Source of the DNA: an uncultured bacterium
GTDB taxonomy: Bacteria > Bacteroidota > Bacteroidia > CAILMK01
Direction: 5' to 3'
DNA length: 64,000 nt
NCBI GenBank assembly: GCA_903829945.1
Contig: CAIKRV010000011.1
Coordinates: 14,255-78,254, forward strand
Shown: piece by piece, positions 1-64,000 of the stretch
How positions within the stretch are numbered: the first letter of the stretch is position 1
Layout: the number at the start of each line of letters is the position of its first letter
Translations under genes and position numbers: made by a program
Notes under the pieces: model-generated
What the model was told of the DNA's origin: nothing
What the model saw: only the letters and a program-made list of their open reading frames with translations
Databases searched by the model: none

Positions 1-816
1 TGTTCCGTCAGGCAAGGCCTCTTCCAAAAACAAAAATTCAGGGAATTTATCATTTAGTAATTCTTCGGCTCTATTCCATATAAATAATTTACCTTCTCTT
101 TTTATTATTTGCACGCGGAGTCCATCCCATTTCCATTCTATCAGCCAGTCGGCGGGTTCCTGCATTTGCTCAAACCCGCTATCCAGATTTTGTGCCAGTA
201 AAAATGGATACGGAGCAGAAACTTCTTGTACGGTATTTGAATTTACTTGTAATAAATTAACGAATGTAATACCATCGGGCGTCCACTTACTCATCAATTT
301 ATGCATGATTCCGGCAGAATTTAATCCGGTATAATGGGCCAATGCTTTTACCAATAAATTTTGCGGCGTATCAATTTTTAAAGTTGCTGAAACTATTTTA
401 TTAAAAATAAAACGTTCTTGATTGCTGAGTTTATCCCAAGCATTTAATACTGCCAATTTGCGTTCATCTTCATCCTTTTCTTCCAGCGCCAAAATATATT
501 TTATCCAAAAAGATAAACTATGCTCTTCGCTTTTCTCAGTCGCCGGAAGTAAGAGAGAAATTGTTTCGGCCATATCACCTACGGCGGCATAGCATTCATC
601 AAAGAGCCATTCCGGCAATTCGCAGCGTTCCAGTGCCCACTTCTTTTGTAAAAGGGTCGTTGCCATTCTACGAGGACGGCGACCGGTAAAAAGGGCCAAC
701 ATCCATATTTTTTCTTCATCATCTACCTGATGCAAATAATTGCATATCAGATTAATTTTTTCTTGCTGCTGATTGGTTTGTTCCAAATCATAAAAAAGCT
801 TGACAAAATTCTTCAT
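1..816 (-). CDS. ATP-dependent DNA ligase, LigD-like, of the ligase-associated DNA damage response pair. Only the 5' part is in the window: the start codon is at 816 and the gene runs off the window start.
   Basis: The reverse-strand translation begins MKNFVKLFYDLEQ and continues to ...LIEWKWDGLRVQIIKREGK, which carries the ligase adenylation motif I (KxDGxR). The ATG at 816 overlaps the stop of the upstream MBL-fold gene in an ATGA junction. Confidence 0.72.
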   Translation of the reverse strand, partial: MKNFVKLFYDLEQTNQQQEKINLICNYLHQVDDEEKIWMLALFTGRRPRRMATTLLQKKWALERCELPEWLFDECYAAVGDMAETISLLLPATEKSEEHSLSFWIKYILALEEKDEDERKLAVLNAWDKLSNQERFIFNKIVSATLKIDTPQNLLVKALAHYTGLNSAGIMHKLMSKWTPDGITFVNLLQVNSNTVQEVSAPYPFLLAQNLDSGFEQMQEPADWLIEWKWDGLRVQIIKREGKLFIWNRAEELLNDKFPEFLFLEEALPDGT

Positions 817-1874
817 TCTGCCTCCCCTCCCAAATTTGAATGTTCAGCTATCTGGGTATTGGAATCAAATATATTACTTCCAAAATGATGCAACTCATAT
901 GCTTCCAGTCCTAATTCATTTAGCCATTTGGAAAATACTTTGGTATAACCATGGGTAACCAAAACACGCTCAGCCTTGGAATCTTTTACCGCCTTATTGA
1001 GGCCTTCCCAATCGGCATGGTCGGATAAAGTAAATCCTTTATCCGCAGGCATTTTTTGCTTGCTGCCCCTGGTGGCCATCCATCCGGAAGCAGAAGCAGT
1101 AGCATAAGGTTGAAATTTCTTTAACCAATTAGCGTTGGCCCAATTTGGAGGCGCCACAATAATTGCCCCTCTATAGTGGTCCTTACTTTTACCGGACAAT
1201 ACCACCGGAAAATCCTTAACCATTATGCCGGCATTTCTGAACGCATCATTAGTTTCTTTGATGGATCCATGAACAAATATCTCACCAATCCCCGGATCCA
1301 AATGATGTAAAATTCTTTGTGCTTTACCTAGCGCGTAGGACAAAATTATACTGGTCAGGCCCCGCTCCCTATTTTGCTGCCACCATGCATTTACCTCATT
1401 AAAAACCTCTGCCTGCGGAGCCCATTTATAGATTGGCAATCCAAAGGTAGATTCTGTAATGAAAGTGTGACATTTTACAGATTCAAAAGCTGTACATACG
1501 CCGTCATCCTCTATTTTATAATCACCTGAAACCACCCAAATTTCACCCTTGTATTCCAATCGTACTTGGGAAGATCCTATGATATGTCCCGCAGGATGAA
1601 AAGATAAATTCACCCCATTTATATTTAAAGTCTCGCCGTATGCCAAACCTTGAATATTTGCTGTGGTACCAATACGCAGCTTGATGATAGGACTGGAATC
1701 CTGATGGGTCAAATAGTGCTTCATGCCTGCTTTTACATGGTCGCCGTGTGCATGGGTAATGACGGCACGGTCAACTGCCCTGCTCGGGTCAATGTAAAAA
1801 TCACCTATGGGACAATATAAGCCTTTGGGCGATAATTGAAGAAGATGAGTGCGAGGAATAAAGGACATGCTCAT
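813..1874 (-). CDS. Ligase-associated DNA damage response exonuclease, metallo-beta-lactamase (beta-CASP-like) fold.
   Basis: The HxHxDH metal motif is present as ITHAHGDHVKAG. Size and the 4-nt ATGA overlap with the downstream ligase gene fit this family. The track ORF runs to 1979, but its first 35 residues (MNSILINLYFFVMVKE...) look like a spurious extension. The likely start is the ATG at 1874 or 1868, giving MSMSFIPRTHLLQL... Confidence 0.68.
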   Translation of the reverse strand: MSMSFIPRTHLLQLSPKGLYCPIGDFYIDPSRAVDRAVITHAHGDHVKAGMKHYLTHQDSSPIIKLRIGTTANIQGLAYGETLNINGVNLSFHPAGHIIGSSQVRLEYKGEIWVVSGDYKIEDDGVCTAFESVKCHTFITESTFGLPIYKWAPQAEVFNEVNAWWQQNRERGLTSIILSYALGKAQRILHHLDPGIGEIFVHGSIKETNDAFRNAGIMVKDFPVVLSGKSKDHYRGAIIVAPPNWANANWLKKFQPYATASASGWMATRGSKQKMPADKGFTLSDHADWEGLNKAVKDSKAERVLVTHGYTKVFSKWLNELGLEAYELHHFGSNIFDSNTQIAEHSNLGGEAE

Positions 1875-2025
1875 TAATGATGCAAAGTAAGTAAATGAAT
1901 TACATAGTAAATCATTTTCGTATAAATTTAGCTCCTTAACCATTACAAAAAAATATAAATTAATTAGAATGGAATTCATAAGGAATACTTAATTTGGTCG
2001 AAATATTTTCACTTATATCTATCCT

Positions 2026-2850
2026 ATTAAAAACATAGCTTTAGGCTTTGGGTTTTCGCCCAGGTTAGGTGCTTTACTAGCTGAGGTAAAGCATATTGCT
2101 GATGTTTTTCAATCCAATATAATTTTAATTCATGCCGGGGAATATGATAAAAATAACGATGCACTTTTATCAGAGCATCTTTCAAATTTATCTTTAGACC
2201 CTAAGCAAATTAAAACTATTTATAAAAGTGGAGAGGGACCCTTAGTCATCACGCAGGTGGCTAGAGAGGCGGGCGCAGATTTATTGGTTTCAGGTGCATT
2301 AAAGCAAGAAACCTTTAGCAAGTATTATTTTGGTAGTATTGCTCGAAAGTTGGCCAGACAAGACGTTCTGCCGATTTTATTAATTCCAGAGCCCAATCTA
2401 AATCCTAAACCTATTAAAAAATTAATTATTTCCATCAATCCCGACTCAAGCTTAAAAGTATTGGAACGCGGATTGCAATTTGCCCGATTATTTAAAGCTG
2501 AAAAGATTTTTATTGCCAAAGAATCGAATATTAAAGGCTCTAAACATTTACTAAACCGATACTACTCTGAAGAGCAATCTCAGATTATCCAACAAGAATT
2601 GGAAGACCAAGAACAAGAATATATTTTTCAGCTACTATCAAAATTTGATACGGTAGGCTTGGATATAGGCATAAAGATATTATTTGGGCATTCAGGTGTT
2701 TCTTTAATGCACTATGCCACACAAATTGGTGCTGATATGCTCATTGATGCTTACCCCAAATTTAAACTTGGTTTTTGGGATCGTTTATTTCCAAGAAATA
2801 TAGAATATGCACTTTTAAATTTACCTTGTAAATTATTATTAATTAACTAA
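2026..2850 (+). CDS. Universal stress protein with two tandem UspA domains. The start codon is non-canonical or missing.
   Basis: The frame is open from 1993. Positions 1993-2256 encode a complete N-terminal Usp beta-alpha-beta segment (IALGFGFSPRLGALLAEVKHIADVFQSNIILIHAGE ... ADLLVSGALKQETFSKYYFGSIARKLARQDVLPILLIPEP). A second Usp domain follows (IKKLIISINPDSS...). There is no ATG, GTG or TTG in frame before the GTG at 2257, so an ATT or ATA start at 2026 or 2035 is possible. Confidence 0.5.
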   Translation: MKNIALGFGFSPRLGALLAEVKHIADVFQSNIILIHAGEYDKNNDALLSEHLSNLSLDPKQIKTIYKSGEGPLVITQVAREAGADLLVSGALKQETFSKYYFGSIARKLARQDVLPILLIPEPNLNPKPIKKLIISINPDSSLKVLERGLQFARLFKAEKIFIAKESNIKGSKHLLNRYYSEEQSQIIQQELEDQEQEYIFQLLSKFDTVGLDIGIKILFGHSGVSLMHYATQIGADMLIDAYPKFKLGFWDRLFPRNIEYALLNLPCKLLLIN

Positions 2851-4125
2851 ATGGCCAGACTGGTTCACGATGATGTGTTTTACTTCCTGCTTCAACTTTG
2901 CTTGATGTTGGTCGTTGCGCGTGTATTTGGTGAAATTTTCAAAAGGATGAATCAGCCTGCAGTAGTTGGAGAAATTTTAGGGGGTATTATTATTGGCCCT
3001 TCAGTATTTAGTCATTTTTTCCCGGTCACCTTTATGACGATTTTTAATAATCATCCAAATTCCAGTATGGCCATGGATGGTATTTATAATATTTCGCTCA
3101 TCATGATGTTATTTATTTCAGGGATGGAAATAGAGTTGCCCATGATTTGGAAAAATGGGCGATCGGCAATTTTTATCAGTTTTTTGGGGATGTTAATCCC
3201 ACTATCCTTGGGTTGTTTGAGCGGCTGGTTTTTATTTGATCGCTTTGGAATCAACAACCCATCCTATCGCCCTGCATTCACCTTATTTTTCGGTACTGCA
3301 TTATCTATAACCGCTTTACCGGTCATAGCAAAAATTTTATTGGATTTAAAACTATTAAATTCTAAAATAGGCTCCCTGATTGTTACTTGTGCCATGCTGG
3401 ATGATTTTGTAGGTTGGCTACTCTTTTCGGTTGTATTAAGTTTAATGCCGGCTGCCAGCGGAGTTACTGTAAATCACACCCTAGTCCTAACCTTATTTTT
3501 AACTATTTTATTTGCGGTTTTAACCTTAACGATTTTTAAATTTTTAATAAACCGGCTCTTTGTCTTCATTAGCAGTAAAGCGGGAGGACCGGCAGGCGCC
3601 TTAACCATAGCCATGGGGATGTGTTTTATTGGTGCATTAATTACGGAATATATTGGCATCCATGCTTTATTCGGTGCCTTCCTGATGGGCGTGGCTTTTG
3701 GAGAATCATTAGAACTTACCGAAAGAAGTAAAGACATTATTCACCAATTCGTTATTAACGTATTTGCGCCTTTATTTTTTGTATCCATTGGCTTAAAGGT
3801 TAATTTTATCGAAAATTTCAATTTAAGTCTCACCTTATTTATTTTAGGAGTTTCAATAATTTCTAAAATACTGGGTGGTTACATAGGCGGGAGGGCCGGA
3901 GGATTATCAAATTATGAATCCTTGGCCATCGGATTTGGAATAAATGCCCGGGGTGCCATGGAAATTATTTTAGGGTTAGTGGCCTTACAAGCAGGTTTAA
4001 TTACCCCTCAAATATTTGTTTCACTAACCATCATGGCTATAGTTACCTCCTTAAGCAGCGGAGGAATGATTAAGTTTTTCCTAAGAAAAGACTTGTTTAA
4101 AAAAGACTTACTCAATAGTAAATAA
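2851..4125 (+). CDS. Monovalent cation:proton antiporter-2 (CPA2) family, Kef/NapA-type Na+(K+)/H+ antiporter.
   Basis: The N-terminus is the typical CPA2 opening (LLQLCLMLVVARVFGEIFKRMNQPAVVGEILGGIIIGPS) and the protein is polytopic throughout. Its ATG directly follows the Usp stop (TAAATG). Confidence 0.8.
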   Translation: MARLVHDDVFYFLLQLCLMLVVARVFGEIFKRMNQPAVVGEILGGIIIGPSVFSHFFPVTFMTIFNNHPNSSMAMDGIYNISLIMMLFISGMEIELPMIWKNGRSAIFISFLGMLIPLSLGCLSGWFLFDRFGINNPSYRPAFTLFFGTALSITALPVIAKILLDLKLLNSKIGSLIVTCAMLDDFVGWLLFSVVLSLMPAASGVTVNHTLVLTLFLTILFAVLTLTIFKFLINRLFVFISSKAGGPAGALTIAMGMCFIGALITEYIGIHALFGAFLMGVAFGESLELTERSKDIIHQFVINVFAPLFFVSIGLKVNFIENFNLSLTLFILGVSIISKILGGYIGGRAGGLSNYESLAIGFGINARGAMEIILGLVALQAGLITPQIFVSLTIMAIVTSLSSGGMIKFFLRKDLFKKDLLNSK

Positions 4126-4317
4126 TCCACTTACGGTAAGATAATTGCTTGCAGATAGATTAATGCCTTATTTCCCTAGTTATTACAATAATTAATTTAA
4201 GCATTTTTTCAAAAAACGTGTGGCGTATGATTGTAACAATTATTTGCATAAAGACGTTTATTTCAAATATTTAATTCCATTTATTAATTAACTTCGCGCC
4301 TGATTACAAATTTCAGA

Positions 4318-6408
4318 ATGAAAAAAATAAAGATTTTTAGCCTATTAGCAGTTCTTTCCATGGCCTTGGTATTTTGTGCCTATAAAAAAGGAGAGAAAAA
4401 CGCAACAACCATACATGTCATGATGTCCGCACTGGAACAAGTGCATATGGCTCCACAATCCATTGATGATAAATTATCTGAGAAGATATTCGACCTTTAT
4501 TTGAAGCGTCTGGATTATTCCAAAAAGTTTCTTTTGAAAAGCGATGTAGAGATGCTAAGTAAAAAGTACCGTCATGATATTGATGATGAAATTAACCGTG
4601 GCACTTTTGAGTTTTTTGAAGAATCTGATAGGATTTCAGAGGATCGCATTAAAGAAACTGAATCTTATTACAAAGATATTTTATCCAAACCGTTTGACTT
4701 TACCATCAATGAAAATGTTGAAACCGATGGCTTAAAACTTAAGTTTTGCAATAGCAAGGAAGACCTTAAAGAACAATGGCGCAAAAGCTTAAAAGAACAA
4801 GTTCTTTCACGACTTTCCTCCCAAATGGATGTGCAGGAAAAAGCCAAAGAACAAAAGGATACTTCAGTTAAGGTGCTCAGCATCGCCCAAATGGAGGAAG
4901 ATGCGCGAAAAAAGACGATGAAGACTTATGATGATTATTTCAAAAGAATGTCTCAATGGGATAAGGCAGAACGCTTTGGTGCTTATTTAAATTGTATTGC
5001 AAATACCTATGACCCGCATACCGAATTTTTTCCTCCAAAAGAAAAAGAAGAGTTTGACATTCAAATGTCCGGACAATTTGAAGGTATAGGCGCCCAACTT
5101 CAGGAAAAAGATGGTCAAATTAAAGTTGTAGATATTGTTCCGGGAAGTGCCTCTTACAGACAAGGGCAATTGAAAGCCGGTGATATTATTTTAAAAGTAG
5201 CTCAAGGCAAGGATGAGCCTGTGGACATTGCAAACATGCGTTTTGATAAGGTGGTATCCTTAATACGTGGTAAAAAAGGCACGGAAGTGAGACTGACCGT
5301 TAAAAAGCCGGATGCCAGCATAAGCGTTATATCCATCATTAGAGATAAGGTGGTTACAGAAGCAACCTTTGCTCGTTCATTTATTTTAAACGATCATAAC
5401 AAAAAAGTGGGCTATATATTATTGCCTGGTTTTTATTCAGATATGAACCGTTCAGGTGGTAGAAGTTGTGCTGAAGATGTTAAAAAAGAAGTGCTGAAGT
5501 TGAAAGCAGAAAATGTAGATGGCATTGTCATAGACTTGCGCAATAATGGCGGTGGCTTCCTGGAAGAAGTTATTAAAATGGGTGGATTATTTATTGATAA
5601 AGGCCCAATAGTTCAAGTACGCGGTAAAGGTAATTTTACCCGTGAACATGATGATCCAAATTCCGGTTCTATATATGATGGCCCTTTGGCCATTATGGTG
5701 AATACCAATAGCGCCTCCGCCTCTGAAATCCTTGCCGCTGCCATGCAAGATTATAAAAGAGCAGTCATTGTAGGTGGAAAGAGTACTTTTGGTAAAGGTA
5801 CCGTTCAAAACTTCTTTAACCTTGATGATGCCCTCAATGGTAATGATGAAAGTTTAAAACCATTGGGCTCCGTAAAAATTACGATTCAAAAGTTTTACCG
5901 CATCAGCGGTGGAAGTACCCAATTACGCGGTGTTATTCCTGATGTTATTTTACCTGACCCGTACAGTGAATTAGAAACCGGGGAAAAGGACCAGGATTAC
6001 CCTATGCCTTATGATGAAATTCAGGCGGCAAAATATACTTTAAGCAATTCCTTTAACTTGGCATCCATTTTATCTAAAAGCGAAAAGAGAACAGCTAAAA
6101 GTAATGCCTTTAATTTAATCCGCCAGCAGGCCATTAAAATTAAAAACCAAAAGGATAAATCCATCGTTAATTTAAATCTTGAAGCTTTCCGAGCCGAACA
6201 AAAAGCAAAGAAAGAAGAAAATAAAAAGTTTGAGGCCATCAGTACCCCTATTGCAGGTTTAGAAATTATACCTGTCAAAAGGGAATTAAGCAACGATGCC
6301 GTAAACGATTCAACTTATATAGCACAAGATAAGGAACGAATCAAAGCTTTGAAAAAAGATAATTATTTGTATGAAACCATGCAAATCATTGAAGACATGA
6401 AAAAATAA
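4318..6408 (+). CDS. S41 family carboxy-terminal processing peptidase (tail-specific protease, Prc/CtpA-like) with a PDZ domain.
   Basis: It has a signal or lipoprotein N-terminus (LAVLSMALVFCAYKKG), a PDZ segment (GIGAQLQEKDGQIKVVDIVPGSASYRQGQLKAGDIILKV), and an S41 core (GYILLPGFY..., MVNTNSASASEILAAAMQD). The length is 696 aa. Confidence 0.8.
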   Translation: MKKIKIFSLLAVLSMALVFCAYKKGEKNATTIHVMMSALEQVHMAPQSIDDKLSEKIFDLYLKRLDYSKKFLLKSDVEMLSKKYRHDIDDEINRGTFEFFEESDRISEDRIKETESYYKDILSKPFDFTINENVETDGLKLKFCNSKEDLKEQWRKSLKEQVLSRLSSQMDVQEKAKEQKDTSVKVLSIAQMEEDARKKTMKTYDDYFKRMSQWDKAERFGAYLNCIANTYDPHTEFFPPKEKEEFDIQMSGQFEGIGAQLQEKDGQIKVVDIVPGSASYRQGQLKAGDIILKVAQGKDEPVDIANMRFDKVVSLIRGKKGTEVRLTVKKPDASISVISIIRDKVVTEATFARSFILNDHNKKVGYILLPGFYSDMNRSGGRSCAEDVKKEVLKLKAENVDGIVIDLRNNGGGFLEEVIKMGGLFIDKGPIVQVRGKGNFTREHDDPNSGSIYDGPLAIMVNTNSASASEILAAAMQDYKRAVIVGGKSTFGKGTVQNFFNLDDALNGNDESLKPLGSVKITIQKFYRISGGSTQLRGVIPDVILPDPYSELETGEKDQDYPMPYDEIQAAKYTLSNSFNLASILSKSEKRTAKSNAFNLIRQQAIKIKNQKDKSIVNLNLEAFRAEQKAKKEENKKFEAISTPIAGLEIIPVKRELSNDAVNDSTYIAQDKERIKALKKDNYLYETMQIIEDMKK

Positions 6409-6429
6409 TTTTGCAGAAACAATATATCA

Positions 6430-6456
6430 AAAAAGAGGGGTATCCCCTCTTTTTTG
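6430..6456 (+). terminator. Rho-independent terminator after the S41 protease gene, probably bidirectional.
   Basis: The hairpin is aaaaagagggg-tat-cccctcttttt, with a T-run on the plus strand and an A-run on the minus strand. Confidence 0.75.
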
Positions 6457-6538
6457 ATTTACAAGCATCAGTATTTAGCAGCAAATTTGTAGATTTGCAA
6501 ATCCCTCACAGGCTTATACATAATTTTTGAACGTATAA

Positions 6539-7954
6539 ATGCTGTTTAACACCCTACCGTTTTTTATTTTCTTTACTCTTGTATTTTCCCTTTATTGGGC
6601 CTTATACAAATTCAAGAACCTACAAAATGCTTTGCTGCTGTTGGCCAGTTATTATTTTTATGCATGGTGGAATCCGTATTTCTGCATCCTGCTACTTTTT
6701 AGCTCTACCTTGGGCTATAGCACGGGATTATGGATAGAGCAAACCCGAAAAGACAGCTACCGAAAAATTATCCTTGGCTTCACTATGGCTATTCACCTGT
6801 TAATTTTAGGATGGTTTAAATATTATAATTTTATTATTAATAGTTTAAACTCCATTTTTGGCTGGGTACATGTTCAACACCATATTCCTAATGAAGAAAT
6901 TATTTTGCCCTTAGCCATAAGTTTTTTCACCTTTCACATCATTGGATATACTATTGATGTGTATCGAAAAGATTATGCTGCCTCGCATGACTACTTCAAC
7001 TTTATAGCGCATATTGCATTTTTTCCGCAGTTGGTGGCAGGGCCCATTGAAAGAGGCGGACATTTATTACCACAATTTAGGAAAGAGCGACAATTTTCTG
7101 TGGATATGCTGGTATCAGGAGGCCGACAAGCTTTATGGGGATTTTTTAAGAAAATTGCCATCGCGGATATGTTGTCTTTGCAAGTGGATTACATTTTTAA
7201 AAATCATAGTTCACAAAGCGGTAGTACTTTATTGATGGGAACCATTATGTTTTCTATTCAAATTTATTGTGATTTTTCAGGCTATACCGACATTGCCCTA
7301 GGAATTGCAAGAATGCTTGGAATAGAACTACTTACTAATTTCAAATTCCCCTATTTCGCAACCAGTATTACGGAATTTTGGCATCGTTGGCATATTTCAT
7401 TATCCACTTGGTTCCGGGATTATGTATATATCCCCTTGGGAGGAAGCAGGGTTTCCAATGGTAGAAAATATTTCAACCTGATGGTGGTTTTTATGGTAAG
7501 CGGAATGTGGCATGGAGCAAAATGGACCTTCTTTATATGGGGAGCAATACATGGTAGCTTAATGGTACTCAATGCTGCCATGTCTAAAAAAATGAAGCTT
7601 CCGTCTAATAATTTAACATTAGGTTTAAAGATGTTGCTTACATTTGCAATCGTAACATTGGCCTGGGTATTTTTTAGGGCCGCCTCAGTGCAAGAAGCTA
7701 CTGATATCATCGGGAATATATTTACAAGAGGATTAAAGGATTTACCTTCCATTCAAAAAACAGGTATAAAGGGACTTTTATGCGCTTTATTTCTTTTTGG
7801 AGTGGAATGGTTGCAACGTGATAAGGTCTTTGGATTAGACCTTAAAAACATGCATTATACTATTCGATGGTCGGCATATGTCTTGATTATTATCTTGATA
7901 TTTTCATCGGATAGCTTGAACAAACAACATGAATTTATTTATTTTCAATTCTAA
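6539..7954 (+). CDS. MBOAT family membrane-bound O-acyltransferase (AlgI/DltB-like), paralog 1.
   Basis: It is polytopic and carries the conserved FFPQLVAGPIERG and EFWHRWHISLSTWFRDYVYIPLGGS motifs with the MBOAT catalytic His. The C-terminus ends ...FIYFQF. Confidence 0.85.
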   Translation: MLFNTLPFFIFFTLVFSLYWALYKFKNLQNALLLLASYYFYAWWNPYFCILLLFSSTLGYSTGLWIEQTRKDSYRKIILGFTMAIHLLILGWFKYYNFIINSLNSIFGWVHVQHHIPNEEIILPLAISFFTFHIIGYTIDVYRKDYAASHDYFNFIAHIAFFPQLVAGPIERGGHLLPQFRKERQFSVDMLVSGGRQALWGFFKKIAIADMLSLQVDYIFKNHSSQSGSTLLMGTIMFSIQIYCDFSGYTDIALGIARMLGIELLTNFKFPYFATSITEFWHRWHISLSTWFRDYVYIPLGGSRVSNGRKYFNLMVVFMVSGMWHGAKWTFFIWGAIHGSLMVLNAAMSKKMKLPSNNLTLGLKMLLTFAIVTLAWVFFRAASVQEATDIIGNIFTRGLKDLPSIQKTGIKGLLCALFLFGVEWLQRDKVFGLDLKNMHYTIRWSAYVLIIILIFSSDSLNKQHEFIYFQF

Positions 7955-7966
7955 ACGAAGCGTCCT

Positions 7967-9013
7967 ATGATGAAAGGAAAAATTTTCCAACTTATTTTTG
8001 CAATTGCAATTTTTGGCGGATTGGGGTATTTTTTATACCACAAAGTAAAAGATGATAATAGCGTATTAAGCGATACTGCTCAAGACATGGTGAAATCAGT
8101 TTCTTCTGATGCCGATGCAAGCAAAATTTATAATTCAGATTTGATTCCTACTACAGAATTATTAGATGGAAGAACGCCATTAGCCACTAAAGTTTATGCT
8201 GAATTAAAAGTACGTTATAAAAAATATTTTGAAGAATTAGTTAAAGAAATAAAAAGCACCGGTGCTGTTCCTGTATTATGCTGGGTAACTACCGAGGATG
8301 GAAATGCACAAACGGCCATTCAATACGTCGGTAAAGCATACATCAAACAACTTTGTGTAGAATACGGAGTAGATTTTGAGGAATTGAGCGGGCCTATTTT
8401 AAGCAATATGGCACCATATACCTTTATGCCAAAGGATGGGCATTTTAATAAATTAGGTGCTTCCGTAGTGGCAAGGATGGCAGAAGGAATTATTGCTAAA
8501 AATGCAGGCGCCAGATGCAAAGTGACCTATACTGACAAAGAACGATCAGAGTTTTTTGGAGACCAACTTCCGAATGATAATGAAATATTGGATGGCGGAA
8601 AAGGCTTACCATATAAGCTAAAAACAAACAAACAAGGGCTTAGGATGAATTACGACCTTAGCTTTCCTAAAAAGAAACGCAGAATACTATTTATTGGTGA
8701 TTCAGGATTTTTCTTCCCATTTTTGGATAATGATGCCACTGCTGAAGGAATGGTTCAAAGTAGACATCCGGAACTTGAAGTTTTGAATGCTGCCAATTGG
8801 GGTTATTCTATTGATGATTATTTATCCTTGTGGAAAGAAGGAGCAAAATATGCAGAACCAGATGTTATTTTATTGCAAACTTCAGGTAGTGATATCACCG
8901 ACTTATTTTTCACCAATAGGATGAAATACAGTAGACATCATGAGCATATCCAGCCAAGCGCCTTGGAAAAGGAATTTTATGAATATCTGGATAAAAAAGC
9001 CAAAAAGCATTAA
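7967..9013 (+). CDS. AlgX/AlgJ-like SGNH-fold partner protein for the MBOAT, a putative polysaccharide O-acetyltransferase component.
   Basis: It has an N-terminal TM helix and lies 12 nt downstream of the MBOAT gene. The segment YTFMPKDGHFNKLGASV resembles the AlgJ/AlgX D-x-H-W motif region. The assignment is tentative. Confidence 0.4.
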   Translation: MMKGKIFQLIFAIAIFGGLGYFLYHKVKDDNSVLSDTAQDMVKSVSSDADASKIYNSDLIPTTELLDGRTPLATKVYAELKVRYKKYFEELVKEIKSTGAVPVLCWVTTEDGNAQTAIQYVGKAYIKQLCVEYGVDFEELSGPILSNMAPYTFMPKDGHFNKLGASVVARMAEGIIAKNAGARCKVTYTDKERSEFFGDQLPNDNEILDGGKGLPYKLKTNKQGLRMNYDLSFPKKKRRILFIGDSGFFFPFLDNDATAEGMVQSRHPELEVLNAANWGYSIDDYLSLWKEGAKYAEPDVILLQTSGSDITDLFFTNRMKYSRHHEHIQPSALEKEFYEYLDKKAKKH

Positions 9014-9195
9014 GATAAAAAAATATAATCTTAATAATTAGGCTTTTACAATTTTCAAAATTCATTTAATAGTTAAATGGATAAGGGGTCAATTTACCTC
9101 TCGACTTGATTTTAAATGACTAAAAATTGATAATTGTTAAATCCTTTCAATAAAAGTTTATTATCTTTGGAAAACCAACCCCTAAACGTATATAT

Positions 9196-9387
9196 ATGGA
9201 AAACGGCCAATACCATCTTATTTACCCGGATGGAACCTTTGCCCTATTCTTTGATCCAAGTGCCACCCTTAAGGAAGTATTAGAATTTGCCGCTCTATAC
9301 AACCAAGGCCGCGAGGAGAATAGGAAAATTGTTGAAATTCTGAGTAAAGAAGGCCTTAGAAAAGTTGATTCTCTATCGGTTGCCTAA
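9196..9387 (+). CDS. Small hypothetical protein (63 aa).
   Basis: It is the only ORF in a 398-bp gap between convergent genes and is hydrophilic with ordinary codon usage. No recognisable motif. Confidence 0.25.
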   Translation: MENGQYHLIYPDGTFALFFDPSATLKEVLEFAALYNQGREENRKIVEILSKEGLRKVDSLSVA

Positions 9388-9411
9388 GTTAATTGTACTT
9401 GTAAACTTCAA

Positions 9412-12400
9412 TTAGCGTATTATAGTAACCGTTCCTTCTTTCTGACCAATTGCCTTGCCTTTTATCAACCAGTAATACACACCTGCTGCTAATGGATCTC
9501 CTTTCAATGAAGTTCCATTCCAGGATAAGATTTGTCCCGGACCTCCGTCTTGTTTATACACCAATTGACCCCATCTATTAAATATTTCCAATTCAAAATC
9601 CATGCATTTATCATTGATGCCACTCAAGGTAAATACATCATTTTTTCCATCTCCATCAGGAGTGATTACATTGGATATTTTTAAATGATCAAAGCCTAAA
9701 TCTTGTAGTTTAAAATTCGCCTTCGCGGTATCCGCACAGTTATTTCCGGGATTAGCAATTAACATGACACTATAATCTCCATCCTGAGCGTAGTAATGAT
9801 TGACGTTTCTTTGGGTTATTTTATCACTGCCATCTCCAAAGTTCCAGAGGAATTTTTTAGCGGCTGTATCCGTCTTATTTAAAAAATACACCAATCCCGT
9901 ACAGGAATCAATCGTAAAATTAAACACGGCATTATGCTTCTTTCTTGGGACAATTATTTTATTAAGCGTATCAGCGCAGGCCTTCCCTGCATTAATAACC
10001 AAAGTTACATTATACGACGTATCACTTGCATAAGTATGCTTAGGCGGATTCACTAATGAATCCTGTGTGCCATCACCGAAAAGCCACAAATATTTTGGAT
10101 TGAAACTTAATGCTTGAAATACAAAATCACGCGTACAAGGTGGATTTGTATAGGTAAAACTTGATTTCTTTTTTGGAGGAACCACTATCCCTATTTTCGA
10201 GGTATCACCTTTGCAATAATTAGGAAGAATGATGGTAAAAGTATCTTTGCCCGCACTTGGATACGTATAAGTAGGTAATAATTTTCTTATCGTATCACTG
10301 CCGAATACCCAAATTGGCGTACTGTCTTTAGGGTTAAAATCTGTTATTTTGACGGTATGCGAACAGGTATCAAAAACATATTTTACAATTGGTTTTTTTA
10401 ATGGCGGGAAAGTGACAAATTTAGAAATGGTATCACATGGTGCTTTTGGATGTATTATAAGCTTAATATTTAGTTTTCCACTGCCTAAATAAGTATAAAC
10501 AGGTAGTTTAGCTGTAATCAGTTTTCCATCAAATAACCATTGATAATCTGAATCCTTAGAAGAGACATTCGTAATTTTTATTATTTTACTGCAGGTATCA
10601 AAAGTAAAACTAAAATCGGATCGTTGCAAAGTAACATATTGATAGGAAGAATCAATACATGGAGTACCCACATCTGCTATCAGTGTAATTTTATACTTGC
10701 CTGATTGATTATAACTATGCGTTGGACTAGGCCCGCTGGCCGTATCCAAATCACCGAAATTCCATGTTAATTTTTGTGCTTTGGCAAAAGTGCCGACCGT
10801 ATCAAAATAGACCGTACGATTGCAAGTATCTTTAGTATAATTAAAAAGTGCTTTTGCTTTATAATAAGATTGAATTTGCTTAGTTACTGAATCCTTAGTA
10901 GTACATGCATATAAATTGGTTACTACTAATTTTAAATTATAAACTCCTCCAAAAGAATATTTATGTGGTGGAGGGTCCTTCAAAGTGGAAGTCGTTCCAT
11001 CACCAAAATCCCAATAAAATGACTTACCATTAGTAGTTTTATTGGTAATTTTCACCGTATAAGGAGAACATCCGCGTGTAGGAGCATCGAAATTCGCTTT
11101 TAAATTTGGAATACTCAAATCCACCTTAAACAATAAATTATTACAACCCGGATAGGTAGTTGCTGTACCATATCCATTGGTACCATTGTTTACTCTTGAC
11201 CATGCATTTTTCGTAGTAGGAAAATTAGATAAACCCCAACATCCTCCGCATACACTTTGATAAATCACTCCACGCTTATCAAATCGACTGGTTCCCCCAT
11301 CTACATGTTCCGGATCAGGATTACCTCCATAAAAAGAAGCATAAAGCATCGTATCCATATTCTTTGCAAATAAGGCCACATAAAAATCTGAGCCGTCAGT
11401 CGAATTTTGAGAGGCATCAGAAGTAATTGGAAGCTTAAGCGTCCAGCCATTATGACCACCGTAGTCAGAGCTATTCACTTTACCACCCCATCCTGAAATA
11501 TAAATTTTCCCACAATCATCCACTAAAAATGCAGAAGGAGAAATATCAACTCTGGAACTTCCGGTTCCAATGGTTGCGGAGCGAATTAATTTATCCAAAC
11601 TACTATTAAACTCTGAAATAAATTGTCCGCTCTTAGGATTATTATAGCTGGTATTAAAATTAGGAAAAGTATCAGAACTGGTTTGACCATAAAGATACAC
11701 ATTATCACTTTTATCTAACTGAACAAAATAACTTTGATCATATTTACTCGTGCCCAAATAGGTTGCATTTAGTAGTGTAGTACCATCATCCTTAAAGGAA
11801 CATACATAGGCATCAATTGTATTTTCATGCAGCTTACTGCCACTGATTGGTGGTGTTAAGCTTTTTTTATAGGTTTGTGTATCACTAAAAAAATATGGAC
11901 TATTGGTTCCGCCGGTTACAAAAATATTTCCTTTGGAATCTCTTTGCAAGGAATAAGCTGCATCAGCATTAGCACCACCAATAAGGGTACACCATGCCAT
12001 TTTGGACATATCAGAATTCAGTTTAAAAATACAAGCATCCTGTGAGCCGCCCAATACTCTTTGATAAGCATTCAGGAATTTACCGGAATCAATAAAATCC
12101 TTGCTCATCGTAGAGGAAGCCACATAAATATTCCCTTTTACATCCACAATTACCTCGCCCCTGGCTTGGTCACCGTAATTATAAAATAAGGGTGCTCTTT
12201 GAAAATAAAAATTATTGTTAAAATCCCAATATACTACCCCATTTAATCCATCAGGACCTCCACCACCTACATAGGTGCAGGCCAACATTGAATCCCCGTT
12301 TCTGGAAAGCTTACAAACATAAATATCACAGCTATCCCCATATTTTGTTTGCCAGGCATTGGTGGTTACCGGAAAATTATCCGAGCAAGTATTTCCAAAA

Positions 12401-13467
12401 ACTATTAATCTGTCCTGACTATCTACCACCATACTATTAGGTTGTTCATAGCCGTTGCCGCCTATATAAGTTGCAAATAAGAGTGAATCGCCGGTTTTAT
12501 TGTATTTTAATATCCCAATATCACCGGAATAGTATCCTTCTTCCACCAAGGTATCAAGATTGCCACCATTGAAGGTAGTATCATAAGCCTTATGCTTGCC
12601 TAACTTAGCAGGAAAACCTCTGCTATAAGTTGTACCGCCGGAATATCCGTTACCTTCCTTATCATAAGTGCCCGTAAAACCAAAATTATCCGCATAGGAG
12701 CCTGAATACGTAGCAAATATCATAGTCGGATCTACAATTAGGGGTAAATCATGGTTATAATCATCAGGAAATTCAAAGCTTACTATATCCCCTTTTATAA
12801 CATAATTACATTTTACTTCTTGTTTTTGACCATTATACTCTTGATAGGCATACGGTTTTAGTTCTTGAATTTGGCCTAACCAACACTTTACCAGCAAATC
12901 ACCTTGAGATAAGACCAAGGCATCTGCTCCTTTAATTTTATATTGAATATTATTAACGTTTTCATGCGGCCCAACCAGATAAGTGTGCTTAATGGCATCA
13001 CCTTCGCTTTCTACTTTCAGAGAGATACCTTGAAAAAGGTTGCGGTAAGTAATTCGAAAATATGGTTTTGCATGATTAACCCATCTTGATTGATCTTTGG
13101 TGTAATAATAGTTATAATACTCATAACCAACGGAATCTGCAACCAATTGCACATTACTTTGTGGGTTCACAAATTCTAAAAATACACTTTGATAATCCAC
13201 ATCATCCTTCTGAAAAGGAACATATGCATGAAATTTTTGGAGTCTGGGCGCAGACACAAAAGCATATCTGATCCAGTGATTTCCTAAAAAGACTGTGGTG
13301 CCGGGAACATCCGCCCTAAAACGAACCAATGGGTTCCATTGTCCCTTATTTTCAATAAAACGAACCCTGGCATGAAGCACTTGATTAGAGAGCACAAGCA
13401 AGAAGACAAGGCTTAATATGGTACCCTTAAGGGAATTAAAAATCTTCATACAAACGCGTTCAAACAC
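9412..13467 (-). CDS. T9SS type B (CHU_C, gliding-motility-associated) C-terminal-domain cargo protein with SBBP beta-propeller repeats and multiple PKD domains.
   Basis: The C-terminus carries the type B sorting domain (ITPDGDGKNDVFTLSGIND...FELEIFNRWGQLVYK...GVYYW). The middle holds several PKD-type WxFGDG units (FYWDFGDGTTS, WNFGDLDTASGPSPTHSY, LWLFGDGTQDS, LWNFGDGSDK). The N-terminal half has beta-propeller Gly/Tyr repeats. The signal peptide probably starts at the internal Met (MKIFNSLKGTILSLVFLLVLS, start near 13449). Confidence 0.8.
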   Translation of the reverse strand: MFERVCMKIFNSLKGTILSLVFLLVLSNQVLHARVRFIENKGQWNPLVRFRADVPGTTVFLGNHWIRYAFVSAPRLQKFHAYVPFQKDDVDYQSVFLEFVNPQSNVQLVADSVGYEYYNYYYTKDQSRWVNHAKPYFRITYRNLFQGISLKVESEGDAIKHTYLVGPHENVNNIQYKIKGADALVLSQGDLLVKCWLGQIQELKPYAYQEYNGQKQEVKCNYVIKGDIVSFEFPDDYNHDLPLIVDPTMIFATYSGSYADNFGFTGTYDKEGNGYSGGTTYSRGFPAKLGKHKAYDTTFNGGNLDTLVEEGYYSGDIGILKYNKTGDSLLFATYIGGNGYEQPNSMVVDSQDRLIVFGNTCSDNFPVTTNAWQTKYGDSCDIYVCKLSRNGDSMLACTYVGGGGPDGLNGVVYWDFNNNFYFQRAPLFYNYGDQARGEVIVDVKGNIYVASSTMSKDFIDSGKFLNAYQRVLGGSQDACIFKLNSDMSKMAWCTLIGGANADAAYSLQRDSKGNIFVTGGTNSPYFFSDTQTYKKSLTPPISGSKLHENTIDAYVCSFKDDGTTLLNATYLGTSKYDQSYFVQLDKSDNVYLYGQTSSDTFPNFNTSYNNPKSGQFISEFNSSLDKLIRSATIGTGSSRVDISPSAFLVDDCGKIYISGWGGKVNSSDYGGHNGWTLKLPITSDASQNSTDGSDFYVALFAKNMDTMLYASFYGGNPDPEHVDGGTSRFDKRGVIYQSVCGGCWGLSNFPTTKNAWSRVNNGTNGYGTATTYPGCNNLLFKVDLSIPNLKANFDAPTRGCSPYTVKITNKTTNGKSFYWDFGDGTTSTLKDPPPHKYSFGGVYNLKLVVTNLYACTTKDSVTKQIQSYYKAKALFNYTKDTCNRTVYFDTVGTFAKAQKLTWNFGDLDTASGPSPTHSYNQSGKYKITLIADVGTPCIDSSYQYVTLQRSDFSFTFDTCSKIIKITNVSSKDSDYQWLFDGKLITAKLPVYTYLGSGKLNIKLIIHPKAPCDTISKFVTFPPLKKPIVKYVFDTCSHTVKITDFNPKDSTPIWVFGSDTIRKLLPTYTYPSAGKDTFTIILPNYCKGDTSKIGIVVPPKKKSSFTYTNPPCTRDFVFQALSFNPKYLWLFGDGTQDSLVNPPKHTYASDTSYNVTLVINAGKACADTLNKIIVPRKKHNAVFNFTIDSCTGLVYFLNKTDTAAKKFLWNFGDGSDKITQRNVNHYYAQDGDYSVMLIANPGNNCADTAKANFKLQDLGFDHLKISNVITPDGDGKNDVFTLSGINDKCMDFELEIFNRWGQLVYKQDGGPGQILSWNGTSLKGDPLAAGVYYWLIKGKAIGQKEGTVTIIR

Positions 13468-13511
13468 TTTGGCCTATCAAAAATAACATTTTTTAATTAA
13501 AAAAAGGTACT

Positions 13512-13541
13512 TTGGCTTTATCATGATAATTTTGCACTAAA
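13512..13541 (+). promoter_or_regulatory. Putative Bacteroidota sigma-A promoter for serS (-33 TTG, -7 TAATTTTG).
   Basis: TAATTTTG at 13527-13534 matches the TAnnTTTG -7 consensus about 18 nt upstream of the ATG, and a TTG lies at 13512-13514. Confidence 0.3.
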
Positions 13542-13551
13542 ATACAGCCTG

Positions 13552-14823
13552 ATGCTTTTACTTCAATATTTACGAGAAAACAGAGCTGACGTATTGGAAC
13601 GTCTAGCCAAACGCAAATTTAAACATCCTGAATTGGTGGATACCGTTCTGGCACATGACCAAGATCGCCGTCGGATTCAAAAAGAATTGGATGAAACATT
13701 GGCTAGAGCCAATGCCATTGCTAAGGAAGTAGGTATTTTATTTAAGGAAGGTAAAAAGGACGAAGCAGAGCAAGCTAAGGCTGAATCATCAAGTTTAAAA
13801 GAAGTAAGCAAAAATTTAGAAGAGCAGCTTCAACTTAAGGAACAAGAACTTCATGATGCCTTAGTACTTATACCCAATACCCCGCATCCCTCTGTGTCTA
13901 TCGGTACTACTCCCGAAGAGAATGAAATAGTGGCAAATTTTGGTGAAGCCATTCCAATGCCTGAAGGGGCTATACCCCATTGGGATTTGGCAAAGAAATA
14001 TGATTTGATAGATTTTGAATTGGGGGTTAAAATCACCGGTGCAGGATTCCCTGTTTATAAAGGTCAAGGTGCAAAATTGCAAAGGGCATTAATCAATTTC
14101 TTTTTAGACCAAGCTACCAAGCAGGGATACATAGAACATGAACCTCCTATTATGATTAACAAGGAAAGTGGCTATGGTACGGGGCAATTGCCCGATAAAG
14201 ATGGTCAAATGTATTACGTGGCAGAAGATGAACTTTATTTAATCCCTACGGCCGAAGTACCCTTAACTAATCTGTACAGAGATGTAATTTTAAAGGAAGA
14301 AGATTTTCCGATTAAAATGACGGGATATACTCCTTGTTTTCGTAGAGAAGCAGGTTCTTATGGTAAGGATGTTCGCGGTTTGAACAGATTGCATCAATTT
14401 GATAAGGTTGAGATTGTACAGTTGCAACACCCGGATTTATCGTATCAAGCTTTAGAGGAAATGAAGGATTATGTTGCCAGCCTTTTAAAAAGTTTAGAAT
14501 TACCGTTTAGAATTTTAAAATTATGTGGAGGAGATATGGGCTTTACCAGTGCCATGACCTATGATATGGAGGTATTTTCTGCGGCACAGCAAAAATGGTT
14601 GGAAGTAAGTTCGGTTTCCAATTTTGAAACATTTCAAGCCAATCGCTTAAAACTACGCTTTAAAGACAAACAAGGTAAAATGCAAATTGCACATACATTG
14701 AACGGAAGTGCATTGGCTTTACCGAGAATCGTAGCTGCATTGCTTGAAAATAATCAAGGCCCGGACGGCATTAAACTTCCACAAGTATTAGTACCGTACA
14801 TGGGTACTACTCATATACGTTAA
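13552..14823 (+). CDS. serS: Serine--tRNA ligase.
   Basis: The N-terminus (MLLLQYLRENRADVLERLAKRKF) leads into a coiled-coil arm. The class II aaRS core is present (CFRREAGSYGKDVRGLNRLHQFDKVE). The length is 423 aa. Confidence 0.9.
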   Translation: MLLLQYLRENRADVLERLAKRKFKHPELVDTVLAHDQDRRRIQKELDETLARANAIAKEVGILFKEGKKDEAEQAKAESSSLKEVSKNLEEQLQLKEQELHDALVLIPNTPHPSVSIGTTPEENEIVANFGEAIPMPEGAIPHWDLAKKYDLIDFELGVKITGAGFPVYKGQGAKLQRALINFFLDQATKQGYIEHEPPIMINKESGYGTGQLPDKDGQMYYVAEDELYLIPTAEVPLTNLYRDVILKEEDFPIKMTGYTPCFRREAGSYGKDVRGLNRLHQFDKVEIVQLQHPDLSYQALEEMKDYVASLLKSLELPFRILKLCGGDMGFTSAMTYDMEVFSAAQQKWLEVSSVSNFETFQANRLKLRFKDKQGKMQIAHTLNGSALALPRIVAALLENNQGPDGIKLPQVLVPYMGTTHIR

Positions 14824-14827
14824 AAAA

Positions 14828-14851
14828 GCAGGTATATCCTGCATTTATTTT
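14828..14851 (+). terminator. Weak intrinsic terminator after serS.
   Basis: The hairpin is gcagg-tatat-cctgc followed by atttatttt. The stem is only 5 bp. Confidence 0.3.
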
Positions 14852-14856
14852 ATAAC

Positions 14857-16761
14857 ATGTCAATAAAAAGCCTGCTGAAAGAATATTGGGGTTATGAAAC
14901 CTTTCGTCCGATGCAGGAAGAAATTATTCAATCGGTATTGGCAGGACATGACACCCTGGCGCTCATGCCCACCAGCGGTGGAAAATCATTATGTTATCAA
15001 ATACCTGCCTTAGCAATGGATGGTATTTGCTTGGTCATTTCGCCGCTTATAGCGCTCATTAAAGATCAGGCGGAATACTTGGAATCCAAAGGCATCAAAG
15101 TGCTTACCGTTCATTCAGGTATGAGTTTCAGGGAAATTGATATTGCGCTGGACAATGCTGTTTATGGAAAATTCAAATTTTTATTTTTATCACCTGAACG
15201 CTTAGAAACGGATATTTTCAAGGCCCGGTTAGAAAAAATGCCCTTTAATTTAATTAGTGTTGATGAAGCGCATTGCATTTCCGAATGGGGGTATGATTTT
15301 AGACCTTCCTATCTTAAAATAGCTGAAATACGGAACTTCCTCCCAAATATCCCTATTTTAGCACTTACGGCCACTGCTACCCCCAATGTGAAGAATGATA
15401 TTATAAAAAAACTAAATTTCAGGAAAGGATACGCTCATTTTCAAATGAGCTTTGATAGAGATAATTTAGTTTATGCTGCACTTCATGATGAAGATAAACG
15501 TCATAGAATTGTTCAATTATTAAATGATATTCCCGGTTCTTCTATTATTTATGTTCGCAATAGACGCATGTGTAAAGAGTTGGCTGAATATTTTCAGAGA
15601 AATCAAATTTCGGCAGATTATTACCATGGTGGATTAGGCGCTCAGGAACGAAGTATCAAGCAAAACAAATGGAAAAATAATAATTGTAGGGTGATGGTAG
15701 CCACCAATGCTTTTGGAATGGGAATTGATAAAGCAGATGTTCGCTCAGTCATCCATTTTGATTTACCGGAAAGTCTGGAGGCCTATTATCAGGAAGCAGG
15801 ACGGAGTGGACGAGACGGTAAAAGAGCATTCCCAATAATTATTTGTACCCCAGCCGATATTGCACTCTTGGAACAGCGCGTAGCTGACCATTTTCCGGAT
15901 GGGGAAGATGTTAAAAATACCTATCATGCCTTAGGAAATTATTTTCAAATACCGGAAGGCAGTGGTGCCGGCGAAAGTTTCAATTTTTCGATATCAGAAT
16001 TTTCTGAAAGATATAACCTGAATACCTCAAAAGTATTTGCTTCCTTAAAATTTTTGGAACAAGCAGGATATTTAAGCTTATCCGAAGCGGTATTTATTCC
16101 CAGTAGGATGATGATGAAAGTGAATCATGGAGAGATATATAATTTTCAACTGGAGCAGCCCAACTATGAAGGAATCATTAAAACCTTACTTCGCAGCTAT
16201 GGCGGATGCTTTGAAAATTATGTAAAAATTGAAGAGAAATTTATAGCCAATCGTCTTGATTTGAGCATTAGTCAAGTCATTACATCATTAAAACAATTAA
16301 AACGACTCAATTTAATTGACTATATTCCTCGTACAGATGAACCTCAAATCAGTTTTTTAATTGAGCGATTAAGTAAAGAAAATTTATTAATTAACAATCA
16401 ACATATCAAGGAACGGAAAATTATTTATCAGGAAAAAATAAAATCGATGATAAATTATGCCATGACTAGTGGCAAATGCAGAGGGAAATTATTATTAAAT
16501 TATTTTGGCGAAGAAACAGATAAAGATTGCGGACATTGTGATTATTGTTTAAAGAAAGAAAAAAAGTCCTCCGGTGAAAAGAATCATGAAATGATTCAAA
16601 CTCAGATATTACAATTATTATTACAAGAGGATTGGTATTTGGATGAACTTTTTTCAAAAATAAATTTCATGGAAAAAGAAATAATTTTAGACAACATTCG
16701 TTGGATGCAGGACCATGATATTATTTCAGTTACAGAGGAAGGATTGGTAAAAAAACGATAA
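14857..16761 (+). CDS. recQ: ATP-dependent DNA helicase RecQ.
   Basis: It carries the Walker A (LMPTSGGKSLCYQIP), the DEAH box (SVDEAHCISEWGYDFRPSY), and the RecQ C-terminal zinc motif (CGHCDYC). The length is 634 aa. Confidence 0.85.
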   Translation: MSIKSLLKEYWGYETFRPMQEEIIQSVLAGHDTLALMPTSGGKSLCYQIPALAMDGICLVISPLIALIKDQAEYLESKGIKVLTVHSGMSFREIDIALDNAVYGKFKFLFLSPERLETDIFKARLEKMPFNLISVDEAHCISEWGYDFRPSYLKIAEIRNFLPNIPILALTATATPNVKNDIIKKLNFRKGYAHFQMSFDRDNLVYAALHDEDKRHRIVQLLNDIPGSSIIYVRNRRMCKELAEYFQRNQISADYYHGGLGAQERSIKQNKWKNNNCRVMVATNAFGMGIDKADVRSVIHFDLPESLEAYYQEAGRSGRDGKRAFPIIICTPADIALLEQRVADHFPDGEDVKNTYHALGNYFQIPEGSGAGESFNFSISEFSERYNLNTSKVFASLKFLEQAGYLSLSEAVFIPSRMMMKVNHGEIYNFQLEQPNYEGIIKTLLRSYGGCFENYVKIEEKFIANRLDLSISQVITSLKQLKRLNLIDYIPRTDEPQISFLIERLSKENLLINNQHIKERKIIYQEKIKSMINYAMTSGKCRGKLLLNYFGEETDKDCGHCDYCLKKEKKSSGEKNHEMIQTQILQLLLQEDWYLDELFSKINFMEKEIILDNIRWMQDHDIISVTEEGLVKKR

Positions 16762-16762
16762 G

Positions 16763-17671
16763 GTGTTTAAATATATTAAACATAAAGATATTGACAAACC
16801 CAGGTGGAATGAAAGCTTGGAAAAATGCATCAACGCACATGTTTATGCCTATACTTGGTATTTGGATACCGTAAGTCCTAATTGGGATGCTTTGGTATGG
16901 GGAGATTATGAAATGTTATTTCCCCTAACTCACAAAACAAAATATGGAATTAGGTATTTGTGTCAACCTTTATTTATACGATATTTTGATATCTATGCCA
17001 CGGATAAATTGCCCGAACATACACATTATTTGCTCTTATTAAGAACCTTGAAAGTGCATTTTAAATTTATTGAAATCAATATTTTAAAAGAGCTTTACCA
17101 GGATCAAATACCGGATTATACTTTAAGAAAATTGCAGGCACAGCACTATAATTACTCCACCCCGGCACCCGTTATTAGCCATAGTTTAAAGCAAAATTTA
17201 AATAGGGCAAAGAAAGCAGGATTAAAGAATTTTGAATTTATTGACACTATTGCGTTTTCGTATTTTACACAAAGAGCCTTGGCCAATAAAATTCCTGATT
17301 TAAAAATTAAGGATTTTGGTTTATTAAAACATTTAATGGAAGTAAGTATTCAACATGGGCATGGAATAACCATAGGTATTAAAAATGAAAATGGAATAGT
17401 TTTGTCGGGTGAATTTATGGTTAGTGGGTTTGGGACCCAAACTTTAGTGATAGGTTTTACCCATGAGGAGGGCAAAAAAAATGGTGCCATGTCCTACTTA
17501 CGTTATGAATATATTCAAGCAATAAAAAATCAAGAAAAATATTTTGATTTTGGAGGTTCTAATTTACCCGGGGTTGCTCAATTTAATTTAACCTTCGGTA
17601 GCACGAATTATCATTATAGCGGAATAAAACATAATTCCTTACCGGCATGGGTAAGAATTTTTAAAAAATGA
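16763..17671 (+). CDS. FemAB-like/GNAT-fold acyltransferase family protein (putative).
   Basis: It is a 302-aa soluble protein packed between recQ (1-nt gap) and the GT4 gene (ATGA overlap). Its composition and size match the FemAB-like GNAT proteins of Bacteroidota glycan loci. No sharp motif is visible. Confidence 0.4.
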   Translation: MFKYIKHKDIDKPRWNESLEKCINAHVYAYTWYLDTVSPNWDALVWGDYEMLFPLTHKTKYGIRYLCQPLFIRYFDIYATDKLPEHTHYLLLLRTLKVHFKFIEINILKELYQDQIPDYTLRKLQAQHYNYSTPAPVISHSLKQNLNRAKKAGLKNFEFIDTIAFSYFTQRALANKIPDLKIKDFGLLKHLMEVSIQHGHGITIGIKNENGIVLSGEFMVSGFGTQTLVIGFTHEEGKKNGAMSYLRYEYIQAIKNQEKYFDFGGSNLPGVAQFNLTFGSTNYHYSGIKHNSLPAWVRIFKK

Positions 17672-18792
17672 AAAGAATAATTATATCCGCAACGAGTGAT
17701 TTGGTAACAGATCAAAGAGTGCACAAAGTTGCAAGCTCTTGCATAAATGCAGGATATGAAGTAATAGTAGTGGGCAGGGCAAAAAAGGATAGCTTGGCAA
17801 TTACAAATCGTAATTATAAAATTAAAAGATTTAAACTTCCTTTTGAAAAAGGCCCATTGTTTTATGCATTTTATAATTTGCGCTTATTTATATTTTTAAT
17901 ATTTAATGCTGCAGATGCATATATTGCCAATGATTTAGATACTTTAATGGGAAATTATTATGCCGCAAAAATTAAAAGGACTCCCCTATTGTATGATAAT
18001 CATGAATATTTTACTGGGGTACCGGAACTCTTAGATCGCGCTTTTACACGAAATATTTGGAAGAAAATTGAACGCCACATTTTCCCTAAGTTAAAATACG
18101 TTTATACTGTAAATAATTCAATTAAATTATTATTTGAAAATGAATATCATATTCCTGTAGCAGTAGTTCGTAATATTCCATTACGCAACGAAAGTCAAGA
18201 AATAAAGAAAAAACTTAACATTGAAATTCCCCAGGGCAATAAAGTTATTATTTACCAAGGAGCAATCAACAAAGATAGAGGAGTGGAAGAAGCAATTCAG
18301 GCTATGCAATATCTTGAAAATATTACTTTGCTTATTGTCGGAGACGGAGACGTTTTTAATGAGGTTAAAAAAATAGCAGAACAATTACATATTGAAAATA
18401 AAATTATTTTTACGGGAAAAATACCATTTCAATTATTACCCAACTACACCGCTTTAGCAGACTTAGGTTTATGTATAGAAAAGTCCACCAATATTAATTA
18501 TACTTTTAGTTTACCAAATAAGTTATTTGACTATATCCGAGCCGGAGTACCCATATTGGCAGCCGATCTGATTGAAGTAAAATCAATTATCAACCAATAC
18601 AATATTGGCAATATAATTCAAACACATGATCCCAAACATATTGCCGAGCAAATTACGATAAGCTTATTTGATGAAAATAAAATCCAATTATGGAAAAAGC
18701 AATTAAAAATTGCATCCCAAGAATTGAGTTGGGAAAATGAGGAAAAAGTATTTTTAAATATGCTTAAAGAGGCCATTCCTTCAGGAAATTAA
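17668..18792 (+). CDS. Glycosyltransferase family 4 (GT-B fold).
   Basis: The N-terminus is MKRIIISATSDLVTDQRVHKV. The C-terminal EX7E-like region is FDYIRAGVPILAADLIEVKSIINQ. The length is 374 aa. Confidence 0.72.
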   Translation: MKRIIISATSDLVTDQRVHKVASSCINAGYEVIVVGRAKKDSLAITNRNYKIKRFKLPFEKGPLFYAFYNLRLFIFLIFNAADAYIANDLDTLMGNYYAAKIKRTPLLYDNHEYFTGVPELLDRAFTRNIWKKIERHIFPKLKYVYTVNNSIKLLFENEYHIPVAVVRNIPLRNESQEIKKKLNIEIPQGNKVIIYQGAINKDRGVEEAIQAMQYLENITLLIVGDGDVFNEVKKIAEQLHIENKIIFTGKIPFQLLPNYTALADLGLCIEKSTNINYTFSLPNKLFDYIRAGVPILAADLIEVKSIINQYNIGNIIQTHDPKHIAEQITISLFDENKIQLWKKQLKIASQELSWENEEKVFLNMLKEAIPSGN

Positions 18793-18877
18793 ATCAAGTT
18801 AAAATCCTAAATCGAGTAAGATTTTTTAGAATAGGGAAATTTTTTGAAGGGAATTTCGTTAATCTTGTAGAGAAATA

Positions 18878-20011
18878 ATGAAAGAACTACACCTGATCAG
18901 TTTTAATGTCCCCTACCCTGCAGATTATGGGGGAGTAATAGATGTCTTTTATAAAATTAAAGCCCTCAAAAAGGCCGGAGTAAAAGTACATTTGCATACT
19001 TTCCAATATGGCAGAGAAGAAGCTGATATATTATCAAGCCTGTGTGAAGAAGTTTATTATTACAAGCGAAAATTATATAAGGATCCATTTTTTTCTAAAT
19101 TACCTTATATAGTAGCTACACGTGCCAATGATGAATTATTATCTAATTTATTAAAGGATCGTCACCCCATTATATTTGAAGGCATTCATTGTTGTTATTT
19201 TATTGATAATCCACAACTTGAGAACAGAGTTAAGCTTGTGCGCATGCACAATATAGAGCATATTTACTATAAAAATTTAGCTAAAATAGAAAGAAACTTT
19301 TTTAAGAAGTATTTCTTTTATAAAGAATCTGAAAGGCTTAAAAAATTCCAAAAACAAATACGCTTTGCAGATTTAATAGCAGCCATTTCCCCGGATGACG
19401 AAAAAATACTGAAATTAAAATTTGAGAATGTTTTTTTCTTGCCCCCCTTTCATGCCAATGAACATATTGGTCCTGCAAAAAAAGTTGAAGAATATGCCTT
19501 ATATCACGGCAATTTAGGGGTTGGTGAAAATAATGAAGCAGCTTTATACCTTGTAAAAGAAGTATTTAACGATTTAGACTACCCATTAATTATTGCAGGA
19601 AATAATCCATCCAAGGAATTGCGGGAAGCTGTTGAACAACAGCCAAATAGTAAATTAGTAGATCATACAAGTACAGATAAAATTGATGAACTTATTTCAA
19701 AGGCAAAAATTAATATCCTACCTACCTTTCAAGGTACAGGCATGAAACTCAAGCTAATAAATGTTTTGTTTAAAGGCGGGCATTGTATTGTAAACCGAAA
19801 AATGGTACATAATACCGGTTTAGAAAGTCTTTGCATTCAAGCAAACAATGCTTATGCCATGAAACATGCAGTGGAAGCCTGTAGGAACAAGGATTTTAGT
19901 CAGGCTGAACTGGAACATCGAATAGCATATTTGAACCAGGCCTTTAATAATCAAGTTAATGCCCAGCTTTTATTAGCACAAATAGCTCAATTTGAATCCG
20001 TAAGTGTGTAA
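18878..20011 (+). CDS. Glycosyltransferase, GT-B fold (GT4-like).
   Basis: A 377-aa protein that opens MKELHLISFNVPYPADYGGVIDVFYKIKALKKAGVKVHLH, typical of a GT-B N-terminal Rossmann domain. Confidence 0.5.
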   Translation: MKELHLISFNVPYPADYGGVIDVFYKIKALKKAGVKVHLHTFQYGREEADILSSLCEEVYYYKRKLYKDPFFSKLPYIVATRANDELLSNLLKDRHPIIFEGIHCCYFIDNPQLENRVKLVRMHNIEHIYYKNLAKIERNFFKKYFFYKESERLKKFQKQIRFADLIAAISPDDEKILKLKFENVFFLPPFHANEHIGPAKKVEEYALYHGNLGVGENNEAALYLVKEVFNDLDYPLIIAGNNPSKELREAVEQQPNSKLVDHTSTDKIDELISKAKINILPTFQGTGMKLKLINVLFKGGHCIVNRKMVHNTGLESLCIQANNAYAMKHAVEACRNKDFSQAELEHRIAYLNQAFNNQVNAQLLLAQIAQFESVSV

Positions 20012-20661
20012 TTTTCAGCCTTTAGAATTCTTGCTGGAAATTTTTCAACCACCCTGTAATCATGAGTAGCCATGAGCACAGCAGTACCATTTTTACTGAT
20101 TTTCCAAAGCAAACCAATAATCTCATCAGCCGTTTCAGGATCCAAATTTCCGGTGGGTTCATCGGCCAAAATTAAACCGGGATCATTAATCAAGGCCCTT
20201 GCAATTACAATGCGCTGTTGCTCACCACCGGAAAGTTCATGGGTCATTTTCAAGGCTTTATCCTCCAATCCAACCAACCTAAGTACTTCGGTAGTTTTGG
20301 AAATCATCAATTGATCATTTTTCCAACCCGTGGCTTTCATAACAAAAAGTAAATTATCCCTAACATTGCGATCGGTGAGCAATTGAAAGTCCTGAAAAAC
20401 AATACCCAACTTACGTCTTAAAAACGGTATTTGCTTATATGTCAGCTTATTAAGCTCAAAGTCCGCAACAATTCCACTACCTTCGTTTAATGGTAGTTCA
20501 CCATAAAGCATACGCAATAAACTAGTTTTTCCCGTGCCTGTTTTACCAATGAGGTAAATAAATTCACCTTTATGGATTTCCAGGTTTACATTATTGATAA
20601 TTAATGTATTATGTTGCTTTACCTTAGCATTCACCAATTTAACTAGGATATTATCATTCAT
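19987..20661 (-). CDS. ftsE: Cell-division ABC transporter ATP-binding protein FtsE.
   Basis: It carries the Walker A ([14 protein letters not shown]), the ABC signature ([15 protein letters not shown]), and Walker B ([11 protein letters not shown]). The 224-aa size is typical of FtsE. Confidence 0.7.
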
Positions 20662-20867
20662 GATTTTAGTTCTAAAAGTTGCATTTTTCCGAAGGGCAAA
20701 TTGTCTATAATTGCCTTAATTTCATCAATTTGGCTACCGTACCCACATTTTTCTAAACCCTTTTCCGGTCTATCGGCACGAAAATAAGCCACTAAGGTAT
20801 AATTTTCATCCCTTAACTGAACATAATCAGGGATTTTCGATTTGCCTTTGACCTTAATTATATACAT
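20658..20867 (-). CDS. Small hypothetical protein (69 aa) coupled to ftsE.
   Basis: Its stop overlaps the ftsE start in an ATGA junction. No recognisable motif. Confidence 0.3.
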   Translation of the reverse strand: MYIIKVKGKSKIPDYVQLRDENYTLVAYFRADRPEKGLEKCGYGSQIDEIKAIIDNLPFGKMQLLELKS

Positions 20868-20979
20868 AAATTAAATTTTACTATTATAGGAAATGGAAAG
20901 AGTTTTTTATATCTTTGCCGCAACAAAGTTATATTTGTAATCAATTACATTGTATACAAATTTGTAAAACCGAAGCAAA

Positions 20980-22932
20980 ATGAATACACGTACCTTCAAA
21001 ATGAAACCGTTATTTGCAGCAGCATTTGCGGTAATTATTGCGCTGTCAGCATGCAACAGTCCCCGCAAGCTTGCTAAAGCACTTGATACCATGAAGTTCA
21101 AAACTCAACCTGAAGTTTTGGAAGTTAATGGTGATAGTGTGGAAGTTAAAGTTACAGCCAAAATTCCACCTAAGACCTTCGGAAAGAAGGCTATCGTTAA
21201 ATTTCAACCAATCCTAGTTTATGGAGATCAACAAAAAGAGCTTGATCCTATTTACTTACAAGGAGAAAAGGTGAAAGAGAAAAAAGGAAAAGTGATTAAA
21301 TACGCTAAAGGCGGATCCATTCCTTACGATAAAAAGATTGAATATACTCCTGAGATGAAAAAATCAAGACTCAGTTTAGAGTATCAAATTAAAATTGCAT
21401 CAAAGTATGATGAATTAAATCAATGCTATAGCGGCAAAAGAGATTCTTCTACTCGTGGTACAATTACAACATCCTTAAGTGTAAAACCTTATGATGATGT
21501 ATATTTTTATACCGGTAATGAACATCCTAACTTGTATGATACCAGTGTAGGTGGTGGCAAAGGCAATGCGCAATCCATGCAAACTGCAGGCAGACCAAAT
21601 CTAGTATTTTATTATGTTATCAATGAAGGTTCATTAAGAGATTCCGCAAAAAGAGGCCCTGCCGCTCGTTTATTAGCTAAACTAGTTGGCCCTAAAGAAG
21701 TTGCTAAACCTAAGAAAGATAAAAAAGGTAAAGTAATTATTGACCAAGCTGCTGATGAAAAAGCACTTAGAGAAGAAATGGAGAAAGGCGGTAAAGTAAC
21801 CGGTGTTGTATTTAAATCTTATGCTTCCCCAGATGGTGAAGTTAGTAGAAATACCACTTTGTGTCAACAACGTGCACAATCCTCTTTCGAATTTGTAAAG
21901 AAAGAATTCAAAAGATTAGGTGTGAAAGAAGTTAATGATGCCAATTTCGTAAAACAACCTGATGCCAGTGAAGACTGGGCAGGTATGAAGAAATTAGTGG
22001 AAGCTTCCAAAATGAAAGGTAAAGCTGATGTTTTAGCAATTATCAATTCCAATCAAAGTCCTGAAGAAAAAGAAAAATCTTTACGTGCAATGACTGCAGT
22101 TTGGAATGACCTTGCTAAAAATATACTTCCTAGATTAAGAAGAACTGAAGTTTATCTTCAAGGCTTAGGTCAAGTAGTGGTAGTTAACCGTACCCGTTCT
22201 GCAGATGAAATTAAAGCTGCTCACCAATCCGGTGCTGATTCTACTTTAAGCCAAAGAGAAATGTTAATTCTTGCAGCTAATATTGCAGACATGAATGAGC
22301 GTGCAAAAATTTATCAAGCATATGCTGAAAAATATCCAAACGATTGGACCGGTCAAAATAACTATGCAGCTATTACCCTTCAACAAGGTATGATGAGTGT
22401 TAAAGACGAAACTACAGCACTTAAATCTAATGCAAAAATTGACCAAGCTTTAGGCATGTTGGATAAATTACATACTCAATATCCTAAAAATGATACTATT
22501 ACCAGCAATCTTGCCGTAGCAAAACGTTTTGCACGTAAATATAATGATGCTCAAGTTGGTTACTCTACCGCTAAAACTGATGGTATGAAGGAAGCTAATA
22601 ACTTAGGTATCTTATTTATAAAATATGGTTGGTATGAAAAAGCTACTACTAGCTTTGAATCAAACCGTTGCGATTATAACGTAGCTTTGGCATACACTTT
22701 GAAAGGAAGTTATGACGAAGCATTAAATAAACTTGAATGCATTACCGACAAAAAAGCTGATGAGTACTACTTAAAAGCAATTATCGGTGCACGTAAGAAT
22801 GATAAAACTTTAATGACAACAGCTCTTACCCGCGCAATCTCAATGGATCCAAGCTTGCGTGATAAAGCTAAAAATGATTTAGAGTTTAATAAGTTCTGGA
22901 AATCATCTGAGTTTATGAATGCTGTTAAATAA
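20980..22932 (+). CDS. Lipoprotein with an OmpA-like segment and C-terminal TPR-like repeats.
   Basis: The lipoprotein signal is AVIIALSACNSP. A degenerate OmpA-like motif follows (SYASPDGEVSRNTTLCQQRAQSSFEFV). The last roughly 250 aa are helical TPR-like. The length is 650 aa. Confidence 0.45.
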   Translation: MNTRTFKMKPLFAAAFAVIIALSACNSPRKLAKALDTMKFKTQPEVLEVNGDSVEVKVTAKIPPKTFGKKAIVKFQPILVYGDQQKELDPIYLQGEKVKEKKGKVIKYAKGGSIPYDKKIEYTPEMKKSRLSLEYQIKIASKYDELNQCYSGKRDSSTRGTITTSLSVKPYDDVYFYTGNEHPNLYDTSVGGGKGNAQSMQTAGRPNLVFYYVINEGSLRDSAKRGPAARLLAKLVGPKEVAKPKKDKKGKVIIDQAADEKALREEMEKGGKVTGVVFKSYASPDGEVSRNTTLCQQRAQSSFEFVKKEFKRLGVKEVNDANFVKQPDASEDWAGMKKLVEASKMKGKADVLAIINSNQSPEEKEKSLRAMTAVWNDLAKNILPRLRRTEVYLQGLGQVVVVNRTRSADEIKAAHQSGADSTLSQREMLILAANIADMNERAKIYQAYAEKYPNDWTGQNNYAAITLQQGMMSVKDETTALKSNAKIDQALGMLDKLHTQYPKNDTITSNLAVAKRFARKYNDAQVGYSTAKTDGMKEANNLGILFIKYGWYEKATTSFESNRCDYNVALAYTLKGSYDEALNKLECITDKKADEYYLKAIIGARKNDKTLMTTALTRAISMDPSLRDKAKNDLEFNKFWKSSEFMNAVK

Positions 22933-22964
22933 TTTTTAATACTAAACCCAATATTAACTATAAA

Positions 22965-23855
22965 ATGAAGAATTTTAAGAAATTATTCCTCCTTTTCGCC
23001 ATAGGCACTTTTGCTTTGGCTTCCTGTTCAAAAACCACAGATACGACTGGTGCAAGTAATCCTAGCATTAACGTAACCCCTAGCTCTGATATAACTTTAG
23101 CGCAAGGTGCACAAGCTTCTTTTGGAATTACTGCCAATGAAAACACAAGTACTACTTCCCCGCTAACTAATCTTGAAATTAAGATTACTTATACCGGTGG
23201 CGCTAGTGTTCTTGATACTAACATTGCAATTAATAAGTTGGCTAACTACGGTTATACTTATAATTGGAACGTACCGATGTCCGCAACAAATGGAAGTACT
23301 TATACAGTTTCATTTACTGTAACTGATAACAAGTCTTATACTGCAACCACTACACGTAATATTAATGTGAAAGGTGGTTCTGTAACCAACCAAAGCGGTA
23401 CTCTTGGTGCTCAAATGAATACACTAGGAAGCTTTTATGCGAGTGCTAACGGATCCGTGTTTACGGCATCTCAAGCTAAATCTAACCAATCAGCCATTGA
23501 CTTCGTATATTATTACGATGCAACAACTAATGCTACTATTGCTGCTCCTGCTGATGCTACTGCACAAAGCACTCTTCCTTCTTATTTCAGTGGATGGAGT
23601 ACTTTCAATAACACAACCATGAAGAAAACAGCTACCAGCTCTGTTGATATCACTACACTTACTTATAGCAATATTGCTGCTGCTTACTCAAACGCAAGTG
23701 GATCTGAATCTACTAACGTTAGTAACTTAGCTGTGGGTGATGTGGTAATGTTTAAAACAGCTGCAGGTAAATATGGTGCCTTCAAGGTGAGTTCACTTAA
23801 TTCAGGTAATGTATCTACCGGCTCTATTACTATTGCTTCTGTAGTTCAACTTTAA
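22965..23855 (+). CDS. Ser/Thr-rich secreted lipoprotein, hypothetical.
   Basis: The lipobox is FALASCSKTTD. The protein is 296 aa with low-complexity S/T/N-rich beta-type sequence. A shadow ORF at 23437 lies inside it. Confidence 0.5.
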   Translation: MKNFKKLFLLFAIGTFALASCSKTTDTTGASNPSINVTPSSDITLAQGAQASFGITANENTSTTSPLTNLEIKITYTGGASVLDTNIAINKLANYGYTYNWNVPMSATNGSTYTVSFTVTDNKSYTATTTRNINVKGGSVTNQSGTLGAQMNTLGSFYASANGSVFTASQAKSNQSAIDFVYYYDATTNATIAAPADATAQSTLPSYFSGWSTFNNTTMKKTATSSVDITTLTYSNIAAAYSNASGSESTNVSNLAVGDVVMFKTAAGKYGAFKVSSLNSGNVSTGSITIASVVQL

Positions 23856-23875
23856 TACAATAAAATTTGTATACT

Positions 23876-23907
23876 AAAAAGCCCGCCCTCAAAAGCGGGC
23901 TTTTTTT
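23876..23907 (+). terminator. Rho-independent terminator.
   Basis: The hairpin is aaaaagcccgc-cctcaaaa-gcgggc followed by ttttttt, a GC-rich stem with a T7 tail. Confidence 0.85.
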
Positions 23908-24011
23908 ACGAATAATTAGAAATTTGACTTTAATTGAATTAGATTTTAGTTTTATGTGTTTTAAAAGTTCCTTGATCTAATCGCTGATTATTTATATACC
24001 TACTACTGACC

Positions 24012-26060
24012 ATGCAATTCTTATATCCTCAATTTTTATATGCACTAATTACTCTGGCTATACCGGTAATTATTCATTTATTTAATTTTAGACGATACAA
24101 GAAAATTTTATTTACCAATGTCAGATTTTTGACGGAAATCCAGCAAGAATCAAAATCGAGAAATAAGCTACGACATCTCCTACTCTTATTTATACGTTTA
24201 ATATTACTGGCATCTATAGTTATTGCCTTTGCGCAGCCTTATTTCCCAAATAAAAAAAATCTAGTCAAGCCCGGCAAAAATTATATTTGTATTTATCTGG
24301 ATAATTCATTTAGCATGACCAATATTGCAGCTCAAGGCGACTTATTGCAAATTGCTAAAAAGAAAGCTGAAGAAGCAGCAAAAGCCTTCCGAGAAAGCGA
24401 TGCTTTCCAATTATTAACCAATGATTTTGAAAGTAAACACAAACGTTGGTACAACAGGGCCGAATTCATTCAGTTATTAAATGAAGTCAACCCCAGCCCT
24501 ATCAGCAAAAAAATATCAGAAATAAATACCCGTTTTTCGGAGTCATTCAAGGAAGTTGATGCTACTAATAAATACGTTTATTTCTTTACCGATTTTCAAG
24601 AGAAAATGGCAGATTTTTCTGCACTTAAAAATGATAGTAATACCAACTATACCGCAGTTCCGTTAAAAGCCAATCAGCAAAGCAATATTTATATTGATTC
24701 CGCATGGTTTGAAAACAGCATTTGGCAAGTAAACCAAGCAAATACTGTAAAAGCAATTATTGTTAATTCAAGCGACAAGAACATAGAAGAAGGTACTCTT
24801 ACCCTTAGCATCAATGGGAAGCAAAAGGCCTTGTCAAATTTTAATTGTAATGCACATGGACGAGTTGAGGTGCGTGTTAATTTTACTATTAATGAGGAAG
24901 GTCCCAATAAAGCACAGCTACAAATAAATGATTACCCAATAACTTTTGATGATACTTGGTATTTTAGCTTCCCGGTAGCTAAGTACATCCCGGTTTTAGC
25001 CATAAATGGAGATAAAAATACACCTAATGTAACTAAAGCATTTGAAGCTGAAAAAGCATTTAAGTATGAACAATACGCCCAAGGCAATATTGATTATTCA
25101 AGTTTAAATAATTATAATTTCATCATATTAAACGAAATTTCCTCATTGAGTTCCGGGTTGGCAGCTTCTGCAAAATCTTTTATGGAACAAGGGGGTAATT
25201 TGATCCTCATTCCTAGCGGTAACAATGCTGATGAAAATACTTATAATCAGTTATTAAATAATAGCTTGGCAGGAAGAATGGAAGGCGTTTCCTTAACTGG
25301 TCAAACGATTGAAAACATAGATCTGAAAAATCCGTTTTTTGGAAATATTTTCGAGGAAACACCAAAGAACATTAATTTGCCGGAGGCAAAAAAATACTTT
25401 AAAATAGTACTAAATACTCAAAGCAGAGCGGTATCGCTTTTAAGATTTAATAATGCTGATCCATTTTTAACTATGATTCCGGTGGGCAAAGGCTTTCTGT
25501 TTGTATGTGCCGTTCCACTTGAGGCAGAATGGAGTAATTTTGCCAATCATGCTCTATTCCTTCCTTTAATGTATAAAATGGCCTTACATCATAGTGACCA
25601 AGAAAAAACCTCTTATACCCTTGGGATTGATAACTATATCAGTATTCGGACCTTATCAACTGACGATAAAGAATACATTTATAAGCTAAAAAAAGATAAA
25701 TTTGAAGAGCCTATGTCACAACGCAATATTGATGGCAATATGAATTTGTACATAGAAGGGAGAATAAAAGAAGCCGGATTTTATGATTTGGTTGGCTCAG
25801 GAACGCAAAAAGGAGAAAATAAACAGGCTTTTGCCTTTAATTATAATCGTGATGAAAGCAAAATGAAATTTCTATCCGATAAACAAATATTAGAGGATGG
25901 CAGTAAAATTGGATTAAAGCTTTTAGATATAAGTAAAGCATCGCTCACCACAGAAATAAAAGATTTAAAGCAAGGATCAGGATTATGGAAATGGTTTGTC
26001 CTGCTGGCCTTAATTTGTATTTTAACTGAAACAATATTAATTCGACTTTATAAACAATGA
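24012..26060 (+). CDS. BatA_N (N-terminal double-transmembrane) domain membrane protein.
   Basis: The N-terminus (LITLAIPVIIHLFNFRRYKKILFTNVRFL...LLLLFIRLILLASIVIAFAQP) matches the aerotolerance BatA N-terminal double-TM domain. A C-terminal TM helix follows (WKWFVLLALICILTETILI). The length is 682 aa. Confidence 0.55.
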   Translation: MQFLYPQFLYALITLAIPVIIHLFNFRRYKKILFTNVRFLTEIQQESKSRNKLRHLLLLFIRLILLASIVIAFAQPYFPNKKNLVKPGKNYICIYLDNSFSMTNIAAQGDLLQIAKKKAEEAAKAFRESDAFQLLTNDFESKHKRWYNRAEFIQLLNEVNPSPISKKISEINTRFSESFKEVDATNKYVYFFTDFQEKMADFSALKNDSNTNYTAVPLKANQQSNIYIDSAWFENSIWQVNQANTVKAIIVNSSDKNIEEGTLTLSINGKQKALSNFNCNAHGRVEVRVNFTINEEGPNKAQLQINDYPITFDDTWYFSFPVAKYIPVLAINGDKNTPNVTKAFEAEKAFKYEQYAQGNIDYSSLNNYNFIILNEISSLSSGLAASAKSFMEQGGNLILIPSGNNADENTYNQLLNNSLAGRMEGVSLTGQTIENIDLKNPFFGNIFEETPKNINLPEAKKYFKIVLNTQSRAVSLLRFNNADPFLTMIPVGKGFLFVCAVPLEAEWSNFANHALFLPLMYKMALHHSDQEKTSYTLGIDNYISIRTLSTDDKEYIYKLKKDKFEEPMSQRNIDGNMNLYIEGRIKEAGFYDLVGSGTQKGENKQAFAFNYNRDESKMKFLSDKQILEDGSKIGLKLLDISKASLTTEIKDLKQGSGLWKWFVLLALICILTETILIRLYKQ

Positions 26061-27310
26061 ATATATTAATAAAATCCGTTACAGTTATTGACCCAAACTC
26101 TGCATACCATGGGAAGGAAATTGACTTAAGTATTGAAGACGGAATTATTCAAATCTCCTCTAAAAAAGCTTCAGTATTTAATGAAACTATCAACGGAAAA
26201 GGTCTCCTTATTTCACCGGGATGGTTTGATATGCGGGTTAATTTTTATGATCCGGGCTTTGAATATAGAGAAGGTATTAAAAACGGAGCCCTTACCAGCG
26301 CAGCAGGAGGCTTTACAGGAGTTGCCTTACTTCCGGAAACAAACCCGGGCATTACCGGAAAAAGCCAAGTAGAATATATTATTAATCAAGGTCGGGACAA
26401 TATAGTTTCCATTTATCCAATGGGCTCCATTTTACAAGAAAGTGGAGAAACCATCAGTGAAATGTACGATTTGCTTCATGCAGGTGCTATTGCATTCAGT
26501 TCGGGTTATAAAGGCATCGCCGATGAAGGCTTACTGCTTCGCGCCATGCAATACAGTAGTACCATGGATGTGCCTCTAGTACTAAGTACTATTAATAAAA
26601 ATTTGTACGGAAAAGGACAAATGAATGAAGGCTTGATTAATGTACAAATAGGCATGAAGGGCATTCCTGATGTTGCCGATGAAGTAGAAATAAATAAAAT
26701 CATCAGCTTATGCCGATACACCAATGCCAAGGTTCATATCAGCGGAGTATCCGGAATAGTGGCCTTAAATCTTATTTTAAAAGCGCAAGAAGAAGGCTTA
26801 AAAATTACTTGTGACACTACGGCACATCATTTAAGTTTTGATGAAAATGATTTGCTAAATTTCAATACTCAACTCAAACTTCGCCCTCCTTTGCGAACAC
26901 AACAAGATAAAATATTTCTTCGAAATGGAGTTAAAAATGGTACCATTCAAGCAGTAGTATCAGACCATAATCCTTTGGAAGAAGATAAGAAAAAATGCGA
27001 ATTTGAAATTGCAGGATTTGGGGCATCAGGCACTCAAACAGTATATTCTCAATTGGTAAAATGTTTAGGCGACCAGGAAAAAATCGTATCCGTTTTGGCT
27101 ATACAACCCAGAGAAATTTTAGGCTTAAAAATTCCTGTTATTAATGACGGGGAAATTGCAAATATTACTTTATTTGATCCTGAGAAAAAATGGATACTTA
27201 ATGAAGAAAGTAATCAGTCCAAATCCAGAAATCATCCATTATGGCAACAGGAATTAAGCGGTAAAGCAATTGCAATTGCCAATAATTTACAATTTAGAAA
27301 GCTCTCATAA
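26057..27310 (+). CDS. Dihydroorotase-like amidohydrolase with a degenerate metal site, possibly non-catalytic.
   Basis: The DHOase fold is recognisable (GFTGVALLPETNPGITGKSQVEY, AKVHISGVS, TCDTTAHHLSF, SDHNPLEEDKK). The canonical HxH (DxHVHLREPG) is replaced by GWFDMRVNFYDPG. The start overlaps the upstream stop (ATGA). Confidence 0.65.
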   Translation: MNILIKSVTVIDPNSAYHGKEIDLSIEDGIIQISSKKASVFNETINGKGLLISPGWFDMRVNFYDPGFEYREGIKNGALTSAAGGFTGVALLPETNPGITGKSQVEYIINQGRDNIVSIYPMGSILQESGETISEMYDLLHAGAIAFSSGYKGIADEGLLLRAMQYSSTMDVPLVLSTINKNLYGKGQMNEGLINVQIGMKGIPDVADEVEINKIISLCRYTNAKVHISGVSGIVALNLILKAQEEGLKITCDTTAHHLSFDENDLLNFNTQLKLRPPLRTQQDKIFLRNGVKNGTIQAVVSDHNPLEEDKKKCEFEIAGFGASGTQTVYSQLVKCLGDQEKIVSVLAIQPREILGLKIPVINDGEIANITLFDPEKKWILNEESNQSKSRNHPLWQQELSGKAIAIANNLQFRKLS

Positions 27311-27313
27311 AAG

Positions 27314-27847
27314 ATGCGGTCCATAAAATTACCATTAGCAATTAAAATAGGATTATTAGCAGGATTTTTTTCCTCTATTCCCAATTATATTGCCTTTATA
27401 TTTAATGAACATTTATTTGTAGAGCCAAATTTAGCCGGCATCAATTTAATTGTCCAGGTATTTACACCTATCATCTCAGGAATTATAGCCGCATTAATAA
27501 TAAAAAGACAAAATGAAGGACGCATCAGTTTCAGTAAAGTGATGATTACTTTACTTACCACCGTAAGTATAGCAGTAGCCGTAAATGTATTTTTATTTCT
27601 AATACTTTTCATTCTCAGTTCCGGATTTATGCAGCGATATGCATCTATGCAAAATGACATCTTTTTGCAAAGAATGAAAGAAGGCCTTATGACCGCAAAA
27701 AATTACTCCGATTATACCATCACGGTACATAAAAATTCATTTTTAAGTGTATTAGTTACTCAAACAATTACCTTTAACTTGCTTTTAATTTTTGTCAGTG
27801 CCTTGGTATCATTAATCATAGCAACCATCATACGAAAAGAAAAATAA
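27314..27847 (+). CDS. DUF4199-like small polytopic membrane protein.
   Basis: A 177-aa protein with four predicted TM segments, 4 nt after the DHOase-like gene and 1 nt before the GT2 gene. Confidence 0.45.
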   Translation: MRSIKLPLAIKIGLLAGFFSSIPNYIAFIFNEHLFVEPNLAGINLIVQVFTPIISGIIAALIIKRQNEGRISFSKVMITLLTTVSIAVAVNVFLFLILFILSSGFMQRYASMQNDIFLQRMKEGLMTAKNYSDYTITVHKNSFLSVLVTQTITFNLLLIFVSALVSLIIATIIRKEK

Positions 27848-27848
27848 A

Positions 27849-28796
27849 ATGGATATTTCATTAGTAATTCCCTTGTATAACGAAGAAGAATCTATTCCGG
27901 AGTTATCAGAATGGATTGACAGAGTAGCCAAAGAAAATGGCTTTAGCTACGAAACTATATTCTTAGATGATGGCAGTAAGGATTCCTCCTGGGAAGTGAT
28001 AAAAAAATTAGCTTCAAATAATCCGAATGTAAAAGGAATTAGTTTTAGAAGAAATTACGGTAAGTCCGCTGCATTAAATGAAGGCTTTAGAGCCACGCAA
28101 GGCGATGTAGTAATCACTATGGATGCGGATTTACAAGACAGTCCCGATGAAATACCGGAATTATTTCAATTAATTAAAAGTGGGCAATACGATTTGGTTT
28201 CCGGTTGGAAGCAAAAAAGATATGATCCAATTTCAAAAACTTTACCGACAAAATTATTTAATTGGGCTACTCGAAAAATGAGCGGCATTTCTTTAAATGA
28301 TTTTAATTGCGGATTGAAAGCCTATAGGAAGGATGTAGTAAAAAGTATTGAAGTTTACGGTGAAATGCATCGTTATATCCCTGTAATTGCAAAGTGGGCA
28401 GGATTTACAAAAATTGGAGAAAAAGCAGTACAGCATAGAGCAAGGAAATATGGTGTTACTAAATTTGGATTAGAACGTTTTGTCAATGGTTTTTTAGACT
28501 TATTAACCATATTTTTTGTTGGAAAATTTGGCAGAAGACCGATGCATTTTTTTGGTTCATTAGGAATGTTAATGTCCATTTTTGGATTATTTTGTACCCT
28601 GTGGATTGGCGGTGCTAAATTATACCACGTTTCATTTAATATTAAGGCGGAGAAAATTACATCAGACCCTATTTTTTATTTAGCGCTGACCTGCATGATT
28701 ATAGGCACACAATTATTTTTAGCAGGATTTATTGGTGAACTCATTTCCAGAAATGGAAACGAAAGAAATTTCTACCATGTTAGAGAAAAAATTTAA
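27849..28796 (+). CDS. Glycosyltransferase family 2, polyprenyl-phosphate (dolichol-phosphate-mannose synthase-like) type with C-terminal TM helices.
   Basis: The N-terminal GT-A region (MDISLVIPLYNEEESIPE...IFLDDGSKDSS...ITMDADLQDSPDEI) carries DxD. Two C-terminal TM helices follow. The length is 315 aa. Confidence 0.8.
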   Translation: MDISLVIPLYNEEESIPELSEWIDRVAKENGFSYETIFLDDGSKDSSWEVIKKLASNNPNVKGISFRRNYGKSAALNEGFRATQGDVVITMDADLQDSPDEIPELFQLIKSGQYDLVSGWKQKRYDPISKTLPTKLFNWATRKMSGISLNDFNCGLKAYRKDVVKSIEVYGEMHRYIPVIAKWAGFTKIGEKAVQHRARKYGVTKFGLERFVNGFLDLLTIFFVGKFGRRPMHFFGSLGMLMSIFGLFCTLWIGGAKLYHVSFNIKAEKITSDPIFYLALTCMIIGTQLFLAGFIGELISRNGNERNFYHVREKI

Positions 28797-29164
28797 GCTC
28801 GCTCCTCTTGTAATTTATGGCTAAATAAACGACCTATATTTTTTGCCTTCTGTAGGGTTAATTCCGCATTCAAGCCATGAAAATTTTCATGGATCGTTTG
28901 TTCAAAAAGCATTAACCAACGTTCAAAATGCGTACTATTAATCCCTAGCGGGATATGTTTGGGATAAGGTTGACCGGTGTAACCTTGCTTGCCCAAAATA
29001 ATCATTTCCCAAAAGGAATATAAGATAGGTAAATGATGAGGTAAATCAATATGGGCTACCTCTATAAAAATCGGTCCCAATAACTCATCCTTCAAGGCCT
29101 TGGCATAAAATTCATCAATCAATGTCTTTATGTCCGCCTCGTTTTGAATATCTTTCCTTTCCAT
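28793..29164 (-). CDS. Truncated hemoglobin (2/2 Hb) family protein.
   Basis: A 123-aa protein whose proximal-His region PKHIPLGINSTHFERWLMLFEQT and the YTGQPY segment fit trHb. It is convergent with the GT2 gene and overlaps it by 4 nt. Confidence 0.5.
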   Translation of the reverse strand: MERKDIQNEADIKTLIDEFYAKALKDELLGPIFIEVAHIDLPHHLPILYSFWEMIILGKQGYTGQPYPKHIPLGINSTHFERWLMLFEQTIHENFHGLNAELTLQKAKNIGRLFSHKLQEERA

Positions 29165-29337
29165 CCTTCGAAATTACAAAAATGATAAGTAGTCAGATTA
29201 AACGTTTTTCAGTAAATTTAGTCTTAAAAAATATTGTCAAATCTTTTGAATTTCCTAAGATTTTATATTTTTGATCTAAAAAAGTCTAACCTTAAAGCAA
29301 ATAGCATTAAGACACGACCATAAAACACTTTCAAACG

Positions 29338-29917
29338 ATGATTCATCCGGATACCTATCTTAAAACAACAGCTAAAGGTTTAGGGATTTTTGCACAGCGC
29401 AATTTCAAAAAAAGGCGAGATACTATGGATTGCCGATAATATAGATGCTAAGATCCCCCTTCAAACTTATTTAGACTTAGACCCTTATCAACAATCAAAA
29501 CTAAATATTTACAGTTATCTGGATAATCAAAATAGAGTAATTGTTCCATGGGATGAAGGTAAATATGTCAATCATTCGTGCAATCCAAATTCCACGGCAC
29601 TTTTGCAATTTGACAATATTAGTATTGCTTTAAGGCCAATTCACAAAGACGAAGAAATAGTGGAAGATTACTATTCTTATTTTGGACATTTCGAAAGCTT
29701 TACGTGTAAATGCGGTGCAAAAAATTGCAGAGGGGAGGTAAAACAATTAAATTCCTTCCGACCGGCCTTGCGTTTGGATATCGCAGATATTGCCGAGCAA
29801 ATTTTAAGTCAACCGCAAACATTATTAGAAATAGACGGCGCTGAAATCAAAGAATTCAATCAACTTTTAGCTAAATTTGCTAAACAAAGAAACAGTATTT
29901 CTGTCCCTATATCATGA
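29338..29917 (+). pseudogene. SET-domain protein-lysine N-methyltransferase gene, frameshifted at an A7 tract (29407-29413).
   Basis: Frame 1 from the ATG at 29338 gives MIHPDTYLKTTAKGLGIFAQRNFKK and then stops at 29437. Frame 2 from 29390 continues ...KKGEILWIADNID...NHSCNPNS...FTCKCGAKNCRG (SET plus post-SET Cys cluster). A single A fewer in the homopolymer would restore one 192-aa ORF. Confidence 0.6.
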
Positions 29918-30342
29918 AAAATAAACACCTTGCTCCTACGCTTAAATACCTAATTCCTTTTATTTTCACTATAGTGATGGTTTTGAACGGATGTACCAAA
30001 AATGCAGGTACATCTGCACCTACCAATGTAGATTTTACTTTAGATTTAAATAGTTCCTCCAATTCCGCTTTAAGTAAAAATGGAGGCTCCATGGGGATTA
30101 ATAATATCTTGATTATCCGTTATGATAATGGATTAACCAAAAGATTTTATGCCACCCAACTGAGTTGTACCTATGCCCAATGTAATTTATCTTACCTTAG
30201 TTCTGATTATACCATTCAATGTCCTTGCCACGGGTGTCTTTTTGATGTTGTAAGCGGAACCTGTTTACAGGGGCCGGCCATTAAGCCACTTGGTATTTAT
30301 AAAACTTCTGTTAATGGGAATTCTTTAAGAATTTACGAATAA
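29914..30342 (+). CDS. Rieske-like [2Fe-2S]-fold lipoprotein with a non-canonical box I (Tyr in place of His).
   Basis: The lipobox is MVLNGCTKNAG. Box I reads CTYAQC where the consensus is CxHxGC. Box II is CPCHGC, followed by GTCLQGPAIKPL (the Rieske GPA motif). The ATG overlaps the SET stop (ATGA). Confidence 0.5.
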   Translation: MKNKHLAPTLKYLIPFIFTIVMVLNGCTKNAGTSAPTNVDFTLDLNSSSNSALSKNGGSMGINNILIIRYDNGLTKRFYATQLSCTYAQCNLSYLSSDYTIQCPCHGCLFDVVSGTCLQGPAIKPLGIYKTSVNGNSLRIYE

Positions 30343-30353
30343 CATGTATTTGA

Positions 30354-30379
30354 TTAATAAGTATTTAAATACTTATTAA
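30354..30379. promoter_or_regulatory. Perfect 26-bp palindrome (13 + 13, no spacer), a candidate operator upstream of MBOAT paralog 2.
   Basis: TTAATAAGTATTT|AAATACTTATTAA. It is followed by three TTGCAA/TGCAAT half-sites and a TACCTTTG -7 box at 30421-30428. Confidence 0.35.
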
Positions 30380-30435
30380 GGATTGCAACAGCGTATTGCA
30401 ATAAAATTAAAAAACTGCAATACCTTTGCACGTTC

Positions 30436-31956
30436 ATGTACACGCTTAGGGAAATATTTTCTTTTATTGAGAACAAACCTCTTCTCTTTACTCAATATCT
30501 ATTTTGGATGTTTTTCGGGGTTTTGTTATTGATTTATACCCTAATTTTCAGAAATGACACCTTTAGAAGAAGATTACTTTTAATTTTTAGTATCTTTTTT
30601 TACTATAAATCCGGTGGATATTTCTTTTTACTCTTGCTACTATCTACCGTTATGGATTTTGGTTTGGGTAAATTAATTCATAGTGGAAAAACACAATGGC
30701 ATCGTAAGTTTTATGTAACCTGTAGTGTAATTTTAAACTTAGGACTATTATCCTATTTTAAGTATTATCAATTTTACTTAAATCTAATAAACGATATATT
30801 AGGGACTAATTATAAAGCCTTTAATTATTTAGCCAATTGGACGAATGGTATTTCAGGCAGTCATTTTGATATATGGACAGTAATGTTGCCGGTAGGAATT
30901 TCCTTCTATACTTTTCAATCCTTAAGCTATACCATAGATATTTACCGCAAAAAAATAGAGCCGGTCAGTAATATTTTAGATTTTGCTTTTTTTGTCACCT
31001 ATTTCCCTCAATTAGTGGCAGGACCCATTGTTCGAGCTGCAGAGTTTTTGCCTCAAATACACAAAAAATATGCACTAAGCTCTGAAGATTTTGGTAAGGC
31101 TGCTTATCTAATCATGGCAGGATTAATTAAGAAAATGGTTATTTCAGACTATATTTCCTTAAATTTTGTAGATAGAGTCTTTGAAAACCCCATATTATAT
31201 AGCGGTTTTGAAAATTTAATGGCAGTATACGGTTATACCATCCAAATTTATTGCGACTTTTCAGGATATACAGATATAGCTATCGGTTTGTCATTATTAT
31301 TAGGCTACCATTTACCGGTAAATTTTAATTCCCCATACCAATCCGTAAATATTACAGAATTCTGGAGACGTTGGCATATATCTCTATCTACTTGGCTTAA
31401 AGACTACTTATACATTCCATTAGGAGGAAATAGAAAGGGGAAAATCAGAACTTATATTAACTTATTTCTTACCATGTTGCTTGGTGGTTTATGGCATGGG
31501 GCACATATTAGATTTTTAATATGGGGAGGATTGCAAGGATTAGCATTAGCGCTTCATAAATTCTGGATGAAAATATTTCCAAGTGGCAATCAAAGGAAAG
31601 ATTCAAAATTCATATTGATGTGCAGCGGCATTTTAACCTTCAATTTTGTCGCTTTTTGCTGGATATTTTTCAGAGCGCCCAATTTGTCAATTGTAGGTCA
31701 AATACTCAGTCAAATTGGAAATAATTTTCATTTTAACCTCATTGGCAAAGTGGTTACTTCCTATAGTAATGTCTTTATTCTGATGCTTGTAGCCTATTTT
31801 ATTCACCTTTGGCCCCAATCATGGAAGTATGCCATACGTTTACGATTTACGGCCTGGCCAATTTATATCAAAGCAATAATAATCAGCATATTAGTAATTT
31901 TGATTTATCAGGCTACCTCCTCAGCTATACAGCCCTTTATTTATTTCCAATTTTAA
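30436..31956 (+). CDS. MBOAT family membrane-bound O-acyltransferase, paralog 2.
   Basis: It carries YFPQLVAGPIVRAAEF, EFWRRWHISLSTWLKDYLYIPLGGN and the C-terminal ...FIYFQF, the same architecture as 6539..7954. No adjacent AlgX-like partner. Confidence 0.85.
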   Translation: MYTLREIFSFIENKPLLFTQYLFWMFFGVLLLIYTLIFRNDTFRRRLLLIFSIFFYYKSGGYFFLLLLLSTVMDFGLGKLIHSGKTQWHRKFYVTCSVILNLGLLSYFKYYQFYLNLINDILGTNYKAFNYLANWTNGISGSHFDIWTVMLPVGISFYTFQSLSYTIDIYRKKIEPVSNILDFAFFVTYFPQLVAGPIVRAAEFLPQIHKKYALSSEDFGKAAYLIMAGLIKKMVISDYISLNFVDRVFENPILYSGFENLMAVYGYTIQIYCDFSGYTDIAIGLSLLLGYHLPVNFNSPYQSVNITEFWRRWHISLSTWLKDYLYIPLGGNRKGKIRTYINLFLTMLLGGLWHGAHIRFLIWGGLQGLALALHKFWMKIFPSGNQRKDSKFILMCSGILTFNFVAFCWIFFRAPNLSIVGQILSQIGNNFHFNLIGKVVTSYSNVFILMLVAYFIHLWPQSWKYAIRLRFTAWPIYIKAIIISILVILIYQATSSAIQPFIYFQF

Positions 31957-32088
31957 AATAAATTCAGTAAACCTACGTTAAAATAAGTGATAAAACGCAG
32001 GTACTTTACTGATGAATGACATTGAATTTTCAAGGTTTTTCAATGGATAATAGCTAACTTGCGCCATATTTTATAAATTGATAAAAAT

Positions 32089-32304
32089 ATGTTAAGTGCC
32101 ATTTTATTATTGAGTATGCCGGGCGGTGGCGAATGGGTAATCATCATCATTGGTGTTCTTGTTCTTTTTGGAGGGAAAAAAATACCTGAACTTATGCGTG
32201 GTGTAGGTCAAGGTATTCGTGAATTTAACGACGCCAAAGACAAAGTTAGGAACAATATTGAAGAAGGAATGAAAAACGATTCCAACCCACCTGCAGCAAA
32301 ATAA
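32089..32304 (+). CDS. tatA: Twin-arginine translocase subunit TatA/E.
   Basis: WVIIIIGVLVLFGGKKIPELMRGVGQGIREFNDAK is the TatA TM helix plus amphipathic helix signature. The true start may be the Met at 32116 (MPGGGEW...). Confidence 0.75.
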   Translation: MLSAILLLSMPGGGEWVIIIIGVLVLFGGKKIPELMRGVGQGIREFNDAKDKVRNNIEEGMKNDSNPPAAK

Positions 32305-32314
32305 AAAAATCGAA

Positions 32315-33748
32315 GTGACCAATCCTTCCACATATCAGGCTTTTCGCGAAAGGCTTAGCCAAGGTATGGCAAGCTGTCAAAAGGAAGTTAGCAACTTTTT
32401 ATCCCAAATCAACGCTAAGAAGCATCTCAATATTTTTTTAGAGGTTTTTGAAAATGAGGCAATTGAAAATGCGATACGCATTGATGCCAAAATTAAAACC
32501 GGAACCCAAGGCAAACTTGCGGGGATGGTTATTGCGCTTAAGGACAATATCTGTTATGCCCATCATAAAGTTTCTGCCTCTTCAAAAATTCTTGAGCATT
32601 TTGAGTCCGTTTATTCTTCCACGGCTGTTGAACGATTATTGGCAGAAGATGCCATTATTATTGGGAGAGTAAATTGTGATGAATTTGCTATGGGCTCTTC
32701 TAATGAAAATTCTGCTTATGGCCCTGTACTTAATCCCTTGGATGAAACATTGGTTCCCGGTGGTTCTTCCGGTGGTTCCGCAGCAGCAGTTGCTGCCGGT
32801 GTTTGCCACGTAGCACTCGGTTCTGATACAGGTGGTTCAATTCGTCAACCGGCTTCATTTTGTGGCGTTATCGGACTTCGACCAAGCTATGGACGAATTT
32901 CTCGATACGGATTATTGGCTTTTGCTTCTTCCATGGATCAAATTGGAACCATTACCCATAATATAGAAGACGCTGCATTACTTCTCGAAGTGATGTCAGG
33001 CAAGGATGAATTTGATAGTACCGTATCTTCTAAGCCGGTGCCGGAATATTCCAAATTATTATCTCAAGATCATGGATTTAAAATTGCAACCTTAGATGAT
33101 TGTATTTTCCATGACGGAGTAGATATTGAAATTCGAGAAAGATTCAAAACAATTATTTCTGAATTGGAATCACATGGCAATACCTTGGTCAGTGAATCCT
33201 TTCCCTATCTGGATTATATGATTCCTTCTTATGCCATACTTGCTATGGCGGAAGCATCTTCAAATTTATCCAGATTTGCAGGTATGACCTACGGTTATAG
33301 GAGTAAACATGCGGAAAATTTAGAAACTACTATTACCGCTTCCAGAACTGAAGGTTTTGGCGAAGAAGTGAAGAGAAGAATAATGCTCGGCACCTTCGTA
33401 CTAAGTGAAGGATATTATGATGCTTACTATTCTAAGGCTCAAAAAGTAAGAAACGTAATTAAAAAATATACCGATAAGCTTTTAGAAGCAAATGATTTTC
33501 TTTTATTACCTGTTTCTCCTTCTACAGCATTTAAATTACATGCTAATACCAAAGACCCGATAGCCATGTATCTCGCTGATATATTTACCATACAATCAGC
33601 ATTGGCTGGAGTGCCGTCAATATCGCTTCCACTAGGGTGGCATAGCAATGGTATGCCATTCGGTATTCAAATTATTTCTCGTATGTTTGAAGAGGAAAAA
33701 TTATTGGCTTTTTCTGAATATTTAATGGATAAATTTTCAAGAAAATAA
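32315..33748 (+). CDS. gatA: Asp-tRNA(Asn)/Glu-tRNA(Gln) amidotransferase subunit A.
   Basis: The amidase signature GGSSGGSAAAVAAG...GSDTGGSIRQPASFCGVIGLRPSYGRISRYG is present. The length is 477 aa. Confidence 0.9.
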   Translation: MTNPSTYQAFRERLSQGMASCQKEVSNFLSQINAKKHLNIFLEVFENEAIENAIRIDAKIKTGTQGKLAGMVIALKDNICYAHHKVSASSKILEHFESVYSSTAVERLLAEDAIIIGRVNCDEFAMGSSNENSAYGPVLNPLDETLVPGGSSGGSAAAVAAGVCHVALGSDTGGSIRQPASFCGVIGLRPSYGRISRYGLLAFASSMDQIGTITHNIEDAALLLEVMSGKDEFDSTVSSKPVPEYSKLLSQDHGFKIATLDDCIFHDGVDIEIRERFKTIISELESHGNTLVSESFPYLDYMIPSYAILAMAEASSNLSRFAGMTYGYRSKHAENLETTITASRTEGFGEEVKRRIMLGTFVLSEGYYDAYYSKAQKVRNVIKKYTDKLLEANDFLLLPVSPSTAFKLHANTKDPIAMYLADIFTIQSALAGVPSISLPLGWHSNGMPFGIQIISRMFEEEKLLAFSEYLMDKFSRK

Positions 33749-33756
33749 GAGTATCA

Positions 33757-35406
33757 ATGAAGGCATTTATCAAGATAAGCGATGCAATAACTAAAAGGAA
33801 TTACAAGTTAATTTTCCTCTTAGCATTGGCTTGTTTAATAATGCTTCCTTTTAGAAATTATGCACAACAAGGCAGTTCTGATATTATCAAAGAAAGCCCT
33901 GATATTGTTGGAAATTTAGATAGCTTAGTTAATCTCTGGTATTTAAAAAATACCGCAGCTCAGCGTACCAAAAACGCTACCAATGTTTATGGTTTCAGAC
34001 CGGGGCAAGTTCCGGAATATACCGACTCAATTTACAGAGCCAGAATTCAAAAAATGGCCAGGGAAAGTGGCTTGCCTTTTACCTATAATGCCATGGTACG
34101 TGCCTTTATAGATTTATATGCTGTACGTAAACGTGATTTAGTGGAAAAAATGCTAGGATTAAGCGATTACTATTTCCCGATTTACGAAGAAGCATTTATT
34201 AAATATGATATTCCTGTAGAAATACGTTACCTTTCTGTAGTTGAATCTGCACTCAATGCCGAAGCAGTTTCAAGAACCAACGCCGTAGGTCTATGGCAAT
34301 TTATGTATTCCACCGGAAGATTGTATCGCCTAAACGTAACCAACTTTATTGACGAAAGAAAAGACCCGTATAAATCTACGATTGCCTCTGCTCAATATTT
34401 AAAGGACTTATATAATACTTTTGGGGATTGGTTTTTAGCCCTGGCTGCCTATAACTGCGGACCGGGAAATATTAATAAAGCCATTCGAAGATCAGGCGGT
34501 AAAAAAACCTTTTGGGAAATATATAATTACTTACCACTGGAAACTAGAGGCTATGTGCCTGCTTATATTGCGGCATCCTATGTTTTTACCTACCATAGAG
34601 AACACAATTTATATCCTCAAAGCATCAATTTGCCAACTTTAATAGATACTGTTTACGTAAATAAAGAAGTTGATTTTAAAACATTATCCATAGTTTTAAA
34701 TACCCCGGAGGAATTAATAAAAAATTTAAATCCTCAGTTTAAAAAATATCATATTCCTGCTGACGAAGAACATAAATATGAATTGCGTCTTCCATCTGCA
34801 AAAGCGTCATTGTATGTGCAATTGAAAGATTCTATTTTTGCTTTTCAGAAAAAATTATACCCTGATAAAATATTTAACCCCACTTATCATAGCGAGTCCA
34901 CTGCCGTTGCTACCTCCGACTCAACAAAACATGAAGTAATTCAGAACAAAACACCTCAACATGTATGGGTATATTATACCTTGAAGTCAAAGGATAAATT
35001 ACCGGAAGTAGCAAGCTTATTTGATGTAAGTGTTTATTACCTGATGCGTTGGAATAATTTAAAAAATTATAATGTTATAGCAGGGAAAAAATTAATGGTT
35101 TATGTGCCTGCAGAAAAAGCTTCCTATTATCAAAAAATAAACATAATGACCACGGCTCAGAAACGTAAATTATTAGGTTTGCCTTCTGAGGAAATAGCAC
35201 CGCGCCAAACACCGCGTAACAACCCATCCAAGCCTGCCAAAGAATCAGAAGTTCAGTATTACATTGTCCAAAAAGGAGACACCTTATGGAGCATTGCACA
35301 AAGGTTTCCGGGTGTATCGGTAGATGACATTAAACGTGCCAATAATCTTTCTGAAAACCACTCTATACACGTAGGACAAAAAATAAAGATTCAGAAGAAG
35401 GTTTAG
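33757..35406 (+). CDS. Membrane-bound lytic murein transglycosylase (SLT domain, MltD-like) with C-terminal LysM domains.
   Basis: The SLT motif is ESALNAEAVSRTNAVGLWQFMYSTG...AYNCGPGN. The LysM units are VYYLMRWNNL... and YYIVQKGDTLWSIAQRF...ANNL...GQKIKI. Confidence 0.8.
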   Translation: MKAFIKISDAITKRNYKLIFLLALACLIMLPFRNYAQQGSSDIIKESPDIVGNLDSLVNLWYLKNTAAQRTKNATNVYGFRPGQVPEYTDSIYRARIQKMARESGLPFTYNAMVRAFIDLYAVRKRDLVEKMLGLSDYYFPIYEEAFIKYDIPVEIRYLSVVESALNAEAVSRTNAVGLWQFMYSTGRLYRLNVTNFIDERKDPYKSTIASAQYLKDLYNTFGDWFLALAAYNCGPGNINKAIRRSGGKKTFWEIYNYLPLETRGYVPAYIAASYVFTYHREHNLYPQSINLPTLIDTVYVNKEVDFKTLSIVLNTPEELIKNLNPQFKKYHIPADEEHKYELRLPSAKASLYVQLKDSIFAFQKKLYPDKIFNPTYHSESTAVATSDSTKHEVIQNKTPQHVWVYYTLKSKDKLPEVASLFDVSVYYLMRWNNLKNYNVIAGKKLMVYVPAEKASYYQKINIMTTAQKRKLLGLPSEEIAPRQTPRNNPSKPAKESEVQYYIVQKGDTLWSIAQRFPGVSVDDIKRANNLSENHSIHVGQKIKIQKKV

Positions 35407-35471
35407 GTGCTATATATTTTAAAAAGATCCCTAGGGAATAAATTCTTTATCATTTTTATAATTTAATTTTC

Positions 35472-36326
35472 ATGAGGTATATATTATTTTCGGCATTTTT
35501 ATTGATGATGAGTTTTTCCTCATCTGATAAAAGTGCTTACCGAGTTTTTGATAAAGATGGTAAAATCAGCAGCTATAAAAAATTATTAAAAGAAGCCGGC
35601 AGTGCGGATGTTATTTTCTTTGGCGAACTTCATAACAATGCTATAAGCCATTGGTTGGAACTCGAACTCAGCAAAGATCTTTATCAATTAAAAAAGGAAA
35701 AATTAGTACTCGGTGCAGAGATGTTTGAATCCGACGGGCAAAATAGCCTTAACGAATATTTAGCTGATAAAATAAGCGAAGATGATTTAAAAACAAAGGC
35801 CAGAACTTGGCCTAATTATAATACAGATTATAAACCATTGGTGGAGTTTGCCAAGACTAGTAAAATACCATTTGTAGCCAGTAATGTACCTCGCAAATAT
35901 GCAAGCATGGTTTATAAACATGGGATGAATTGCTTGGATACCTTACCGACATCCGCTAAGGCTTGGATAGCCCCCCTCCCCTACAAATATGATGCAGAAT
36001 TAAAGTGTTATAAGGATATTTTTAAAGCTGCCGAAGGTCATGGCGGGCAAAATCTACCCATGAGTCAAGCCCTCAAAGATGCCACCATGTCTTATTTTAT
36101 TAATAAAAACTTCAAAGCAGGACAATGCTTTTTGCATTTTAACGGAGCTTATCATTCTAATGATTTTCAAGGCATCATTTGGTACTTAAAACAATTAAAT
36201 CCACAGCTAAAAATATTAACTATTTCAAATGTGGAACAAGATAATATTGAAGGATTGGATAAAGATAATTTAAATATTGCTGATTTTATTATCAATATAC
36301 CTTCCTCAATGACTAAAACCTATTAG
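35472..36326 (+). CDS. ChaN-family (haem-binding uptake, Tiki superfamily) periplasmic protein.
   Basis: Signal peptide followed by ADVIFFGELHNNAISHWLELEL, the ChaN/Tiki conserved GExH region. The length is 284 aa. Confidence 0.6.
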   Translation: MRYILFSAFLLMMSFSSSDKSAYRVFDKDGKISSYKKLLKEAGSADVIFFGELHNNAISHWLELELSKDLYQLKKEKLVLGAEMFESDGQNSLNEYLADKISEDDLKTKARTWPNYNTDYKPLVEFAKTSKIPFVASNVPRKYASMVYKHGMNCLDTLPTSAKAWIAPLPYKYDAELKCYKDIFKAAEGHGGQNLPMSQALKDATMSYFINKNFKAGQCFLHFNGAYHSNDFQGIIWYLKQLNPQLKILTISNVEQDNIEGLDKDNLNIADFIINIPSSMTKTY

Positions 36327-36372
36327 TTTCAGAGCGTTTCATAGACACTCTTTTTTATATAACTTTGTTGCT

Positions 36373-39081
36373 ATGCGTATAGGGATATTTTTTGGAGGTA
36401 AATCAAGAGAACGTGAAATTTCATTTGCAGGAGGCAGAACCGTATATGATTTATTGGATAAATCAGTATTCACTCCTATTCCCATTTTTGTAGATAGTTT
36501 AGGAAATTTTATTTTATTGGATTGGGAATATTTATATAAAGGAAGTATTCGTGATTTCTATCCACCCGTAAAGCATTTAGAAAAACAAGACGAAAACTTT
36601 CAGATCTATATTGAATCACTCTCCGACCTAAACATATCAAAGCAAGAAGAAATAATAGCAGAAGTTGGCAAAAAAATCAGTCCGGAAAACTTTAAGGATT
36701 ATTTTGATTTTGCTTTTTTGGCCTTACATGGGCCATATGGGGAAGATGGCAGTATTCAAGGCATCCTTGAATATTATAACATGCCGTACTCAGGATCGGG
36801 TGTCCTTCCTTCTGCTGTTGGCATCAATAAAGTTGTTCAAAAGCATTTCTTAAAAGAAATGGGAATAAAAGCAGCTGAATCCACCAGCGTGAAGCGAGAG
36901 CATTGGATGAGCGGCTCTGAAAATAAATTAAATTTTTTCAATTCCTTAAAATCACAATTTTTACTTCCTGTGGTTATAAAATCAAGTTCACAAGGTTCCT
37001 CCATCGGTGTGTCAATTTTGAAGGCATGGGATTTTGAGCAATTTGAAAATTTAATAAACCGCAGCTTCTTTCAGCAAACGGTAAGTAAAAGCGAATGGAT
37101 AGAGAAAAGTCCAGAACAAAAGAGAATATTTATTCAACAATTATGTGATATATATGAAGGCATAGGCGTTCCCCTTCAATGTATAGGTTTGGAAAATCAA
37201 ACTCCGATCATAAAACTTCCAGCCGTAGTATATCAAACCTTAGAAAAACATTTTGAGGACCATTCCAACGCTTTAACCCTAATAAGTCTTCAGACAGAAA
37301 GCGAAGTACTGGTTGAAGAATTTATAAGAGGAAAAGAATTTTCTTGTATCGTGGTGGAAGGAGAAAATGATGAACCTATAGCATTACCTCCTACAGGGAT
37401 TATTAAAAACGATGAAATATTTAATTATCGCGCCAAATACTTACCGGGCATTTCAAGAAAAGTAACCCCTATTGATTTGCCCGAACCGCAAATTGAACAA
37501 ATAATAAATGCATGTGAGCAATTATATCAGGCATTAAAATTTGATGTTTACGCAAGAATTGATGGTATGATTACTGAGGAAGGAGTTATTTATTTGAATG
37601 ATCCTAATACCACTTCAGGGATGCTTCCTTCGAGTTTCTTTTTTCATCAAGCTGCCGAAATTGGATTAAGTCCCTCACAATTCTTAAGTTTTATAATTTA
37701 TAAATCCGTAGCAAAAAGAATTGAACATACGCACCATGCATTCCCCTTGCTTGACTTACAAAAGAAGCTCCATGAAAAATTATTATTGAACACTGAATCT
37801 AATACTCATAAATTGAGAGTTGGGGTGGTGTTAGGGGGAATATCTACAGAAAGACATATTTCAGTAGAAAGCGGCAGAAATGTATTTGAAAAATTATCCT
37901 CCTCCGGAAAATATCAAGTATCTCCGATATTTTTGACACAGGAAGGAGAAGAAATTAGTCTTTTTTCACTGCCCATGAATTTATTACTTAAAGATAATGC
38001 TGACGATATTAGCGAAAAAGTAAAAAATTATCATAGTGCCCCTATTATAGACAAAATAATTACAAAGGCTGCTTTTATTAGTCATCATTTTACCTCGGGT
38101 AATTATGAATTTAAACCTAAATCCATTCCCATTGCCGAATTAAAAAACAACTTTGATTTTATATTTATAGGATTGCATGGAAGACCGGGAGAAGATGGCA
38201 CTTTACAAAAAAGTTTAGAACAATTAAATATTCCATATAATGGATCAGGTATTGACTCCTCCGGCATTACGATTAACAAATATCTGACCAATGAAATTTT
38301 ACATAGTCATGGTTTTTTAATTCCAAAACATTTTCTAATAAATAAGAGCGAATGGCTAGCAGATGCTTCCGCTTTATATACAAACATTGAAAGTCATCTT
38401 CCCTATCCTATTATTGCAAAACCTGCAGATGATGGCTGTTCTTCGGCAGTAAAGAAAATTAATTCCCGAGCGGAATTAGATGTTTTTACCAAAGCAATGT
38501 TTAGAAATGAAATTGAATTAAATAATACTTTACGAGATAGTTTGTCCTTATTAGGCAATGAAGAATTTCCTAAAAAAGATTTTTTTGTTGTGGAAGAATT
38601 GGTGGCCCCTGAAGGAGCAAAGCATTTTATTGAAATAACAGGAGGAATGCTTACAAGTTATGACGAAGAAGGTGCCATTAAATATGAATTATTTGAACCT
38701 TCTGAAGCCTTAGCTTCCAAGGGGATATTATCCTTAGAAGAAAAGTTTTTAGCAGGAGAAGGACAAAACATTACTCCGGCTCGTTTTTCCGGGCAAGCAG
38801 AAGAAAATAAAAGTATTTCTAAAATAGTAAGAGAAACTTTAGGGGCTGCAGCTAAGGTATTGAATATTGAAGGTTATTGTCGAATTGACGCCTTTGTGCG
38901 TATTTTTTCGAAAGATAAAGTTGAAGTAATTTTTATTGAAGTAAACTCACTACCGGGATTAACACCCGCAACATGTATTTTCCACCAAGCTGCATTGAAT
39001 GGTTATAAACCATTCCAATTCCTTGATCATATCATACAATATGGAATCGAAAAAGAAAACAGACGGAGCCCAAGAAGCTGA
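36373..39081 (+). CDS. Tandem (internally duplicated) D-alanine--D-alanine ligase family ATP-grasp protein, 902 aa.
   Basis: Module 1 carries MRIGIFFGGKSREREISFAGGR, LHGPYGEDGSIQGILE, VVIKSSSQGSSIGVS and YARIDGMITEEGVIYLNDPNTTSGM. Module 2 carries LRVGVVLGGISTERHISVESGR, LHGRPGEDGTLQKSLE, IIAKPADDGCSSAV and CRIDAFVRIFSKDKVEVIFIEVNSLPGL. Both have long insertions. Confidence 0.6.
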   Translation: MRIGIFFGGKSREREISFAGGRTVYDLLDKSVFTPIPIFVDSLGNFILLDWEYLYKGSIRDFYPPVKHLEKQDENFQIYIESLSDLNISKQEEIIAEVGKKISPENFKDYFDFAFLALHGPYGEDGSIQGILEYYNMPYSGSGVLPSAVGINKVVQKHFLKEMGIKAAESTSVKREHWMSGSENKLNFFNSLKSQFLLPVVIKSSSQGSSIGVSILKAWDFEQFENLINRSFFQQTVSKSEWIEKSPEQKRIFIQQLCDIYEGIGVPLQCIGLENQTPIIKLPAVVYQTLEKHFEDHSNALTLISLQTESEVLVEEFIRGKEFSCIVVEGENDEPIALPPTGIIKNDEIFNYRAKYLPGISRKVTPIDLPEPQIEQIINACEQLYQALKFDVYARIDGMITEEGVIYLNDPNTTSGMLPSSFFFHQAAEIGLSPSQFLSFIIYKSVAKRIEHTHHAFPLLDLQKKLHEKLLLNTESNTHKLRVGVVLGGISTERHISVESGRNVFEKLSSSGKYQVSPIFLTQEGEEISLFSLPMNLLLKDNADDISEKVKNYHSAPIIDKIITKAAFISHHFTSGNYEFKPKSIPIAELKNNFDFIFIGLHGRPGEDGTLQKSLEQLNIPYNGSGIDSSGITINKYLTNEILHSHGFLIPKHFLINKSEWLADASALYTNIESHLPYPIIAKPADDGCSSAVKKINSRAELDVFTKAMFRNEIELNNTLRDSLSLLGNEEFPKKDFFVVEELVAPEGAKHFIEITGGMLTSYDEEGAIKYELFEPSEALASKGILSLEEKFLAGEGQNITPARFSGQAEENKSISKIVRETLGAAAKVLNIEGYCRIDAFVRIFSKDKVEVIFIEVNSLPGLTPATCIFHQAALNGYKPFQFLDHIIQYGIEKENRRSPRS

Positions 39082-39853
39082 AAACAAAGCTTCCTTGAAT
39101 TGGAAAAAAATCCTCATTAACCTTGGCATCATGCTAGGGGTTTTTATTGTTATCTTAATTATTATTAATCGTTCCTTAAATTCCTATACCCATCATGGAG
39201 AATCATTGACGGTACCGGATTTAAAAGGTAGGAGCATGAGTGAAGTTGAATTGCTGTGTGCAGATAAAAAAGTAAGATATTATATAAAAGATTCTTCGTT
39301 TTCTCAGGGAGCTGCTCCTAATACCGTAATTGATCAAGATCCTAAACCGGGACAACATGTTAAAGAAAACCGCAGGATATATTTAACCATCAATGCAAAG
39401 TCAGCTCCTACGGTTAGATTAAATAATGTTATTGATAAATCCATGCGCCAGGCAAAAGCCGAATTAGAAAATAGCGGTTTTATTATTAATGAAGACATAG
39501 AATACAAGCCTTGTGATGAATTAAATTTGATTCTTGATATTAAATACAAAGGCGTATCCGTAAAGCCGGGTACCTTATTGAAAAAAGGCAGTAAACTTAC
39601 TATGGTAGTTTGTGATGGCGGCGCCAAAGGCAAAGCAGAGGTGCCTGACTTAGTAGGAAAATCTTTTGATGAAGCCATCATCTTAATAAACGCGAATGAT
39701 TTGGTATTAGGTAGCATTACAACAGATTCCGGAAAGGTAGTTGCTAAAACCAGTTCCAAATCAATTATTTATAAGCAAGATCCAGAAGCTGATGCCAAAA
39801 ATATACCTAAAGGCGAGGCAGTGAATATTTGGGTAAAGCGTAAGAAAAAATAA
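39041..39853 (+). CDS. PASTA-domain membrane protein (single N-terminal TM helix, three PASTA repeats).
   Basis: The TM helix is LINLGIMLGVFIVILIII. The PASTA units are TVPDLKGRSMSEVELLCADKKV..., VRLNNVIDKSMRQAKAELENSGF... and VPDLVGKSFDEAIILINANDL.... The ORF overlaps the 3' end of the Ddl-like gene; alternative starts are 38999 and 39128. Confidence 0.6.
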   Translation: MESKKKTDGAQEAENKASLNWKKILINLGIMLGVFIVILIIINRSLNSYTHHGESLTVPDLKGRSMSEVELLCADKKVRYYIKDSSFSQGAAPNTVIDQDPKPGQHVKENRRIYLTINAKSAPTVRLNNVIDKSMRQAKAELENSGFIINEDIEYKPCDELNLILDIKYKGVSVKPGTLLKKGSKLTMVVCDGGAKGKAEVPDLVGKSFDEAIILINANDLVLGSITTDSGKVVAKTSSKSIIYKQDPEADAKNIPKGEAVNIWVKRKKK

Positions 39854-39888
39854 AAAAAGGAGGTAAACTTCAGTTCACCCCCCTTATA
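39852..39888. terminator. Imperfect bidirectional terminator between the convergent PASTA and DUF4139 genes.
   Basis: A7-ggaggtaaac-ttcag-ttcacccccc. The stem has one or two mismatches, with T-runs on both transcript orientations. Confidence 0.3.
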
Positions 39889-39902
39889 ATTTTTCAGACA
39901 AG

Positions 39903-41525
39903 CTATAGCCCCAAAATATTTTTATTGGTAGGATACTTCAAAGAGTATTCAATTTTAATTTTTCTAACCTCATTGGGTTGCAGATTAAATTTCCATTTCA
40001 ACTTTCCTGAATTAGCATCATAATCAGCTTTAGAAGTTTCTTTAACACTTACTTCAATATCTTTAGTTTGTGAAACCGGAACTTGATCTTCTACATCAAT
40101 GGAGGTGGATATATTTTTATTATTTTTAACCGTTATTTCATAGACAAAATTCTGGGTTTTAGTTTTTCCGAAAAACGCTTTTTTACTAAAGTCTTTCAAT
40201 AATTTTCGTTCAATATTTATTTTTTTATCACGTCCAAAGGATAAGTTTAAAGTGTCATTGGTTATAGAAGGATTGATAAATGATTTACCAACATAGGCAC
40301 CTTCAAAATATAAATTTGCATTGCCCGGAAGCAAATTATTATCTTCCCATCCGGTTACTTTGGCAAGGAGAAATGCGTCTAAATCTAACTTAGGAATGGC
40401 TGCATATTCAAAAGTAGCCGGCAAAGATATTTGCTGCATTCTAACTTGCTGAGGACTCCCATCCGGCAAAATGGTATATCTTAAATTAATATCAAAAGTA
40501 ACATTGAGTTGTCCATGTTTTACGGTGGTATAATCAGCACCTGTACTCATATTTTGCATGGCCTCAGGCATAGAAACATTACTTTTATAAGCTTCTATAC
40601 TAACGGATTTTTCTTCCTCCGCAACATGAGCGTCTTTTTTCATATAACCATAACTAATCGGAGGATTTTGAATTCGTAAATACCAAGGAAACAAATCCGG
40701 TTTATTGCCCCCTAAAGTAGGATTTCCGGTTGAAAGGCTCATCTTAATATCATTCCAAATTTCACCGGTTTGTTGGATGACTAAGGCATCATAATCCAAT
40801 TGAATAGGATTAGTGGTATTTTGTGCCCGAAGACTATAAATAGGTGTCCAACTTGCATTTCCTACATAATAAGCAAAATTAAAGTCAGCATTTCCATAAG
40901 CGGTTGTTTGTACTTTAACAACTATTTCACCGGATGGCTGTTTGGATGAGCCGCTGCTTTGGTTAAATTTATTCTGTAAATCGGCATATTGAGCTTTTAG
41001 TTCAGTAACTAACAATTTTAATTTAGTACCGGAGTTTTTAATATCTAATACCTTTTTGGAATACCGTTGCGCCCATTCTTCAATATCATCCACAAATTGT
41101 GTTTTATCATTAACACCCATTTTATAGTTGGCCTGTAGGAGTTGAACCGTTTGATCTAACACAAGTAATTCATTTTGAGTAATATCCAACTTATACTTAA
41201 CGGAATCCATAGAAAATTTCAATTTCTTAGTAGCCTCCGTTAATTGTTGAAGCTTATAATAATTGATTCTATAATTGACAGACAATATAGTAGCATTGCC
41301 TATGCCTTTCATTTCAATAGAATTTTCATCAAGGCTATTGGACAAATTTTCGAAAACAATTTCATTAACGCCAGGGTTAAGGGCTACCGTAGCGGTTCGC
41401 ACCACTCTTGCTCCTTGCAGATAAATGGTTACTTCCTTAATTTTGGAAGGCGCGATATGTTCCTCAGCATATAAACATATGGAAATGAGGCTAAACACTA
41501 AAATAGTTAAGAGATATCGTTTCAT
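39903..41525 (-). CDS. DUF4140/DUF4139 (MuiA-like) family secreted protein.
   Basis: After a signal peptide the N-terminus (VTIYLQGARVVRTATVALNPGVNEIVFENLSNSLDENSIEMKG) matches the DUF4140 N-domain. The length is 540 aa and the C-terminus is beta-rich. Confidence 0.55.
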   Translation of the reverse strand: MKRYLLTILVFSLISICLYAEEHIAPSKIKEVTIYLQGARVVRTATVALNPGVNEIVFENLSNSLDENSIEMKGIGNATILSVNYRINYYKLQQLTEATKKLKFSMDSVKYKLDITQNELLVLDQTVQLLQANYKMGVNDKTQFVDDIEEWAQRYSKKVLDIKNSGTKLKLLVTELKAQYADLQNKFNQSSGSSKQPSGEIVVKVQTTAYGNADFNFAYYVGNASWTPIYSLRAQNTTNPIQLDYDALVIQQTGEIWNDIKMSLSTGNPTLGGNKPDLFPWYLRIQNPPISYGYMKKDAHVAEEEKSVSIEAYKSNVSMPEAMQNMSTGADYTTVKHGQLNVTFDINLRYTILPDGSPQQVRMQQISLPATFEYAAIPKLDLDAFLLAKVTGWEDNNLLPGNANLYFEGAYVGKSFINPSITNDTLNLSFGRDKKINIERKLLKDFSKKAFFGKTKTQNFVYEITVKNNKNISTSIDVEDQVPVSQTKDIEVSVKETSKADYDANSGKLKWKFNLQPNEVRKIKIEYSLKYPTNKNILGL

Positions 41526-41742
41526 TTTATATTAATTTCAAACTAAATACCACCAAAGGCAAATAGGTAAATGAGGGGGGAAATTCCAAAATTGTGTTTC
41601 AAAATTAAAACAACTCAGGTGATTTCTGTAGTAGTCTTGTATTTAAATCTATTCTTACAAAATCCAATACAATATTTGAAACGTATTATACAGAAACAAA
41701 GTACAATTTGTAAGTTTGCAATTCATTAATTTTTAATTCTCA

Positions 41743-44565
41743 ATGAATAAAATAGTTTCATTCATTTTGGCCATTACTTTAAGTACGCTCTCTATGCAGG
41801 CACAACAAACCAAATTTATTGAAAAAGTCGAGAAAAAAGGCAAATCGGCTAAGGTTGTCATTCCATTTGAAAAGTATAAATTAGCTAATGGGCTTACCGT
41901 TTTAATCCATGAAGATCATTCTGACCCCATTGTACATGTGGATGTTACCTACCATGTAGGTTCCGCACGGGAGGAAATTGGGAAATCAGGTTTTGCACAT
42001 TTTTTTGAACATATGATGTTTCAAGGCTCTAAGAATGTTGGTGATGACGAGCACTTTAAAATCGTTTCCCAAGCAGGTGGCACCATGAATGGAACCACCA
42101 ATAAAGATAGAACCAATTATTTTGAAACAGTTCCAAGGAATTATTTAGAAACAGCGCTATGGTTGGAAGCTGACCGTATGGGCTTTTTATTAGATTCTGT
42201 AACTCAGGCTAAATTTGAAATACAAAGAGCTACTGTTAAAAATGAAAAAGGCCAGAGTTATGAAAACAGGCCATATGGCATGGTGCCGGAAATAACAGGA
42301 AAGAATTTTTATCCGTTTGCACACCCTTATTCTTGGCAAACCATTGGATATATTGAAGATTTAAACCGCGTTGGGGTTGATGATTTAAAGCGCTTTTTCT
42401 TGCGTTGGTACGGCCCGAATAATGCCGTACTTTCCATAGGAGGTGATGTAAATCCTAAGGAAGTATTGGCCATGGTAGAAAAATATTTTGCTCCCATACC
42501 AAGAGGACCTGAAGTTGAAAAAGCCAAGCCGGTGAACTTTACTATAGAAAAAGACCGTTATATTTCCTATGAGGATAATGTTCGCTTCCCAATGTTAATG
42601 ATGCAGTATCCTACCGTACCAGCAAATGATGCGGATGAACCTGCCTTAGATATTTTAGCAGAAATAATAGGTGGAGGGAAATCTTCCATTATGTATAAAA
42701 ATTTCGTAAAAAACAAAAAAGCAGTGGGTGCTTCTTGCAGCCACCCTTGTTATGAATTGGCCGGTGAATTTGTTTTTTCTGTACAAACTTATCCAACTAC
42801 AAAACTGGATGAAATGGAAAAATTAGTTCGCAGCTCTTTAGAAGAATTCATTACCAGAGGCATTACAGATGATGATATTTTAAAAGCCGTAAATTCTCAT
42901 GAAGCCAATATGATATTTGGTTTGGAAAGTGTGAGTGGTAAAGTAAGTCGCATTGCAGCTTATGAAACATTTACCGGAGATGCAAATTTTATCACCAAGG
43001 ATTTGGATCGTTATCATAAAGTAACTAAAGCGGATATTATCAGGGTATTTAATAAATATATCAAAGGCAAAAAAGGACTTGTGTTAAGTGTTTATCCAAA
43101 AGGGAAAAAGGACCTGATTGCTGCCACTGATAATTATACTCCAAGCGGTGATACCTCCAAGGCACCGCATGTTGATTATAGCAAACTTGCAATGCGCTCT
43201 GTAGGGGCTGAAAGTTTTGATAGAAGCAAACATCCGGTTCCCGGTCCTAGTCCTATTGTAACACCTCCCGGCAATTATACCTTTTCTATGAATAATGGAA
43301 TTAATGGTATAGGAATTAATAATACCGAAGTACCGGATGTATATATTCAACTAAACGTAAAGGCGGGTAAATGGAGACAGCCTAAAGGCAAAGAAGGCGT
43401 AGCTGTACTACTGGTACGCATGTTACAAGAAGCTACAATGAAGAGAAGTGCCGAGGCGGTAGTAGATGAAATTGATAAATTAGGTAGTCATTTTAATATT
43501 GGCCTGGATGAAGAAAACATTAGTGTTTCTGTAACCTCGCTAACTAAAAATTTAAATCCTACCATGGATATTGTTTCAGAGGTAATGACGATGCCAAAAT
43601 TTGATCCTATGGATTTTGACAGAGTTAAAAAGCAACACTTGGAACAATTAAAAAATCAAAAGACGCAACCAACATCAATCGCCAATGAAGCATTTAATCA
43701 ATTATTGTTTGGAAAGGGAACGGCACTTGCTATCCCGTTGGCAGGTACAGAAGAAACTGTTAATGCCATTACACTGCAAGATGTAACAGATTACTTCATT
43801 AAAAATTTTGCACCAAATATTACCAGTGTTATTATTAGTGGTGATGTAACTAAAGAAGAAGCAATGAAAGCATTAATCCCGCTTTCGGGTTGGAGCAAAA
43901 GAGAAGTTTCTGAAATTATCCAAGCCAATCCAAGCAGTCTTACTCAAACAAAAATTTATTTAATTGATAAAGAAAAAGCACCACAATCAGAAATACGTAT
44001 TGGCTATCCGGCATTGACGTATGATGCAGATGGAGATTATTTTAAAGCTACAGTAATGAACTTCATATTAGGAGGTACCTTTAGTAGCCGTGTAAATATG
44101 AATTTACGCGAAAACAAAGGTTATACCTATGGTGCTAGAAGCGGTTTTGCCGGCAATCATTTTATTGGAACCTTTGTAGCCTCCGCCGGAGTAAAGGCTG
44201 ATGCAACTGCTCCTTCAGTGTATGAATTCATGAAAGAAATTACTAACTATGCTGATCATGGAATTACAGAAGCAGAATTAGAGTTTACTAAACGCTCTCT
44301 TTTACAGAAAGAAGCTTTGCGTTATGAAACAAATGATCAAAAAGCCCGTTATATAGAAAGAATTTTGGATTATAAGTTACCAAATGATTTTGCAATCAAA
44401 CAAGCAGAAATTATAAAATCTCTGACTATTGCCGATATCAATACCTTGGCTAAAAAGTATCTGCCTTATACCAAAATGGCTATCGTAGTAGTAGGTGATG
44501 CAAAAACCAACAAAGAAGCATTATCAAAACTTGGGTATGAAGTGATTGATATGAAGATGGAATAA
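41743..44565 (+). CDS. M16 family (pitrilysin/insulinase-like) zinc peptidase with two M16 units, secreted.
   Basis: Signal peptide followed by the inverted zinc motif HFFEHMMFQGS...E. The 940-aa length indicates tandem active and inactive M16 halves. Confidence 0.8.
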   Translation: MNKIVSFILAITLSTLSMQAQQTKFIEKVEKKGKSAKVVIPFEKYKLANGLTVLIHEDHSDPIVHVDVTYHVGSAREEIGKSGFAHFFEHMMFQGSKNVGDDEHFKIVSQAGGTMNGTTNKDRTNYFETVPRNYLETALWLEADRMGFLLDSVTQAKFEIQRATVKNEKGQSYENRPYGMVPEITGKNFYPFAHPYSWQTIGYIEDLNRVGVDDLKRFFLRWYGPNNAVLSIGGDVNPKEVLAMVEKYFAPIPRGPEVEKAKPVNFTIEKDRYISYEDNVRFPMLMMQYPTVPANDADEPALDILAEIIGGGKSSIMYKNFVKNKKAVGASCSHPCYELAGEFVFSVQTYPTTKLDEMEKLVRSSLEEFITRGITDDDILKAVNSHEANMIFGLESVSGKVSRIAAYETFTGDANFITKDLDRYHKVTKADIIRVFNKYIKGKKGLVLSVYPKGKKDLIAATDNYTPSGDTSKAPHVDYSKLAMRSVGAESFDRSKHPVPGPSPIVTPPGNYTFSMNNGINGIGINNTEVPDVYIQLNVKAGKWRQPKGKEGVAVLLVRMLQEATMKRSAEAVVDEIDKLGSHFNIGLDEENISVSVTSLTKNLNPTMDIVSEVMTMPKFDPMDFDRVKKQHLEQLKNQKTQPTSIANEAFNQLLFGKGTALAIPLAGTEETVNAITLQDVTDYFIKNFAPNITSVIISGDVTKEEAMKALIPLSGWSKREVSEIIQANPSSLTQTKIYLIDKEKAPQSEIRIGYPALTYDADGDYFKATVMNFILGGTFSSRVNMNLRENKGYTYGARSGFAGNHFIGTFVASAGVKADATAPSVYEFMKEITNYADHGITEAELEFTKRSLLQKEALRYETNDQKARYIERILDYKLPNDFAIKQAEIIKSLTIADINTLAKKYLPYTKMAIVVVGDAKTNKEALSKLGYEVIDMKME

Positions 44566-44569
44566 TAGC

Positions 44570-45040
44570 ATGCAAAAGTATTTTATATTAACCGCACTCC
44601 TCTTTATTATTTCAGCTTTTAAAGCCGGAAATGATCGTCCGGTACATTGGCGATTTGATGCTAAAAAAACAGCACAAAACGAGTATGACCTTATTTTTAC
44701 TGCTAAAATAGATAAGAATTGGCATATATATTCTCAATTTTTAGAAAGTGACGAAGGACCGATTAAGACCAGTTTTAGCTTTAAAACTGATAACGCTTTC
44801 ACTTTAAAAGAAAAAGTAAAAGAAATCAGTAAGGCAATTACAGAAGAGGATAAAAGCTTCAATATGAAACTTACTTTTTTTGAAAATGAAGCCATATTTG
44901 TGCAGCATGTTATTATAAATGCGCCTTTAAAAACTATCAAAGGAACCTTGAACTATATGTGCTGCGATAATAATCATTGTTTAGCGCCCGAAGATGTAGA
45001 ATTTAATTTTAATGTTACCTATGAAACGAACAAGAAATAA
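44570..45040 (+). CDS. Stand-alone DsbD N-terminal (alpha) domain paralog, secreted.
   Basis: Signal peptide followed by PVHWRFDAKKTAQNEYDLIFTAKIDKNWHIYSQ and YMCCDNNHCLAPEDVEFNF. These align with the N-terminus of the downstream DsbD (PVKWQFASKQTAPNEFDLIFTATIGSEWHMYSQ ... FMVCRNGACLPPKDVDFNF). Confidence 0.55.
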   Translation: MQKYFILTALLFIISAFKAGNDRPVHWRFDAKKTAQNEYDLIFTAKIDKNWHIYSQFLESDEGPIKTSFSFKTDNAFTLKEKVKEISKAITEEDKSFNMKLTFFENEAIFVQHVIINAPLKTIKGTLNYMCCDNNHCLAPEDVEFNFNVTYETNKK

Positions 45041-47144
45041 GTTCATCATTTATAAATATTTTACCATTTTGCTGGTGTTGCTTTCGGTAGCTAATAGCAA
45101 AGCAGATGTATTAGACCCCGTAAAATGGCAGTTTGCCAGTAAACAAACTGCCCCTAATGAATTTGATTTAATATTTACTGCAACCATTGGGTCAGAATGG
45201 CATATGTATTCCCAGTTTTCTGATCAATCAAATGATGCGCCGGTTAATTTAAGTTTTACCTTTAAACCTGGTGCGTACACTACTGTTGGGAATGTAAAAG
45301 AAATAAGCAAAGTAATAGTAGAATTTGATAAAGTAGTAGGTCATGATTTAAAATTCTTTAAAGGCAAGGCTGAATTTATTCAACATGTAAAAATAAATGC
45401 CAAGCAAACGAATATTGCAGGAACTTTAAATTTCATGGTTTGCAGGAATGGAGCATGCCTTCCACCCAAAGATGTTGATTTTAATTTTGCACTAAACAAT
45501 AATTCTTCTACTAGTGCCGCTACAGCACCAATTGTTACCGCACCGGAAAATACCATGCCGGATAAATCCAATGTAGAGCAAGATAAAAATGATACCCTTT
45601 CCGCAGATAAAACAAGAAAAGTAAAAAGCGAAGAAAAAATTGACGCTCCTAAATTTAATACCGTTGCTGATGGGAATATTTCTAAACTCAGTTTATGGAA
45701 AATATTTTTTCTTGGGCTGGTCAGCGGATTCGTAGCATTACTTACCCCATGTGTTTTTCCAATGATTCCATTAACTGTAAGTTTCTTTACCAAGAAGAAA
45801 AAGAGTAAAACGGAAGGCATTCAAAAAGCAATACTTTTTGGGATTTCCATCATTGTTATTTATGTAGCTCTAGGTTTATTAATCACTTTAATTTTTGGAT
45901 CAAATACTTTAAATAGTATTTCCAGCAATGCCTGGGTTAATCTGGGATTCTTTGTTATTTTTCTAGTATTTGCAATTTCTTTTTTAGGTGCCTTCGAAAT
46001 AAACTTGCCATCATCCTGGACCAATAATTCAGATAAGATGTCAGAGCGAAGTGGATTTGTGGGAATTTTCTTTATGGCATTTACCTTAGCACTGGTTTCC
46101 TTTAGTTGTACCGGTCCTGTGGTTGGTCAATTATTAGTACTTACAGGTAATGGTGGAAGTTTTGCAGGTCCAATAGTAGGGATGACCGGATTTTCATTTG
46201 CCATGGCATTGCCATTTACCATATTTGCAGCATTCCCTACCCTAATGCATAATTTACCACGCTCCGGCGGATGGTTAAATTCAGTAAAGGTTACTTTAGG
46301 CTTTATAGAACTCGCTTTAGCCTTGAAATTTTTATCAGCTGCTGATTTAATTAATGATTGGGGTTTATTAAAACGTGAATACTTTCTGGCGCTTTGGATT
46401 GTTATATTCTTCCTTTTAGGTTTATATTTACTAGGTAAATTAATGTTTAGCCATGATACGGCTACTCATCATATTTCTGTGACACGTCTTTTATTAGCCA
46501 TAGTAGCATTTGCTTTTACAGCCTACATGATTCCGGGACTATGGGGCGCTCCGGTAAATATTCTAAGCGGCATTGCACCGCCTAATGAATATAATGAAGG
46601 GCCATGGATAAATAATTCATTAAATGCAGGCATAGCACAAAATAATACGGAGACTTCAAAAACTAAAACCAAAAAGTACGAGGCTTATTTTAAAAATAAA
46701 ACCCCACTGGGATTAGATGCTTATTATGATTATCAAGAAGCATTAGCGGAGGCCAGACGAGTGAAAAAACCTTTAATGATTGATTTTACCGGGATTGTTT
46801 GTACCAATTGCAGGAAAATGGAAAACACCATATGGGCCAATCCGGGGATATTAAAAAGATTGAAAGAAAATGTAGTTTTAGTTTCGCTTTTTATGGATGA
46901 TAAACACCAATTAGATTCCAATGAAGTGTATATATCTAAACGTTCTTCTCAAAAAATAACGACTATTGGAGATAAATGGAATGATTTTGCTGCTACCGTT
47001 TTTAATTCCAATTCAGAGCCATATTATATCCTCCTTGATCAGAATGAAAAGCTATTGGTAGAGCCTATGGGATATGATCCGGATCCTAGCAAATTTGCCA
47101 ATTTCCTTGATAATGGAAAAACAGAATATCAGCATAGACAATAA
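45012..47144 (+). CDS. dsbD: Thiol:disulfide interchange protein DsbD (alpha domain, CcdA-like TM core, C-terminal thioredoxin).
   Basis: The alpha-domain Cys pair is in FMVCRNGAC. The TM core carries LLTPCVFPMIPL and SFSCTGPVVG. The C-terminal thioredoxin has FTGIVCTNCRKME. The length is 710 aa and the real start may be the Met at 45021. Confidence 0.8.
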   Translation: MLPMKRTRNKFIIYKYFTILLVLLSVANSKADVLDPVKWQFASKQTAPNEFDLIFTATIGSEWHMYSQFSDQSNDAPVNLSFTFKPGAYTTVGNVKEISKVIVEFDKVVGHDLKFFKGKAEFIQHVKINAKQTNIAGTLNFMVCRNGACLPPKDVDFNFALNNNSSTSAATAPIVTAPENTMPDKSNVEQDKNDTLSADKTRKVKSEEKIDAPKFNTVADGNISKLSLWKIFFLGLVSGFVALLTPCVFPMIPLTVSFFTKKKKSKTEGIQKAILFGISIIVIYVALGLLITLIFGSNTLNSISSNAWVNLGFFVIFLVFAISFLGAFEINLPSSWTNNSDKMSERSGFVGIFFMAFTLALVSFSCTGPVVGQLLVLTGNGGSFAGPIVGMTGFSFAMALPFTIFAAFPTLMHNLPRSGGWLNSVKVTLGFIELALALKFLSAADLINDWGLLKREYFLALWIVIFFLLGLYLLGKLMFSHDTATHHISVTRLLLAIVAFAFTAYMIPGLWGAPVNILSGIAPPNEYNEGPWINNSLNAGIAQNNTETSKTKTKKYEAYFKNKTPLGLDAYYDYQEALAEARRVKKPLMIDFTGIVCTNCRKMENTIWANPGILKRLKENVVLVSLFMDDKHQLDSNEVYISKRSSQKITTIGDKWNDFAATVFNSNSEPYYILLDQNEKLLVEPMGYDPDPSKFANFLDNGKTEYQHRQ

Positions 47145-47162
47145 TCCAAAAAAAATAATACG

Positions 47163-47726
47163 ATGCTAAAGGAATATTTTCATGAATCCAAAAGCCTCCT
47201 GAATGAATTTATTTCGGAGGAGCAAAATTTTGTGAAGATTGAGAAGGCTGCCCGAATTATTTTCGAGTCCATCCAAAATGGTGGAAAGATAATTTCCTGC
47301 GGTAATGGCGGTTCGCATTGTGATGCCATGCATTTTGCAGAGGAATTGAGCGGTAGATTTAGGGGAGATAGAAAATCATTACCGGCCATTGCCATTTCGG
47401 ATCCATCTTTTATAAGTTGCGTATCCAATGATTACGGATATGATTTTGTCTTTTCGAGGTTTATTCAGGGATTAGGAAATCCCAATGATATATTATTAGC
47501 CATTAGCACTTCAGGTAATTCCACCAATGTTTTAAATGCCATATACGAAGCAAAGCAAAAAGGCATGAAAGTTATTGGACTAACCGGTAAAAATGGCGGC
47601 AAAATGGCCGAACAATGTGATGTGGAAATCCGTGCGCCTTATTCAGATTTTGCCGACCACGCTCAAGAAATTCATATTAAAATAATTCATGCTCTTATTT
47701 TATTAATTGAATCCTATTTGGAATAA
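47163..47726 (+). CDS. gmhA: SIS-domain phosphoheptose isomerase (D-sedoheptulose-7-phosphate isomerase, GmhA/DiaA family).
   Basis: [24 protein letters not shown] and [13 protein letters not shown] are the GmhA signatures. The length is 187 aa. Confidence 0.65.
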
Positions 47727-47882
47727 TTGCAAATTTTGCAAATTCCAATTACTTTTAATTAATTTTCGCAAATCTTCCCACTTAGCCACACTCGGGTATT
47801 GTTTTTTAATGAACTTATTAAAATCTCCAAGTGAATTTGGCAAAAAATCATTTGCTGATGATAGGTACAGAAAATAAATTTG

Positions 47883-47914
47883 AAATGTAATTACAGTTAA
47901 AAGTATTACATTTT
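47883..47914. promoter_or_regulatory. Inverted repeat, a candidate operator upstream of the acyl-CoA ligase gene.
   Basis: gaAATGTAATtac-agttaaaagt-ATTACATTtt lies 24 nt upstream of the ATG at 47938. A TTGCAAATT direct repeat pair also sits at 47727-47750. Confidence 0.3.
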
Positions 47915-47937
47915 GAAAACTTCATTAAATTTGATTT

Positions 47938-49701
47938 ATGGAATTTAAAAGACTCTTTGATGCCATGTACTGTCAATTGGAAAGATATCCAAATGATACA
48001 GCATTGGCTGAGCGTGTTGGAAATGAATGGGTACGATATTCCACCGCGGATTGTATAAATAATATTAATAATATTAGCAAAGCTCTTTTTGCTATGGGAA
48101 TCCGGGAAGGTGATATGATTGGTATTATTTCACCTAATAGGCCCATCTGGAATTTTCTGGATATGGGAGCAACACAGCTAGGGGCTGTGGTTGTACCCAT
48201 TTATGTAAATATCAGTATTGAAGAATACAAATTCATTTTTCAAGATTCAGGAATAAAAATTGCCTTTGTAGGTGATAAAAATTTATACCATAAAATAAAT
48301 AGCTTAGCTCCTGAGTTGCCGGACTTACAACATTTATATTGTTTGAATGAATATGAAGGGATCCCTTTCTGGAAAGATATTATTCCTTTAGGTTTGCCTA
48401 TTCCTGATGAGGAAATTGAAATGATGAAAGCTAAAGTTAGCGAAGATCAATTGGCCACCATCATTTATACTTCAGGAACCACCGGCATACCCAAAGGCGT
48501 AATGTTATCCCATAAAAACATTGTCCATAATGCAGTATTTTCAGGTGAAATAATTCCATTAAAACCATACCAAAGAACCATTAGTTTTTTACCCATATGC
48601 CATGTTTTTGAAAGAACCGTTTGCTATTTGTGTATTTATTTTGGAGCTTCCATTCATTACATAGAAAAGATGGAAACTTTGGGTGATATGTTGAAAGATG
48701 TAAAACCACATTTTTTCAGTACGGTTCCCCGAATTATGGAAAAATTATATGAAAGGATAGTCAGTAAAGGTAATGATTTAAAAGGCATACAGCGAAGTAT
48801 TTTTAATTGGTCATTGGCATTGGCGGAACAATATGGTACGCCGGCGAGTAAAAACGTTTTTTACAAATTTCAACTATCGCTGGCCGATCGTTTAGTTTTT
48901 ACCAAATGGAGGGCTGCCACCGGTGGAGAATTATTCGGAATAGTATCAGGAGCTGCAGCTTTACAACCACGACTTGCACGTATATTTTCAGCAGCAGGAA
49001 TACCGGTAAAGGAAGGATATGGACAATCAGAATCTTCCCCGGTTGTAGCCGTAAATAGGTTTGAACACAAAGGATATAAGTTTGGCACGGTGGGCCCTCC
49101 TATTCCGGGCGTGGAATTAAAAATTGCTGACGATGGTGAAATATTAGTTAAGGGCAGTAATGTGATGATGGGCTATTATAAGCGTCCTGACCTCACTGCT
49201 GATACCATAGATCAAGACGGATGGTTGCATACGGGTGATGTAGGAAAATTTGAAGAGGGCTTTTTAAAAATAACAGATCGAAAAAAAGAATTATTTAAAA
49301 CTTCCGGTGGTAAATATGTGGCTCCTCAAGTCATCGAAAATAAATTTAAGGAATCCTTTTATGTAGAGCAAATCATGGTCATTGGTGAAAACAAAAAAAC
49401 CATTTCGGCTATGATCGTACCGGCCTTCGGGACTTTAAAGAAATGGTGTGAAGAACATGGAGTTCCGCATGATCATAAAGAAGAAATGCTCAATCATCCA
49501 TTGGTGATTAAACTTTTTGCCAAGATTAGAGATGAATTTAATAAATCATTCAGTGACGTAGAAAAGGTTAAAAAATTTATATTATTACCCGATGAGTGGA
49601 CCATTGATACCGGTGAAATGACGCCCACCCTAAAGTTGAAACGGAAATTCATCATGGAAAAGTATGCAACTGTGGTAGCGGATTTATATAATGAATCCTA
49701 A
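47938..49701 (+). CDS. Long-chain fatty-acid--CoA ligase (AMP-dependent synthetase/ligase).
   Basis: The AMP-binding motif I is IIYTSGTTGIPKGVML and motif II is EGYGQSE...GYY...DGWLHTGD. The length is 587 aa. Confidence 0.8.
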   Translation: MEFKRLFDAMYCQLERYPNDTALAERVGNEWVRYSTADCINNINNISKALFAMGIREGDMIGIISPNRPIWNFLDMGATQLGAVVVPIYVNISIEEYKFIFQDSGIKIAFVGDKNLYHKINSLAPELPDLQHLYCLNEYEGIPFWKDIIPLGLPIPDEEIEMMKAKVSEDQLATIIYTSGTTGIPKGVMLSHKNIVHNAVFSGEIIPLKPYQRTISFLPICHVFERTVCYLCIYFGASIHYIEKMETLGDMLKDVKPHFFSTVPRIMEKLYERIVSKGNDLKGIQRSIFNWSLALAEQYGTPASKNVFYKFQLSLADRLVFTKWRAATGGELFGIVSGAAALQPRLARIFSAAGIPVKEGYGQSESSPVVAVNRFEHKGYKFGTVGPPIPGVELKIADDGEILVKGSNVMMGYYKRPDLTADTIDQDGWLHTGDVGKFEEGFLKITDRKKELFKTSGGKYVAPQVIENKFKESFYVEQIMVIGENKKTISAMIVPAFGTLKKWCEEHGVPHDHKEEMLNHPLVIKLFAKIRDEFNKSFSDVEKVKKFILLPDEWTIDTGEMTPTLKLKRKFIMEKYATVVADLYNES

Positions 49702-49702
49702 T

Positions 49703-50335
49703 TTATCCAAAGGTATAAGTGAATACGTAGTTTTCTTCAAACTGATAAAAAACATTTAAATTTTTTAAATAATCATCCTTCTGAATGGATGCATGAAGCA
49801 TACCTGAATTTTGCAAATCAAATGGAGCAATTTGCATATGCGCTTTAAAATCTAATTGCTTTCTGCCGTAATACTTATAAAGGCTTTCCTTTGCACTCCA
49901 AAACAAATGAATTTTATTTAGTTTTTCATTAGGGTTTGATATGGTTAACCATTCCTCGGTATTTATAAACTTAGGAGCAATTTGTTCTATTCTTGTTTCC
50001 AATTTATGAACATCAATGCCACATGAAAAAGGTGAAATCATAACTGCCGCATATTCGTGCGAATGGGAAATGGATATATGCTTATTAGAGCCCTCAATAA
50101 ATGGTTTTCCGAAAGTATCCTTAACTAAAAACACATTGTCTGTATGCAATATTTCTTTAATCATTTTTCTGCATGCAATCCAAGATAAGCGCGCTTTATT
50201 TGCCTTAATTTGGGCTAACTCTTCGGCTTCTAACGCACTAAATTGCATGCCCTCCAGCAATGCTTTTTCATCTTCTGTAATATGCCATAATAATATGGAA
50301 TAATCAGGATGTTCAATGTGGTTAATTAAAGCCAT
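49703..50335 (-). CDS. 4'-phosphopantetheinyl transferase superfamily protein (Sfp-type).
   Basis: PPTase motifs are present as FSCGIDVHKLE (GxD) and FWSAKESLYKYYG (WxxKEAxxK). The length is 210 aa. Confidence 0.6.
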   Translation of the reverse strand: MALINHIEHPDYSILLWHITEDEKALLEGMQFSALEAEELAQIKANKARLSWIACRKMIKEILHTDNVFLVKDTFGKPFIEGSNKHISISHSHEYAAVMISPFSCGIDVHKLETRIEQIAPKFINTEEWLTISNPNEKLNKIHLFWSAKESLYKYYGRKQLDFKAHMQIAPFDLQNSGMLHASIQKDDYLKNLNVFYQFEENYVFTYTFG

Positions 50336-50403
50336 AATGGTTCAAAGATAATTATAAGTGCTTTAGTATTTGAAAATTTATTTACAAAGCCTAAGTTTGC
50401 TCT

Positions 50404-51306
50404 GTGAACGCAAATTTTCAAAAAATTCTTGAATTTCCGGGCCATAAAGATGCTATTTATGCCCTTTGCAGTATTGCCGGAAGTAATATTTTCTTTTCAG
50501 CAGGTGGCGATGGTTTTATTGTATCTTGGGATTTAGATAAACCATCGGATCCGGGAAAAGTGATTGCTCAGGTGAATTCCAGTGTTTATTCCTTGGTTTA
50601 TTTGGAACATAAACAACAATTATTGGCAGGGACACGGAATGGCGATGTATATTTATTTGACTTAATAAATAATGCCTTACTTGCTCAGATAAATCTGAAA
50701 TCTGAGATTTATTCCCTCCTACATTTAAATGAAACCATTTACGCAGGAAATGCAAGTGGGGAAATTTATGTGCTCAATGAAAAATTGGAAATTTTAGTTT
50801 CAGAAAAAATCTCTCAAAAAAGTTGTAGAGTTATTATTCCCTTCAAAAATGGAATGCTTGCCAGTGGATGGAGTGATCATTTAATTAGAATTTTAAATAT
50901 TTCAAATTTAGCAGTTGAGGAAACTTTAGAAGGGCATGCCAACTCAGTATTTTCCTTAGCTTTTGATAACACTCATCTTATTTTATTTTCTGGGGGAAGA
51001 GATGCCCATATGAAGATGTGGGATGCAAAAGGTACCATTAGCGAGGTAATGAGTATACCGGCGCATTGGTATACTGTCAATAACCTGAAACTTTCGCCTG
51101 ATAAAGAATTTTTGGCGAGTGCCAGTAGAGATAAAACAGTTAAAATTTGGGATACAACTTCCTTAAAACTTTTAAAGGTATTGGACGCTGAAAGGCATGG
51201 CGGGCATACACATTCAGTAAATATACTACATTGGCTGAATAATCATATTTTAATCTCCGCAGGAGATGATAAAAAAATAGAAGTTTGGAGTTTAGAAGCT
51301 TTTTAG
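50404..51306 (+). CDS. WD40-repeat beta-propeller protein.
   Basis: Repeated GH...WD units are visible, including SASRDKTVKIWD and AGDDKKIEVWS. The length is 300 aa. Confidence 0.6.
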   Translation: MNANFQKILEFPGHKDAIYALCSIAGSNIFFSAGGDGFIVSWDLDKPSDPGKVIAQVNSSVYSLVYLEHKQQLLAGTRNGDVYLFDLINNALLAQINLKSEIYSLLHLNETIYAGNASGEIYVLNEKLEILVSEKISQKSCRVIIPFKNGMLASGWSDHLIRILNISNLAVEETLEGHANSVFSLAFDNTHLILFSGGRDAHMKMWDAKGTISEVMSIPAHWYTVNNLKLSPDKEFLASASRDKTVKIWDTTSLKLLKVLDAERHGGHTHSVNILHWLNNHILISAGDDKKIEVWSLEAF

Positions 51307-51932
51307 TCAAAAATATAAATATTCTGAACTTCATTGGTATCGCTTCTCATCACATTTAAATCGTGTATTAATCCATCGCCCACATCATAAACCCAACCAT
51401 GCAATACAGGCATATTATTTCTCTTCCATGCCTCCTGGATGACTGATGTTTTAGATAAATTATTAACTTGTTCTATCACTGAAATTTCAACCAAACGCCT
51501 TTGTCGTTCACGTATGGAAGGAATAGCATCCAATTCCGCTTGGTACAGTCTATAAACATCTTTAATGTTGGTTAGCCAATTATCAATAAACCCAAAACTT
51601 TTGTTGGACATTGCTGCAGCAATACCGCCACATTCATAATGACCGCAGACTATAACATGTTTTACTTTCAACACATCAACAGCATAGTGGAGTACACTTA
51701 ATAAGTTTATGTCCGTATGCACCACCAAGTTTGCAATATTTCTATGAACAAAAATCTGACCCGGTTTAGTATTAGTAATTTGATCCGCAGGCACCCTACT
51801 ATCCGAACAACCAATCCATAAAAACTCAGGTTTATGTTCACTGGCCAAATCTGCAAAAAAATTCGGATCGAGGTCCAGCTTTTGCTTTACCCAATTTTTA
51901 TTATTTTCAATTAGTTTTTGGTAGGATTCCAT
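51303..51932 (-). CDS. Beta-class carbonic anhydrase.
   Basis: The zinc-ligand motifs are CSDSRVPADQI and HYECGGIAAA (HxxCGG). The length is 209 aa. Confidence 0.85.
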   Translation of the reverse strand: MESYQKLIENNKNWVKQKLDLDPNFFADLASEHKPEFLWIGCSDSRVPADQITNTKPGQIFVHRNIANLVVHTDINLLSVLHYAVDVLKVKHVIVCGHYECGGIAAAMSNKSFGFIDNWLTNIKDVYRLYQAELDAIPSIRERQRRLVEISVIEQVNNLSKTSVIQEAWKRNNMPVLHGWVYDVGDGLIHDLNVMRSDTNEVQNIYIFD

Positions 51933-52082
51933 AATGAGTAAATGAGGGGTTGATAAGTTGTAGCAAAATTATAAAAGAATTAGTCAATTTTAACTTATTC
52001 TTTTGAACCAAGCCATATAAATATAAAATAAAAATGTTTCGGTTCTGTTAGTCCGTAAAATGTTTTGATTACAAAACACAGA

Positions 52083-52961
52083 TCATTTTTCAACTACTTG
52101 TGAATCAACCACAGCACCCCTATTATTTTCCGTTCTAAACGGACGAATTTCCTTTACGATTCCTATCCAAGAAAGCAAGGTCAATAAATAAAAGGTAAAA
52201 TCAATTTCCCACCATTTATACCCTTGCCTACATGAACTTTTGCAAAAATGATGATTATTATGCCAACCTTCTCCTAAGGTAATTAAGGCTAACCACCAAT
52301 TATTTCTGCTCTGATCATTGGTAGGGAACCTCCTGGTTCCGTATACATGAGCTAGGGAGTTTATGCAATAGCTAGCTTGATACTGAGCAATTAGCACTAA
52401 CAAATAACCCCAAGTCAAAAATCCAAACGCAGATAAATATGCATTTTCATGGTGAAGGCTGCCCCAAATAAAACCTAAAAAGAACATAATTAATGCATAA
52501 ATCGAGGTGGGAATCCAATAATATTTATCCAAAAAAACCAATTCGGGAAATTTTCCAAAGTCTGCAATTTTCTTTGGGTCATAACTTTGTGATGCAGGGT
52601 CAAAAATCCATCCCATATGTGCATACCAAAAACCTCTCTTAACGGGAGAATGCAAATCTTTATCAGTATCTGAATACAAATGATGGTCGCGATGATTTGC
52701 AGCCCACCATAAAACGCCTTTTTGAGCCGAAGATTCTGCCATCCATGCCATGATAAATTGAGGTATTCTGCCTAATTTATAAGACCGATGACTAAAATAC
52801 CGATGATAACCACCGGTAATAAAGAACATTCCAAAAAAATAATTTACGATAAAAATAAGAAGGTAGAGCTTATGAAATGGCAATAAAATAGCACATACCA
52901 ATGCAAGGAAATGAATGAGAATGTAAAGGTAAAAGGCAAAAGATAACCCAAAAATTTTCAT
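52083..52961 (-). CDS. Acyl-CoA/acyl-lipid delta-9-type fatty-acid desaturase (membrane di-iron).
   Basis: The three His boxes are HRYFSHRS, HRDHH and HNNHH. Four TM helices are predicted. The length is 292 aa. Confidence 0.8.
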   Translation of the reverse strand: MKIFGLSFAFYLYILIHFLALVCAILLPFHKLYLLIFIVNYFFGMFFITGGYHRYFSHRSYKLGRIPQFIMAWMAESSAQKGVLWWAANHRDHHLYSDTDKDLHSPVKRGFWYAHMGWIFDPASQSYDPKKIADFGKFPELVFLDKYYWIPTSIYALIMFFLGFIWGSLHHENAYLSAFGFLTWGYLLVLIAQYQASYCINSLAHVYGTRRFPTNDQSRNNWWLALITLGEGWHNNHHFCKSSCRQGYKWWEIDFTFYLLTLLSWIGIVKEIRPFRTENNRGAVVDSQVVEK

Positions 52962-53053
52962 TGTTCTTCTTTTAACAAATTTAACGAAGATTATTAAAAT
53001 GTAAAATAAATAAATTGTTTATGTAATTTGCACCTAAATATTTCAAAGTAAAA

Positions 53054-54079
53054 ATGGAAGATATCCTTGACCGTACCTACGCAGCACAGCAGTTTTTCTT
53101 TCAGCAAATAAGAGATAAACTACCGCCACATATTTCTTTGGTGGATGAAATGGAAGAATTGTTGGAGATCAGCCAAGATAGTGCCTATAGAAGAATAAGA
53201 GGAGAAAAGGAATTATCCTTTGGCGAAATGCAAAAATTAGTAGCACATTTTGGTGTTTCTGCTGATATTGCTTTTAATGCGGCCTCTGAAAATATAGTAA
53301 GCTTCAAATATAATCCTTTAAATAGTCACACCTTTACAATGAAGGATTATATCAACTCAGCCTTGGATACCGTAAAAGGTATTTCTGATAAGGCTTCTTG
53401 TAAAATGATTTATGCTGCTAAGGATATTCCCTTGTTTCATTATTTTATTTTCGATGAAATTGGTGCATTTAAAATGTTTGTTTGGCAGAAAACTTTGCTC
53501 GGATTTCCTGAGTTTGAACACAAATATTTTTCTCTGGCCAGTGTAGATACGGAATTATTAACGCTCGGGAAAAAACTTTTAAAAGAATATAATCAGTTCC
53601 CATCAGTTGAATTATGGAACGAAGAAACCATCAATAGCATTCTTCGCCAATTGGAATTTTATTGTGAAGGCAGATTATTTGATGATATGCTTGAAGCAAA
53701 AATAATTCTTGATAAAATTGAAGAATATGTAGAGCATCTTAGAAAACAAGCCGAGTCCGGTCATAAGATTGGGATAGGGCCTGATCAAAAGAAGATGGGT
53801 AGTTTTGAAATGTACAATAATGAAGTATTTTTATCGGATAATACCATCCTTGCTACTTCAGGAGATAAAAAGATCACATTTCTTACGCATAATGCTTTGA
53901 ATTTTTTAACTACTACCAACAATAAATTTTGTGATACCACACATGAATGGTTCAATAATTTAATTAAAAGAAGTAGCCTCATTTCGAGCGTATCCGAGAA
54001 ACAAAGAAATCAATTCTTTAGTCGAATTCAATTGAGAATTAAACAAACCAGAGATAAGATAAAATACATGATTGATTAA
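53054..54079 (+). CDS. XRE-type helix-turn-helix protein with an uncharacterised 270-aa C-terminal domain.
   Basis: The HTH is LLEISQDSAYRRIRGEKELSFGEMQKLVAHFGVS, and the rest has no recognisable motif. It is divergent from the desaturase gene across a 92-bp gap. Confidence 0.45.
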   Translation: MEDILDRTYAAQQFFFQQIRDKLPPHISLVDEMEELLEISQDSAYRRIRGEKELSFGEMQKLVAHFGVSADIAFNAASENIVSFKYNPLNSHTFTMKDYINSALDTVKGISDKASCKMIYAAKDIPLFHYFIFDEIGAFKMFVWQKTLLGFPEFEHKYFSLASVDTELLTLGKKLLKEYNQFPSVELWNEETINSILRQLEFYCEGRLFDDMLEAKIILDKIEEYVEHLRKQAESGHKIGIGPDQKKMGSFEMYNNEVFLSDNTILATSGDKKITFLTHNALNFLTTTNNKFCDTTHEWFNNLIKRSSLISSVSEKQRNQFFSRIQLRIKQTRDKIKYMID

Positions 54080-54095
54080 TTTCTTTCTGACAAAA

Positions 54096-54130
54096 TAAAA
54101 AAGCTCGAACCTTAGGTTCGAGCTTTTTTA
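54096..54130. terminator. Bidirectional rho-independent terminator.
   Basis: aaaaaagctcgaacc-ttag-gttcgagctttttt, an 11-bp GC-containing stem flanked by an A-run and a T-run, between convergent genes. Confidence 0.85.
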
Positions 54131-54147
54131 TTTATTGTATTTTGATT

Positions 54148-56262
54148 TTAATTTAGAATCAACTTACTTGAGGTAACACCTGTGTTACTATTAATGCTTA
54201 TAAAATATAAACCTTTCGGTAAATTCTCAAGATTAATTCTTTGAGCATTGGCATTAGCCACAATTTTTGAACTATATACCAACCTTCCAAAAGCATCAAA
54301 AATTCTTAATTGAGAAATACCTTCCTTACTATCGCTAAGGCTAACATCAAAAATACCTGAATTCGGATTTGGATAAATTTTTAATTCTGCAACATTATTT
54401 TTGATCGGCTCAATGCCGGTACATACTGCCACCACCATATCTTTCATTATGGAATCAGAACAATATGCATCACTTAATTTTAGCATGATGTGCTTTGTTC
54501 CTACAGAATCATAAACTCTAATAGGATTTTGAACACTAGTAGTGGTATCTCCAAGATTCCAAATTCTTTTGGCATTAGCAGGCACATTAGATTTATCATA
54601 AAAATAAGTTTTGCTTCCTGCACAAGCCGTATCTTTAATTACCGCACTTACAATAAATGGATTTAACGTTACTGAATCCACAACTCCACCGGCACCATTT
54701 ACAATAATAACAACATATTTACCCGGACCCTTTGCAACAATGGAATCACTGGTACTGCTGCTATCATAATTCCAGCGATAAATAGCGCCCTTATTTCCGG
54801 CCCCGGCACGTAATACCACCGGTCCGCAATAAGAACGACCTTGTTTATTTATGGTTCGAATAGGGTTATAAGATGAACCGCATTTTTTACCCGGAGAAGC
54901 ATATACTTTTAAGCCCGACAAGGTATCTACAAAATCCGCAGAGGCAGTCCAACTGAAAGTAGTATCAAATGCGTTACATCGAACTACTGAAGAGCCTCCA
55001 CCATTTGCAGAAGGTGGCCAAGGGTAGGTATTGGTATAGGTAAATGAATCTAAATAATCCCCGGTGGTATTTTTTAAATGGACTGGGCTTCCGGAATTAA
55101 TTAATTTAGCACCGGAATCCCATTGGTACGCATGCATTTTTGATACTTTATAATAGAAACTATCAAATAATAATGAGTCACGGGCAATTAAAAAATAATG
55201 CCCCGGCAACACTAATTTTTGGGGCAATACCATGGTAATGCCTTTGGTAAATTGCAAACCTCCTATTGGTAAGGTATCAGTGGTATAATTGTACAATTCT
55301 ATAAATTCCAAGTTTCGTGTGCCCGGATTATTATACATAAATTCTGTTACCTTAATTCCTTTTTTCATTCCATTAAACAAAAACCTATAGGTTTGCGGAA
55401 TGATCATTAAATTACCTGAGGTATCTCTGATGCTATCAATGGTGATGGTATAATAATTTCCGTCCTTTAAGGATTTACCTAAGTAAATTGTTAAGGTATC
55501 CAAGGTTACTGTCAATTTCGCAGAATCTGCATGTTTAACTGCATTTCCGGAATAATGTTTCAAAGTATCTGCCGATTTACTGATCGGCTTACTAAAAATA
55601 ATTTTAATATGATGACTGGTCGATGTATAAACGGAAACCACTACCGGAGGAGTAGTGTCTTTCCCATTTCCACTACATCCGTATCCAGGATTTCCTCTCA
55701 TTGCTTTGCCATTGACAGTAGCAATATAATTAGTAGCAGTTGACCAATTCCATGGACCGTGTTCACTTTTAGTTTCATCACATAAGACCAGAGAAGGTCC
55801 ATTGCCGGCAGCATTTTTAGGCCATGGCTTTTTTACCCCATATAAAACGGTATCTACCACCTTGCCACTTGGATCTAAAATCCCAATGGATTCACCAGAA
55901 TTGCTTAAGCCACCTGAAGTCCACTGCCAACCATGAGCGGAATGCTTAGTTATTGCATCTAATTTTATAGAATCTTTACAAAACAATATTCTCCCCTTTG
56001 AGGCTAAAACCACCCCTTTGGGAATGGTATATACTACGCCTTGTAAAGTATATCCGCCTAAATTTATTGCATTTGAAGTAGTATTGTAAACTTCAAAATA
56101 TTCAAACGTATCAGGTGTTTCAGGTGGGTCATACATGATCTCGGTAATTTTAAGATCACCGCTTTTTGCATATTTTTGTGCAGAGGCATTTATTGTAATA
56201 ATTAAGCCAAGGCAACACAATAATAAAATTCTCTTCATATTTTCGCAATAATTAAAAGGCAA
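54148..56262 (-). CDS. T9SS type A C-terminal-domain cargo protein with two lamin-tail (LTD) domains and Ig/PKD-like domains.
   Basis: The C-terminal Por_Secre_tail is ...LKIYPNPNSGIFDV...LPKGLYFISINSNTGVTSSKLILN. The two LTD units are ITEIMYDPPETPDTFEYFEVYNT and VTEFMYNNPGTRNLEFIELYNY. The signal peptide probably starts at MKRILLLCCLG. Confidence 0.75.
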   Translation of the reverse strand: MPFNYCENMKRILLLCCLGLIITINASAQKYAKSGDLKITEIMYDPPETPDTFEYFEVYNTTSNAINLGGYTLQGVVYTIPKGVVLASKGRILFCKDSIKLDAITKHSAHGWQWTSGGLSNSGESIGILDPSGKVVDTVLYGVKKPWPKNAAGNGPSLVLCDETKSEHGPWNWSTATNYIATVNGKAMRGNPGYGCSGNGKDTTPPVVVSVYTSTSHHIKIIFSKPISKSADTLKHYSGNAVKHADSAKLTVTLDTLTIYLGKSLKDGNYYTITIDSIRDTSGNLMIIPQTYRFLFNGMKKGIKVTEFMYNNPGTRNLEFIELYNYTTDTLPIGGLQFTKGITMVLPQKLVLPGHYFLIARDSLLFDSFYYKVSKMHAYQWDSGAKLINSGSPVHLKNTTGDYLDSFTYTNTYPWPPSANGGGSSVVRCNAFDTTFSWTASADFVDTLSGLKVYASPGKKCGSSYNPIRTINKQGRSYCGPVVLRAGAGNKGAIYRWNYDSSSTSDSIVAKGPGKYVVIIVNGAGGVVDSVTLNPFIVSAVIKDTACAGSKTYFYDKSNVPANAKRIWNLGDTTTSVQNPIRVYDSVGTKHIMLKLSDAYCSDSIMKDMVVAVCTGIEPIKNNVAELKIYPNPNSGIFDVSLSDSKEGISQLRIFDAFGRLVYSSKIVANANAQRINLENLPKGLYFISINSNTGVTSSKLILN

Positions 56263-56306
56263 ATATAAGTTTCCTTCATGACTTTCTGAGGGATAAAACC
56301 AACAAA

Positions 56307-56825
56307 ATGACAGCCATTGATAAAAATAAAATCCATCCGTATACGCTTAGCATATTGCTGCTCGGAATATTCCCCGGTGGATTTTCTTTATTTTATTTCA
56401 TCAATCGCAGTATAATAAGCCTTGAAATTATTTTAGGCTCAATAATTTTATTGGGCTCATTATCAATTGTTTTACATTTTATTATCTTTAAAAAAGGTGA
56501 ACGATACCTTGGGGAAGTTATTTTTTACTCCCTAGGCGGTTGGGGCATTATACTAACCACATTTTTGATGGCCATCAATTTTTATTTTCATCATACCCCC
56601 ATCGTCAAGGAATATGCCATCATTAATAGAGAGGCGGAAGGAACAAACCAATTTTCAATTCCTTATTATGGTTCAATAAACAACGAGAAATATCGAGGAT
56701 ATTCGTATCTTCTTAATTTTGAAGAAGATGAGATAACAAATATAAGTAATAATCCCAGGGCAAGGATTACGGAAGCTACAGGTTGCCTTGGCTTTGATAT
56801 TATATTAAACAAGGAACTTCATTAA
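56307..56825 (+). CDS. Hypothetical membrane protein (172 aa, three TM helices).
   Basis: Hydrophobic helices and no recognisable motif. Confidence 0.4.
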   Translation: MTAIDKNKIHPYTLSILLLGIFPGGFSLFYFINRSIISLEIILGSIILLGSLSIVLHFIIFKKGERYLGEVIFYSLGGWGIILTTFLMAINFYFHHTPIVKEYAIINREAEGTNQFSIPYYGSINNEKYRGYSYLLNFEEDEITNISNNPRARITEATGCLGFDIILNKELH

Positions 56826-56998
56826 TATTTATGTGCTCATGCGTATCATTATCCACACATAAACTAGGTTTTTGTGCAATTGAGGCACTTTTTTGATGTG
56901 TTTATATGTTTTAAAGGTTCAAAATGCTTGAATTTTGACCAAATCTGTGGAAAATTTAATAATAGCTGTGATAGTTTCTTGTGTAAATTGCGTTCGAA

Positions 56999-57394
56999 AT
57001 GGGCAATACTTATAAAGCAATAACGAATGATGTAAAAGTGATTGTAGAATCATTTTATCAGGATTCTGCCTCCTATCCGGATAGCATGCATTATGTATTT
57101 GCCTATAGAATCACCATAGAAAATCATAGCGAACATACCATCAAACTTTTACGCCGCCATTGGTATATTATAGATGGTGATGGTGCCAAAAGTGAGGTGG
57201 AAGGTGAAGGCGTAATAGGTCAACAACCAATTTTAGAGCCGGAACAAATACATCAATATGTTTCAGGCTGTAATCTTCATACCGAAATTGGTAAAATGTT
57301 TGGAACTTACCTCATGGAAAAGATTTCAGATGGCACTACCTTTTATGTAGAGATTCCGGAATTTTTGATGGTAGCACCCTATAGATATAATTAA
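56999..57394 (+). CDS. apaG: ApaG (DUF525) domain protein.
   Basis: YAFAYRITIENHSEHTIKLLRRHWYIIDGDGAKSEVEGEGVIGQQPIL matches the ApaG core. The length is 131 aa. Confidence 0.7.
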   Translation: MGNTYKAITNDVKVIVESFYQDSASYPDSMHYVFAYRITIENHSEHTIKLLRRHWYIIDGDGAKSEVEGEGVIGQQPILEPEQIHQYVSGCNLHTEIGKMFGTYLMEKISDGTTFYVEIPEFLMVAPYRYN

Positions 57395-57408
57395 TAAATA
57401 AGCTTATA

Positions 57409-57447
57409 AAAAGAAAGCCGGTGCACTATTGCACCGGCTTTCTTTTT
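57409..57447. terminator. Bidirectional rho-independent terminator.
   Basis: aagaaagccggtgca-ctat-tgcaccggctttctt, a 15-bp stem flanked by A-rich and T-rich sequence, between convergent genes. Confidence 0.85.
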
Positions 57448-57460
57448 ATGTTCAATTTAA

Positions 57461-58072
57461 TTATTCGGTAGGCATATCAGTATATCCGTCTTTTTCTTCC
57501 GTATTAGCACCATTCTGGTTCATAATTTTCTTCTTATTCACAACATATTTATGTGGGAATAAATTCTTGGTATTTAAATCATAATCCTTATTGACATACT
57601 TATGTGCTGCTTGATCATACTTAATGATAGTTAGCATTTTATGATCTTTTCTCATCGTATAAATTAACAATAAAGGCTCACCGTTATTAGCTGAATTTAG
57701 TTGATAGAAAAAAACGGCGTCCTCCCCGGAATAACCCTTTAAATCCAATTTATAAAGTGTGACCCAATCATCTAATTTTGCATCATAAACTACAATGGTA
57801 CAAATTTGACCACCCGCTGATGACAGTTTGTAAATGATAGTATCCACTACCCCATCCTTATCAAAATCATAAGTAGTAAGAGGCATAGCCTTTTTCATTA
57901 CATTTATTTTCATTTTTTTATCTGCCGGATGGTCCTGCGGATAACCTTTTACGTAATCCACAATTCTGAAATCAGCAGCAGCCTGCCCTTTGACGATAAG
58001 GCTAAAACACAATAAGGTTAGTGATATTAAAAAAGTCTTTTTCATGATATTGTCATTAAATAAGGGTTGCAA
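57461..58072 (-). CDS. Secreted hypothetical protein.
   Basis: The signal peptide is MKKTFLISLTLLCFSLIVKGQ, from the internal Met. The protein is about 194 aa with no recognisable motif. Confidence 0.45.
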   Translation of the reverse strand: MQPLFNDNIMKKTFLISLTLLCFSLIVKGQAAADFRIVDYVKGYPQDHPADKKMKINVMKKAMPLTTYDFDKDGVVDTIIYKLSSAGGQICTIVVYDAKLDDWVTLYKLDLKGYSGEDAVFFYQLNSANNGEPLLLIYTMRKDHKMLTIIKYDQAAHKYVNKDYDLNTKNLFPHKYVVNKKKIMNQNGANTEEKDGYTDMPTE

Positions 58073-58112
58073 TTTACAAGAAAAAATATTTATCTTACCC
58101 CTTCCCGGTATT

Positions 58113-58153
58113 AAAAATGCAAAGCCCGAATAGTATTTCCATTCGGGCTTTGC
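58113..58153 (-). terminator. Rho-independent terminator of the giant T9SS gene.
   Basis: gcaaagcccgaat-agtatttcc-attcgggctttgc, with a T5 tail on the minus strand (plus-strand aaaaa at 58113-58117). Confidence 0.7.
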
Positions 58154-58170
58154 AATTAAAATGATTAATT

Positions 58171-61100
58171 TTATTTTAATCGTATCAACTCTTTGGTAAT
58201 TACCTGTTCATTAATCATCATTCTTAATAAATACATTCCTTGATTTAAGGATATATCCTTTGCCTGAATTTCAATTTCATGTAAACCGGATGCCTGATTT
58301 GCCTCAACTAAAGTTCCTAAACATTTTCCATCTAAACTATAAATGGAAACTTTTACCTTGGACTGATAAGGTATTATATAACTAAGCTTTGTTTCCTCTT
58401 TAAATGGATTTGGATAAATATTTAGTTGCAGGGATTCGGAATTTAAAATTGAATTAATACCGGTAAATATTACAAGACTGGTATCAAAGCTCGATACACA
58501 ACCGTTATTATTAATACTTAAACTAATTTTATAAGTACTATCTACTGCATACGCATGCAATACATGATAAGTATTGGCAGAACTGCTGTCCCCAAAATTC
58601 CAAGTATAAGCTAGTGGGCTATAAGTAGTATCGTCTGCATTAAATAAATAAGTTCGTTTTCCGCTTAGCTTAGTAGAAAAATGCGCATTTGGAATGGGGG
58701 CAATAATAATATTCGAAGAAGTACTATCAGTACATCCGTATGAATTTTTTACGACTAAACTAACCGCATATTTTGCAGCACTTGTATAGGTATGGGAAGG
58801 CAACTTAGCAATACTTGTATTTCCATCCCCAAAATACCATTTTTGTGAGGCATAATTACTTGAGGTATCCGCAAAAGAAGTAGCAGAACCAAAACATGTT
58901 TTTCCTACAGAAATCATTGCCGTAGGCTTTGGATTTAAGACAATATTTGCAGTATTAGAATCTTTACAACCGAAATTACTGGTTTCAATAACTTTTAAAA
59001 TTCCTGTTGCTGATTTTGCATTCCAAAGAACTTGAATGGTATCCTTGGTATTGCTCCCTGAAATGCTTCCATTTAGAATTGTCCATTGATACGTAGCACC
59101 CGCATCATTTGCTGTTCCATATACTACCGAACTTCCACCACAAATTGGTGAAATAATTTTACCTATCGCAGGACTCGGACGAGTATTTACTGTTATGGTA
59201 ATAGAATCTGAATTGGAACAAGCGGTAGATGAATTGGTCTCCACCAAATAATAAGTAGTACTCACTAAAGGACTTACTTTATTAGAACTATTGCCGGAAG
59301 TATAACCTGCCGGATGGCTGGTCCAAGAATAAGAATTACCACTTACAGATACTGATCCAATGGTAGTAGAATCCCCATGACAAATTGCAACTGATGAACC
59401 TGTAATTGCTTTTGGCAATGCATTTATTTGCACCGTATCTGTTGTAGAATCAGCACAAGAATTTGAATTTGTTTCCACTAATTTTATCCATGCCTTGCCT
59501 GCACTTCCCCAGGTTATGCCTACAGTGTTAGTACCGGCACCTGTGCTCAAGGTTCCTCCGTTGAGCGACCAGGAATATTTATTTCCCGTACTTGATGCAC
59601 TATATGTTTGGGAGGCAGCAGCACAAACATTCAGCTTACCATTAATTTTTGCTTTAGGACTACTATTAATGGTCACAGAAGTAGAACCGGCAGCACTGGT
59701 ACAAGAACCAACTGTTACGGTAACTGAATATAATCCGGAATCTAATTTTGTAACACTGCTAATGCTTGGATTTTGTGTGCTGGAACTAAAACTATTTGGT
59801 CCTGTCCAACTATAGCTGCCACCTGATACTGTACTTGCGGTTAAATTTAAAGTACTATAAGGACATAAAGGCCCATTATTTGATGCAGTAGGTGCCGCCG
59901 GAGTTGCATTGACGCTTACCAGCACCGAATCAGTTTTGGAACATCCGGTAGCGATAATCGTTTCTGTCAAATAATAGGTAGTTGTAGTAGTAGGGCTCAC
60001 ACTTGGATTGCTTGTAGTATCTGAAAAACCGCTTGGTGAAGAAATCCATTTATATTTACTGCCGCTCACTTTTGCTGCTCCTATGGATACAGACTTGCCG
60101 GAGCAAATGGTGGCACCGCCGGCTACTGCGGCAGCAGGTAAGGCATTCACTGTTATTTTTACAGAATCTGTTTTGCTACAGGAGGTACTACTTACCTTTT
60201 CTGTCAAATAATAAGTTGTATTTACACTTGGGCTTACACTTGGATTTGCACTGGAAGAAGTAAATCCGGAAGGATTACTGGTCCATGAATAGGTGTTTCC
60301 GACCACAGCGCTTGCACCAATAGTAGTTGTGCTACCATTACATAAACTTTGTGGTGATCCTACCAGTGCCTTCGGCGAAGTTTTCATGGTAATTACCACA
60401 CTATCCTTTTTGGAACATCCTGTGCCAGCAATCAGCTCGGTGAGATAATAAGTTGTACTTGCTAAAACAGTAATTTTAGGATTAGAGCTTGTATCACTGA
60501 AACCACTAGGATTGGAACTCCATTTATATTTATGACCACTTAAGGTACTGGCACCTAAACTTAAAATTGTATTGCTGCAAACACTGGTATCATTTGCCAC
60601 TTTTGCCAATGGTAATGGATTCACTGTAATGGTAGTAGAATCAGAATTTGAACAACCTGTTGCGCTTATTGTTTCTGTTAATTTATAGGTTGTAGTAGTA
60701 CTTGGACTAACACTAGGATTTGCAGAAGTAGAACTATATCCTGAAGGATTACTGGTCCAACTGTAAGTATGACCTGAAATACTGGCTGACCCAATAGAAA
60801 TAGAACTTCCGGTACAAATAGCTTTTGAAGCAATGACGCCGGGAGTTGGTAAAAGATTAACTGTAATTTTTACAGAATCTTTGGCTGAGCAACCAGTGGC
60901 TGTAATGGTTTCTGTTAAAGTATAAACCGTAGTAACACTTGGGGCTACGCTCGGATTACTGCCAGTAGAACTATAACCGGATGGATTACTGCTCCAGCTA
61001 TAAGTATGGCCGGAGGTGGAAGCACCACCAATGCTGACAGAAGTTCCATTACAAATGGTACTTGCTGAAGCCACTGACGGACTTGGTAATGGATTAACAG

Positions 61101-64000
61101 TAATTTTAACAGAATCCGAATTGCTGCAACCGGTAGCGGTTATTGTTTCCGTAAGCGTATAAGTTGTAGTAGCACTAGGAGAAACACTAGGATTTGAAGA
61201 GGTAGAGGAATATCCGCTTGGATTGCTGCTCCAGCTATAGGAATGTCCTGAAGTGGAACTGGAACCTATAGATACGGAATTACCTTTACAAATTGAACTT
61301 GCACTTGCTACCCCTGGCACCGGTAATGGGTTAACAGTTACTTTCACAGAATCTTTTGCACTACAACCGGTAGCTGTAATTGTTTCCGTTAATGTGAATA
61401 CAGTAGTTGAAGTAGGACTTACTGTTGGTTTACTATTGGTAGATGTATATCCACTCGGATTACTGGTCCAACTATAGGTATGTCCGGCTACAGCACTTGC
61501 CCCAATGGTGGTAGATTTACCGCTACAGATGGAACTGGCACTACCCACACTTGGGGTAGGTGCAGGATTTACAGTAATTTTAACTGAATCTGTTTTAGTA
61601 CATCCTGTAGCGCTAATGGTTTCCGTTAATTTATATGTAGTCGTTGTTGTAGGACTTACACTAGGATTGGCGCTACTAGCACTAAATCCGGAAGGATTAC
61701 TGCTCCAACTATAGGTATGACCGGAAGTAGAAGAACCACCTATCGTAGTAGATGTACCGCTACAGATAGTTGCTGCACTCCCTACCGTGGCACTCGGTAG
61801 AGGATTGACGGTTAAACTTAAAGTTGTAGTATCGTTGGCATTATTACCATCAGTAGTACCATTGGGACTGGAAGACCAGATTTTAATCGCATAAGTACCA
61901 CTGGAAAATGCATAAGAACCTAAAGATATAGAAGCAGTAGAACCGGAGCTTAAAGACCCGGTCCAACTTTTGGCCGTTTGTGTAGTACCATTCACTGACC
62001 AGTTAATAGTTGCAGAAGTCAGAGTACTTGTGCCATAATTTTCCAAAGTTGCCGATACGGAACCCGTAGCAGCACAAATTGGTGAACCAGGTGCCGTTAT
62101 GGCACTCATACCGGCATCAGTAGCTATGGCAGGGGTAAATTCATCTGCACCGATATCCGGAGTCGTTAAACTTCTGGTTTGTCCATCAATATCATCAGTG
62201 ATACCACTAATGGGGATACCTGCATTATTAATTCCGGAATTACTAACATGTAAATCCGTAGAAGAAGTGTACCCGGGATTTACACTTTTGCTATTTGAAT
62301 TCATACTGCTACCGCTAACTAAATTACTTAGGGTTGAATAGGAAGTACCATTCCAACTTGCAAGCGTAGAACCGCTGGAATAAATATTATTATAAGAACA
62401 TGCACTCACAAAAGATGAATTATAAACATATAAGGCATCTCCGCCTCCAGAATTGATAAAATTATTATTTTTAATAATAACTCCACCTGCACTTGCAGGG
62501 TAAATATACACCGCGTAGGCCGTACCTGTATTGGTACAAGAAATATTGTTATAATATATATTATCATAGGTGGCGCTATTGAGGTTAATAGCATAGGCGG
62601 TAGCCGTACCGGAAATAGTAATAAAATTATTATAAATATTAGCACTGGAATAAGAACCACTTATTCCACTTAATGAGATTCCATTATTATTTTTAACCGC
62701 GATTTTATTTTTATAAACATTTTCCGGAATGGTATTACTTGCCTCTACAATATTAATCGCATCGCCACCGGTACCGGTTAAATTCGTAATTGTATTTCTG
62801 CTGATGGTTGCCCCCACTTGATAGGAAACTTGAATACCGCGCTTATAAGCACTATCAATGGTATTTCCATCAAAAATTAATTTTTGCGTATATTCTTCGT
62901 GGATGCCTTCGTATCCATAACGAATAAGGTTATTTCTAAATAAATTCGAAGTATCGGCGGTATTATTAAAGATCGAATAAATACATCTTCCACCATTGGT
63001 ATTAGCATAATTATTTATACCGATAATGCAATTATTTAAAAAAGAATTATTGGAGGCACCATCATGCAATTGTACCACATTATAATTTGAAGCAGGTGTA
63101 CCACTACTGCTTCTTTTGATAGTAAGCTGTTTAAAAATAACCCAATTGGTACTGTCCAAATCGAATTCATAATCACCGGTAGCAGAGTTGGTATATAAAA
63201 TCACTTTAGAACTATCTGCACTTTGACTTTGGAAAGTAACGGTATTGGTAGATGAAACACCGGAAAGGCTTCCTATACGTACCACTTCATTGTAGCTTCC
63301 ATCTCTTACATTAAATACCACCGGTCCGCAAACCCCCATATTGGTTAAATCACTAATGGCAGCGGTAAAGCTTGCATAATTCGGGCTTGTACCTCCAATA
63401 GTATATGTGCCCTTCATGCAAGGACGTGGAACTTCATTTGCTCCTATACAAGGTCGAGGCGTGGTTCGAGTTATTCCATCTATATCAGTGGTAATGGCAC
63501 TATATGCTAAACCTTTATTTCTTAATCCCGTATTTGTAGCATGTAAATCTGTAGTAGTAGTATTATAATTTGGATCAATATTCAATGAATTAGTATCCGA
63601 TACTGCTCCGGTAATATGAGCTGATAAACTCGCATATTTAACACCATTCCAATAACTAAAATAAGAACCCGAGGTATATAAATTATTAAAGTTAGAAAAT
63701 ACGTTTCCTAAAATATTATAGCCATATAATGAAAAACCTCCACCCTTATTTACAAAATTATTATTGTAAAAATGAACATATGAGCCGCTTGCATTTATAT
63801 AACATGCAGCTGAAGTGCTTGCAGAAGAAGTAACATTAATATTATTAAAAACAACATCCAAATGCCCACAAGCATTTAAGTAAATACCATCGGAATAATT
63901 AGAACTGGCCACTGTGATAAAATTATTTGCAATTAATGCATTTGAGGAAATAGTAGAAGCTCCATTCTTATAGTAAATACCATATCCGCCGGGCTTATTA
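58171..64000 (-). CDS. Giant T9SS type A cargo adhesin-like protein, longer than 1,940 aa, with its N-terminus beyond the window. It has beta-helix modules, a CARDB-like domain, twelve 79-84-aa tandem repeats, two PKD domains and a Por_Secre_tail.
   Basis: The frame is open from 64000 with no stop. The track GTG at 63912 is internal (upstream it reads ...NKPGGYGIYYKNGASTIS...). The N-terminal region holds right-handed parallel beta-helix repeats (NNNFINSGGGDALYVYNS). The C-terminal sorting tail is LQLNIYPNPFKEETKLSYIIP...GMYLLRMMINEQVITKELIRLK. Confidence 0.85.
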   Translation of the reverse strand, partial: NKPGGYGIYYKNGASTISSNALIANNFITVASSNYSDGIYLNACGHLDVVFNNINVTSSASTSAACYINASGSYVHFYNNNFVNKGGGFSLYGYNILGNVFSNFNNLYTSGSYFSYWNGVKYASLSAHITGAVSDTNSLNIDPNYNTTTTDLHATNTGLRNKGLAYSAITTDIDGITRTTPRPCIGANEVPRPCMKGTYTIGGTSPNYASFTAAISDLTNMGVCGPVVFNVRDGSYNEVVRIGSLSGVSSTNTVTFQSQSADSSKVILYTNSATGDYEFDLDSTNWVIFKQLTIKRSSSGTPASNYNVVQLHDGASNNSFLNNCIIGINNYANTNGGRCIYSIFNNTADTSNLFRNNLIRYGYEGIHEEYTQKLIFDGNTIDSAYKRGIQVSYQVGATISRNTITNLTGTGGDAINIVEASNTIPENVYKNKIAVKNNNGISLSGISGSYSSANIYNNFITISGTATAYAINLNSATYDNIYYNNISCTNTGTAYAVYIYPASAGGVIIKNNNFINSGGGDALYVYNSSFVSACSYNNIYSSGSTLASWNGTSYSTLSNLVSGSSMNSNSKSVNPGYTSSTDLHVSNSGINNAGIPISGITDDIDGQTRSLTTPDIGADEFTPAIATDAGMSAITAPGSPICAATGSVSATLENYGTSTLTSATINWSVNGTTQTAKSWTGSLSSGSTASISLGSYAFSSGTYAIKIWSSSPNGTTDGNNANDTTTLSLTVNPLPSATVGSAATICSGTSTTIGGSSTSGHTYSWSSNPSGFSASSANPSVSPTTTTTYKLTETISATGCTKTDSVKITVNPAPTPSVGSASSICSGKSTTIGASAVAGHTYSWTSNPSGYTSTNSKPTVSPTSTTVFTLTETITATGCSAKDSVKVTVNPLPVPGVASASSICKGNSVSIGSSSTSGHSYSWSSNPSGYSSTSSNPSVSPSATTTYTLTETITATGCSNSDSVKITVNPLPSPSVASASTICNGTSVSIGGASTSGHTYSWSSNPSGYSSTGSNPSVAPSVTTVYTLTETITATGCSAKDSVKITVNLLPTPGVIASKAICTGSSISIGSASISGHTYSWTSNPSGYSSTSANPSVSPSTTTTYKLTETISATGCSNSDSTTITVNPLPLAKVANDTSVCSNTILSLGASTLSGHKYKWSSNPSGFSDTSSNPKITVLASTTYYLTELIAGTGCSKKDSVVITMKTSPKALVGSPQSLCNGSTTTIGASAVVGNTYSWTSNPSGFTSSSANPSVSPSVNTTYYLTEKVSSTSCSKTDSVKITVNALPAAAVAGGATICSGKSVSIGAAKVSGSKYKWISSPSGFSDTTSNPSVSPTTTTTYYLTETIIATGCSKTDSVLVSVNATPAAPTASNNGPLCPYSTLNLTASTVSGGSYSWTGPNSFSSSTQNPSISSVTKLDSGLYSVTVTVGSCTSAAGSTSVTINSSPKAKINGKLNVCAAASQTYSASSTGNKYSWSLNGGTLSTGAGTNTVGITWGSAGKAWIKLVETNSNSCADSTTDTVQINALPKAITGSSVAICHGDSTTIGSVSVSGNSYSWTSHPAGYTSGNSSNKVSPLVSTTYYLVETNSSTACSNSDSITITVNTRPSPAIGKIISPICGGSSVVYGTANDAGATYQWTILNGSISGSNTKDTIQVLWNAKSATGILKVIETSNFGCKDSNTANIVLNPKPTAMISVGKTCFGSATSFADTSSNYASQKWYFGDGNTSIAKLPSHTYTSAAKYAVSLVVKNSYGCTDSTSSNIIIAPIPNAHFSTKLSGKRTYLFNADDTTYSPLAYTWNFGDSSSANTYHVLHAYAVDSTYKISLSINNNGCVSSFDTSLVIFTGINSILNSESLQLNIYPNPFKEETKLSYIIPYQSKVKVSIYSLDGKCLGTLVEANQASGLHEIEIQAKDISLNQGMYLLRMMINEQVITKELIRLK
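58936..61806 (-). repeat. Twelve in-frame tandem coding repeats inside the giant T9SS gene. Eight are well conserved at 237 bp each (59911..61806) and four are more divergent at 237-252 bp.
   Basis: The repeat consensus is NPLP-x-VGSA-x-ICSGxSTTIGxSSTSGHTYSWSSNPSGYSSTSSNPSVSPSxTTTYTLTETITATGCSxxDSVKITV. Phase was checked by translation: repeat 1 starts at AAT 61806 and repeat 3 at AAC 61332. Confidence 0.8.

What the first reader, a model, noticed from the sequence alone, without database searches (positions are those of the whole stretch)
24012..28796. Tightly overlapped four-gene operon: BatA_N membrane protein, HxH-less dihydroorotase-like protein, DUF4199 membrane protein and a GT2 polyprenyl-phosphate glycosyltransferase
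Junctions seen in sequence: the 24012..26060 stop overlaps the 26057 start (ATGA), 27310 to 27314 is a 3-nt gap, and 27847 to 27849 is a 1-nt gap. The amidohydrolase has a clear DHOase fold (VHISGVS, AHHLSF, SDHNPL) but has replaced the di-metal HxH motif with MRVNF. That predicts loss of catalysis, as in the non-catalytic PyrC' proteins that scaffold ATCase. Here it is instead embedded between membrane proteins and a dolichol-P-sugar synthase-like GT2. The embedding suggests a recruited, non-enzymatic role in an envelope glycosylation module rather than pyrimidine synthesis.
Basis: partly seen in the sequence, partly recalled or inferred. Interest (0 to 1): 0.5.

Follow-up and report, generated by a model that had tools for sequence, protein, structure and literature searches.

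The report
Dead dihydroorotase in envelope-gene operon
A Bacteroidota operon contains a well-conserved copy of the pyrimidine enzyme dihydroorotase that has lost its catalytic metal site, and across the phylum this gene sits next to membrane-protein and lipid-linked-sugar genes rather than pyrimidine genes, which suggests (but does not prove) that a dead enzyme has been re-used as a structural or regulatory subunit of an envelope module.

Summary
Four same-strand genes (24012-28796) are packed with a 4-nt overlap, a 3-nt gap and a 1-nt gap. A terminator-like hairpin lies upstream and a convergent gene bounds the 3' end. They encode a BatA_N three-TM protein, a type I DHOase-fold protein, a four-TM DUF4199 protein and a full-length ArnC/GtrB-type polyprenyl-phosphate GT2.

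The DHOase-like protein has lost more than the HxH motif: five of six metal ligands and two substrate-binding residues are gone, while the fold is intact (TM 0.91 to Aquifex DHOase). The loss is clade-wide: 98 of 150 representatives at 50% identity keep none of the four His ligands. The gene is still under strong purifying selection (dN/dS about 0.06), so it is a pseudoenzyme, not a pseudogene.

Synteny is conserved across at least four Bacteroidota classes. BatA_N is directly upstream in 55/66 loci, DUF4199 downstream in 48/71 and GT2 in 31/57. No ATCase homologue lies nearby in any locus.

The envelope-module role rests on gene neighbourhood alone. The classical alternative, a PyrC'-type scaffold for ATCase, could not be excluded, because the genomes' pyrB, pyrI and catalytic pyrC could not be examined. 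I found no literature on this clade or operon.

The parts
23881..23907 (+). Terminator-like hairpin (AGCCCGC-loop-GCGGGC followed by TTTTTTT) that closes the upstream gene and marks the 5' boundary of the operon; a 105-nt AT-rich leader follows.
   Evidence: Read directly. The consensus scan did not list it on the + strand, so this is my reading of the sequence.
24012..26060 (+). 682-aa membrane protein. It has a BatA_N/TIGR02226 double-TM hairpin (about residues 3-27 and 52-79, with a K/R-rich loop between them), a roughly 580-aa multi-domain region inferred to be extracytoplasmic (alpha/beta domain, CARDB-like beta-sandwich, GH42-middle/GATase1-like alpha/beta domain, beta domain), and a C-terminal TM helix (657-681).
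   Evidence: Pfam and NCBIfam; hydropathy; AF2 model with pLDDT 81; fold search gives only partial matches to accessory domains; no sequence match in the PDB. Topology is inferred from the positive-inside rule.
26057..27310 (+). 417-aa cytoplasmic type I DHOase-fold pseudoenzyme with no TM segment. Five of six metal ligands are replaced. Its start codon overlaps the stop codon of the upstream gene (ATGA).
27314..27847 (+). 177-aa DUF4199 protein with four predicted TM helices and a roughly 30-aa loop between TM3 and TM4. The family diverges quickly (13-19% identity between classes).
   Evidence: Pfam; hydropathy; iterative HMM finds it downstream of the DHOase-like gene in 48/71 loci; alignment A3.
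27849..28796 (+). 315-aa GT2 of the ArnC/GtrB/DPMS polyprenyl-phosphate glycosyltransferase type. It has a GT-A domain with a DAD motif (MDADLQ) and C-terminal TM helices (about 233-256 and 274-300). It is very strongly conserved (62-70% identity across classes; dN/dS about 0.013).

Best explanation
The four genes form one transcription unit that is an ancient Bacteroidota module. Gene 2 is a pseudoenzyme. It keeps the complete type I dihydroorotase fold but has no metal site and no conserved catalytic constellation, so it cannot make dihydroorotate (shown at sequence level). It is nevertheless kept under strong purifying selection, so it has another function (shown). I infer that this function is structural or regulatory and is exerted together with its operon partners. 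The soluble protein would be made in a fixed ratio with the BatA_N membrane protein through translational coupling, would dock on the cytoplasmic face of the membrane, and would act as a non-catalytic subunit of a module. That module also contains the DUF4199 four-TM protein and a GtrB/ArnC-type enzyme that loads a sugar onto undecaprenyl phosphate for use outside the cytoplasmic membrane. DUF4199, a small four-TM protein next to a GtrB-like GT2, is a candidate flippase or partner by analogy with GtrA and ArnE/F (speculative). The sugar, the final acceptor and the actual contacts are unknown.
For: Loss of catalysis: alignment to Aquifex DHOase. Clade-wide loss in 121 close homologues and in 150 representatives at 50% identity, where 98 keep none of the four His ligands and the positions hold many different residues. 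Fold intact: AF2 pLDDT 86.5, TM 0.91 to 3d6n. Functional constraint: dN/dS about 0.05-0.07, like its neighbour. Association: BatA_N directly upstream in 55/66 loci; the two genes overlap in 21/66 and lie 120 nt or less apart in 62/66; DUF4199 downstream in 48/71 and the orthologous GT2 in 31/57; 47 of 49 fully assessable loci touch at least one partner. The same order occurs in Cytophagia. It also occurs in very divergent or partly degenerate members (P0414, P0408, and P0451 in a 67% GC genome). The one ligand-intact relative examined (P0412) has no such neighbours. No ATCase homologue lies in the window, the 80 loci or six further loci, and the 64-kb window has no pyr genes. In Chitinophagaceae the block continues into GT4, GHMP-kinase, SIS and HAD sugar-activation genes. 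The GT2 is homologous to ArnC and GtrB over its full length.
Against: Everything beyond 'pseudoenzyme under selection' is gene-neighbourhood inference, with no physical or genetic evidence. The bulk of the BatA_N protein is predicted to face the periplasm, which leaves only a roughly 30-aa loop and a short tail for a cytoplasmic partner. The GT2 and DUF4199 are absent from the neighbourhood in Flavobacteriales-type loci (pattern BC--, 10 loci), and BatA_N is absent in Chitinophagaceae-type loci (-CDG, 7 loci), so no single partner is universal. A Bacteroidales MAG has the BatA_N gene without the DHOase-like gene, and P. gingivalis has the GT2-DUF4199 pair (PMC10434189; its other neighbours were not seen), so the partners can exist without it. 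The only known reason for bacteria to keep a dead type I DHOase is ATCase assembly. The comparison of ligand-intact with degenerate contexts rests on a single intact example.
Confidence: 0.45

Rival explanations
1. It is a Bacteroidota PyrC' (pseudo-DHOase). Dimers of the dead type I DHOase would bridge PyrB trimers into a class A2-like dodecameric ATCase, as in Pseudomonas, after a separate catalytic DHOase (the Bacteroidota type represented by P. gingivalis 2gwn) took over catalysis. The operon position would then be historical and unrelated to function.
For: The protein passes TIGR00857 'pyrC_multi', the complex-type DHOase family that includes the inactive Pseudomonas subunits. The model's best structural match is Aquifex DHOase in its ATCase complex. 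The precedent is well documented: pDHO is required for Pseudomonas ATCase assembly and activity (PMC7053772). A catalytic-looking relative sits close to the clade (P0412), which fits a dead-after-replacement history. No Bacteroidales member was seen among the named clades. From memory, Bacteroidales are the Bacteroidota that carry pyrI, which would give a complementary distribution.
Against: It is never next to pyrB in 86 loci, whereas pyrB and pyrC' are adjacent and overlapping in Pseudomonas (general knowledge). Instead it is translationally coupled to a membrane protein across classes. It reaches none of the NCBIfam DHOase/PyrC' equivalog cutoffs. The apparent absence from Bacteroidales comes from truncated lists, and the pyrI distribution is from memory, not tested.
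Confidence: 0.3
2. It is still an enzyme with a different chemistry: a mononuclear or metal-independent amidohydrolase acting on the product of the GT2 (for example de-N-acylation of a polyprenyl-phosphate amino sugar, analogous to ArnD after ArnC or NaxD in Francisella). That would make the operon an Arn-like lipid-linked sugar modification pathway.
For: The best NCBIfam and PDB matches of the GT2 are to ArnC. A sub-clade keeps His180, His232 and Asp305 while lacking HxH (P0408, P0354, P0414, P0425, P0364), a pattern like mononuclear amidohydrolases such as E. coli NagA (from memory). Those members are in the same operon context.
Against: In the window's protein and in most of the clade the beta-site ligands are also gone. 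The former ligand positions hold many different residues (Arg/Gly/Asn/Gln/Phe...), and Asp305 is Asp in only 67/150 representatives. No conserved catalytic constellation is left; the invariant residues are the legacy structural ones shared with real DHOases. No GT-C transferase that would complete such a pathway was found in the 64-kb window.
Confidence: 0.07
3. The conserved adjacency reflects only co-expression in a housekeeping operon. The pseudoenzyme would have some unrelated role (for example a binding protein for a pyrimidine intermediate, or a chaperone-like role) with neither ATCase nor the membrane proteins as partner.
For: No single neighbour is universal. The substrate-contact Asn of the TNP motif is retained in the closer family set. 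There is no direct evidence for any partner.
Against: Stop/start overlap and adjacency persist over very deep divergence, down to 29-33% identity and from 34% to 67% GC, which is unusual for functionally unrelated genes. The Arg65 and His309 substrate-binding positions are not conserved, which argues against conserved binding of carbamoyl-aspartate or dihydroorotate.
Confidence: 0.15

Closest known systems
PyrC' / pseudo-DHOase (pDHO) subunit of class A2 aspartate transcarbamoylases (Pseudomonas aeruginosa, P. putida, P. fluorescens)
   Same: A protein of about 420-45 kDa homologous to type I DHOase that lacks the zinc ligands, is non-catalytic, and is maintained by selection. A separate catalytic DHOase is expected elsewhere in the genome.
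   Different: The Pseudomonas gene is adjacent to pyrB and its product is needed for ATCase assembly (PMC7053772). Here the gene is never near pyrB in 86 loci and is coupled to a membrane protein and a lipid-linked-sugar GT2 instead. It reaches no NCBIfam equivalog cutoff, and no ATCase interaction has been tested.
Aquifex aeolicus DHOase in the DHOase-ATCase complex (PDB 3d6n/4bjh)
   Same: The closest solved relative by sequence (E 4e-74, 33% identity) and fold (TM 0.91). It has the same two-domain architecture and shares conserved C-terminal and loop motifs.
   Different: The Aquifex enzyme is catalytic and has His61, His63, Asp153, His180, His232 and Asp305. The window protein keeps only Asp305.
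CRMP/DPYSL proteins of animals and the pDHO domain of fungal URA2
   Same: Members of the same cyclic-amidohydrolase fold that lost the metal site and were kept as non-catalytic adaptor or scaffold proteins. CRMPs appear among the fold matches.
   Different: They arose independently in eukaryotes. CRMPs bind the cytoskeleton, and the URA2 pDHO is a linker domain within a fusion protein. The similarity is by analogy, not orthology.
GtrA/GtrB/GtrC and ArnC/ArnD/ArnE-F/ArnT lipid-linked sugar modification systems
   Same: The GT2 is homologous over its full length to ArnC (E 2e-41) and GtrB (E 1e-24), and it sits next to a small four-TM protein, as GtrB sits next to GtrA.
   Different: DUF4199 has no demonstrated homology to GtrA or ArnE/F. 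No GT-C transferase is in the operon or the window. The BatA_N protein and the pseudo-DHOase have no counterpart in those systems.
Bat (Bacteroides aerotolerance) operon proteins BatA/BatB
   Same: They share the N-terminal double-TM BatA_N domain.
   Different: No vWA Pfam domain was detected here, no MoxR/DUF58/TPR Bat neighbours are present, and the domain content after the TM hairpin differs.

Membership tests
Catalytic type I dihydroorotase (EC 3.5.2.3) | Amidohydrolase TIM-barrel plus adjacent beta domain, with full-length homology to type I DHOases | tested here: met
   phmmer E 4e-74 to Aquifex DHOase. AF2 model has TM 0.91 to 3d6n. TIGR00857 scores 283 bits against a cutoff of 279.
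Catalytic type I dihydroorotase (EC 3.5.2.3) | Alpha-site ligands: the HxH motif (His61, His63) and Asp305 | tested here: not met
   His61->Arg and His63->Asn; Asp305 is kept in the query. In 150 representatives, HxH is intact in only 2.
Catalytic type I dihydroorotase (EC 3.5.2.3) | Bridging carboxylate (Asp153 or carbamylated Lys) and beta-site ligands His180 and His232 | tested here: not met
   FTDDG->FSSGY, His180->Ser and His232->Gly in the query. Across the clade, position 180 is mostly Phe/Arg/Leu/Tyr and position 232 is mostly Gly/Thr/Asn.
Catalytic type I dihydroorotase (EC 3.5.2.3) | Substrate-binding residues Arg65, Asn95 and His309 (Aquifex numbering; assignment from memory of type I DHOase structures) | tested here: not met
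   Arg65->Tyr and His309->Leu; the Asn of the TNP motif is kept in the query.
PyrC'/pDHO non-catalytic subunit of class A2 ATCase | DHOase homologue lacking zinc ligands but under selection | tested here: met
PyrC'/pDHO non-catalytic subunit of class A2 ATCase | Genetic linkage to pyrB (adjacent or overlapping in Pseudomonas) | tested here: not met
   No PyrB-like ORF in the window, within 7 kb either side in 80 loci, or in 6 further loci.
PyrC'/pDHO non-catalytic subunit of class A2 ATCase | Physical association with PyrB and requirement for ATCase activity | not testable with these tools
PyrC'/pDHO non-catalytic subunit of class A2 ATCase | A separate catalytic DHOase in the same genome, and absence of pyrI | not testable with these tools
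Polyprenyl-phosphate glycosyltransferase GT2 (ArnC/GtrB/DPMS type) | GT-A domain with a DXD motif, plus C-terminal TM helices, with full-length homology to ArnC/GtrB | tested here: met
   PF00535 E 3e-33. ArnC 9bhc E 2e-41 over residues 3-305; GtrB 5ekp E 2e-24; MDADLQ aligned to LDADLQ. TM segments at 233-256 and 274-300.
Polyprenyl-phosphate glycosyltransferase GT2 (ArnC/GtrB/DPMS type) | Assignment to a specific equivalog (which sugar is transferred) | tested here: not met
   ArnC model 171 bits against a cutoff of 529; PgfS 143 against 500. The sugar specificity is therefore unknown.
DUF4199 | Pfam PF13858 above gathering threshold; small multi-TM protein | tested here: met
   39.7 bits against 32.3. 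Four hydrophobic segments.
BatA_N / TIGR02226 double-TM anchored proteins | N-terminal double-TM domain in a 600-1000 aa protein | tested here: met
   PF07584 70.9 bits; TIGR02226 66 bits.
Bat aerotolerance operon (BatA/BatB proper) | vWA domain and MoxR/DUF58/TPR operon partners | tested here: not met
   No vWA Pfam hit at E<=0.01. The neighbours are a DHOase-like gene, DUF4199 and GT2.
Gtr/Arn-type three-part lipid-linked glycosylation system | GT2 synthase, small flippase and GT-C transferase encoded together | tested here: inconclusive
   The GT2 is present, and DUF4199 is a four-TM protein of unknown relation to GtrA or ArnE/F. No GT-C family hit was found among the window's ORFs.

The most novel reading that the evidence does not exclude
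A phylum-wide dead dihydroorotase has been exapted as the cytoplasmic subunit of a membrane complex (BatA_N protein, DUF4199 and an undecaprenyl-phosphate sugar synthase). It would be a bacterial counterpart of CRMP-type amidohydrolase pseudoenzymes and might couple nucleotide or UDP-sugar status to envelope glycan synthesis, with no role in ATCase assembly.
Probability: 0.3. Interest if true: 0.75.

Novelty: new variant of a known kind. Interest (0 to 1): 0.5.

Why it matters
Databases annotate these genes as plain 'dihydroorotase'. That is almost certainly wrong for catalysis and will mislead metabolic reconstructions of Bacteroidota, for example by counting a false second pyrC.

If the protein works with its operon partners, it would be the first bacterial pseudo-DHOase with a role outside ATCase. 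It would also give a functional handle on three widespread but uncharacterised Bacteroidota families: the roughly 680-aa BatA_N proteins, DUF4199, and a GT2 that is 62-70% identical across classes.

If it is instead an ATCase scaffold, it would show that class A2-type ATCases exist in Bacteroidota and arose independently of those in Pseudomonas. Simple experiments can distinguish the two outcomes.

Tried and rejected
1. P. gingivalis gtfF (PGN_1668). I considered it as the characterised orthologue of the GT2. I rejected it because its neighbours are purL and an smf-like gene, not DUF4199, and the PG0311/PG0312 pair was not mapped to it.

2. Literature searches. Searches for a Bacteroidota pseudo-DHOase, DUF4199, BatA_N/TIGR02226, and ATCase class in Bacteroidetes returned nothing relevant. 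The two Aquifex complex papers with interface residues are not held, so the ATCase-interface conservation test could not be done.

3. Reaching Bacteroidales. A DUF4199 profile search returned only Pedobacter-like members. The supplement of PMC10434189 held no gene table. One Bacteroidales MAG contig showed BatA_N followed by an isochorismatase-family gene. That is a single case on a 6.5-kb contig.

4. Fold search of the BatA_N model. It gave only low-TM partial matches to CARDB and GH42/GH3 accessory domains, so no function could be assigned.

5. Recent pseudogene. I rejected this reading: the reading frame is intact, the clade has more than 150 clusters at 50% identity, and dN/dS is about 0.06.

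6. Misalignment hiding the His ligands. I rejected this too: HMMER, MAFFT and structural superposition all place the same residues at the ligand positions.

7. The sigma-70 promoter scan was uninformative, with 28 sites found against 28.9 expected.

Full report
**Observation**

The junctions are as described: an ATGA stop/start overlap at 26057-26060, a 3-nt gap at 27311-27313 and a 1-nt gap at 27848. A GC-rich hairpin followed by a T-run (about 23881-23907) separates the block from the upstream gene. The last gene overlaps a convergent globin-like gene. The block is therefore a discrete four-gene unit.

Pfam and NCBIfam confirm all four assignments:
- BatA_N/TIGR02226 double-TM domain on a 682-aa protein.
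- A DHOase homologue that only just passes TIGR00857 (283 against 279 bits) and reaches no equivalog cutoff.
- DUF4199.
- A family 2 glycosyltransferase.

The window is from an uncultured Bacteroidota genome recovered from environmental metagenomes. T9SS cargo genes in the window agree with that origin.

**The DHOase-like protein is a pseudoenzyme**

Residue-by-residue alignment with Aquifex aeolicus DHOase (E 4e-74) shows these changes:
- His61 to Arg.
- His63 to Asn.
- The Asp153 segment FTDDG reads FSSGY.
- His180/Cys181 are Ser/Thr.
- His232 is Gly.
- His309 is Leu.
- Only Asp305 remains.

The fold is fully retained. The AF2 model has pLDDT 86.5 and pTM 0.89, and its best match is 3d6n at TM 0.91.

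The loss is a property of the clade and not of this one gene:
- In 121 close homologues the His63 position is Asn in 110, and the His232 position is Thr, Cys, Asn or Gly.
- In the exhaustive search, the 150 best representatives at 50% identity all score above 466 bits. Of these, 98 keep none of the four His ligands, 40 keep one, and only one keeps all four.
- The former ligand positions hold many unrelated residues, which indicates relaxed constraint in the old active site.

The gene as a whole evolves under strong purifying selection. dN/dS is about 0.05-0.07 in Pedobacter and Mucilaginibacter, similar to its upstream neighbour. dS is near saturation, so the ratio is approximate. Together these features are the signature of a pseudoenzyme and not of a decaying gene.

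A minority sub-clade keeps His180, His232 and Asp305 but not HxH. This is either an intermediate state or possibly a mononuclear enzyme. The window's protein does not belong to that group.

**The neighbours**

- GT2: it is homologous over its whole length to ArnC (E 2e-41) and GtrB (E 1e-24). It has the DAD metal motif and C-terminal TM helices. That makes it a polyprenyl-phosphate sugar synthase of unknown sugar specificity. It is remarkably conserved, at 62-70% identity across classes with dN/dS about 0.013.
- DUF4199: it has four TM helices.
- BatA_N protein: it has a TM hairpin with a K/R-rich connecting loop, a region of about 580 residues, and a final TM helix. The 580-residue region is modelled as an alpha/beta domain, a CARDB-like sandwich, a GH42-middle-like domain and a beta domain. 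From the positive-inside rule I infer that the large part is periplasmic. No catalytic fold was recognised.

**Synteny**

At least 568 GTDB species genomes encode a relative, and the best 80 loci were analysed. Counting only loci with enough flanking sequence:
- BatA_N is directly upstream on the same strand in 55/66.
- DUF4199 is downstream in 48/71.
- The orthologous GT2 is downstream in 31/57.
- 47 of 49 fully assessable loci touch at least one partner.
- The pattern counts are BCDG 20, BC-- 10, BCD- 10, -CDG 7 and -C-- 2, where B is BatA_N, C the DHOase-like gene, D DUF4199 and G the GT2.

The BatA_N and DHOase-like genes overlap in 21/66 loci and lie 120 nt or less apart in 62/66.

The same order is found in other lineages:
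- Cytophagia, in Reichenbachiella and a Cytophagales MAG.
- Partly degenerate members (P0414 and P0408).
- P0451, a degenerate member from a 67% GC genome that shares only about 33% identity with the window protein.

The single ligand-intact relative examined (P0412) has none of these neighbours.

In Sphingobacteriia an extra 223-aa gene with no Pfam match sits between the DHOase-like gene and DUF4199, and a second, unrelated membrane GT2 follows. In Chitinophagaceae the block runs on into GT4, GHMP-kinase, SIS and HAD genes. No ATCase-like ORF occurs in the window or in any of the 86 loci, and the window holds no pyr genes.

**Interpretation**

Two things are shown: the protein cannot be a metal-dependent DHOase, and it is functional. 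What it does is inferred.

The deep, translationally coupled linkage to the BatA_N membrane protein, and frequently to DUF4199 and the lipid-linked-sugar GT2, favours a non-catalytic role in that module (confidence about 0.45).

The classical alternative is real (about 0.3). In Pseudomonas a dead type I DHOase is retained because ATCase cannot assemble without it (PMC7053772). This clade descends from the same complex-type DHOases. I could not see pyrB, pyrI or a catalytic pyrC in these genomes. The named clade members are all non-Bacteroidales. If pyrI is confined to Bacteroidales, as I recall but did not test, that would give a complementary distribution favouring the scaffold model.

A residual enzymatic role, such as an ArnD-like de-N-acylase, is unlikely for this protein (about 0.07), because no conserved catalytic constellation remains.

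**Comparison with known systems and novelty**

The closest known entities are:
- PyrC'/pDHO: the same kind of dead enzyme, in a different genetic context, with its partner untested here.
- Aquifex DHOase: the closest relative, but catalytic.
- CRMPs and the fungal URA2 pDHO domain: analogous exaptations.
- The Gtr and Arn systems, for the GT2 part.

I found no paper describing this clade, the operon, DUF4199 function or the ~680-aa BatA_N proteins. Databases call the gene 'dihydroorotase'. I rate the finding a new variant of a known kind with moderate interest. It has a clear annotation consequence, and the open question can be settled by a phylogenomic profile and simple genetics.

Noticed in passing
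window 36373-39081 (+): A 902-aa ORF with two D-Ala-D-Ala ligase N-terminal domains and several C-terminal/ATP-grasp matches. It appears to be a tandem fusion of two Ddl-like units.
   Followed up: no
window 6539-7954 (+) and 30436-31956 (+): Two MBOAT-family membrane O-acyltransferase paralogues, 38% identical over about 360 aa. One lies 1.6 kb downstream of the operon.
   Followed up: no
window 17668-18792 (+), 18878-20011 (+) and 47163-47726 (+): Two GT4-type glycosyltransferases upstream of the operon and a SIS (GmhA-like) gene further downstream. These are the same families that directly follow the GT2 in Chitinophagaceae loci (C7, C11). This suggests a dispersed version of the same envelope-glycan gene set.
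   Followed up: partly
window 20980-22932 (+) and 22965-23855 (+): Two genes with no Pfam match just upstream of the operon: a 650-aa and a 296-aa putative lipoprotein with N-terminal signal/lipobox-like sequences. The second is very Ser/Thr/Asn-rich. They are not conserved next to the DHOase-like gene in other loci.
   Followed up: partly
loci L008, L017 and about 40 other Sphingobacteriia loci; also L087 3023-3619: A conserved gene of about 200-223 aa with no Pfam match (cluster C4) is inserted between the DHOase-like gene and DUF4199. It is under purifying selection (dN/dS about 0.07-0.09) and is absent from the window.
   Followed up: partly
representatives P0408, P0354, P0414, P0425, P0364 (for example L087 1777-3042): A sub-clade of the DHOase-like family keeps His180, His232 and Asp305 but has lost HxH. 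It may be a mononuclear-type site or an evolutionary intermediate. It sits in the same BatA_N/DUF4199/GT2 context.
   Followed up: partly
Sphingobacteriia loci, for example L007 10287-12797: Downstream of the two GT2 genes lie a conserved gene with no Pfam match (C6) and a GH3-family (auxin-amido-synthetase-like adenylating enzyme) gene (C5), in 21-27 loci.
   Followed up: no
window 9412-13467 (-), 54148-56262 (-), 58171-63912 (-): Three large T9SS cargo proteins (CHU_C or Por_Secre_tail C-terminal domains with PKD, Ig-like, lamin-tail and beta-propeller repeats). They confirm a Bacteroidota origin.
   Followed up: no
L088 1-4449: A type I-C-like CRISPR-Cas gene set (Csd1, Cas7, Cas4, Cas1, Cas2) lies immediately upstream of the BatA_N / DHOase-like pair in the 67% GC genome.
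   Followed up: no

What the first reader, a model, noticed from the sequence alone, without database searches (positions are those of the whole stretch)
29338..30342. SET-domain methyltransferase gene broken at an A7 homopolymer and overlapping, start on stop, an atypical Rieske-like lipoprotein gene
Seen directly: the N-terminal 25 codons of a bacterial SET-domain protein (MIHPDTYLKTTAKGLGIFAQRNFKK) lie in frame 1. The rest (…GEILWIADNID…NHSCNPNS…CKCGAKNCRG) lies in frame 2. The switch point is the A7 tract at 29407-29413, and one A fewer gives an intact 192-aa ORF. The stop of this gene overlaps the ATG of the next gene in an ATGA junction. That gene is a lipoprotein with a Rieske fold whose box I is CTYAQC instead of CxHxGC, so a Cys and a His ligand are retained only in box II (CPCHGC). 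Bacterial SET-domain proteins (protein-lysine N-methyltransferases) are rare, and their targets are poorly understood. Pairing one with an exported non-canonical iron-sulfur-like protein is not a described system. The homopolymer frameshift could be a sequencing error, a recent pseudogenisation, or a slippage-based on/off switch.
Basis: partly seen in the sequence, partly recalled or inferred. Interest (0 to 1): 0.6.

Follow-up and report, generated by a model that had tools for sequence, protein, structure and literature searches.

The report
Recently frameshifted SET methyltransferase gene
A methyltransferase gene in an uncultured Bacteroidota-like bacterium was recently knocked out by one extra A in a run of six, which is ordinary gene decay; a nearly identical strain still has the intact gene, and the neighbouring Rieske-like lipoprotein belongs to a small, uncharacterised subfamily with altered metal-binding residues.

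Summary
A SET-domain gene starts at 29338, changes frame at the A7 tract 29407-29413, and ends in an ATGA overlap with a Rieske-fold lipoprotein gene (29914-30342).

The extra A is not an assembly error. Three separately assembled contigs that cover the tract all carry it, and 40 other A/T runs of 7 or more in the window lie inside intact ORFs.

It is a recent mutation. A 99.35%-identical strain (L071) has TTT AAA AAA GGC (A6) and an unbroken frame. More distant orthologues have no homopolymer at this site.

A sister lineage carries an independent TAA nonsense allele on 4 contigs. I found no signal for programmed recoding. Best reading: recent, segregating loss of function.

SET proteins of this family are common in Cytophagales and Saprospirales relatives. 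The SET/Rieske-like pairing, together with a divergently transcribed truncated globin, is confined to one narrow clade plus one more distant lineage.

The Rieske-like protein keeps three of the four canonical ligands; only the box I His has become Tyr. It belongs to a subfamily in which this change always occurs together with a Ser/Ala/Gly-to-Cys change at position 108. In the SET-linked members, the Tat-like signal motif is also missing.

Interest is low to moderate.

The parts
28793..29164 (-). Truncated (bacterial-like) globin gene, 123 aa, transcribed divergently from the SET gene. It is part of the conserved globin/SET/Rieske-like triad.
   Evidence: Pfam Bac_globin at 29.2 bits against a cut-off of 21. 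It is 66% identical to the gene at the same position in L089. It is present upstream of SET in every locus of the window clade that reaches that far.
29338..29412 (+). SET gene, 5' segment: codons 1-25 in frame 1 (MIHPDTYLKTTAKGLGIFAQRNFKK), including the GLG motif.
   Evidence: All family-invariant N-terminal residues are retained. The amino-acid sequence is identical to the intact allele in L071.
29407..29413 (+). A7 homopolymer, the site of the 1-nt insertion. The ancestral state is A6 (AAA AAA = Lys-Lys).
   Evidence: A7 is present in L001, L002 and L015. L071, a 99.35%-identical strain, has A6. Orthologues have AAA CGA, TTC AAA or CAA AAA at this site.
29437..29439 (+). Premature TAA stop in frame 1 created by the frameshift. 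The product would be 33 aa.
29414..29917 (+). SET gene, 3' segment in frame 2: codons 26-192 of the ancestral protein. It carries NHSC, EDYY, the post-SET motif CKCGAKNC and a C-terminal helical tail, and ends at TGA 29915-29917. Gene callers report it as a 175-aa ORF starting at TTG 29390.
   Evidence: All 41 family-invariant columns are retained.
29773..29860 (+). Mosaic, SNP-dense stretch in the SET 3' tail. Strains L016 and L017 differ from the window by 11 SNPs in 88 nt here, against about 0.7% in the neighbouring MBOAT gene. Several contigs break just upstream, at 29691-29731.
29914..30342 (+). Rieske-fold lipoprotein gene, 142 aa. It has a signal peptide with the invariant lipobox Cys27, box I C85-T-Y87-A-Q-C90 and box II C103-P-C105-H106-G-C108. 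Its start overlaps the SET stop (ATGA).
   Evidence: Pfam and NCBIfam. PDB sequence matches. AlphaFold model with pLDDT above 90 over most of residues 40-142. Foldseek to the Chlorobaculum Rieske domain and PetC3 at probability 1.0. Subfamily signature.
30436..31956 (+). MBOAT-family membrane O-acyltransferase gene. It is the downstream neighbour and is syntenic only within the window clade.

Best explanation
The SET-domain methyltransferase gene of this uncultured Bacteroidota-like bacterium (metagenome-derived) was recently inactivated by a replication-slippage insertion of one A (AAA AAA to AAA AAA A) in codons 24-25.

Translation from the native ATG now stops after 33 codons. The remaining 167 codons are still pristine because the mutation is very young. 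The null allele is fixed in a tight clonal group (at least 99.8% identical) sampled in several metagenomes, and a 99.35%-identical sister strain keeps the intact A6 allele.

The gene appears dispensable in this clade, because a sister lineage carries an independent nonsense allele.

The gene sits in a clade-specific triad: a divergent truncated globin, SET, and a Rieske-fold lipoprotein. The lipoprotein gene remains intact. It belongs to a ligand-swapped subfamily (box I His to Tyr, coupled to Ser/Ala/Gly108 to Cys) of a large family of Bacteroidota Rieske lipoproteins.

In the SET-linked members the R-[RK]-x-F Tat-like motif of the parent family is gone. They are therefore probably exported unfolded through Sec and do not carry a canonical [2Fe-2S] Rieske cluster.

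What is shown: the frameshift, its recency, its presence in independent assemblies, the intact sister allele, the limits of the synteny, and the residue pattern. What is inferred: loss of function, dispensability, and the export route and cofactor status of the lipoprotein.
For: A7 is real:
- It is identical in L001 (BUCK21-1), L002 and L015 (two GROS21-1 samples).
- All three protein alleles of this population are the 175-aa truncated call. They lie on 7 contigs from ENA, NCBI and Logan.
- 40 other A/T runs of 7 or more lie inside intact ORFs, and no other gene in the 64 kb is broken.

The mutation is recent:
- L071 is 99.35% identical over 1545 nt, has A6 and reads in one frame through residues 1-117.
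- All 41 invariant family residues are still present.

The site is not a conserved slippery site: orthologues read TTC AAA CGA GGC, TTC TTC AAA GGC or TTT CAA AAA GGT.

No sign of programmed recoding:
- There is no downstream RNA structure (z = 0.06).
- AGG is not rare (3.4 per 1000 codons).
- Restoring the frame in the RNA needs a -1 deletion or a +2 insertion. Transcriptional slippage in A/T runs gives mainly +1 insertions, and deletions are rarely linked to homopolymers (PMC5574713). Selection on slippage-prone runs is evident at about 9 nt (PMC1088944).

Independent null alleles:
- The sister lineage L018 has TAA at codon 112, and its 111-aa product is on 4 contigs.
- A second SET copy in Spirosoma soli is also a pseudogene.

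The N-terminus is needed: residues 1-25 are among the most conserved in the family, so the 175-aa TTG product is unlikely to be active.

Rieske-like protein:
- The fold is confirmed.
- Y87 and C108 co-occur in 5 of 5 variant representatives and in 0 of 121 canonical ones.
- 86 of 126 single-domain representatives carry an R-R or R-K motif that the window protein lacks.
Against: - I could not inspect any reads, so heterogeneity of tract length within a sample is untested.
- The A7 allele occurs on three slightly different downstream haplotypes. This is also compatible with recurrent switching.
- The sequence AAA-AGG-C formally allows a +1 P-site slip that would give exactly the ancestral protein, so some leaky full-length product cannot be excluded.
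- The complete lack of further decay is equally expected if the gene were still expressed.
- The Sec-export and no-cluster inference rests only on a motif count. One Tyr-variant member (P0275) still has the R-K motif.
Confidence: 0.7

Rival explanations
1. Phase variation. The A6/A7 tract is a contingency locus that reversibly switches the SET methyltransferase on and off by replication slippage. Through loss of translational coupling, it may also lower expression of the downstream lipoprotein.
For: Both tract lengths exist in very closely related genomes. A7 is found on three downstream haplotypes. A sister lineage also carries a null allele, so SET-off states recur.
Against: - A 6-7 nt tract is short for a contingency locus.
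- The tract is not conserved in orthologues.
- The other null allele is a nonsense substitution, which is not reversible by slippage.
- The A6 and A7 carriers differ by 0.65% elsewhere. The data therefore fit a single mutation on one branch.
Confidence: 0.1
2. Recoding. Full-length SET protein is still made from the A7 allele. This could happen by +1 ribosomal frameshifting at AAA-AGG-C, with tRNA-Lys re-pairing on the A run in the manner of Ty1 CUU-AGG-C. It could also happen by RNA polymerase slippage producing A6 or A9 transcripts.
For: A +1 P-site slip on the A run gives exactly ...FKKGEILW..., the conserved sequence. The 3' part shows no decay. Baranov et al. note that some 'pseudogenes' broken at A/T runs may be rescued at the mRNA level (PMC1088944).
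Against: - The site is absent from all orthologues, including the 99.35% strain.
- AGG is not a rare codon here.
- There is no stimulatory RNA structure.
- A7 is below the roughly 9-nt threshold (PMC1088944).
- The frame needs -1 or +2 at the RNA level, which are the disfavoured outcomes (PMC5574713).
Confidence: 0.1
3. An N-terminally truncated but functional 175-aa SET protein is made from the TTG at 29390, as gene callers annotate it.
For: An ORF with a TTG start exists, and all pipelines call it.
Against: - The missing residues 1-25 include invariant and near-invariant positions (H3, P4, D5, T6, T11, K13, G14, G16, F18, A19, R21, F23).
- They also include the GxG strand that aligns with the N-terminal SET region of KMT2D.
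- None of the full-length family homologues starts at this position.
Confidence: 0.05
4. Assembly or sequencing artefact. The true sequence is A6 and the gene is intact.
For: Homopolymers are classic error sites. The samples with A7 appear to come from related projects and possibly one pipeline.
Against: - A7 is identical in at least 3 samples and assemblies.
- The same 175-aa call also appears in NCBI and Logan sources.
- 40 other runs of 7 or more are in frame.
- The assembler recovered A6 in another strain.
Confidence: 0.03

Closest known systems
SET-domain (PF00856) lysine methyltransferases with a post-SET Zn motif. Best solved matches are the KMT2D, KMT2C and NSD2 catalytic domains. Bacterial examples annotated 'SET domain-containing protein-lysine N-methyltransferase' occur in Spirosoma, Larkinella and Fibrisoma.
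   Same: It has the GxG strand, the NHSC motif, the EDY catalytic-Tyr motif and the CxCx4C post-SET motif. The profile matches KMT2D at E = 2.5e-11 over residues 12-139. It is 53-75% identical to about 190-aa proteins of Cytophagales and Saprospirales relatives.
   Different: This copy is interrupted by a +1A frameshift. It is a single-domain protein of about 190 aa with a family-specific helical tail of about 55 aa. The substrate is unknown. SET enzymes can also methylate small molecules: BurB methylates methionine (PMC12542666) and is a weak hit here at E = 5e-6. 'Protein-lysine' is therefore an annotation, not a result.
[quoted passage not shown]
   Same: It is a small single-domain Rieske fold behind a lipoprotein signal peptide. 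5cxm is the best PDB sequence hit (7.6e-10), and 8hn2 and 5cxm are the top Foldseek hits. Box II CPCHG and the two disulfide-type Cys residues are conserved.
   Different: The box I His ligand is Tyr. The Ser/Ala/Gly after box II is Cys. There is no R-R or R-K Tat-like motif. H106 is itself replaced by Asp or Ser in two subfamily members.
Frameshifted genes at A/T homopolymers, both pseudogenes and those rescued by transcriptional slippage (Baranov et al. 2005, PMC1088944).
   Same: The ORF is disrupted exactly at an A run, and a single-nucleotide change in length would restore the frame.
   Different: The run is only 7 nt and is not conserved in orthologues. Rescue would need a deletion or a +2 insertion rather than the usual +1 insertion (PMC5574713). 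An intact allele exists in a sister strain.

Membership tests
SET-domain methyltransferase (PF00856) | Match to the SET profile above the curated threshold | tested here: met
   The repaired 192-aa protein scores 42.8 bits against a cut-off of 22.4. The profile hits the KMT2 and NSD SET domains in the PDB.
SET-domain methyltransferase (PF00856) | Catalytic and cofactor motifs: N-terminal GxG, NHxC, the (E/D)xY tyrosine, and post-SET CxCx4C | tested here: met
   GLG (14-16), NHSC (78-81), EDYY (109-112) and CKCGAKNC (123-130) are all present, at invariant family columns.
SET-domain methyltransferase (PF00856) | All motifs encoded in one uninterrupted reading frame (a functional gene) | tested here: not met
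   GxG is in frame 1 and the rest is in frame 2. Frame 1 stops at 29437-29439. The feature is met in the sister allele L071.
SET-domain methyltransferase (PF00856) | AdoMet-dependent methyl transfer to a defined substrate | not testable with these tools
   This needs biochemistry. BurB shows that the substrate need not be a protein lysine (PMC12542666).
Rieske [2Fe-2S] protein (PF00355) | Rieske fold | tested here: met
   Pfam 36.8 bits against a cut-off of 20.3. AlphaFold mean pLDDT 82, and above 90 over most of the mature domain. Foldseek probability 1.0 to 8hn2 and 5cxm.
Rieske [2Fe-2S] protein (PF00355) | Box I C-x-H (Cys and His ligands) | tested here: not met
   The sequence is C85-T-Y87. 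It aligns to CTH of 5cxm, 1vck and 9rk3. Tyr is invariant in the 8-member subfamily.
Rieske [2Fe-2S] protein (PF00355) | Box II C-x-x-H (Cys and His ligands) | tested here: met
   C103-P-C-H106 is present in the window protein. However, H106 is Asp in P0124 and Ser in P0168, so it is not conserved in the subfamily.
Rieske [2Fe-2S] protein (PF00355) | Export of the cofactor-loaded protein by Tat (twin-arginine-type motif) when it is extracytoplasmic | tested here: not met
   The window N-terminus MKNKHLAPTLKY has no R-R or R-K-x-F motif. 86 of 126 single-domain representatives have one. This is a motif count only; I ran no predictor.
Rieske [2Fe-2S] protein (PF00355) | Spectroscopic [2Fe-2S] signature | not testable with these tools
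   This needs UV-vis, EPR or metal analysis.
Bacterial lipoprotein | Signal peptide followed by a lipobox cysteine | tested here: met
   A hydrophobic h-region is followed by L-N-G-C27. Cys27 is invariant in both alignments. This is a pattern-level test only.
Programmed frameshift or transcriptional-slippage gene | Slippery site conserved among orthologues, plus stimulatory elements or a run of at least about 9 nt | tested here: not met
   The site is absent in all orthologues. The run is 7 nt. The RNA fold has z = 0.06. AGG is not rare.
Phase-variable contingency locus | Tract-length polymorphism within otherwise identical genomes | tested here: inconclusive
   A6 and A7 are both seen, but in genomes that differ by 0.65%. 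All genomes at 99.8% identity or more have A7. Reads were not available.

The most novel reading that the evidence does not exclude
The divergent truncated globin, the SET methyltransferase and the ligand-swapped Rieske-fold lipoprotein form a functional module in one freshwater Bacteroidota clade. The lipoprotein carries Tyr87, Cys108 and five invariant Cys residues. In this reading its domain binds a non-canonical metal centre, for example a 3Cys-1His or all-Cys site in a Rieske scaffold. Recurrent null alleles (the A6-to-A7 frameshift and the TAA nonsense) or +1 recoding at AAA-AGG-C would turn SET expression on and off at the population level.
Probability: 0.08. Interest if true: 0.6.

Novelty: new variant of a known kind. 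Interest (0 to 1): 0.3.

Why it matters
As a frameshift, this is routine. It is a clean natural example of a very young null allele, with the intact allele still segregating and an independent null allele in a sister lineage. That mainly says the SET gene is dispensable in this clade.

Three side results could seed experiments:
1. There is a widespread, highly conserved family of about 190-aa SET proteins of unknown substrate in Cytophagales and Saprospirales relatives. In many loci the gene is followed by a small EamA-like membrane protein.
2. A narrow clade has a Rieske-fold lipoprotein in that position instead, and also has a truncated globin gene upstream.
3. A Rieske subfamily has a strictly coupled change of His to Tyr and Ser to Cys, with five invariant cysteines. 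A bioinorganic chemist could test it for an altered cluster or a different metal.

None of this yet points to a new kind of system.

Tried and rejected
- The exact DNA pattern scan of JGI metagenomes for the tract with 6-8 A found nothing. The A6 strain has TTT instead of TTC just before the run. The protein-guided scan then found it.
- Rfam at gathering thresholds gave no hits over the whole window.
- The RNA fold downstream of the tract shows no structure beyond shuffled controls.
- The promoter and terminator scan gave counts no higher than shuffles and was uninformative.
- The hungry-codon idea for +1 frameshifting was weakened, because AGG makes up 11% of Arg codons.
- A literature search for SET proteins in Bacteroidetes returned nothing relevant.
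- The window's own genome was not among the GTDB representative contigs, so the organism is named only by its relatives (Cytophagales or Saprospirales-like, inferred).
- I considered explaining the dense SNPs in the SET tail by relaxed selection after the frameshift, and rejected it. Eleven SNPs in 88 nt is far above the neutral level seen at synonymous sites in MBOAT (about 2%), and the tract is mosaic among strains. It looks like recombination between alleles.
- I could not read model coordinates, so Cys-Cys distances in the Rieske-like model were not measured.

Full report
**1. The observation**

The sequence is as described.
- An ATG at 29338 opens frame 1, which reads MIHPDTYLKTTAKGLGIFAQRNFKK.
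- After the A7 tract (29407-29413) this frame runs into TAA at 29437-29439.
- Frame 2 continues GEILWIADNID...NHSCNPNS...CKCGAKNCRG to TGA 29915-29917.
- That TGA overlaps the ATG (29914) of a 142-aa ORF.
- Deleting one A gives a 192-aa protein.

Pfam assigns the repaired protein to SET (42.8 bits, cut-off 22.4). It assigns the downstream protein to Rieske (36.8 bits, cut-off 20.3). NCBIfam gives only sub-threshold Rieske-type matches for the downstream protein.

**2. The extra A is real**

The lipoprotein's exact sequence was read on 8 metagenome contigs.
- L001 (BUCK21-1) is identical to the window over 10.4 kb.
- L002 (GROS21-1) differs at 2 positions.
- L015 (another GROS21-1 sample) differs at 2 positions in 1148 nt.
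- All three carry A7.

The protein collection holds three alleles of this SET gene. All are the 175-aa truncated call, and they lie on 7 contigs from ENA, NCBI and Logan. The exact repaired 192-aa sequence is absent.

The 64-kb window is otherwise tightly packed with long ORFs. Forty A/T runs of 7 or more sit inside intact ORFs. Homopolymer error is therefore not a feature of this assembly.

**3. The mutation is recent**

A protein-guided scan of JGI metagenomes found L071 (Ga0214192_1038851). It is 99.35% identical to window 28147-29691. It reads AAT TTT AAA AAA GGC GAG (A6), with one continuous frame through residues 1-117 until the contig ends.

More distant orthologues (73-75% amino-acid identity) are intact 192-aa genes. 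At this site they read TTC AAA CGA GGC or TTC TTC AAA GGC. A still more distant orthologue reads TTT CAA AAA GGT.

The ancestor of the population therefore had TTC AAA AAA GGC, and one branch gained an A.

The window copy still carries all 41 residues that are invariant across 33 family members. These include the highly conserved N-terminal 25 residues now stranded in frame 1.

**4. Recoding or switching is not supported**

- The slippery site is not conserved in orthologues.
- There is no RNA structure downstream (z = 0.06).
- AGG is not rare.

The frame would be restored in RNA only by a 1-nt deletion or a 2-nt insertion.
- In E. coli and Buchnera, transcriptional insertions in A/T runs are mostly +1 and rise steeply with run length. 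Deletions are rarely tied to homopolymers (PMC5574713).
- Selection against slippage-prone runs becomes evident at about 9 nt (PMC1088944).

Formally, AAA-AGG-C allows a +1 P-site slip that would give the ancestral protein. I keep this as a low-probability rival.

Phase variation cannot be excluded without reads. However, 6-7 nt is short for such a locus, and the A6 and A7 carriers differ elsewhere by 0.65%.

**5. Recurrent loss**

The sister lineage L018 (Umea_bin-10179) has about 90% DNA identity to L008. It has TAA where relatives have TAC or TAT at codon 112. The resulting 111-aa product is recorded on 4 contigs from NCBI and ENA, and the intact version of that allele is not recorded.

A second SET copy in Spirosoma soli (L047) is also frameshifted.

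The downstream lipoprotein gene is intact in every case I examined. Together this points to SET being dispensable in this clade.

**6. The SET family and its neighbours**

This is not a rare protein.
- At least 150 clusters match at 53-75% identity. They include Spirosoma, Larkinella, Fibrisoma, Telluribacter, Saprospiraceae and Leptospira.
- The best solved relatives are the KMT2D, KMT2C and NSD2 SET domains.
- BurB, a SET enzyme that methylates free methionine (PMC12542666), is a weak hit. The substrate class is therefore open.

Context:
- Of 45 genome loci, only L018 has a Rieske-like gene next to SET.
- In 16 loci the overlapping downstream gene is instead a small membrane protein of about 125 aa, with a sub-threshold EamA match.
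- The arrangement globin(-)/SET/Rieske-like is present throughout the window's clade. It is also present in L089, a more distant lineage (globin 66%, SET 67%, Rieske-like 48% identity) whose outer flanks differ. The triad is therefore a real, but narrowly distributed, gene cluster.
- Canonical relatives of the lipoprotein and one other Tyr-variant member are not next to SET.

**7. The Rieske-like lipoprotein**

The model is confident (pLDDT above 90 over most of residues 40-142). Its best structural matches are the Chlorobaculum Rieske domain and the cyanobacterial lipoprotein PetC3. [quoted passage not shown]

Aligned to PetC3 and others, box I is C85-T-Y87-A-Q-C90 against CTHxGC, and box II is C103-P-C105-H106-G-C108 against CPCHG[S/A].

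A full-library profile search shows a large family: 123 clusters at 50% identity with E below 1e-30. Among 126 single-domain representatives:
- 117 have both canonical His residues.
- 86 have an N-terminal R-R or R-K-x-[FLIVM] motif ahead of the lipobox.
- Exactly five have Tyr87, and the same five are the only ones with Cys108.

In eight subfamily members C85, Y87, C90, Y94, C103, C105 and C108 are invariant, while H106 is Asp or Ser in two of them.

From my own knowledge of bc1-type Rieske proteins, position 108 corresponds to the Ser that hydrogen-bonds the cluster (bovine Ser163). I did not test this here. If it holds, the new Cys lies at the metal site.

The SET-linked members lack the R-K motif. 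From this I infer Sec export and hence no canonical, cytoplasmically assembled cluster. This remains an inference.

**8. Verdict**

The headline feature is an ordinary, very young loss-of-function frameshift that is polymorphic in a natural population. The 'system' reading is weak, because the pairing is clade-restricted and the partner gene survives loss of SET.

The ligand-swapped Rieske subfamily and the globin/SET/Rieske-like triad are modestly interesting, untested leads.

Noticed in passing
window 29914-30342; proteins P0121-P0124, P0168, P0179, P0194, P0275: A Rieske subfamily has a strictly coupled pair of changes: box I His to Tyr, and Ser/Ala/Gly108 to Cys (5 of 5 variant representatives against 0 of 121 canonical ones). 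It has five invariant Cys residues, and the box II His is itself replaced by Asp or Ser in two members. This suggests a changed or lost metal centre.
   Followed up: partly
window 28793-30342; L089 124-1646; L004-L018: A divergently transcribed truncated-globin gene always accompanies the SET/Rieske-like pair. The triad recurs in a distant lineage with different outer flanks. The roughly 60 other SET loci examined have neither the globin nor the Rieske-like gene.
   Followed up: partly
L019-L021, L023, L024, L026, L027, L029, L031, L035, L043, L045, L046, L048, L066, L069 (just downstream of the SET match): In 16 loci from Spirosomaceae, Saprospiraceae and a Methylococcales MAG, the SET gene's 3' end overlaps the start of a small membrane protein of about 125 aa with a weak EamA match (20.7 bits, below the cut-off). 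This looks like a second, more widespread SET gene pair.
   Followed up: partly
window 29773-29860; contig ends at 29691 (L071) and 29715-29731 (L017, L003, L016): There is a mosaic SNP-dense tract in the SET 3' tail: 11 SNPs in 88 nt, against about 0.7% nearby. Different strains share different parts of it, and four independent contigs break just upstream. This is probably recombination between alleles, which also fragments the assemblies.
   Followed up: partly
L018 625-1200: A sister lineage (Umea_bin-10179) has an in-frame TAA at SET codon 112, where relatives have Tyr. The 111-aa product is on 4 contigs, so this is an independent null allele.
   Followed up: yes
L047 4001-4570: The second SET paralogue in the isolate genome of Spirosoma soli KCTC 42805 is broken by stop codons and a frameshift (a pseudogene). 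The first copy (L025) is intact.
   Followed up: no
L058 and L059, 3959-5254: Verrucomicrobial MAGs carry two tandem ORFs that both match the SET profile.
   Followed up: no
L030, L032, L033, L040, L042 (adjacent to SET): A protein of about 450 aa with faint ATP-grasp-like matches (below Pfam cut-offs) sits next to SET in five Bacteroidota and Saprospiraceae loci.
   Followed up: no
window 58171-63912 (-) and 9412-13467 (-): There are two very long ORFs (1913 aa and 1351 aa) in the window. I did not examine them.
   Followed up: no

What the first reader, a model, noticed from the sequence alone, without database searches (positions are those of the whole stretch)
36373..39853. A 902-aa protein with two complete D-Ala-D-Ala ligase modules, overlapped by a PASTA-domain membrane protein gene
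Both halves of 36373..39081 independently carry the full Ddl motif set (GG-S-E-SG N-terminus, LHGxxGEDGxxQ, KPxxxGSSxG, and the E...N C-terminal Mg site). This is an internal gene duplication and fusion, roughly three times the normal Ddl length, with large insertions in each half. The next ORF starts inside its 3' end and encodes a single-pass membrane protein with three PASTA repeats, a peptidoglycan/muropeptide-binding module. A duplicated cell-wall precursor ligase co-transcribed with a PASTA sensor-like protein suggests a specialised peptidoglycan-precursor pathway or sensing pathway rather than the housekeeping ddl.
Basis: partly seen in the sequence, partly recalled or inferred. Interest (0 to 1): 0.5.

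Follow-up and report, generated by a model that had tools for sequence, protein, structure and literature searches.

The report
Two-module D-Ala ligase paired with PASTA

Summary
ORF 36373..39081 encodes 902 aa with two complete Ddl modules. The next gene (start 39041, 41-nt overlap) encodes a single-pass membrane protein with three PASTA repeats.

It is not a one-off. About 900-aa homologues occur in many Cytophagales and Chitinophagales/Saprospiraceae-like genomes, and compact versions occur in Patescibacteria.

Across all of them, module 1 keeps the canonical DdlB active site, with an invariant E270→D. Module 2 keeps every ATP, Mg and catalytic residue but always has C, F and T at the S150, Y216 and S281 positions. 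Y216F is the classic change that turns a dipeptide ligase into a depsipeptide ligase.

A split form exists (two genes plus PASTA). Full fusions also exist (tandem Ddl–TM–PASTA), some catalytically intact and some degenerate.

In related genomes an ordinary single ddl occupies the same slot upstream of the PASTA gene, so the tandem gene sits in the housekeeping position.

The AlphaFold model is confident (pLDDT 91.9, pTM 0.91). No tandem Ddl is in the PDB, and I found no paper on it.

Function of module 2 and of the PASTA link is inferred, not shown. Whether a second, canonical ddl exists elsewhere in these genomes could not be tested.

The parts
36373..39081 (+). Tandem (two-module) D-alanine--D-alanine ligase family gene, 902 aa
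   Evidence: ORF. Pfam Ddl N and C domains twice. More than 119 full-length homologues at 54-74% identity. AlphaFold pLDDT 91.9, pTM 0.91.
36373..37728 (+). Module 1 (residues 1-452): canonical Ddl active-site signature E15/H63/E68/K97/K144/S150/S151/E180/E187/K215/Y216/R255/D257/N272/G276/S281, with an invariant E270->D (D410, nt 37600-37602)
   Evidence: Residue mapping against authentic E. coli DdlB. The same signature is present in all tandem representatives down to about 30% identity.
37036..37287 (+). Lineage-specific insertion of about 80 aa in the central domain of module 1 (residues about 222-305), predicted as a small alpha/beta sub-domain
   Evidence: Gap opposite DdlB. Secondary structure H221-231, E234-237, H247-257, E268-271, H283-296. 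Absent from the 700-830-aa tandem classes, whose module 1 is about 360 aa.
37672..37800 (+). Inter-module linker: two long helices (residues 434-476). The split-gene form breaks at about residue 480, just after this linker.
   Evidence: DSSP H434-452 and H456-475. The module-1 protein of L092 ends at query residue about 480.
37804..39066 (+). Module 2 (residues 478-898): all ATP, Mg and catalytic residues kept (E493, H602, E607, K636, K683, S690, E741, E754, K791, R837, D839, E856, N858, G862). Invariant changes at the second-substrate/triad positions: S150->C689 (nt 38437-38439), Y216->F792 (nt 38746-38748), S281->T867, L282->C868 (C/V/A in the family).
   Evidence: None of 25 canonical single Ddls has these changes.
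39041..39853 (+). PASTA membrane protein gene, 270 aa from the ATG at 39041 (an upstream in-frame ATG at 38999 would give 284 aa)
   Evidence: Pfam PASTA 1.5e-30, three stretches. Public gene call P0121 is 270 aa. The closest homologues start MESKKK.
39041..39081 (+). 41-nt overlap of the ddl 3' end and the PASTA gene 5' end, in different frames
   Evidence: Sequence read directly. Similar abutting or overlapping junctions occur in Marivirga L003 (11-nt overlap) and in the split form L092 (4-nt overlap).
39110..39166 (+). Single transmembrane helix (ILINLGIMLGVFIVILIII), preceded by a Lys-rich 23-aa cytoplasmic tail
   Evidence: Kyte-Doolittle 19-residue window score 3.16. The topology (tail inside, PASTA repeats outside) is inferred from the positive-inside rule.
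39206..39841 (+). Three PASTA repeats, predicted to be periplasmic
   Evidence: Pfam PF03793, 3 stretches, best at residues 71-132 of the 284-aa reading. Repeat boundaries were read from the sequence.
39856..39885 (.). 13-bp-stem hairpin with a T-run between the convergent PASTA and DUF4139 genes; terminator-like
   Evidence: This is a consensus scan only, and the number of terminator-like sites in the region is at chance level.
36360..36367 (+). TAACTTTG, a match to the Bacteroidota -7 promoter motif TAnnTTTG, ending 5 nt before the ddl ATG
   Evidence: The motif count in the window is not above chance (109 against 100.8 expected), so this is only a lead.

Best explanation
**What it is.** The 902-aa ORF belongs to an old, widespread and uncharacterised sub-family of D-Ala-D-Ala ligases. 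The enzyme is built from two different Ddl modules that always occur together and in the same order. They may be two adjacent genes, one fused chain (as here), or a chain further fused to a PASTA protein.

**How the ligase most likely works.** Canonical Ddl is a homodimer. By inference the two modules form the equivalent pair as a covalent hetero-dimer.
- Module 1 has the canonical D-Ala:D-Ala active site and most likely supplies D-Ala-D-Ala for MurF. This makes the gene the occupant of the housekeeping ddl slot in the conserved Bacteroidota ddl-PASTA gene pair.
- Module 2 is most likely also a working ATP-grasp ligase site, because every ATP, Mg, phosphoryl-transfer and oxyanion residue is invariant.
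- Module 2's hydrogen-bond triad, which sets the identity of the second substrate, is remodelled (E-C-F instead of E-S-Y). I infer a relaxed or different nucleophile specificity: D-lactate-type depsipeptide or another D-Ala-D-X product.

**The PASTA partner.** It has a short cytoplasmic tail, one TM helix and three periplasmic PASTA repeats. It is co-expressed with the ligase (41-nt overlap) and is a functional partner. In some lineages it is the C-terminal part of the same polypeptide, giving cytoplasmic ligase / TM / periplasmic PASTA, the same layout as PASTA kinases. The most likely role is to tether or tune precursor synthesis according to the state of periplasmic peptidoglycan.

**Shown:** the architecture, the residue patterns, the synteny, the split and fused forms, and the fold.
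**Inferred:** the hetero-dimer packing, catalysis by both modules, the altered specificity, and any signalling or tethering by PASTA.
For: - Both modules are bona fide Ddl by HMM, by sequence alignment to solved structures and by fold.
- In 119 close homologues and about 90 representatives down to about 30% identity, the signatures are fixed. Module 1 is EHEKKSSEEKYRD-D-NGS-F. Module 2 is EHEKK-C-SE.EK-F-RDENG-T-[CVA].
- All 25 canonical single Ddls examined have EHEKKSSEEKYRDENGS[ILMF]. The numbering was validated against MG1655 DdlB.
- Y216F alone converts DdlB into a depsipeptide ligase, and the Y216-E15-S150 triad controls specificity (PMC3378904, citing Park, Lin & Walsh 1996).
- A split form has the two modules as separate genes with a 138-nt gap carrying stops in all frames. 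It is identical in three samples.
- pTM 0.91 over the whole 902 aa indicates a fixed arrangement of the two modules.
- Synteny: tandem ddl-PASTA in Pontibacter, Marivirga, Cytophaga, Adhaeribacter, Rhodocytophaga and many MAGs. A single ddl sits in the same slot, with the same downstream genes, in Cyclobacteriaceae and others. In total 56 of 80 PASTA loci have a ddl within 6 kb.
- Fusions tandem-Ddl/one TM/PASTA occur in more than 10 independent 50%-identity clusters. Some are catalytically intact (P0243, P0244, P0256, P0391). The Haliscomenobacter fusion recurs on several assemblies.
- No other ddl is in the 64-kb window, and no van-type genes lie nearby.
Against: - No biochemical evidence exists for either module.
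- Module 1 has Asp in place of the Mg-bridging Glu270. The effect of this change is unknown.
- Module 2 does not reach any curated D-Ala-D-Lac or D-Ala-D-Ser model (94.6 against 550 bits).
- Each module alone is below the curated Ddl sub-family cut-offs (212 and 158 against 243-262 bits).
- I could not inspect model coordinates, so the dimer-like packing is untested.
- The cytoplasmic tails of unfused PASTA proteins are short and unconserved, which gives no obvious handle for binding the ligase.
- The compact tandem classes, including those from Patescibacteria, are not next to a PASTA gene.
- In several fusion lineages both modules have lost their catalytic residues. Those genomes must carry another ddl, so a tandem protein can co-exist with a canonical ddl.
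- I could not search whole genomes for a second ddl.
Confidence: 0.55

Rival explanations
1. Module 2 is a non-catalytic partner, a regulatory or structural pseudo-subunit. It may still bind ATP and/or D-Ala but makes no product. The tandem enzyme would then be a one-site Ddl with a built-in allosteric or stabilising subunit.
For: - The specificity triad is broken (C and F at the S150 and Y216 positions).
- Module 2 scores lower against Ddl models than module 1 (158 against 211 bits for NF002378).
- Whole lineages tolerate loss of the catalytic residues while keeping the fold and the PASTA fusion. The scaffold therefore has some value beyond catalysis.
Against: - Pseudo-enzymes normally lose catalytic residues. 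Here K215, R255, D257, E270, N272 and G276, and all ATP ligands of module 2, are invariant from Bacteroidota to Patescibacteria.
- Where degeneration occurs, it hits both modules at once and not module 2 alone.
- Y216F DdlB remains an active ligase.
Confidence: 0.22
2. One reading: the tandem ligase is an accessory, specialised enzyme for an alternative precursor or a sensing pathway. It would work alongside a normal ddl encoded elsewhere in the genome.
For: - Both modules are highly diverged from canonical Ddl. Singles group together with 100% bootstrap to the exclusion of both halves.
- Genomes with degenerate fusions must carry another ddl.
- Module 2 has a non-canonical second-substrate site.
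Against: - The tandem gene sits exactly where an ordinary single ddl sits in related genomes, with the same PASTA / Por_Secre_tail / M50 / HAD neighbours.
- Module 1 has a complete canonical D-Ala:D-Ala signature.
- No second ddl is in the window.
- No vanH/vanX/vanRS-like genes lie nearby.
- The same family occurs in Patescibacteria. Their genomes are small (from general knowledge), which makes redundant ligases less likely.
Confidence: 0.2
3. The ddl-PASTA adjacency is only conserved gene order, and the two proteins have no direct functional relationship.
For: - Unfused PASTA proteins have almost no cytoplasmic part.
- In Spirosomaceae the PASTA gene has no ddl within 6 kb, and in Bacteroidales the ddl is 1-3 kb downstream rather than adjacent.
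- The compact tandem classes lack a PASTA neighbour.
Against: - More than 10 independent clusters of fusion proteins join the tandem ligase to TM plus PASTA.
- Three different kinds of ddl (DdlA-like, DdlB-like, tandem) are all found immediately upstream of the PASTA gene in different families, while every other neighbour changes.
- Overlapping or abutting reading frames are seen in several lineages.
Confidence: 0.1
4. Artefact: two adjacent ddl genes wrongly joined by an assembly or sequencing error.
For: A genuine two-gene form exists in one lineage.
Against: - The reading frame is uninterrupted for 902 codons.
- The same length and architecture occur in more than 100 independent genomes, including complete chromosomes of cultured species.
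- The helical linker is modelled with confidence.
Confidence: 0.01

Closest known systems
Canonical D-alanine--D-alanine ligases (E. coli DdlB and DdlA; EC 6.3.2.4; ATP-grasp)
   Same: Same three-domain fold in each module. The same ATP, Mg and catalytic residues are present. Module 1 has the same E15-S150-Y216 triad. The gene occupies the same genomic slot as single ddl genes in related Bacteroidota.
   Different: - Two different modules in one chain (902 aa against 306-364 aa).
- Each module is only 23-30% identical to canonical enzymes and falls below the curated sub-family cut-offs on its own.
- Module 1 has Asp for Glu270. Module 2 has Cys, Phe and Thr at positions 150, 216 and 281.
- There are extra insertions.
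Depsipeptide-forming Ddl of intrinsically vancomycin-resistant lactic acid bacteria (Leuconostoc LmDdl2, Lactobacillus Ddl) and the DdlB Y216F mutant
   Same: Phe at the Y216-equivalent position of the omega loop in module 2. This breaks the triad hydrogen bond that favours D-Ala as the second substrate.
   Different: - Those enzymes are single-module homodimers with Ser at the S150 position.
- Module 2 has Cys there and does not reach D-Ala-D-Lac HMM cut-offs.
- The host is a Gram-negative Bacteroidota, and there is no evidence for D-Lac-ending precursors.
PASTA Ser/Thr kinases (PknB, Stk1, PrkC) and PASTA-bearing class B PBPs (PBP2x)
   Same: The partner gene, and the fused forms in other lineages, have one TM helix followed by extracytoplasmic PASTA repeats. 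In the fusions a cytoplasmic enzyme is joined through a single TM helix to PASTA repeats, as in PknB.
   Different: - There is no kinase or transpeptidase domain (NF033483 90.8 against 450 bits, PASTA region only).
- The cytoplasmic module is a peptidoglycan-precursor ligase.
- The hosts are Bacteroidota rather than Firmicutes or Actinobacteria.
- In this window the two parts are separate, overlapping genes.
Carbamoyl-phosphate synthetase large subunit (CarB), from established knowledge
   Same: An ATP-grasp enzyme that arose by internal duplication and has two homologous modules in one chain. Both modules kept catalytic residues but specialised in different partial reactions.
   Different: Different reaction and family. 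For the tandem Ddl, division of labour between the modules is only inferred.
MurC-Ddl bifunctional fusion of Chlamydiae (NCBIfam NF011171)
   Same: A naturally fused Ddl in a long multi-domain cell-wall precursor enzyme.
   Different: That protein joins Ddl to a Mur ligase, not to a second Ddl. The window protein scores 190 against a cut-off of 1015 bits. Some pipelines nevertheless label tandem Ddls 'UDP-N-acetylmuramate--alanine ligase'.

Membership tests
D-alanine--D-alanine ligase family (Pfam PF01820 + PF07478, ATP-grasp) | N-terminal and C-terminal Ddl domains above Pfam gathering scores | tested here: met
   Both halves separately. N domains 89.1 and 83.2 bits (cut-off 34.6). C domains 115.4 and 65.9 bits (cut-off 24)..
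D-alanine--D-alanine ligase family (Pfam PF01820 + PF07478, ATP-grasp) | ATP, Mg and catalytic residues (DdlB K97, K144, E180, E187, K215, R255, D257, E270, N272, G276) | tested here: met
   Module 2 has all of them. Module 1 has all except an invariant, conservative E270->D. Conserved in 119 close and about 90 distant homologues. The E187 equivalent in module 2 was assigned by eye (E754, EIT~EFT) after MAFFT misplaced that segment.
D-alanine--D-alanine ligase family (Pfam PF01820 + PF07478, ATP-grasp) | Three-domain Ddl fold | tested here: met
   AlphaFold pLDDT 91.9. The top 50 Foldseek hits listed are all Ddl, VanA, VanG or LmDdl2 structures, with TM-score to target 0.74-0.89.
Canonical D-Ala:D-Ala-specific Ddl (NCBIfam sub-family and equivalog models) | Score above the curated cut-off | tested here: not met
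   The whole protein passes the sub-family models only as the sum of two modules (361.8 against 243). Each module alone fails (212/210.8 and 150.6/158.2 against 262/243). No equivalog model is reached..
Canonical D-Ala:D-Ala-specific Ddl (NCBIfam sub-family and equivalog models) | E15-S150-Y216 hydrogen-bond triad | tested here: inconclusive
   Met in module 1 (E15, S209, Y356). Not met in module 2 (E493, C689, F792)..
Canonical D-Ala:D-Ala-specific Ddl (NCBIfam sub-family and equivalog models) | D-Ala-D-Ala synthesis activity and homodimeric assembly | not testable with these tools
   Needs enzyme assays and a multimer or experimental structure.
D-Ala--D-Lac ligases (VanA type, NF000206; LmDdl2 type) | Score above the curated D_ala_D_lac cut-off | tested here: not met
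   87.4 bits (module 1) and 94.6 bits (module 2) against a cut-off of 550.
D-Ala--D-Lac ligases (VanA type, NF000206; LmDdl2 type) | Phe (LmDdl2 type) replacing Tyr216 in the omega loop | tested here: met
   Module 2 has F792, invariant in the family. The role of this residue is documented in PMC3378904.
D-Ala--D-Lac ligases (VanA type, NF000206; LmDdl2 type) | Companion genes (vanH-type dehydrogenase, vanX dipeptidase, vanRS) | tested here: not met
   The nine flanking genes are Rieske, MBOAT, GatA, SLT/LysM, ChaN-like, DUF4139, M16 peptidase and two DsbD-family genes. The rest of the genome was not available.
PASTA-domain proteins (PF03793) | PASTA repeats above gathering score, following a TM helix | tested here: met
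   105.4 bits against 23.2, with 3 stretches. One TM helix at residues 24-42 of the 270-aa protein.
PASTA Ser/Thr kinases (NF033483) and PASTA PBPs | Kinase or transpeptidase catalytic domain on the same polypeptide | tested here: not met
   NF033483 scores 90.8 against a cut-off of 450, and only profile positions 312-562 (the PASTA part) are matched. There is no other Pfam domain.
Tandem-Ddl/TM/PASTA fusion proteins (defined here) | Ligase modules, TM helix and PASTA repeats in one reading frame | tested here: not met
   In the window these are two ORFs in different frames with a 41-nt overlap. Fused forms are found elsewhere.

The most novel reading that the evidence does not exclude
The tandem Ddl is an obligate hetero-dimeric ligase with a division of labour. 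Module 1 makes D-Ala-D-Ala. Module 2 makes a different D-Ala-D-X dipeptide or depsipeptide, or acts as a substrate-sensing regulatory site. Together with its PASTA partner it forms a previously unrecognised trans-membrane feedback device. Periplasmic PASTA repeats would read the state of peptidoglycan or lipid II and directly position or tune the cytoplasmic enzyme that supplies the stem-peptide terminus. That would be a PASTA sensor whose output is a precursor ligase rather than a kinase.
Probability: 0.15. Interest if true: 0.85.

Novelty: new variant of a known kind. Interest (0 to 1): 0.6.

Why it matters
Ddl is an essential, heavily studied antibiotic target (D-cycloserine; vancomycin resistance). 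It has been treated as a roughly 300-360-aa homodimer.

A conserved sub-family is built from two non-equivalent modules, one of which carries the signature known to switch the enzyme towards depsipeptides. If both sites work, some large environmental groups (Cytophagales, Saprospiraceae-like Bacteroidota, Patescibacteria) may make more than one kind of stem-peptide terminus, or may regulate precursor supply in an unknown way.

The operon link and natural fusions to a PASTA membrane protein would extend PASTA biology beyond kinases and PBPs, and beyond Gram-positive bacteria. They also give a directly testable hypothesis for the function of the orphan PASTA protein that is widespread in Bacteroidota.

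Genetic systems exist in Cytophaga and Flavobacterium relatives, and a barcoded transposon library exists for Pontibacter actiniarum, so the ideas can be tested.

Tried and rejected
1. **Fusion of a DdlA-type with a DdlB-type enzyme.** BLAST scores suggested it: half 1 scores better against the ~357-aa singles and half 2 against the ~325-aa singles. The NJ tree rejected it. All canonical singles, including E. coli DdlA and DdlB, form one group with 100% bootstrap that excludes both halves. Long-branch attraction remains a caveat.
2. **Analogy of F792 to VanC/VanG D-Ser ligases.** Dropped. The VanG alignment shows Tyr at the Y216-equivalent position, and I found no citable source.
3. **Stand-alone module-2 protein P0293.** It turned out to be a contig-end fragment.
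4. **Looking for a second ddl in tandem-bearing genomes.** Not possible. Essential-gene supplements for Pontibacter actiniarum are not held. Only the 64-kb window could be searched, and it has no other ddl.
5. **AlphaFold-database fold search for named full-length relatives.** The library was unavailable.
6. **Literature searches.** Searches for tandem Ddl, Ddl-PASTA, or a PASTA protein in Bacteroidota found nothing relevant.
7. **Promoter and terminator scans.** At chance level and not informative for Bacteroidota. Rfam found no RNA family in the window.
8. **First phylogeny attempts.** I re-ran with a faster distance method.

Full report
**1. The observation**

The window has an uninterrupted 902-codon ORF at 36373..39081 on the + strand. 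It is followed by an ORF ending at 39853 that begins inside the 3' end of the first.
- Pfam finds the Ddl N-terminal and C-terminal domains in each half when the halves are scanned separately, all well above gathering scores.
- Pfam also finds three PASTA repeats in the downstream protein.
- phmmer against PDB sequences aligns each half to solved Ddl enzymes across the N, central and C domains.
- tblastn of both halves and of E. coli DdlB against the window finds no further ddl in the 64 kb. It also shows the halves are only about 25% identical to each other.

The PASTA gene most likely starts at the second ATG (39041). The public gene call is 270 aa, and the two closest homologues begin with the same MESKKK. 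The overlap with ddl is then 41 nt.

**2. How common the architecture is**

A word-indexed search returned at least 120 full-length homologues of 889-916 aa at 53-74% identity. Many come from cultured Cytophagales: numerous Pontibacter species, Adhaeribacter, Botryobacter, Marivirga, Rapidithrix and 'Flammeovirgaceae bacterium 311'. They are annotated simply as D-alanine--D-alanine ligase (family protein).

An exhaustive HMMER scan of 1.84 billion cluster representatives found 482 representatives with E <= 1e-30. Among the best 150, the tandem proteins fall into size classes of about 705-755, 780-830 and 860-950 aa, and a further class of about 1100-1340 aa.

The ~800-aa class includes proteins from Patescibacteria.

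**3. Active sites**

I mapped E. coli DdlB functional residues onto both halves. The DdlB sequence I used is identical to the MG1655 annotation.

Across 119 close homologues:
- Both halves are invariant at the equivalents of E15 (one of the 119 has Gln here in module 1), H63, E68, K97, K144, S151, E180, K215, R255, D257, N272 and G276.
- Module 1 also keeps S150, Y216 and S281. It has an invariant Asp for E270.
- Module 2 keeps E270 but invariantly has Cys for S150, Phe for Y216, Thr for S281, and Cys/Val for L282 (Ala also occurs in more distant relatives).

MAFFT misplaced the E180/E187 segment of module 2. By inspection and from the predicted strands, E741 and E754 (EIT ~ EFT) are the equivalents. 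Both are invariant or nearly so.

The same two signatures hold in every tandem representative of 700-950 aa, down to about 30% identity, including the Patescibacteria class. None of 25 canonical single Ddls has them; those were DdlA-like and DdlB-like enzymes from Bacteroidota plus E. coli DdlA and DdlB.

The Y216-E15-S150 triad is documented to set dipeptide against depsipeptide specificity. Y216F alone gives DdlB depsipeptide ligase activity, and the reverse change in Lactobacillus reuteri Ddl was reported to give a vancomycin-sensitive strain (PMC3378904, citing Park, Lin & Walsh 1996 and Park & Walsh 1997).

So neither half is a degenerate domain, and they are not equivalent. Module 1 looks like a normal D-Ala:D-Ala site. 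Module 2 looks like an active site with a remodelled second-substrate pocket.

**4. Structure**

AlphaFold2 with a 76-sequence alignment gives mean pLDDT 91.9 and pTM 0.91 for the full chain.
- Two long helices (434-475) join the modules.
- The lowest confidence falls in the two omega-loop regions.
- Foldseek against the PDB returns only Ddl-family enzymes of 360 residues or fewer (including VanA, VanG and LmDdl2), each covering one module. TM-score to target is 0.74-0.89.
- No tandem Ddl has been solved.

I could not access coordinates. Packing of the two modules like a canonical Ddl homodimer is therefore an inference from the high pTM and from established knowledge that Ddl enzymes are dimers.

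**5. Split and fused forms**

On contigs from three metagenome samples the two modules are separate genes: 477 aa and 425 aa, 138 nt apart, with stops in all frames. They are followed by a PASTA gene, and both signatures are intact.

At the other extreme, the ~1100-1340-aa class is tandem Ddl + PASTA in one polypeptide. There is exactly one predicted TM helix between them. It is followed by the same YT(N/R)HGES motif that opens the periplasmic part of the window's PASTA protein.
- Some fusions keep all catalytic residues (P0243, P0244, P0256, P0391).
- Others have lost most of them in both modules. One example is the 1205-aa protein of Haliscomenobacter, which recurs in several assemblies.
- The Haliscomenobacter fusion sits in the same synteny, with a rhodanese gene downstream, and has no canonical ddl within 8 kb.

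**6. Genomic context**

In the window the neighbours are ordinary: Rieske, MBOAT, GatA amidase, an SLT/LysM lytic transglycosylase, a ChaN-like protein, then ddl and PASTA. A convergent DUF4139/4140 gene follows, then an M16 peptidase and DsbD. No van-type genes are present.

I used the PASTA protein as a probe on one genome per species and retrieved 80 named loci. I classified the ddl near each:

| ddl near the PASTA gene | Loci |
|---|---|
| Tandem ddl upstream, same strand | 19 |
| Single ddl directly upstream | 21 |
| Single ddl 4 kb upstream | 1 |
| Single ddl 1-3 kb downstream (mostly Bacteroidales and Prolixibacteraceae) | 9 |
| Single ddl divergent upstream | 6 |
| None within the flank held (for example Spirosomaceae) | 24 |

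- Tandem ddl is found in Pontibacter, Adhaeribacter, Rhodocytophaga, Cytophaga, Marivirga and several Chitinophagales/Bacteroidota MAGs.
- Single ddl is found in Cyclobacteriaceae, Fulvivirga, Roseivirgaceae, Flammeovirgaceae MAGs and some Chitinophagales.
- The single enzymes directly upstream are of two kinds, DdlB-like (~320 aa) and DdlA-like (~357 aa).
- In a Cyclobacteriaceae chromosome the order is single ddl, PASTA, Por_Secre_tail protein..., M50 peptidase, HAD. This matches the Pontibacter order with the tandem gene.

The ddl-PASTA pairing is thus a Bacteroidota feature older than, or independent of, the tandem form. The tandem gene occupies the slot of the ordinary ddl.

The compact tandem classes are not PASTA-linked.

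**7. Origin**

A neighbour-joining tree was built on 324 columns with 100 bootstraps.
- All canonical singles group together with 100% support.
- Module-2 sequences group with 77% support and module-1 sequences with 41%.
- Neither module is nested within the DdlA-like or DdlB-like enzymes.

This fits an old duplication followed by divergence. It does not support a fusion of DdlA with DdlB. Long-branch effects cannot be excluded.

**8. Interpretation**

Best explanation (confidence about 0.55): a hetero-dimeric, here covalently fused, Ddl.
- Module 1 supplies D-Ala-D-Ala.
- Module 2 is a second ATP-grasp site with altered nucleophile specificity.
- The enzyme is co-expressed with, and functionally tied to, a PASTA membrane protein.

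The main rivals are a non-catalytic module 2 (0.22), an accessory enzyme alongside a canonical ddl elsewhere (0.20), and adjacency without functional meaning (0.10). These three address different sub-claims of the best explanation (module 2, housekeeping role, PASTA link), so they are not exclusive of one another and the figures are not meant to sum to 1 with it.

What is shown: the architecture, the residue patterns, the fold, the distribution, the synteny, and the split and fused forms. What is inferred: the catalysis, the product, the packing and the PASTA coupling.

**9. Novelty**

Searches of the paper library found no description of a tandem Ddl, a Ddl-PASTA pair or fusion, or the Bacteroidota PASTA protein. 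No curated NCBIfam model is specific for it.

The genes are in public databases under generic names, and sometimes wrong ones such as 'UDP-N-acetylmuramate--alanine ligase'.

I rate it a new variant of a known kind, interest 0.6. The enzyme family is classical. The two-site architecture with a fixed depsipeptide-type signature, and the PASTA linkage, would surprise a cell-wall specialist and can be tested directly.

Noticed in passing
L089 8001-11618 (Haliscomenobacter sp. MAG); also P0290, P0292, P0299, P0302, P0304, P0308, P0386, P0336: PASTA fusion proteins in which both Ddl modules have lost most catalytic residues while the homology and the TM-PASTA part are kept. These look like pseudo-enzyme 'receiver' domains on a PASTA membrane protein. 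Those genomes must carry a functional ddl elsewhere.
   Followed up: partly
L092 5001-8671 (also L093, L094): Unfused form: a module-1 gene (477 aa), a 138-nt non-coding gap, a module-2 gene (425 aa), then the PASTA gene with a 4-nt overlap. The DNA is identical in three metagenome samples.
   Followed up: yes
P0400, P0401 (Patescibacteria group bacterium); L096 2189-4564: Compact (~800-aa) tandem Ddls with the same two active-site signatures occur in candidate-phyla-radiation bacteria. They have no PASTA neighbour.
   Followed up: partly
L005, L018, L085 against L008, L013, L022, L056 against L021, L034, L049, L054: Within Cytophagales the slot immediately upstream of the PASTA gene holds three different kinds of ddl in different families: DdlB-like ~320 aa, DdlA-like ~357 aa, and tandem ~900 aa. 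This suggests repeated in-place replacement while the pairing is preserved.
   Followed up: partly
P0025 (1111 aa): A tandem Ddl homologue carrying extra DUF559 (PF04480) and PF18741 domains, and covering only 58% of the query. It may be a mobile endonuclease-like insertion inside the ligase gene.
   Followed up: no
name column (P0003, P0006, P0009, P0014, others): JGI annotation labels several tandem Ddls 'UDP-N-acetylmuramate--alanine ligase'. This is probably a mis-transfer from the chlamydial MurC-Ddl fusion.
   Followed up: no
L001 8310-10441, L003 13484-15397, L004 7082-10024, L005 6922-8895, L089 11697-12002: A Por_Secre_tail (type IX secretion substrate) protein, and often a small rhodanese gene, recur just downstream of the PASTA gene in many genomes. 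They are absent at this position in the window, where a convergent DUF4139/4140 gene follows.
   Followed up: no
window 39856-39885: A 13-bp-stem hairpin with flanking T/A runs lies in the 49-nt gap between the convergent PASTA and DUF4139 genes. It may be a bidirectional terminator.
   Followed up: no
window 36360-36367: TAACTTTG, a match to the Bacteroidota -7 promoter motif, ends 5 nt before the ddl ATG. Similar matches precede the genes starting at 29914, 30436 and 41743. Overall the motif count is at chance level.
   Followed up: partly
window 44570-45040 and 45012-47144: Two overlapping DsbD-family genes: a stand-alone DsbD_N domain protein, followed by a full DsbD (DsbD_N + TM + thioredoxin-like).
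   Followed up: no
window 36943-36945 (residue 191 of the ligase): The public protein P0001 reads Val (NSVKSQ) where the window encodes Leu (NSLKSQ). The window is therefore a near-identical variant of the deposited contig, not the same sequence.
   Followed up: no
L095 1-667 and 8277-11964: The 754-aa minimal tandem Ddl (P0301) lies on a 1.1-Mb contig next to ankyrin-repeat and large WD40 beta-propeller proteins. The organism was not identified.
   Followed up: no
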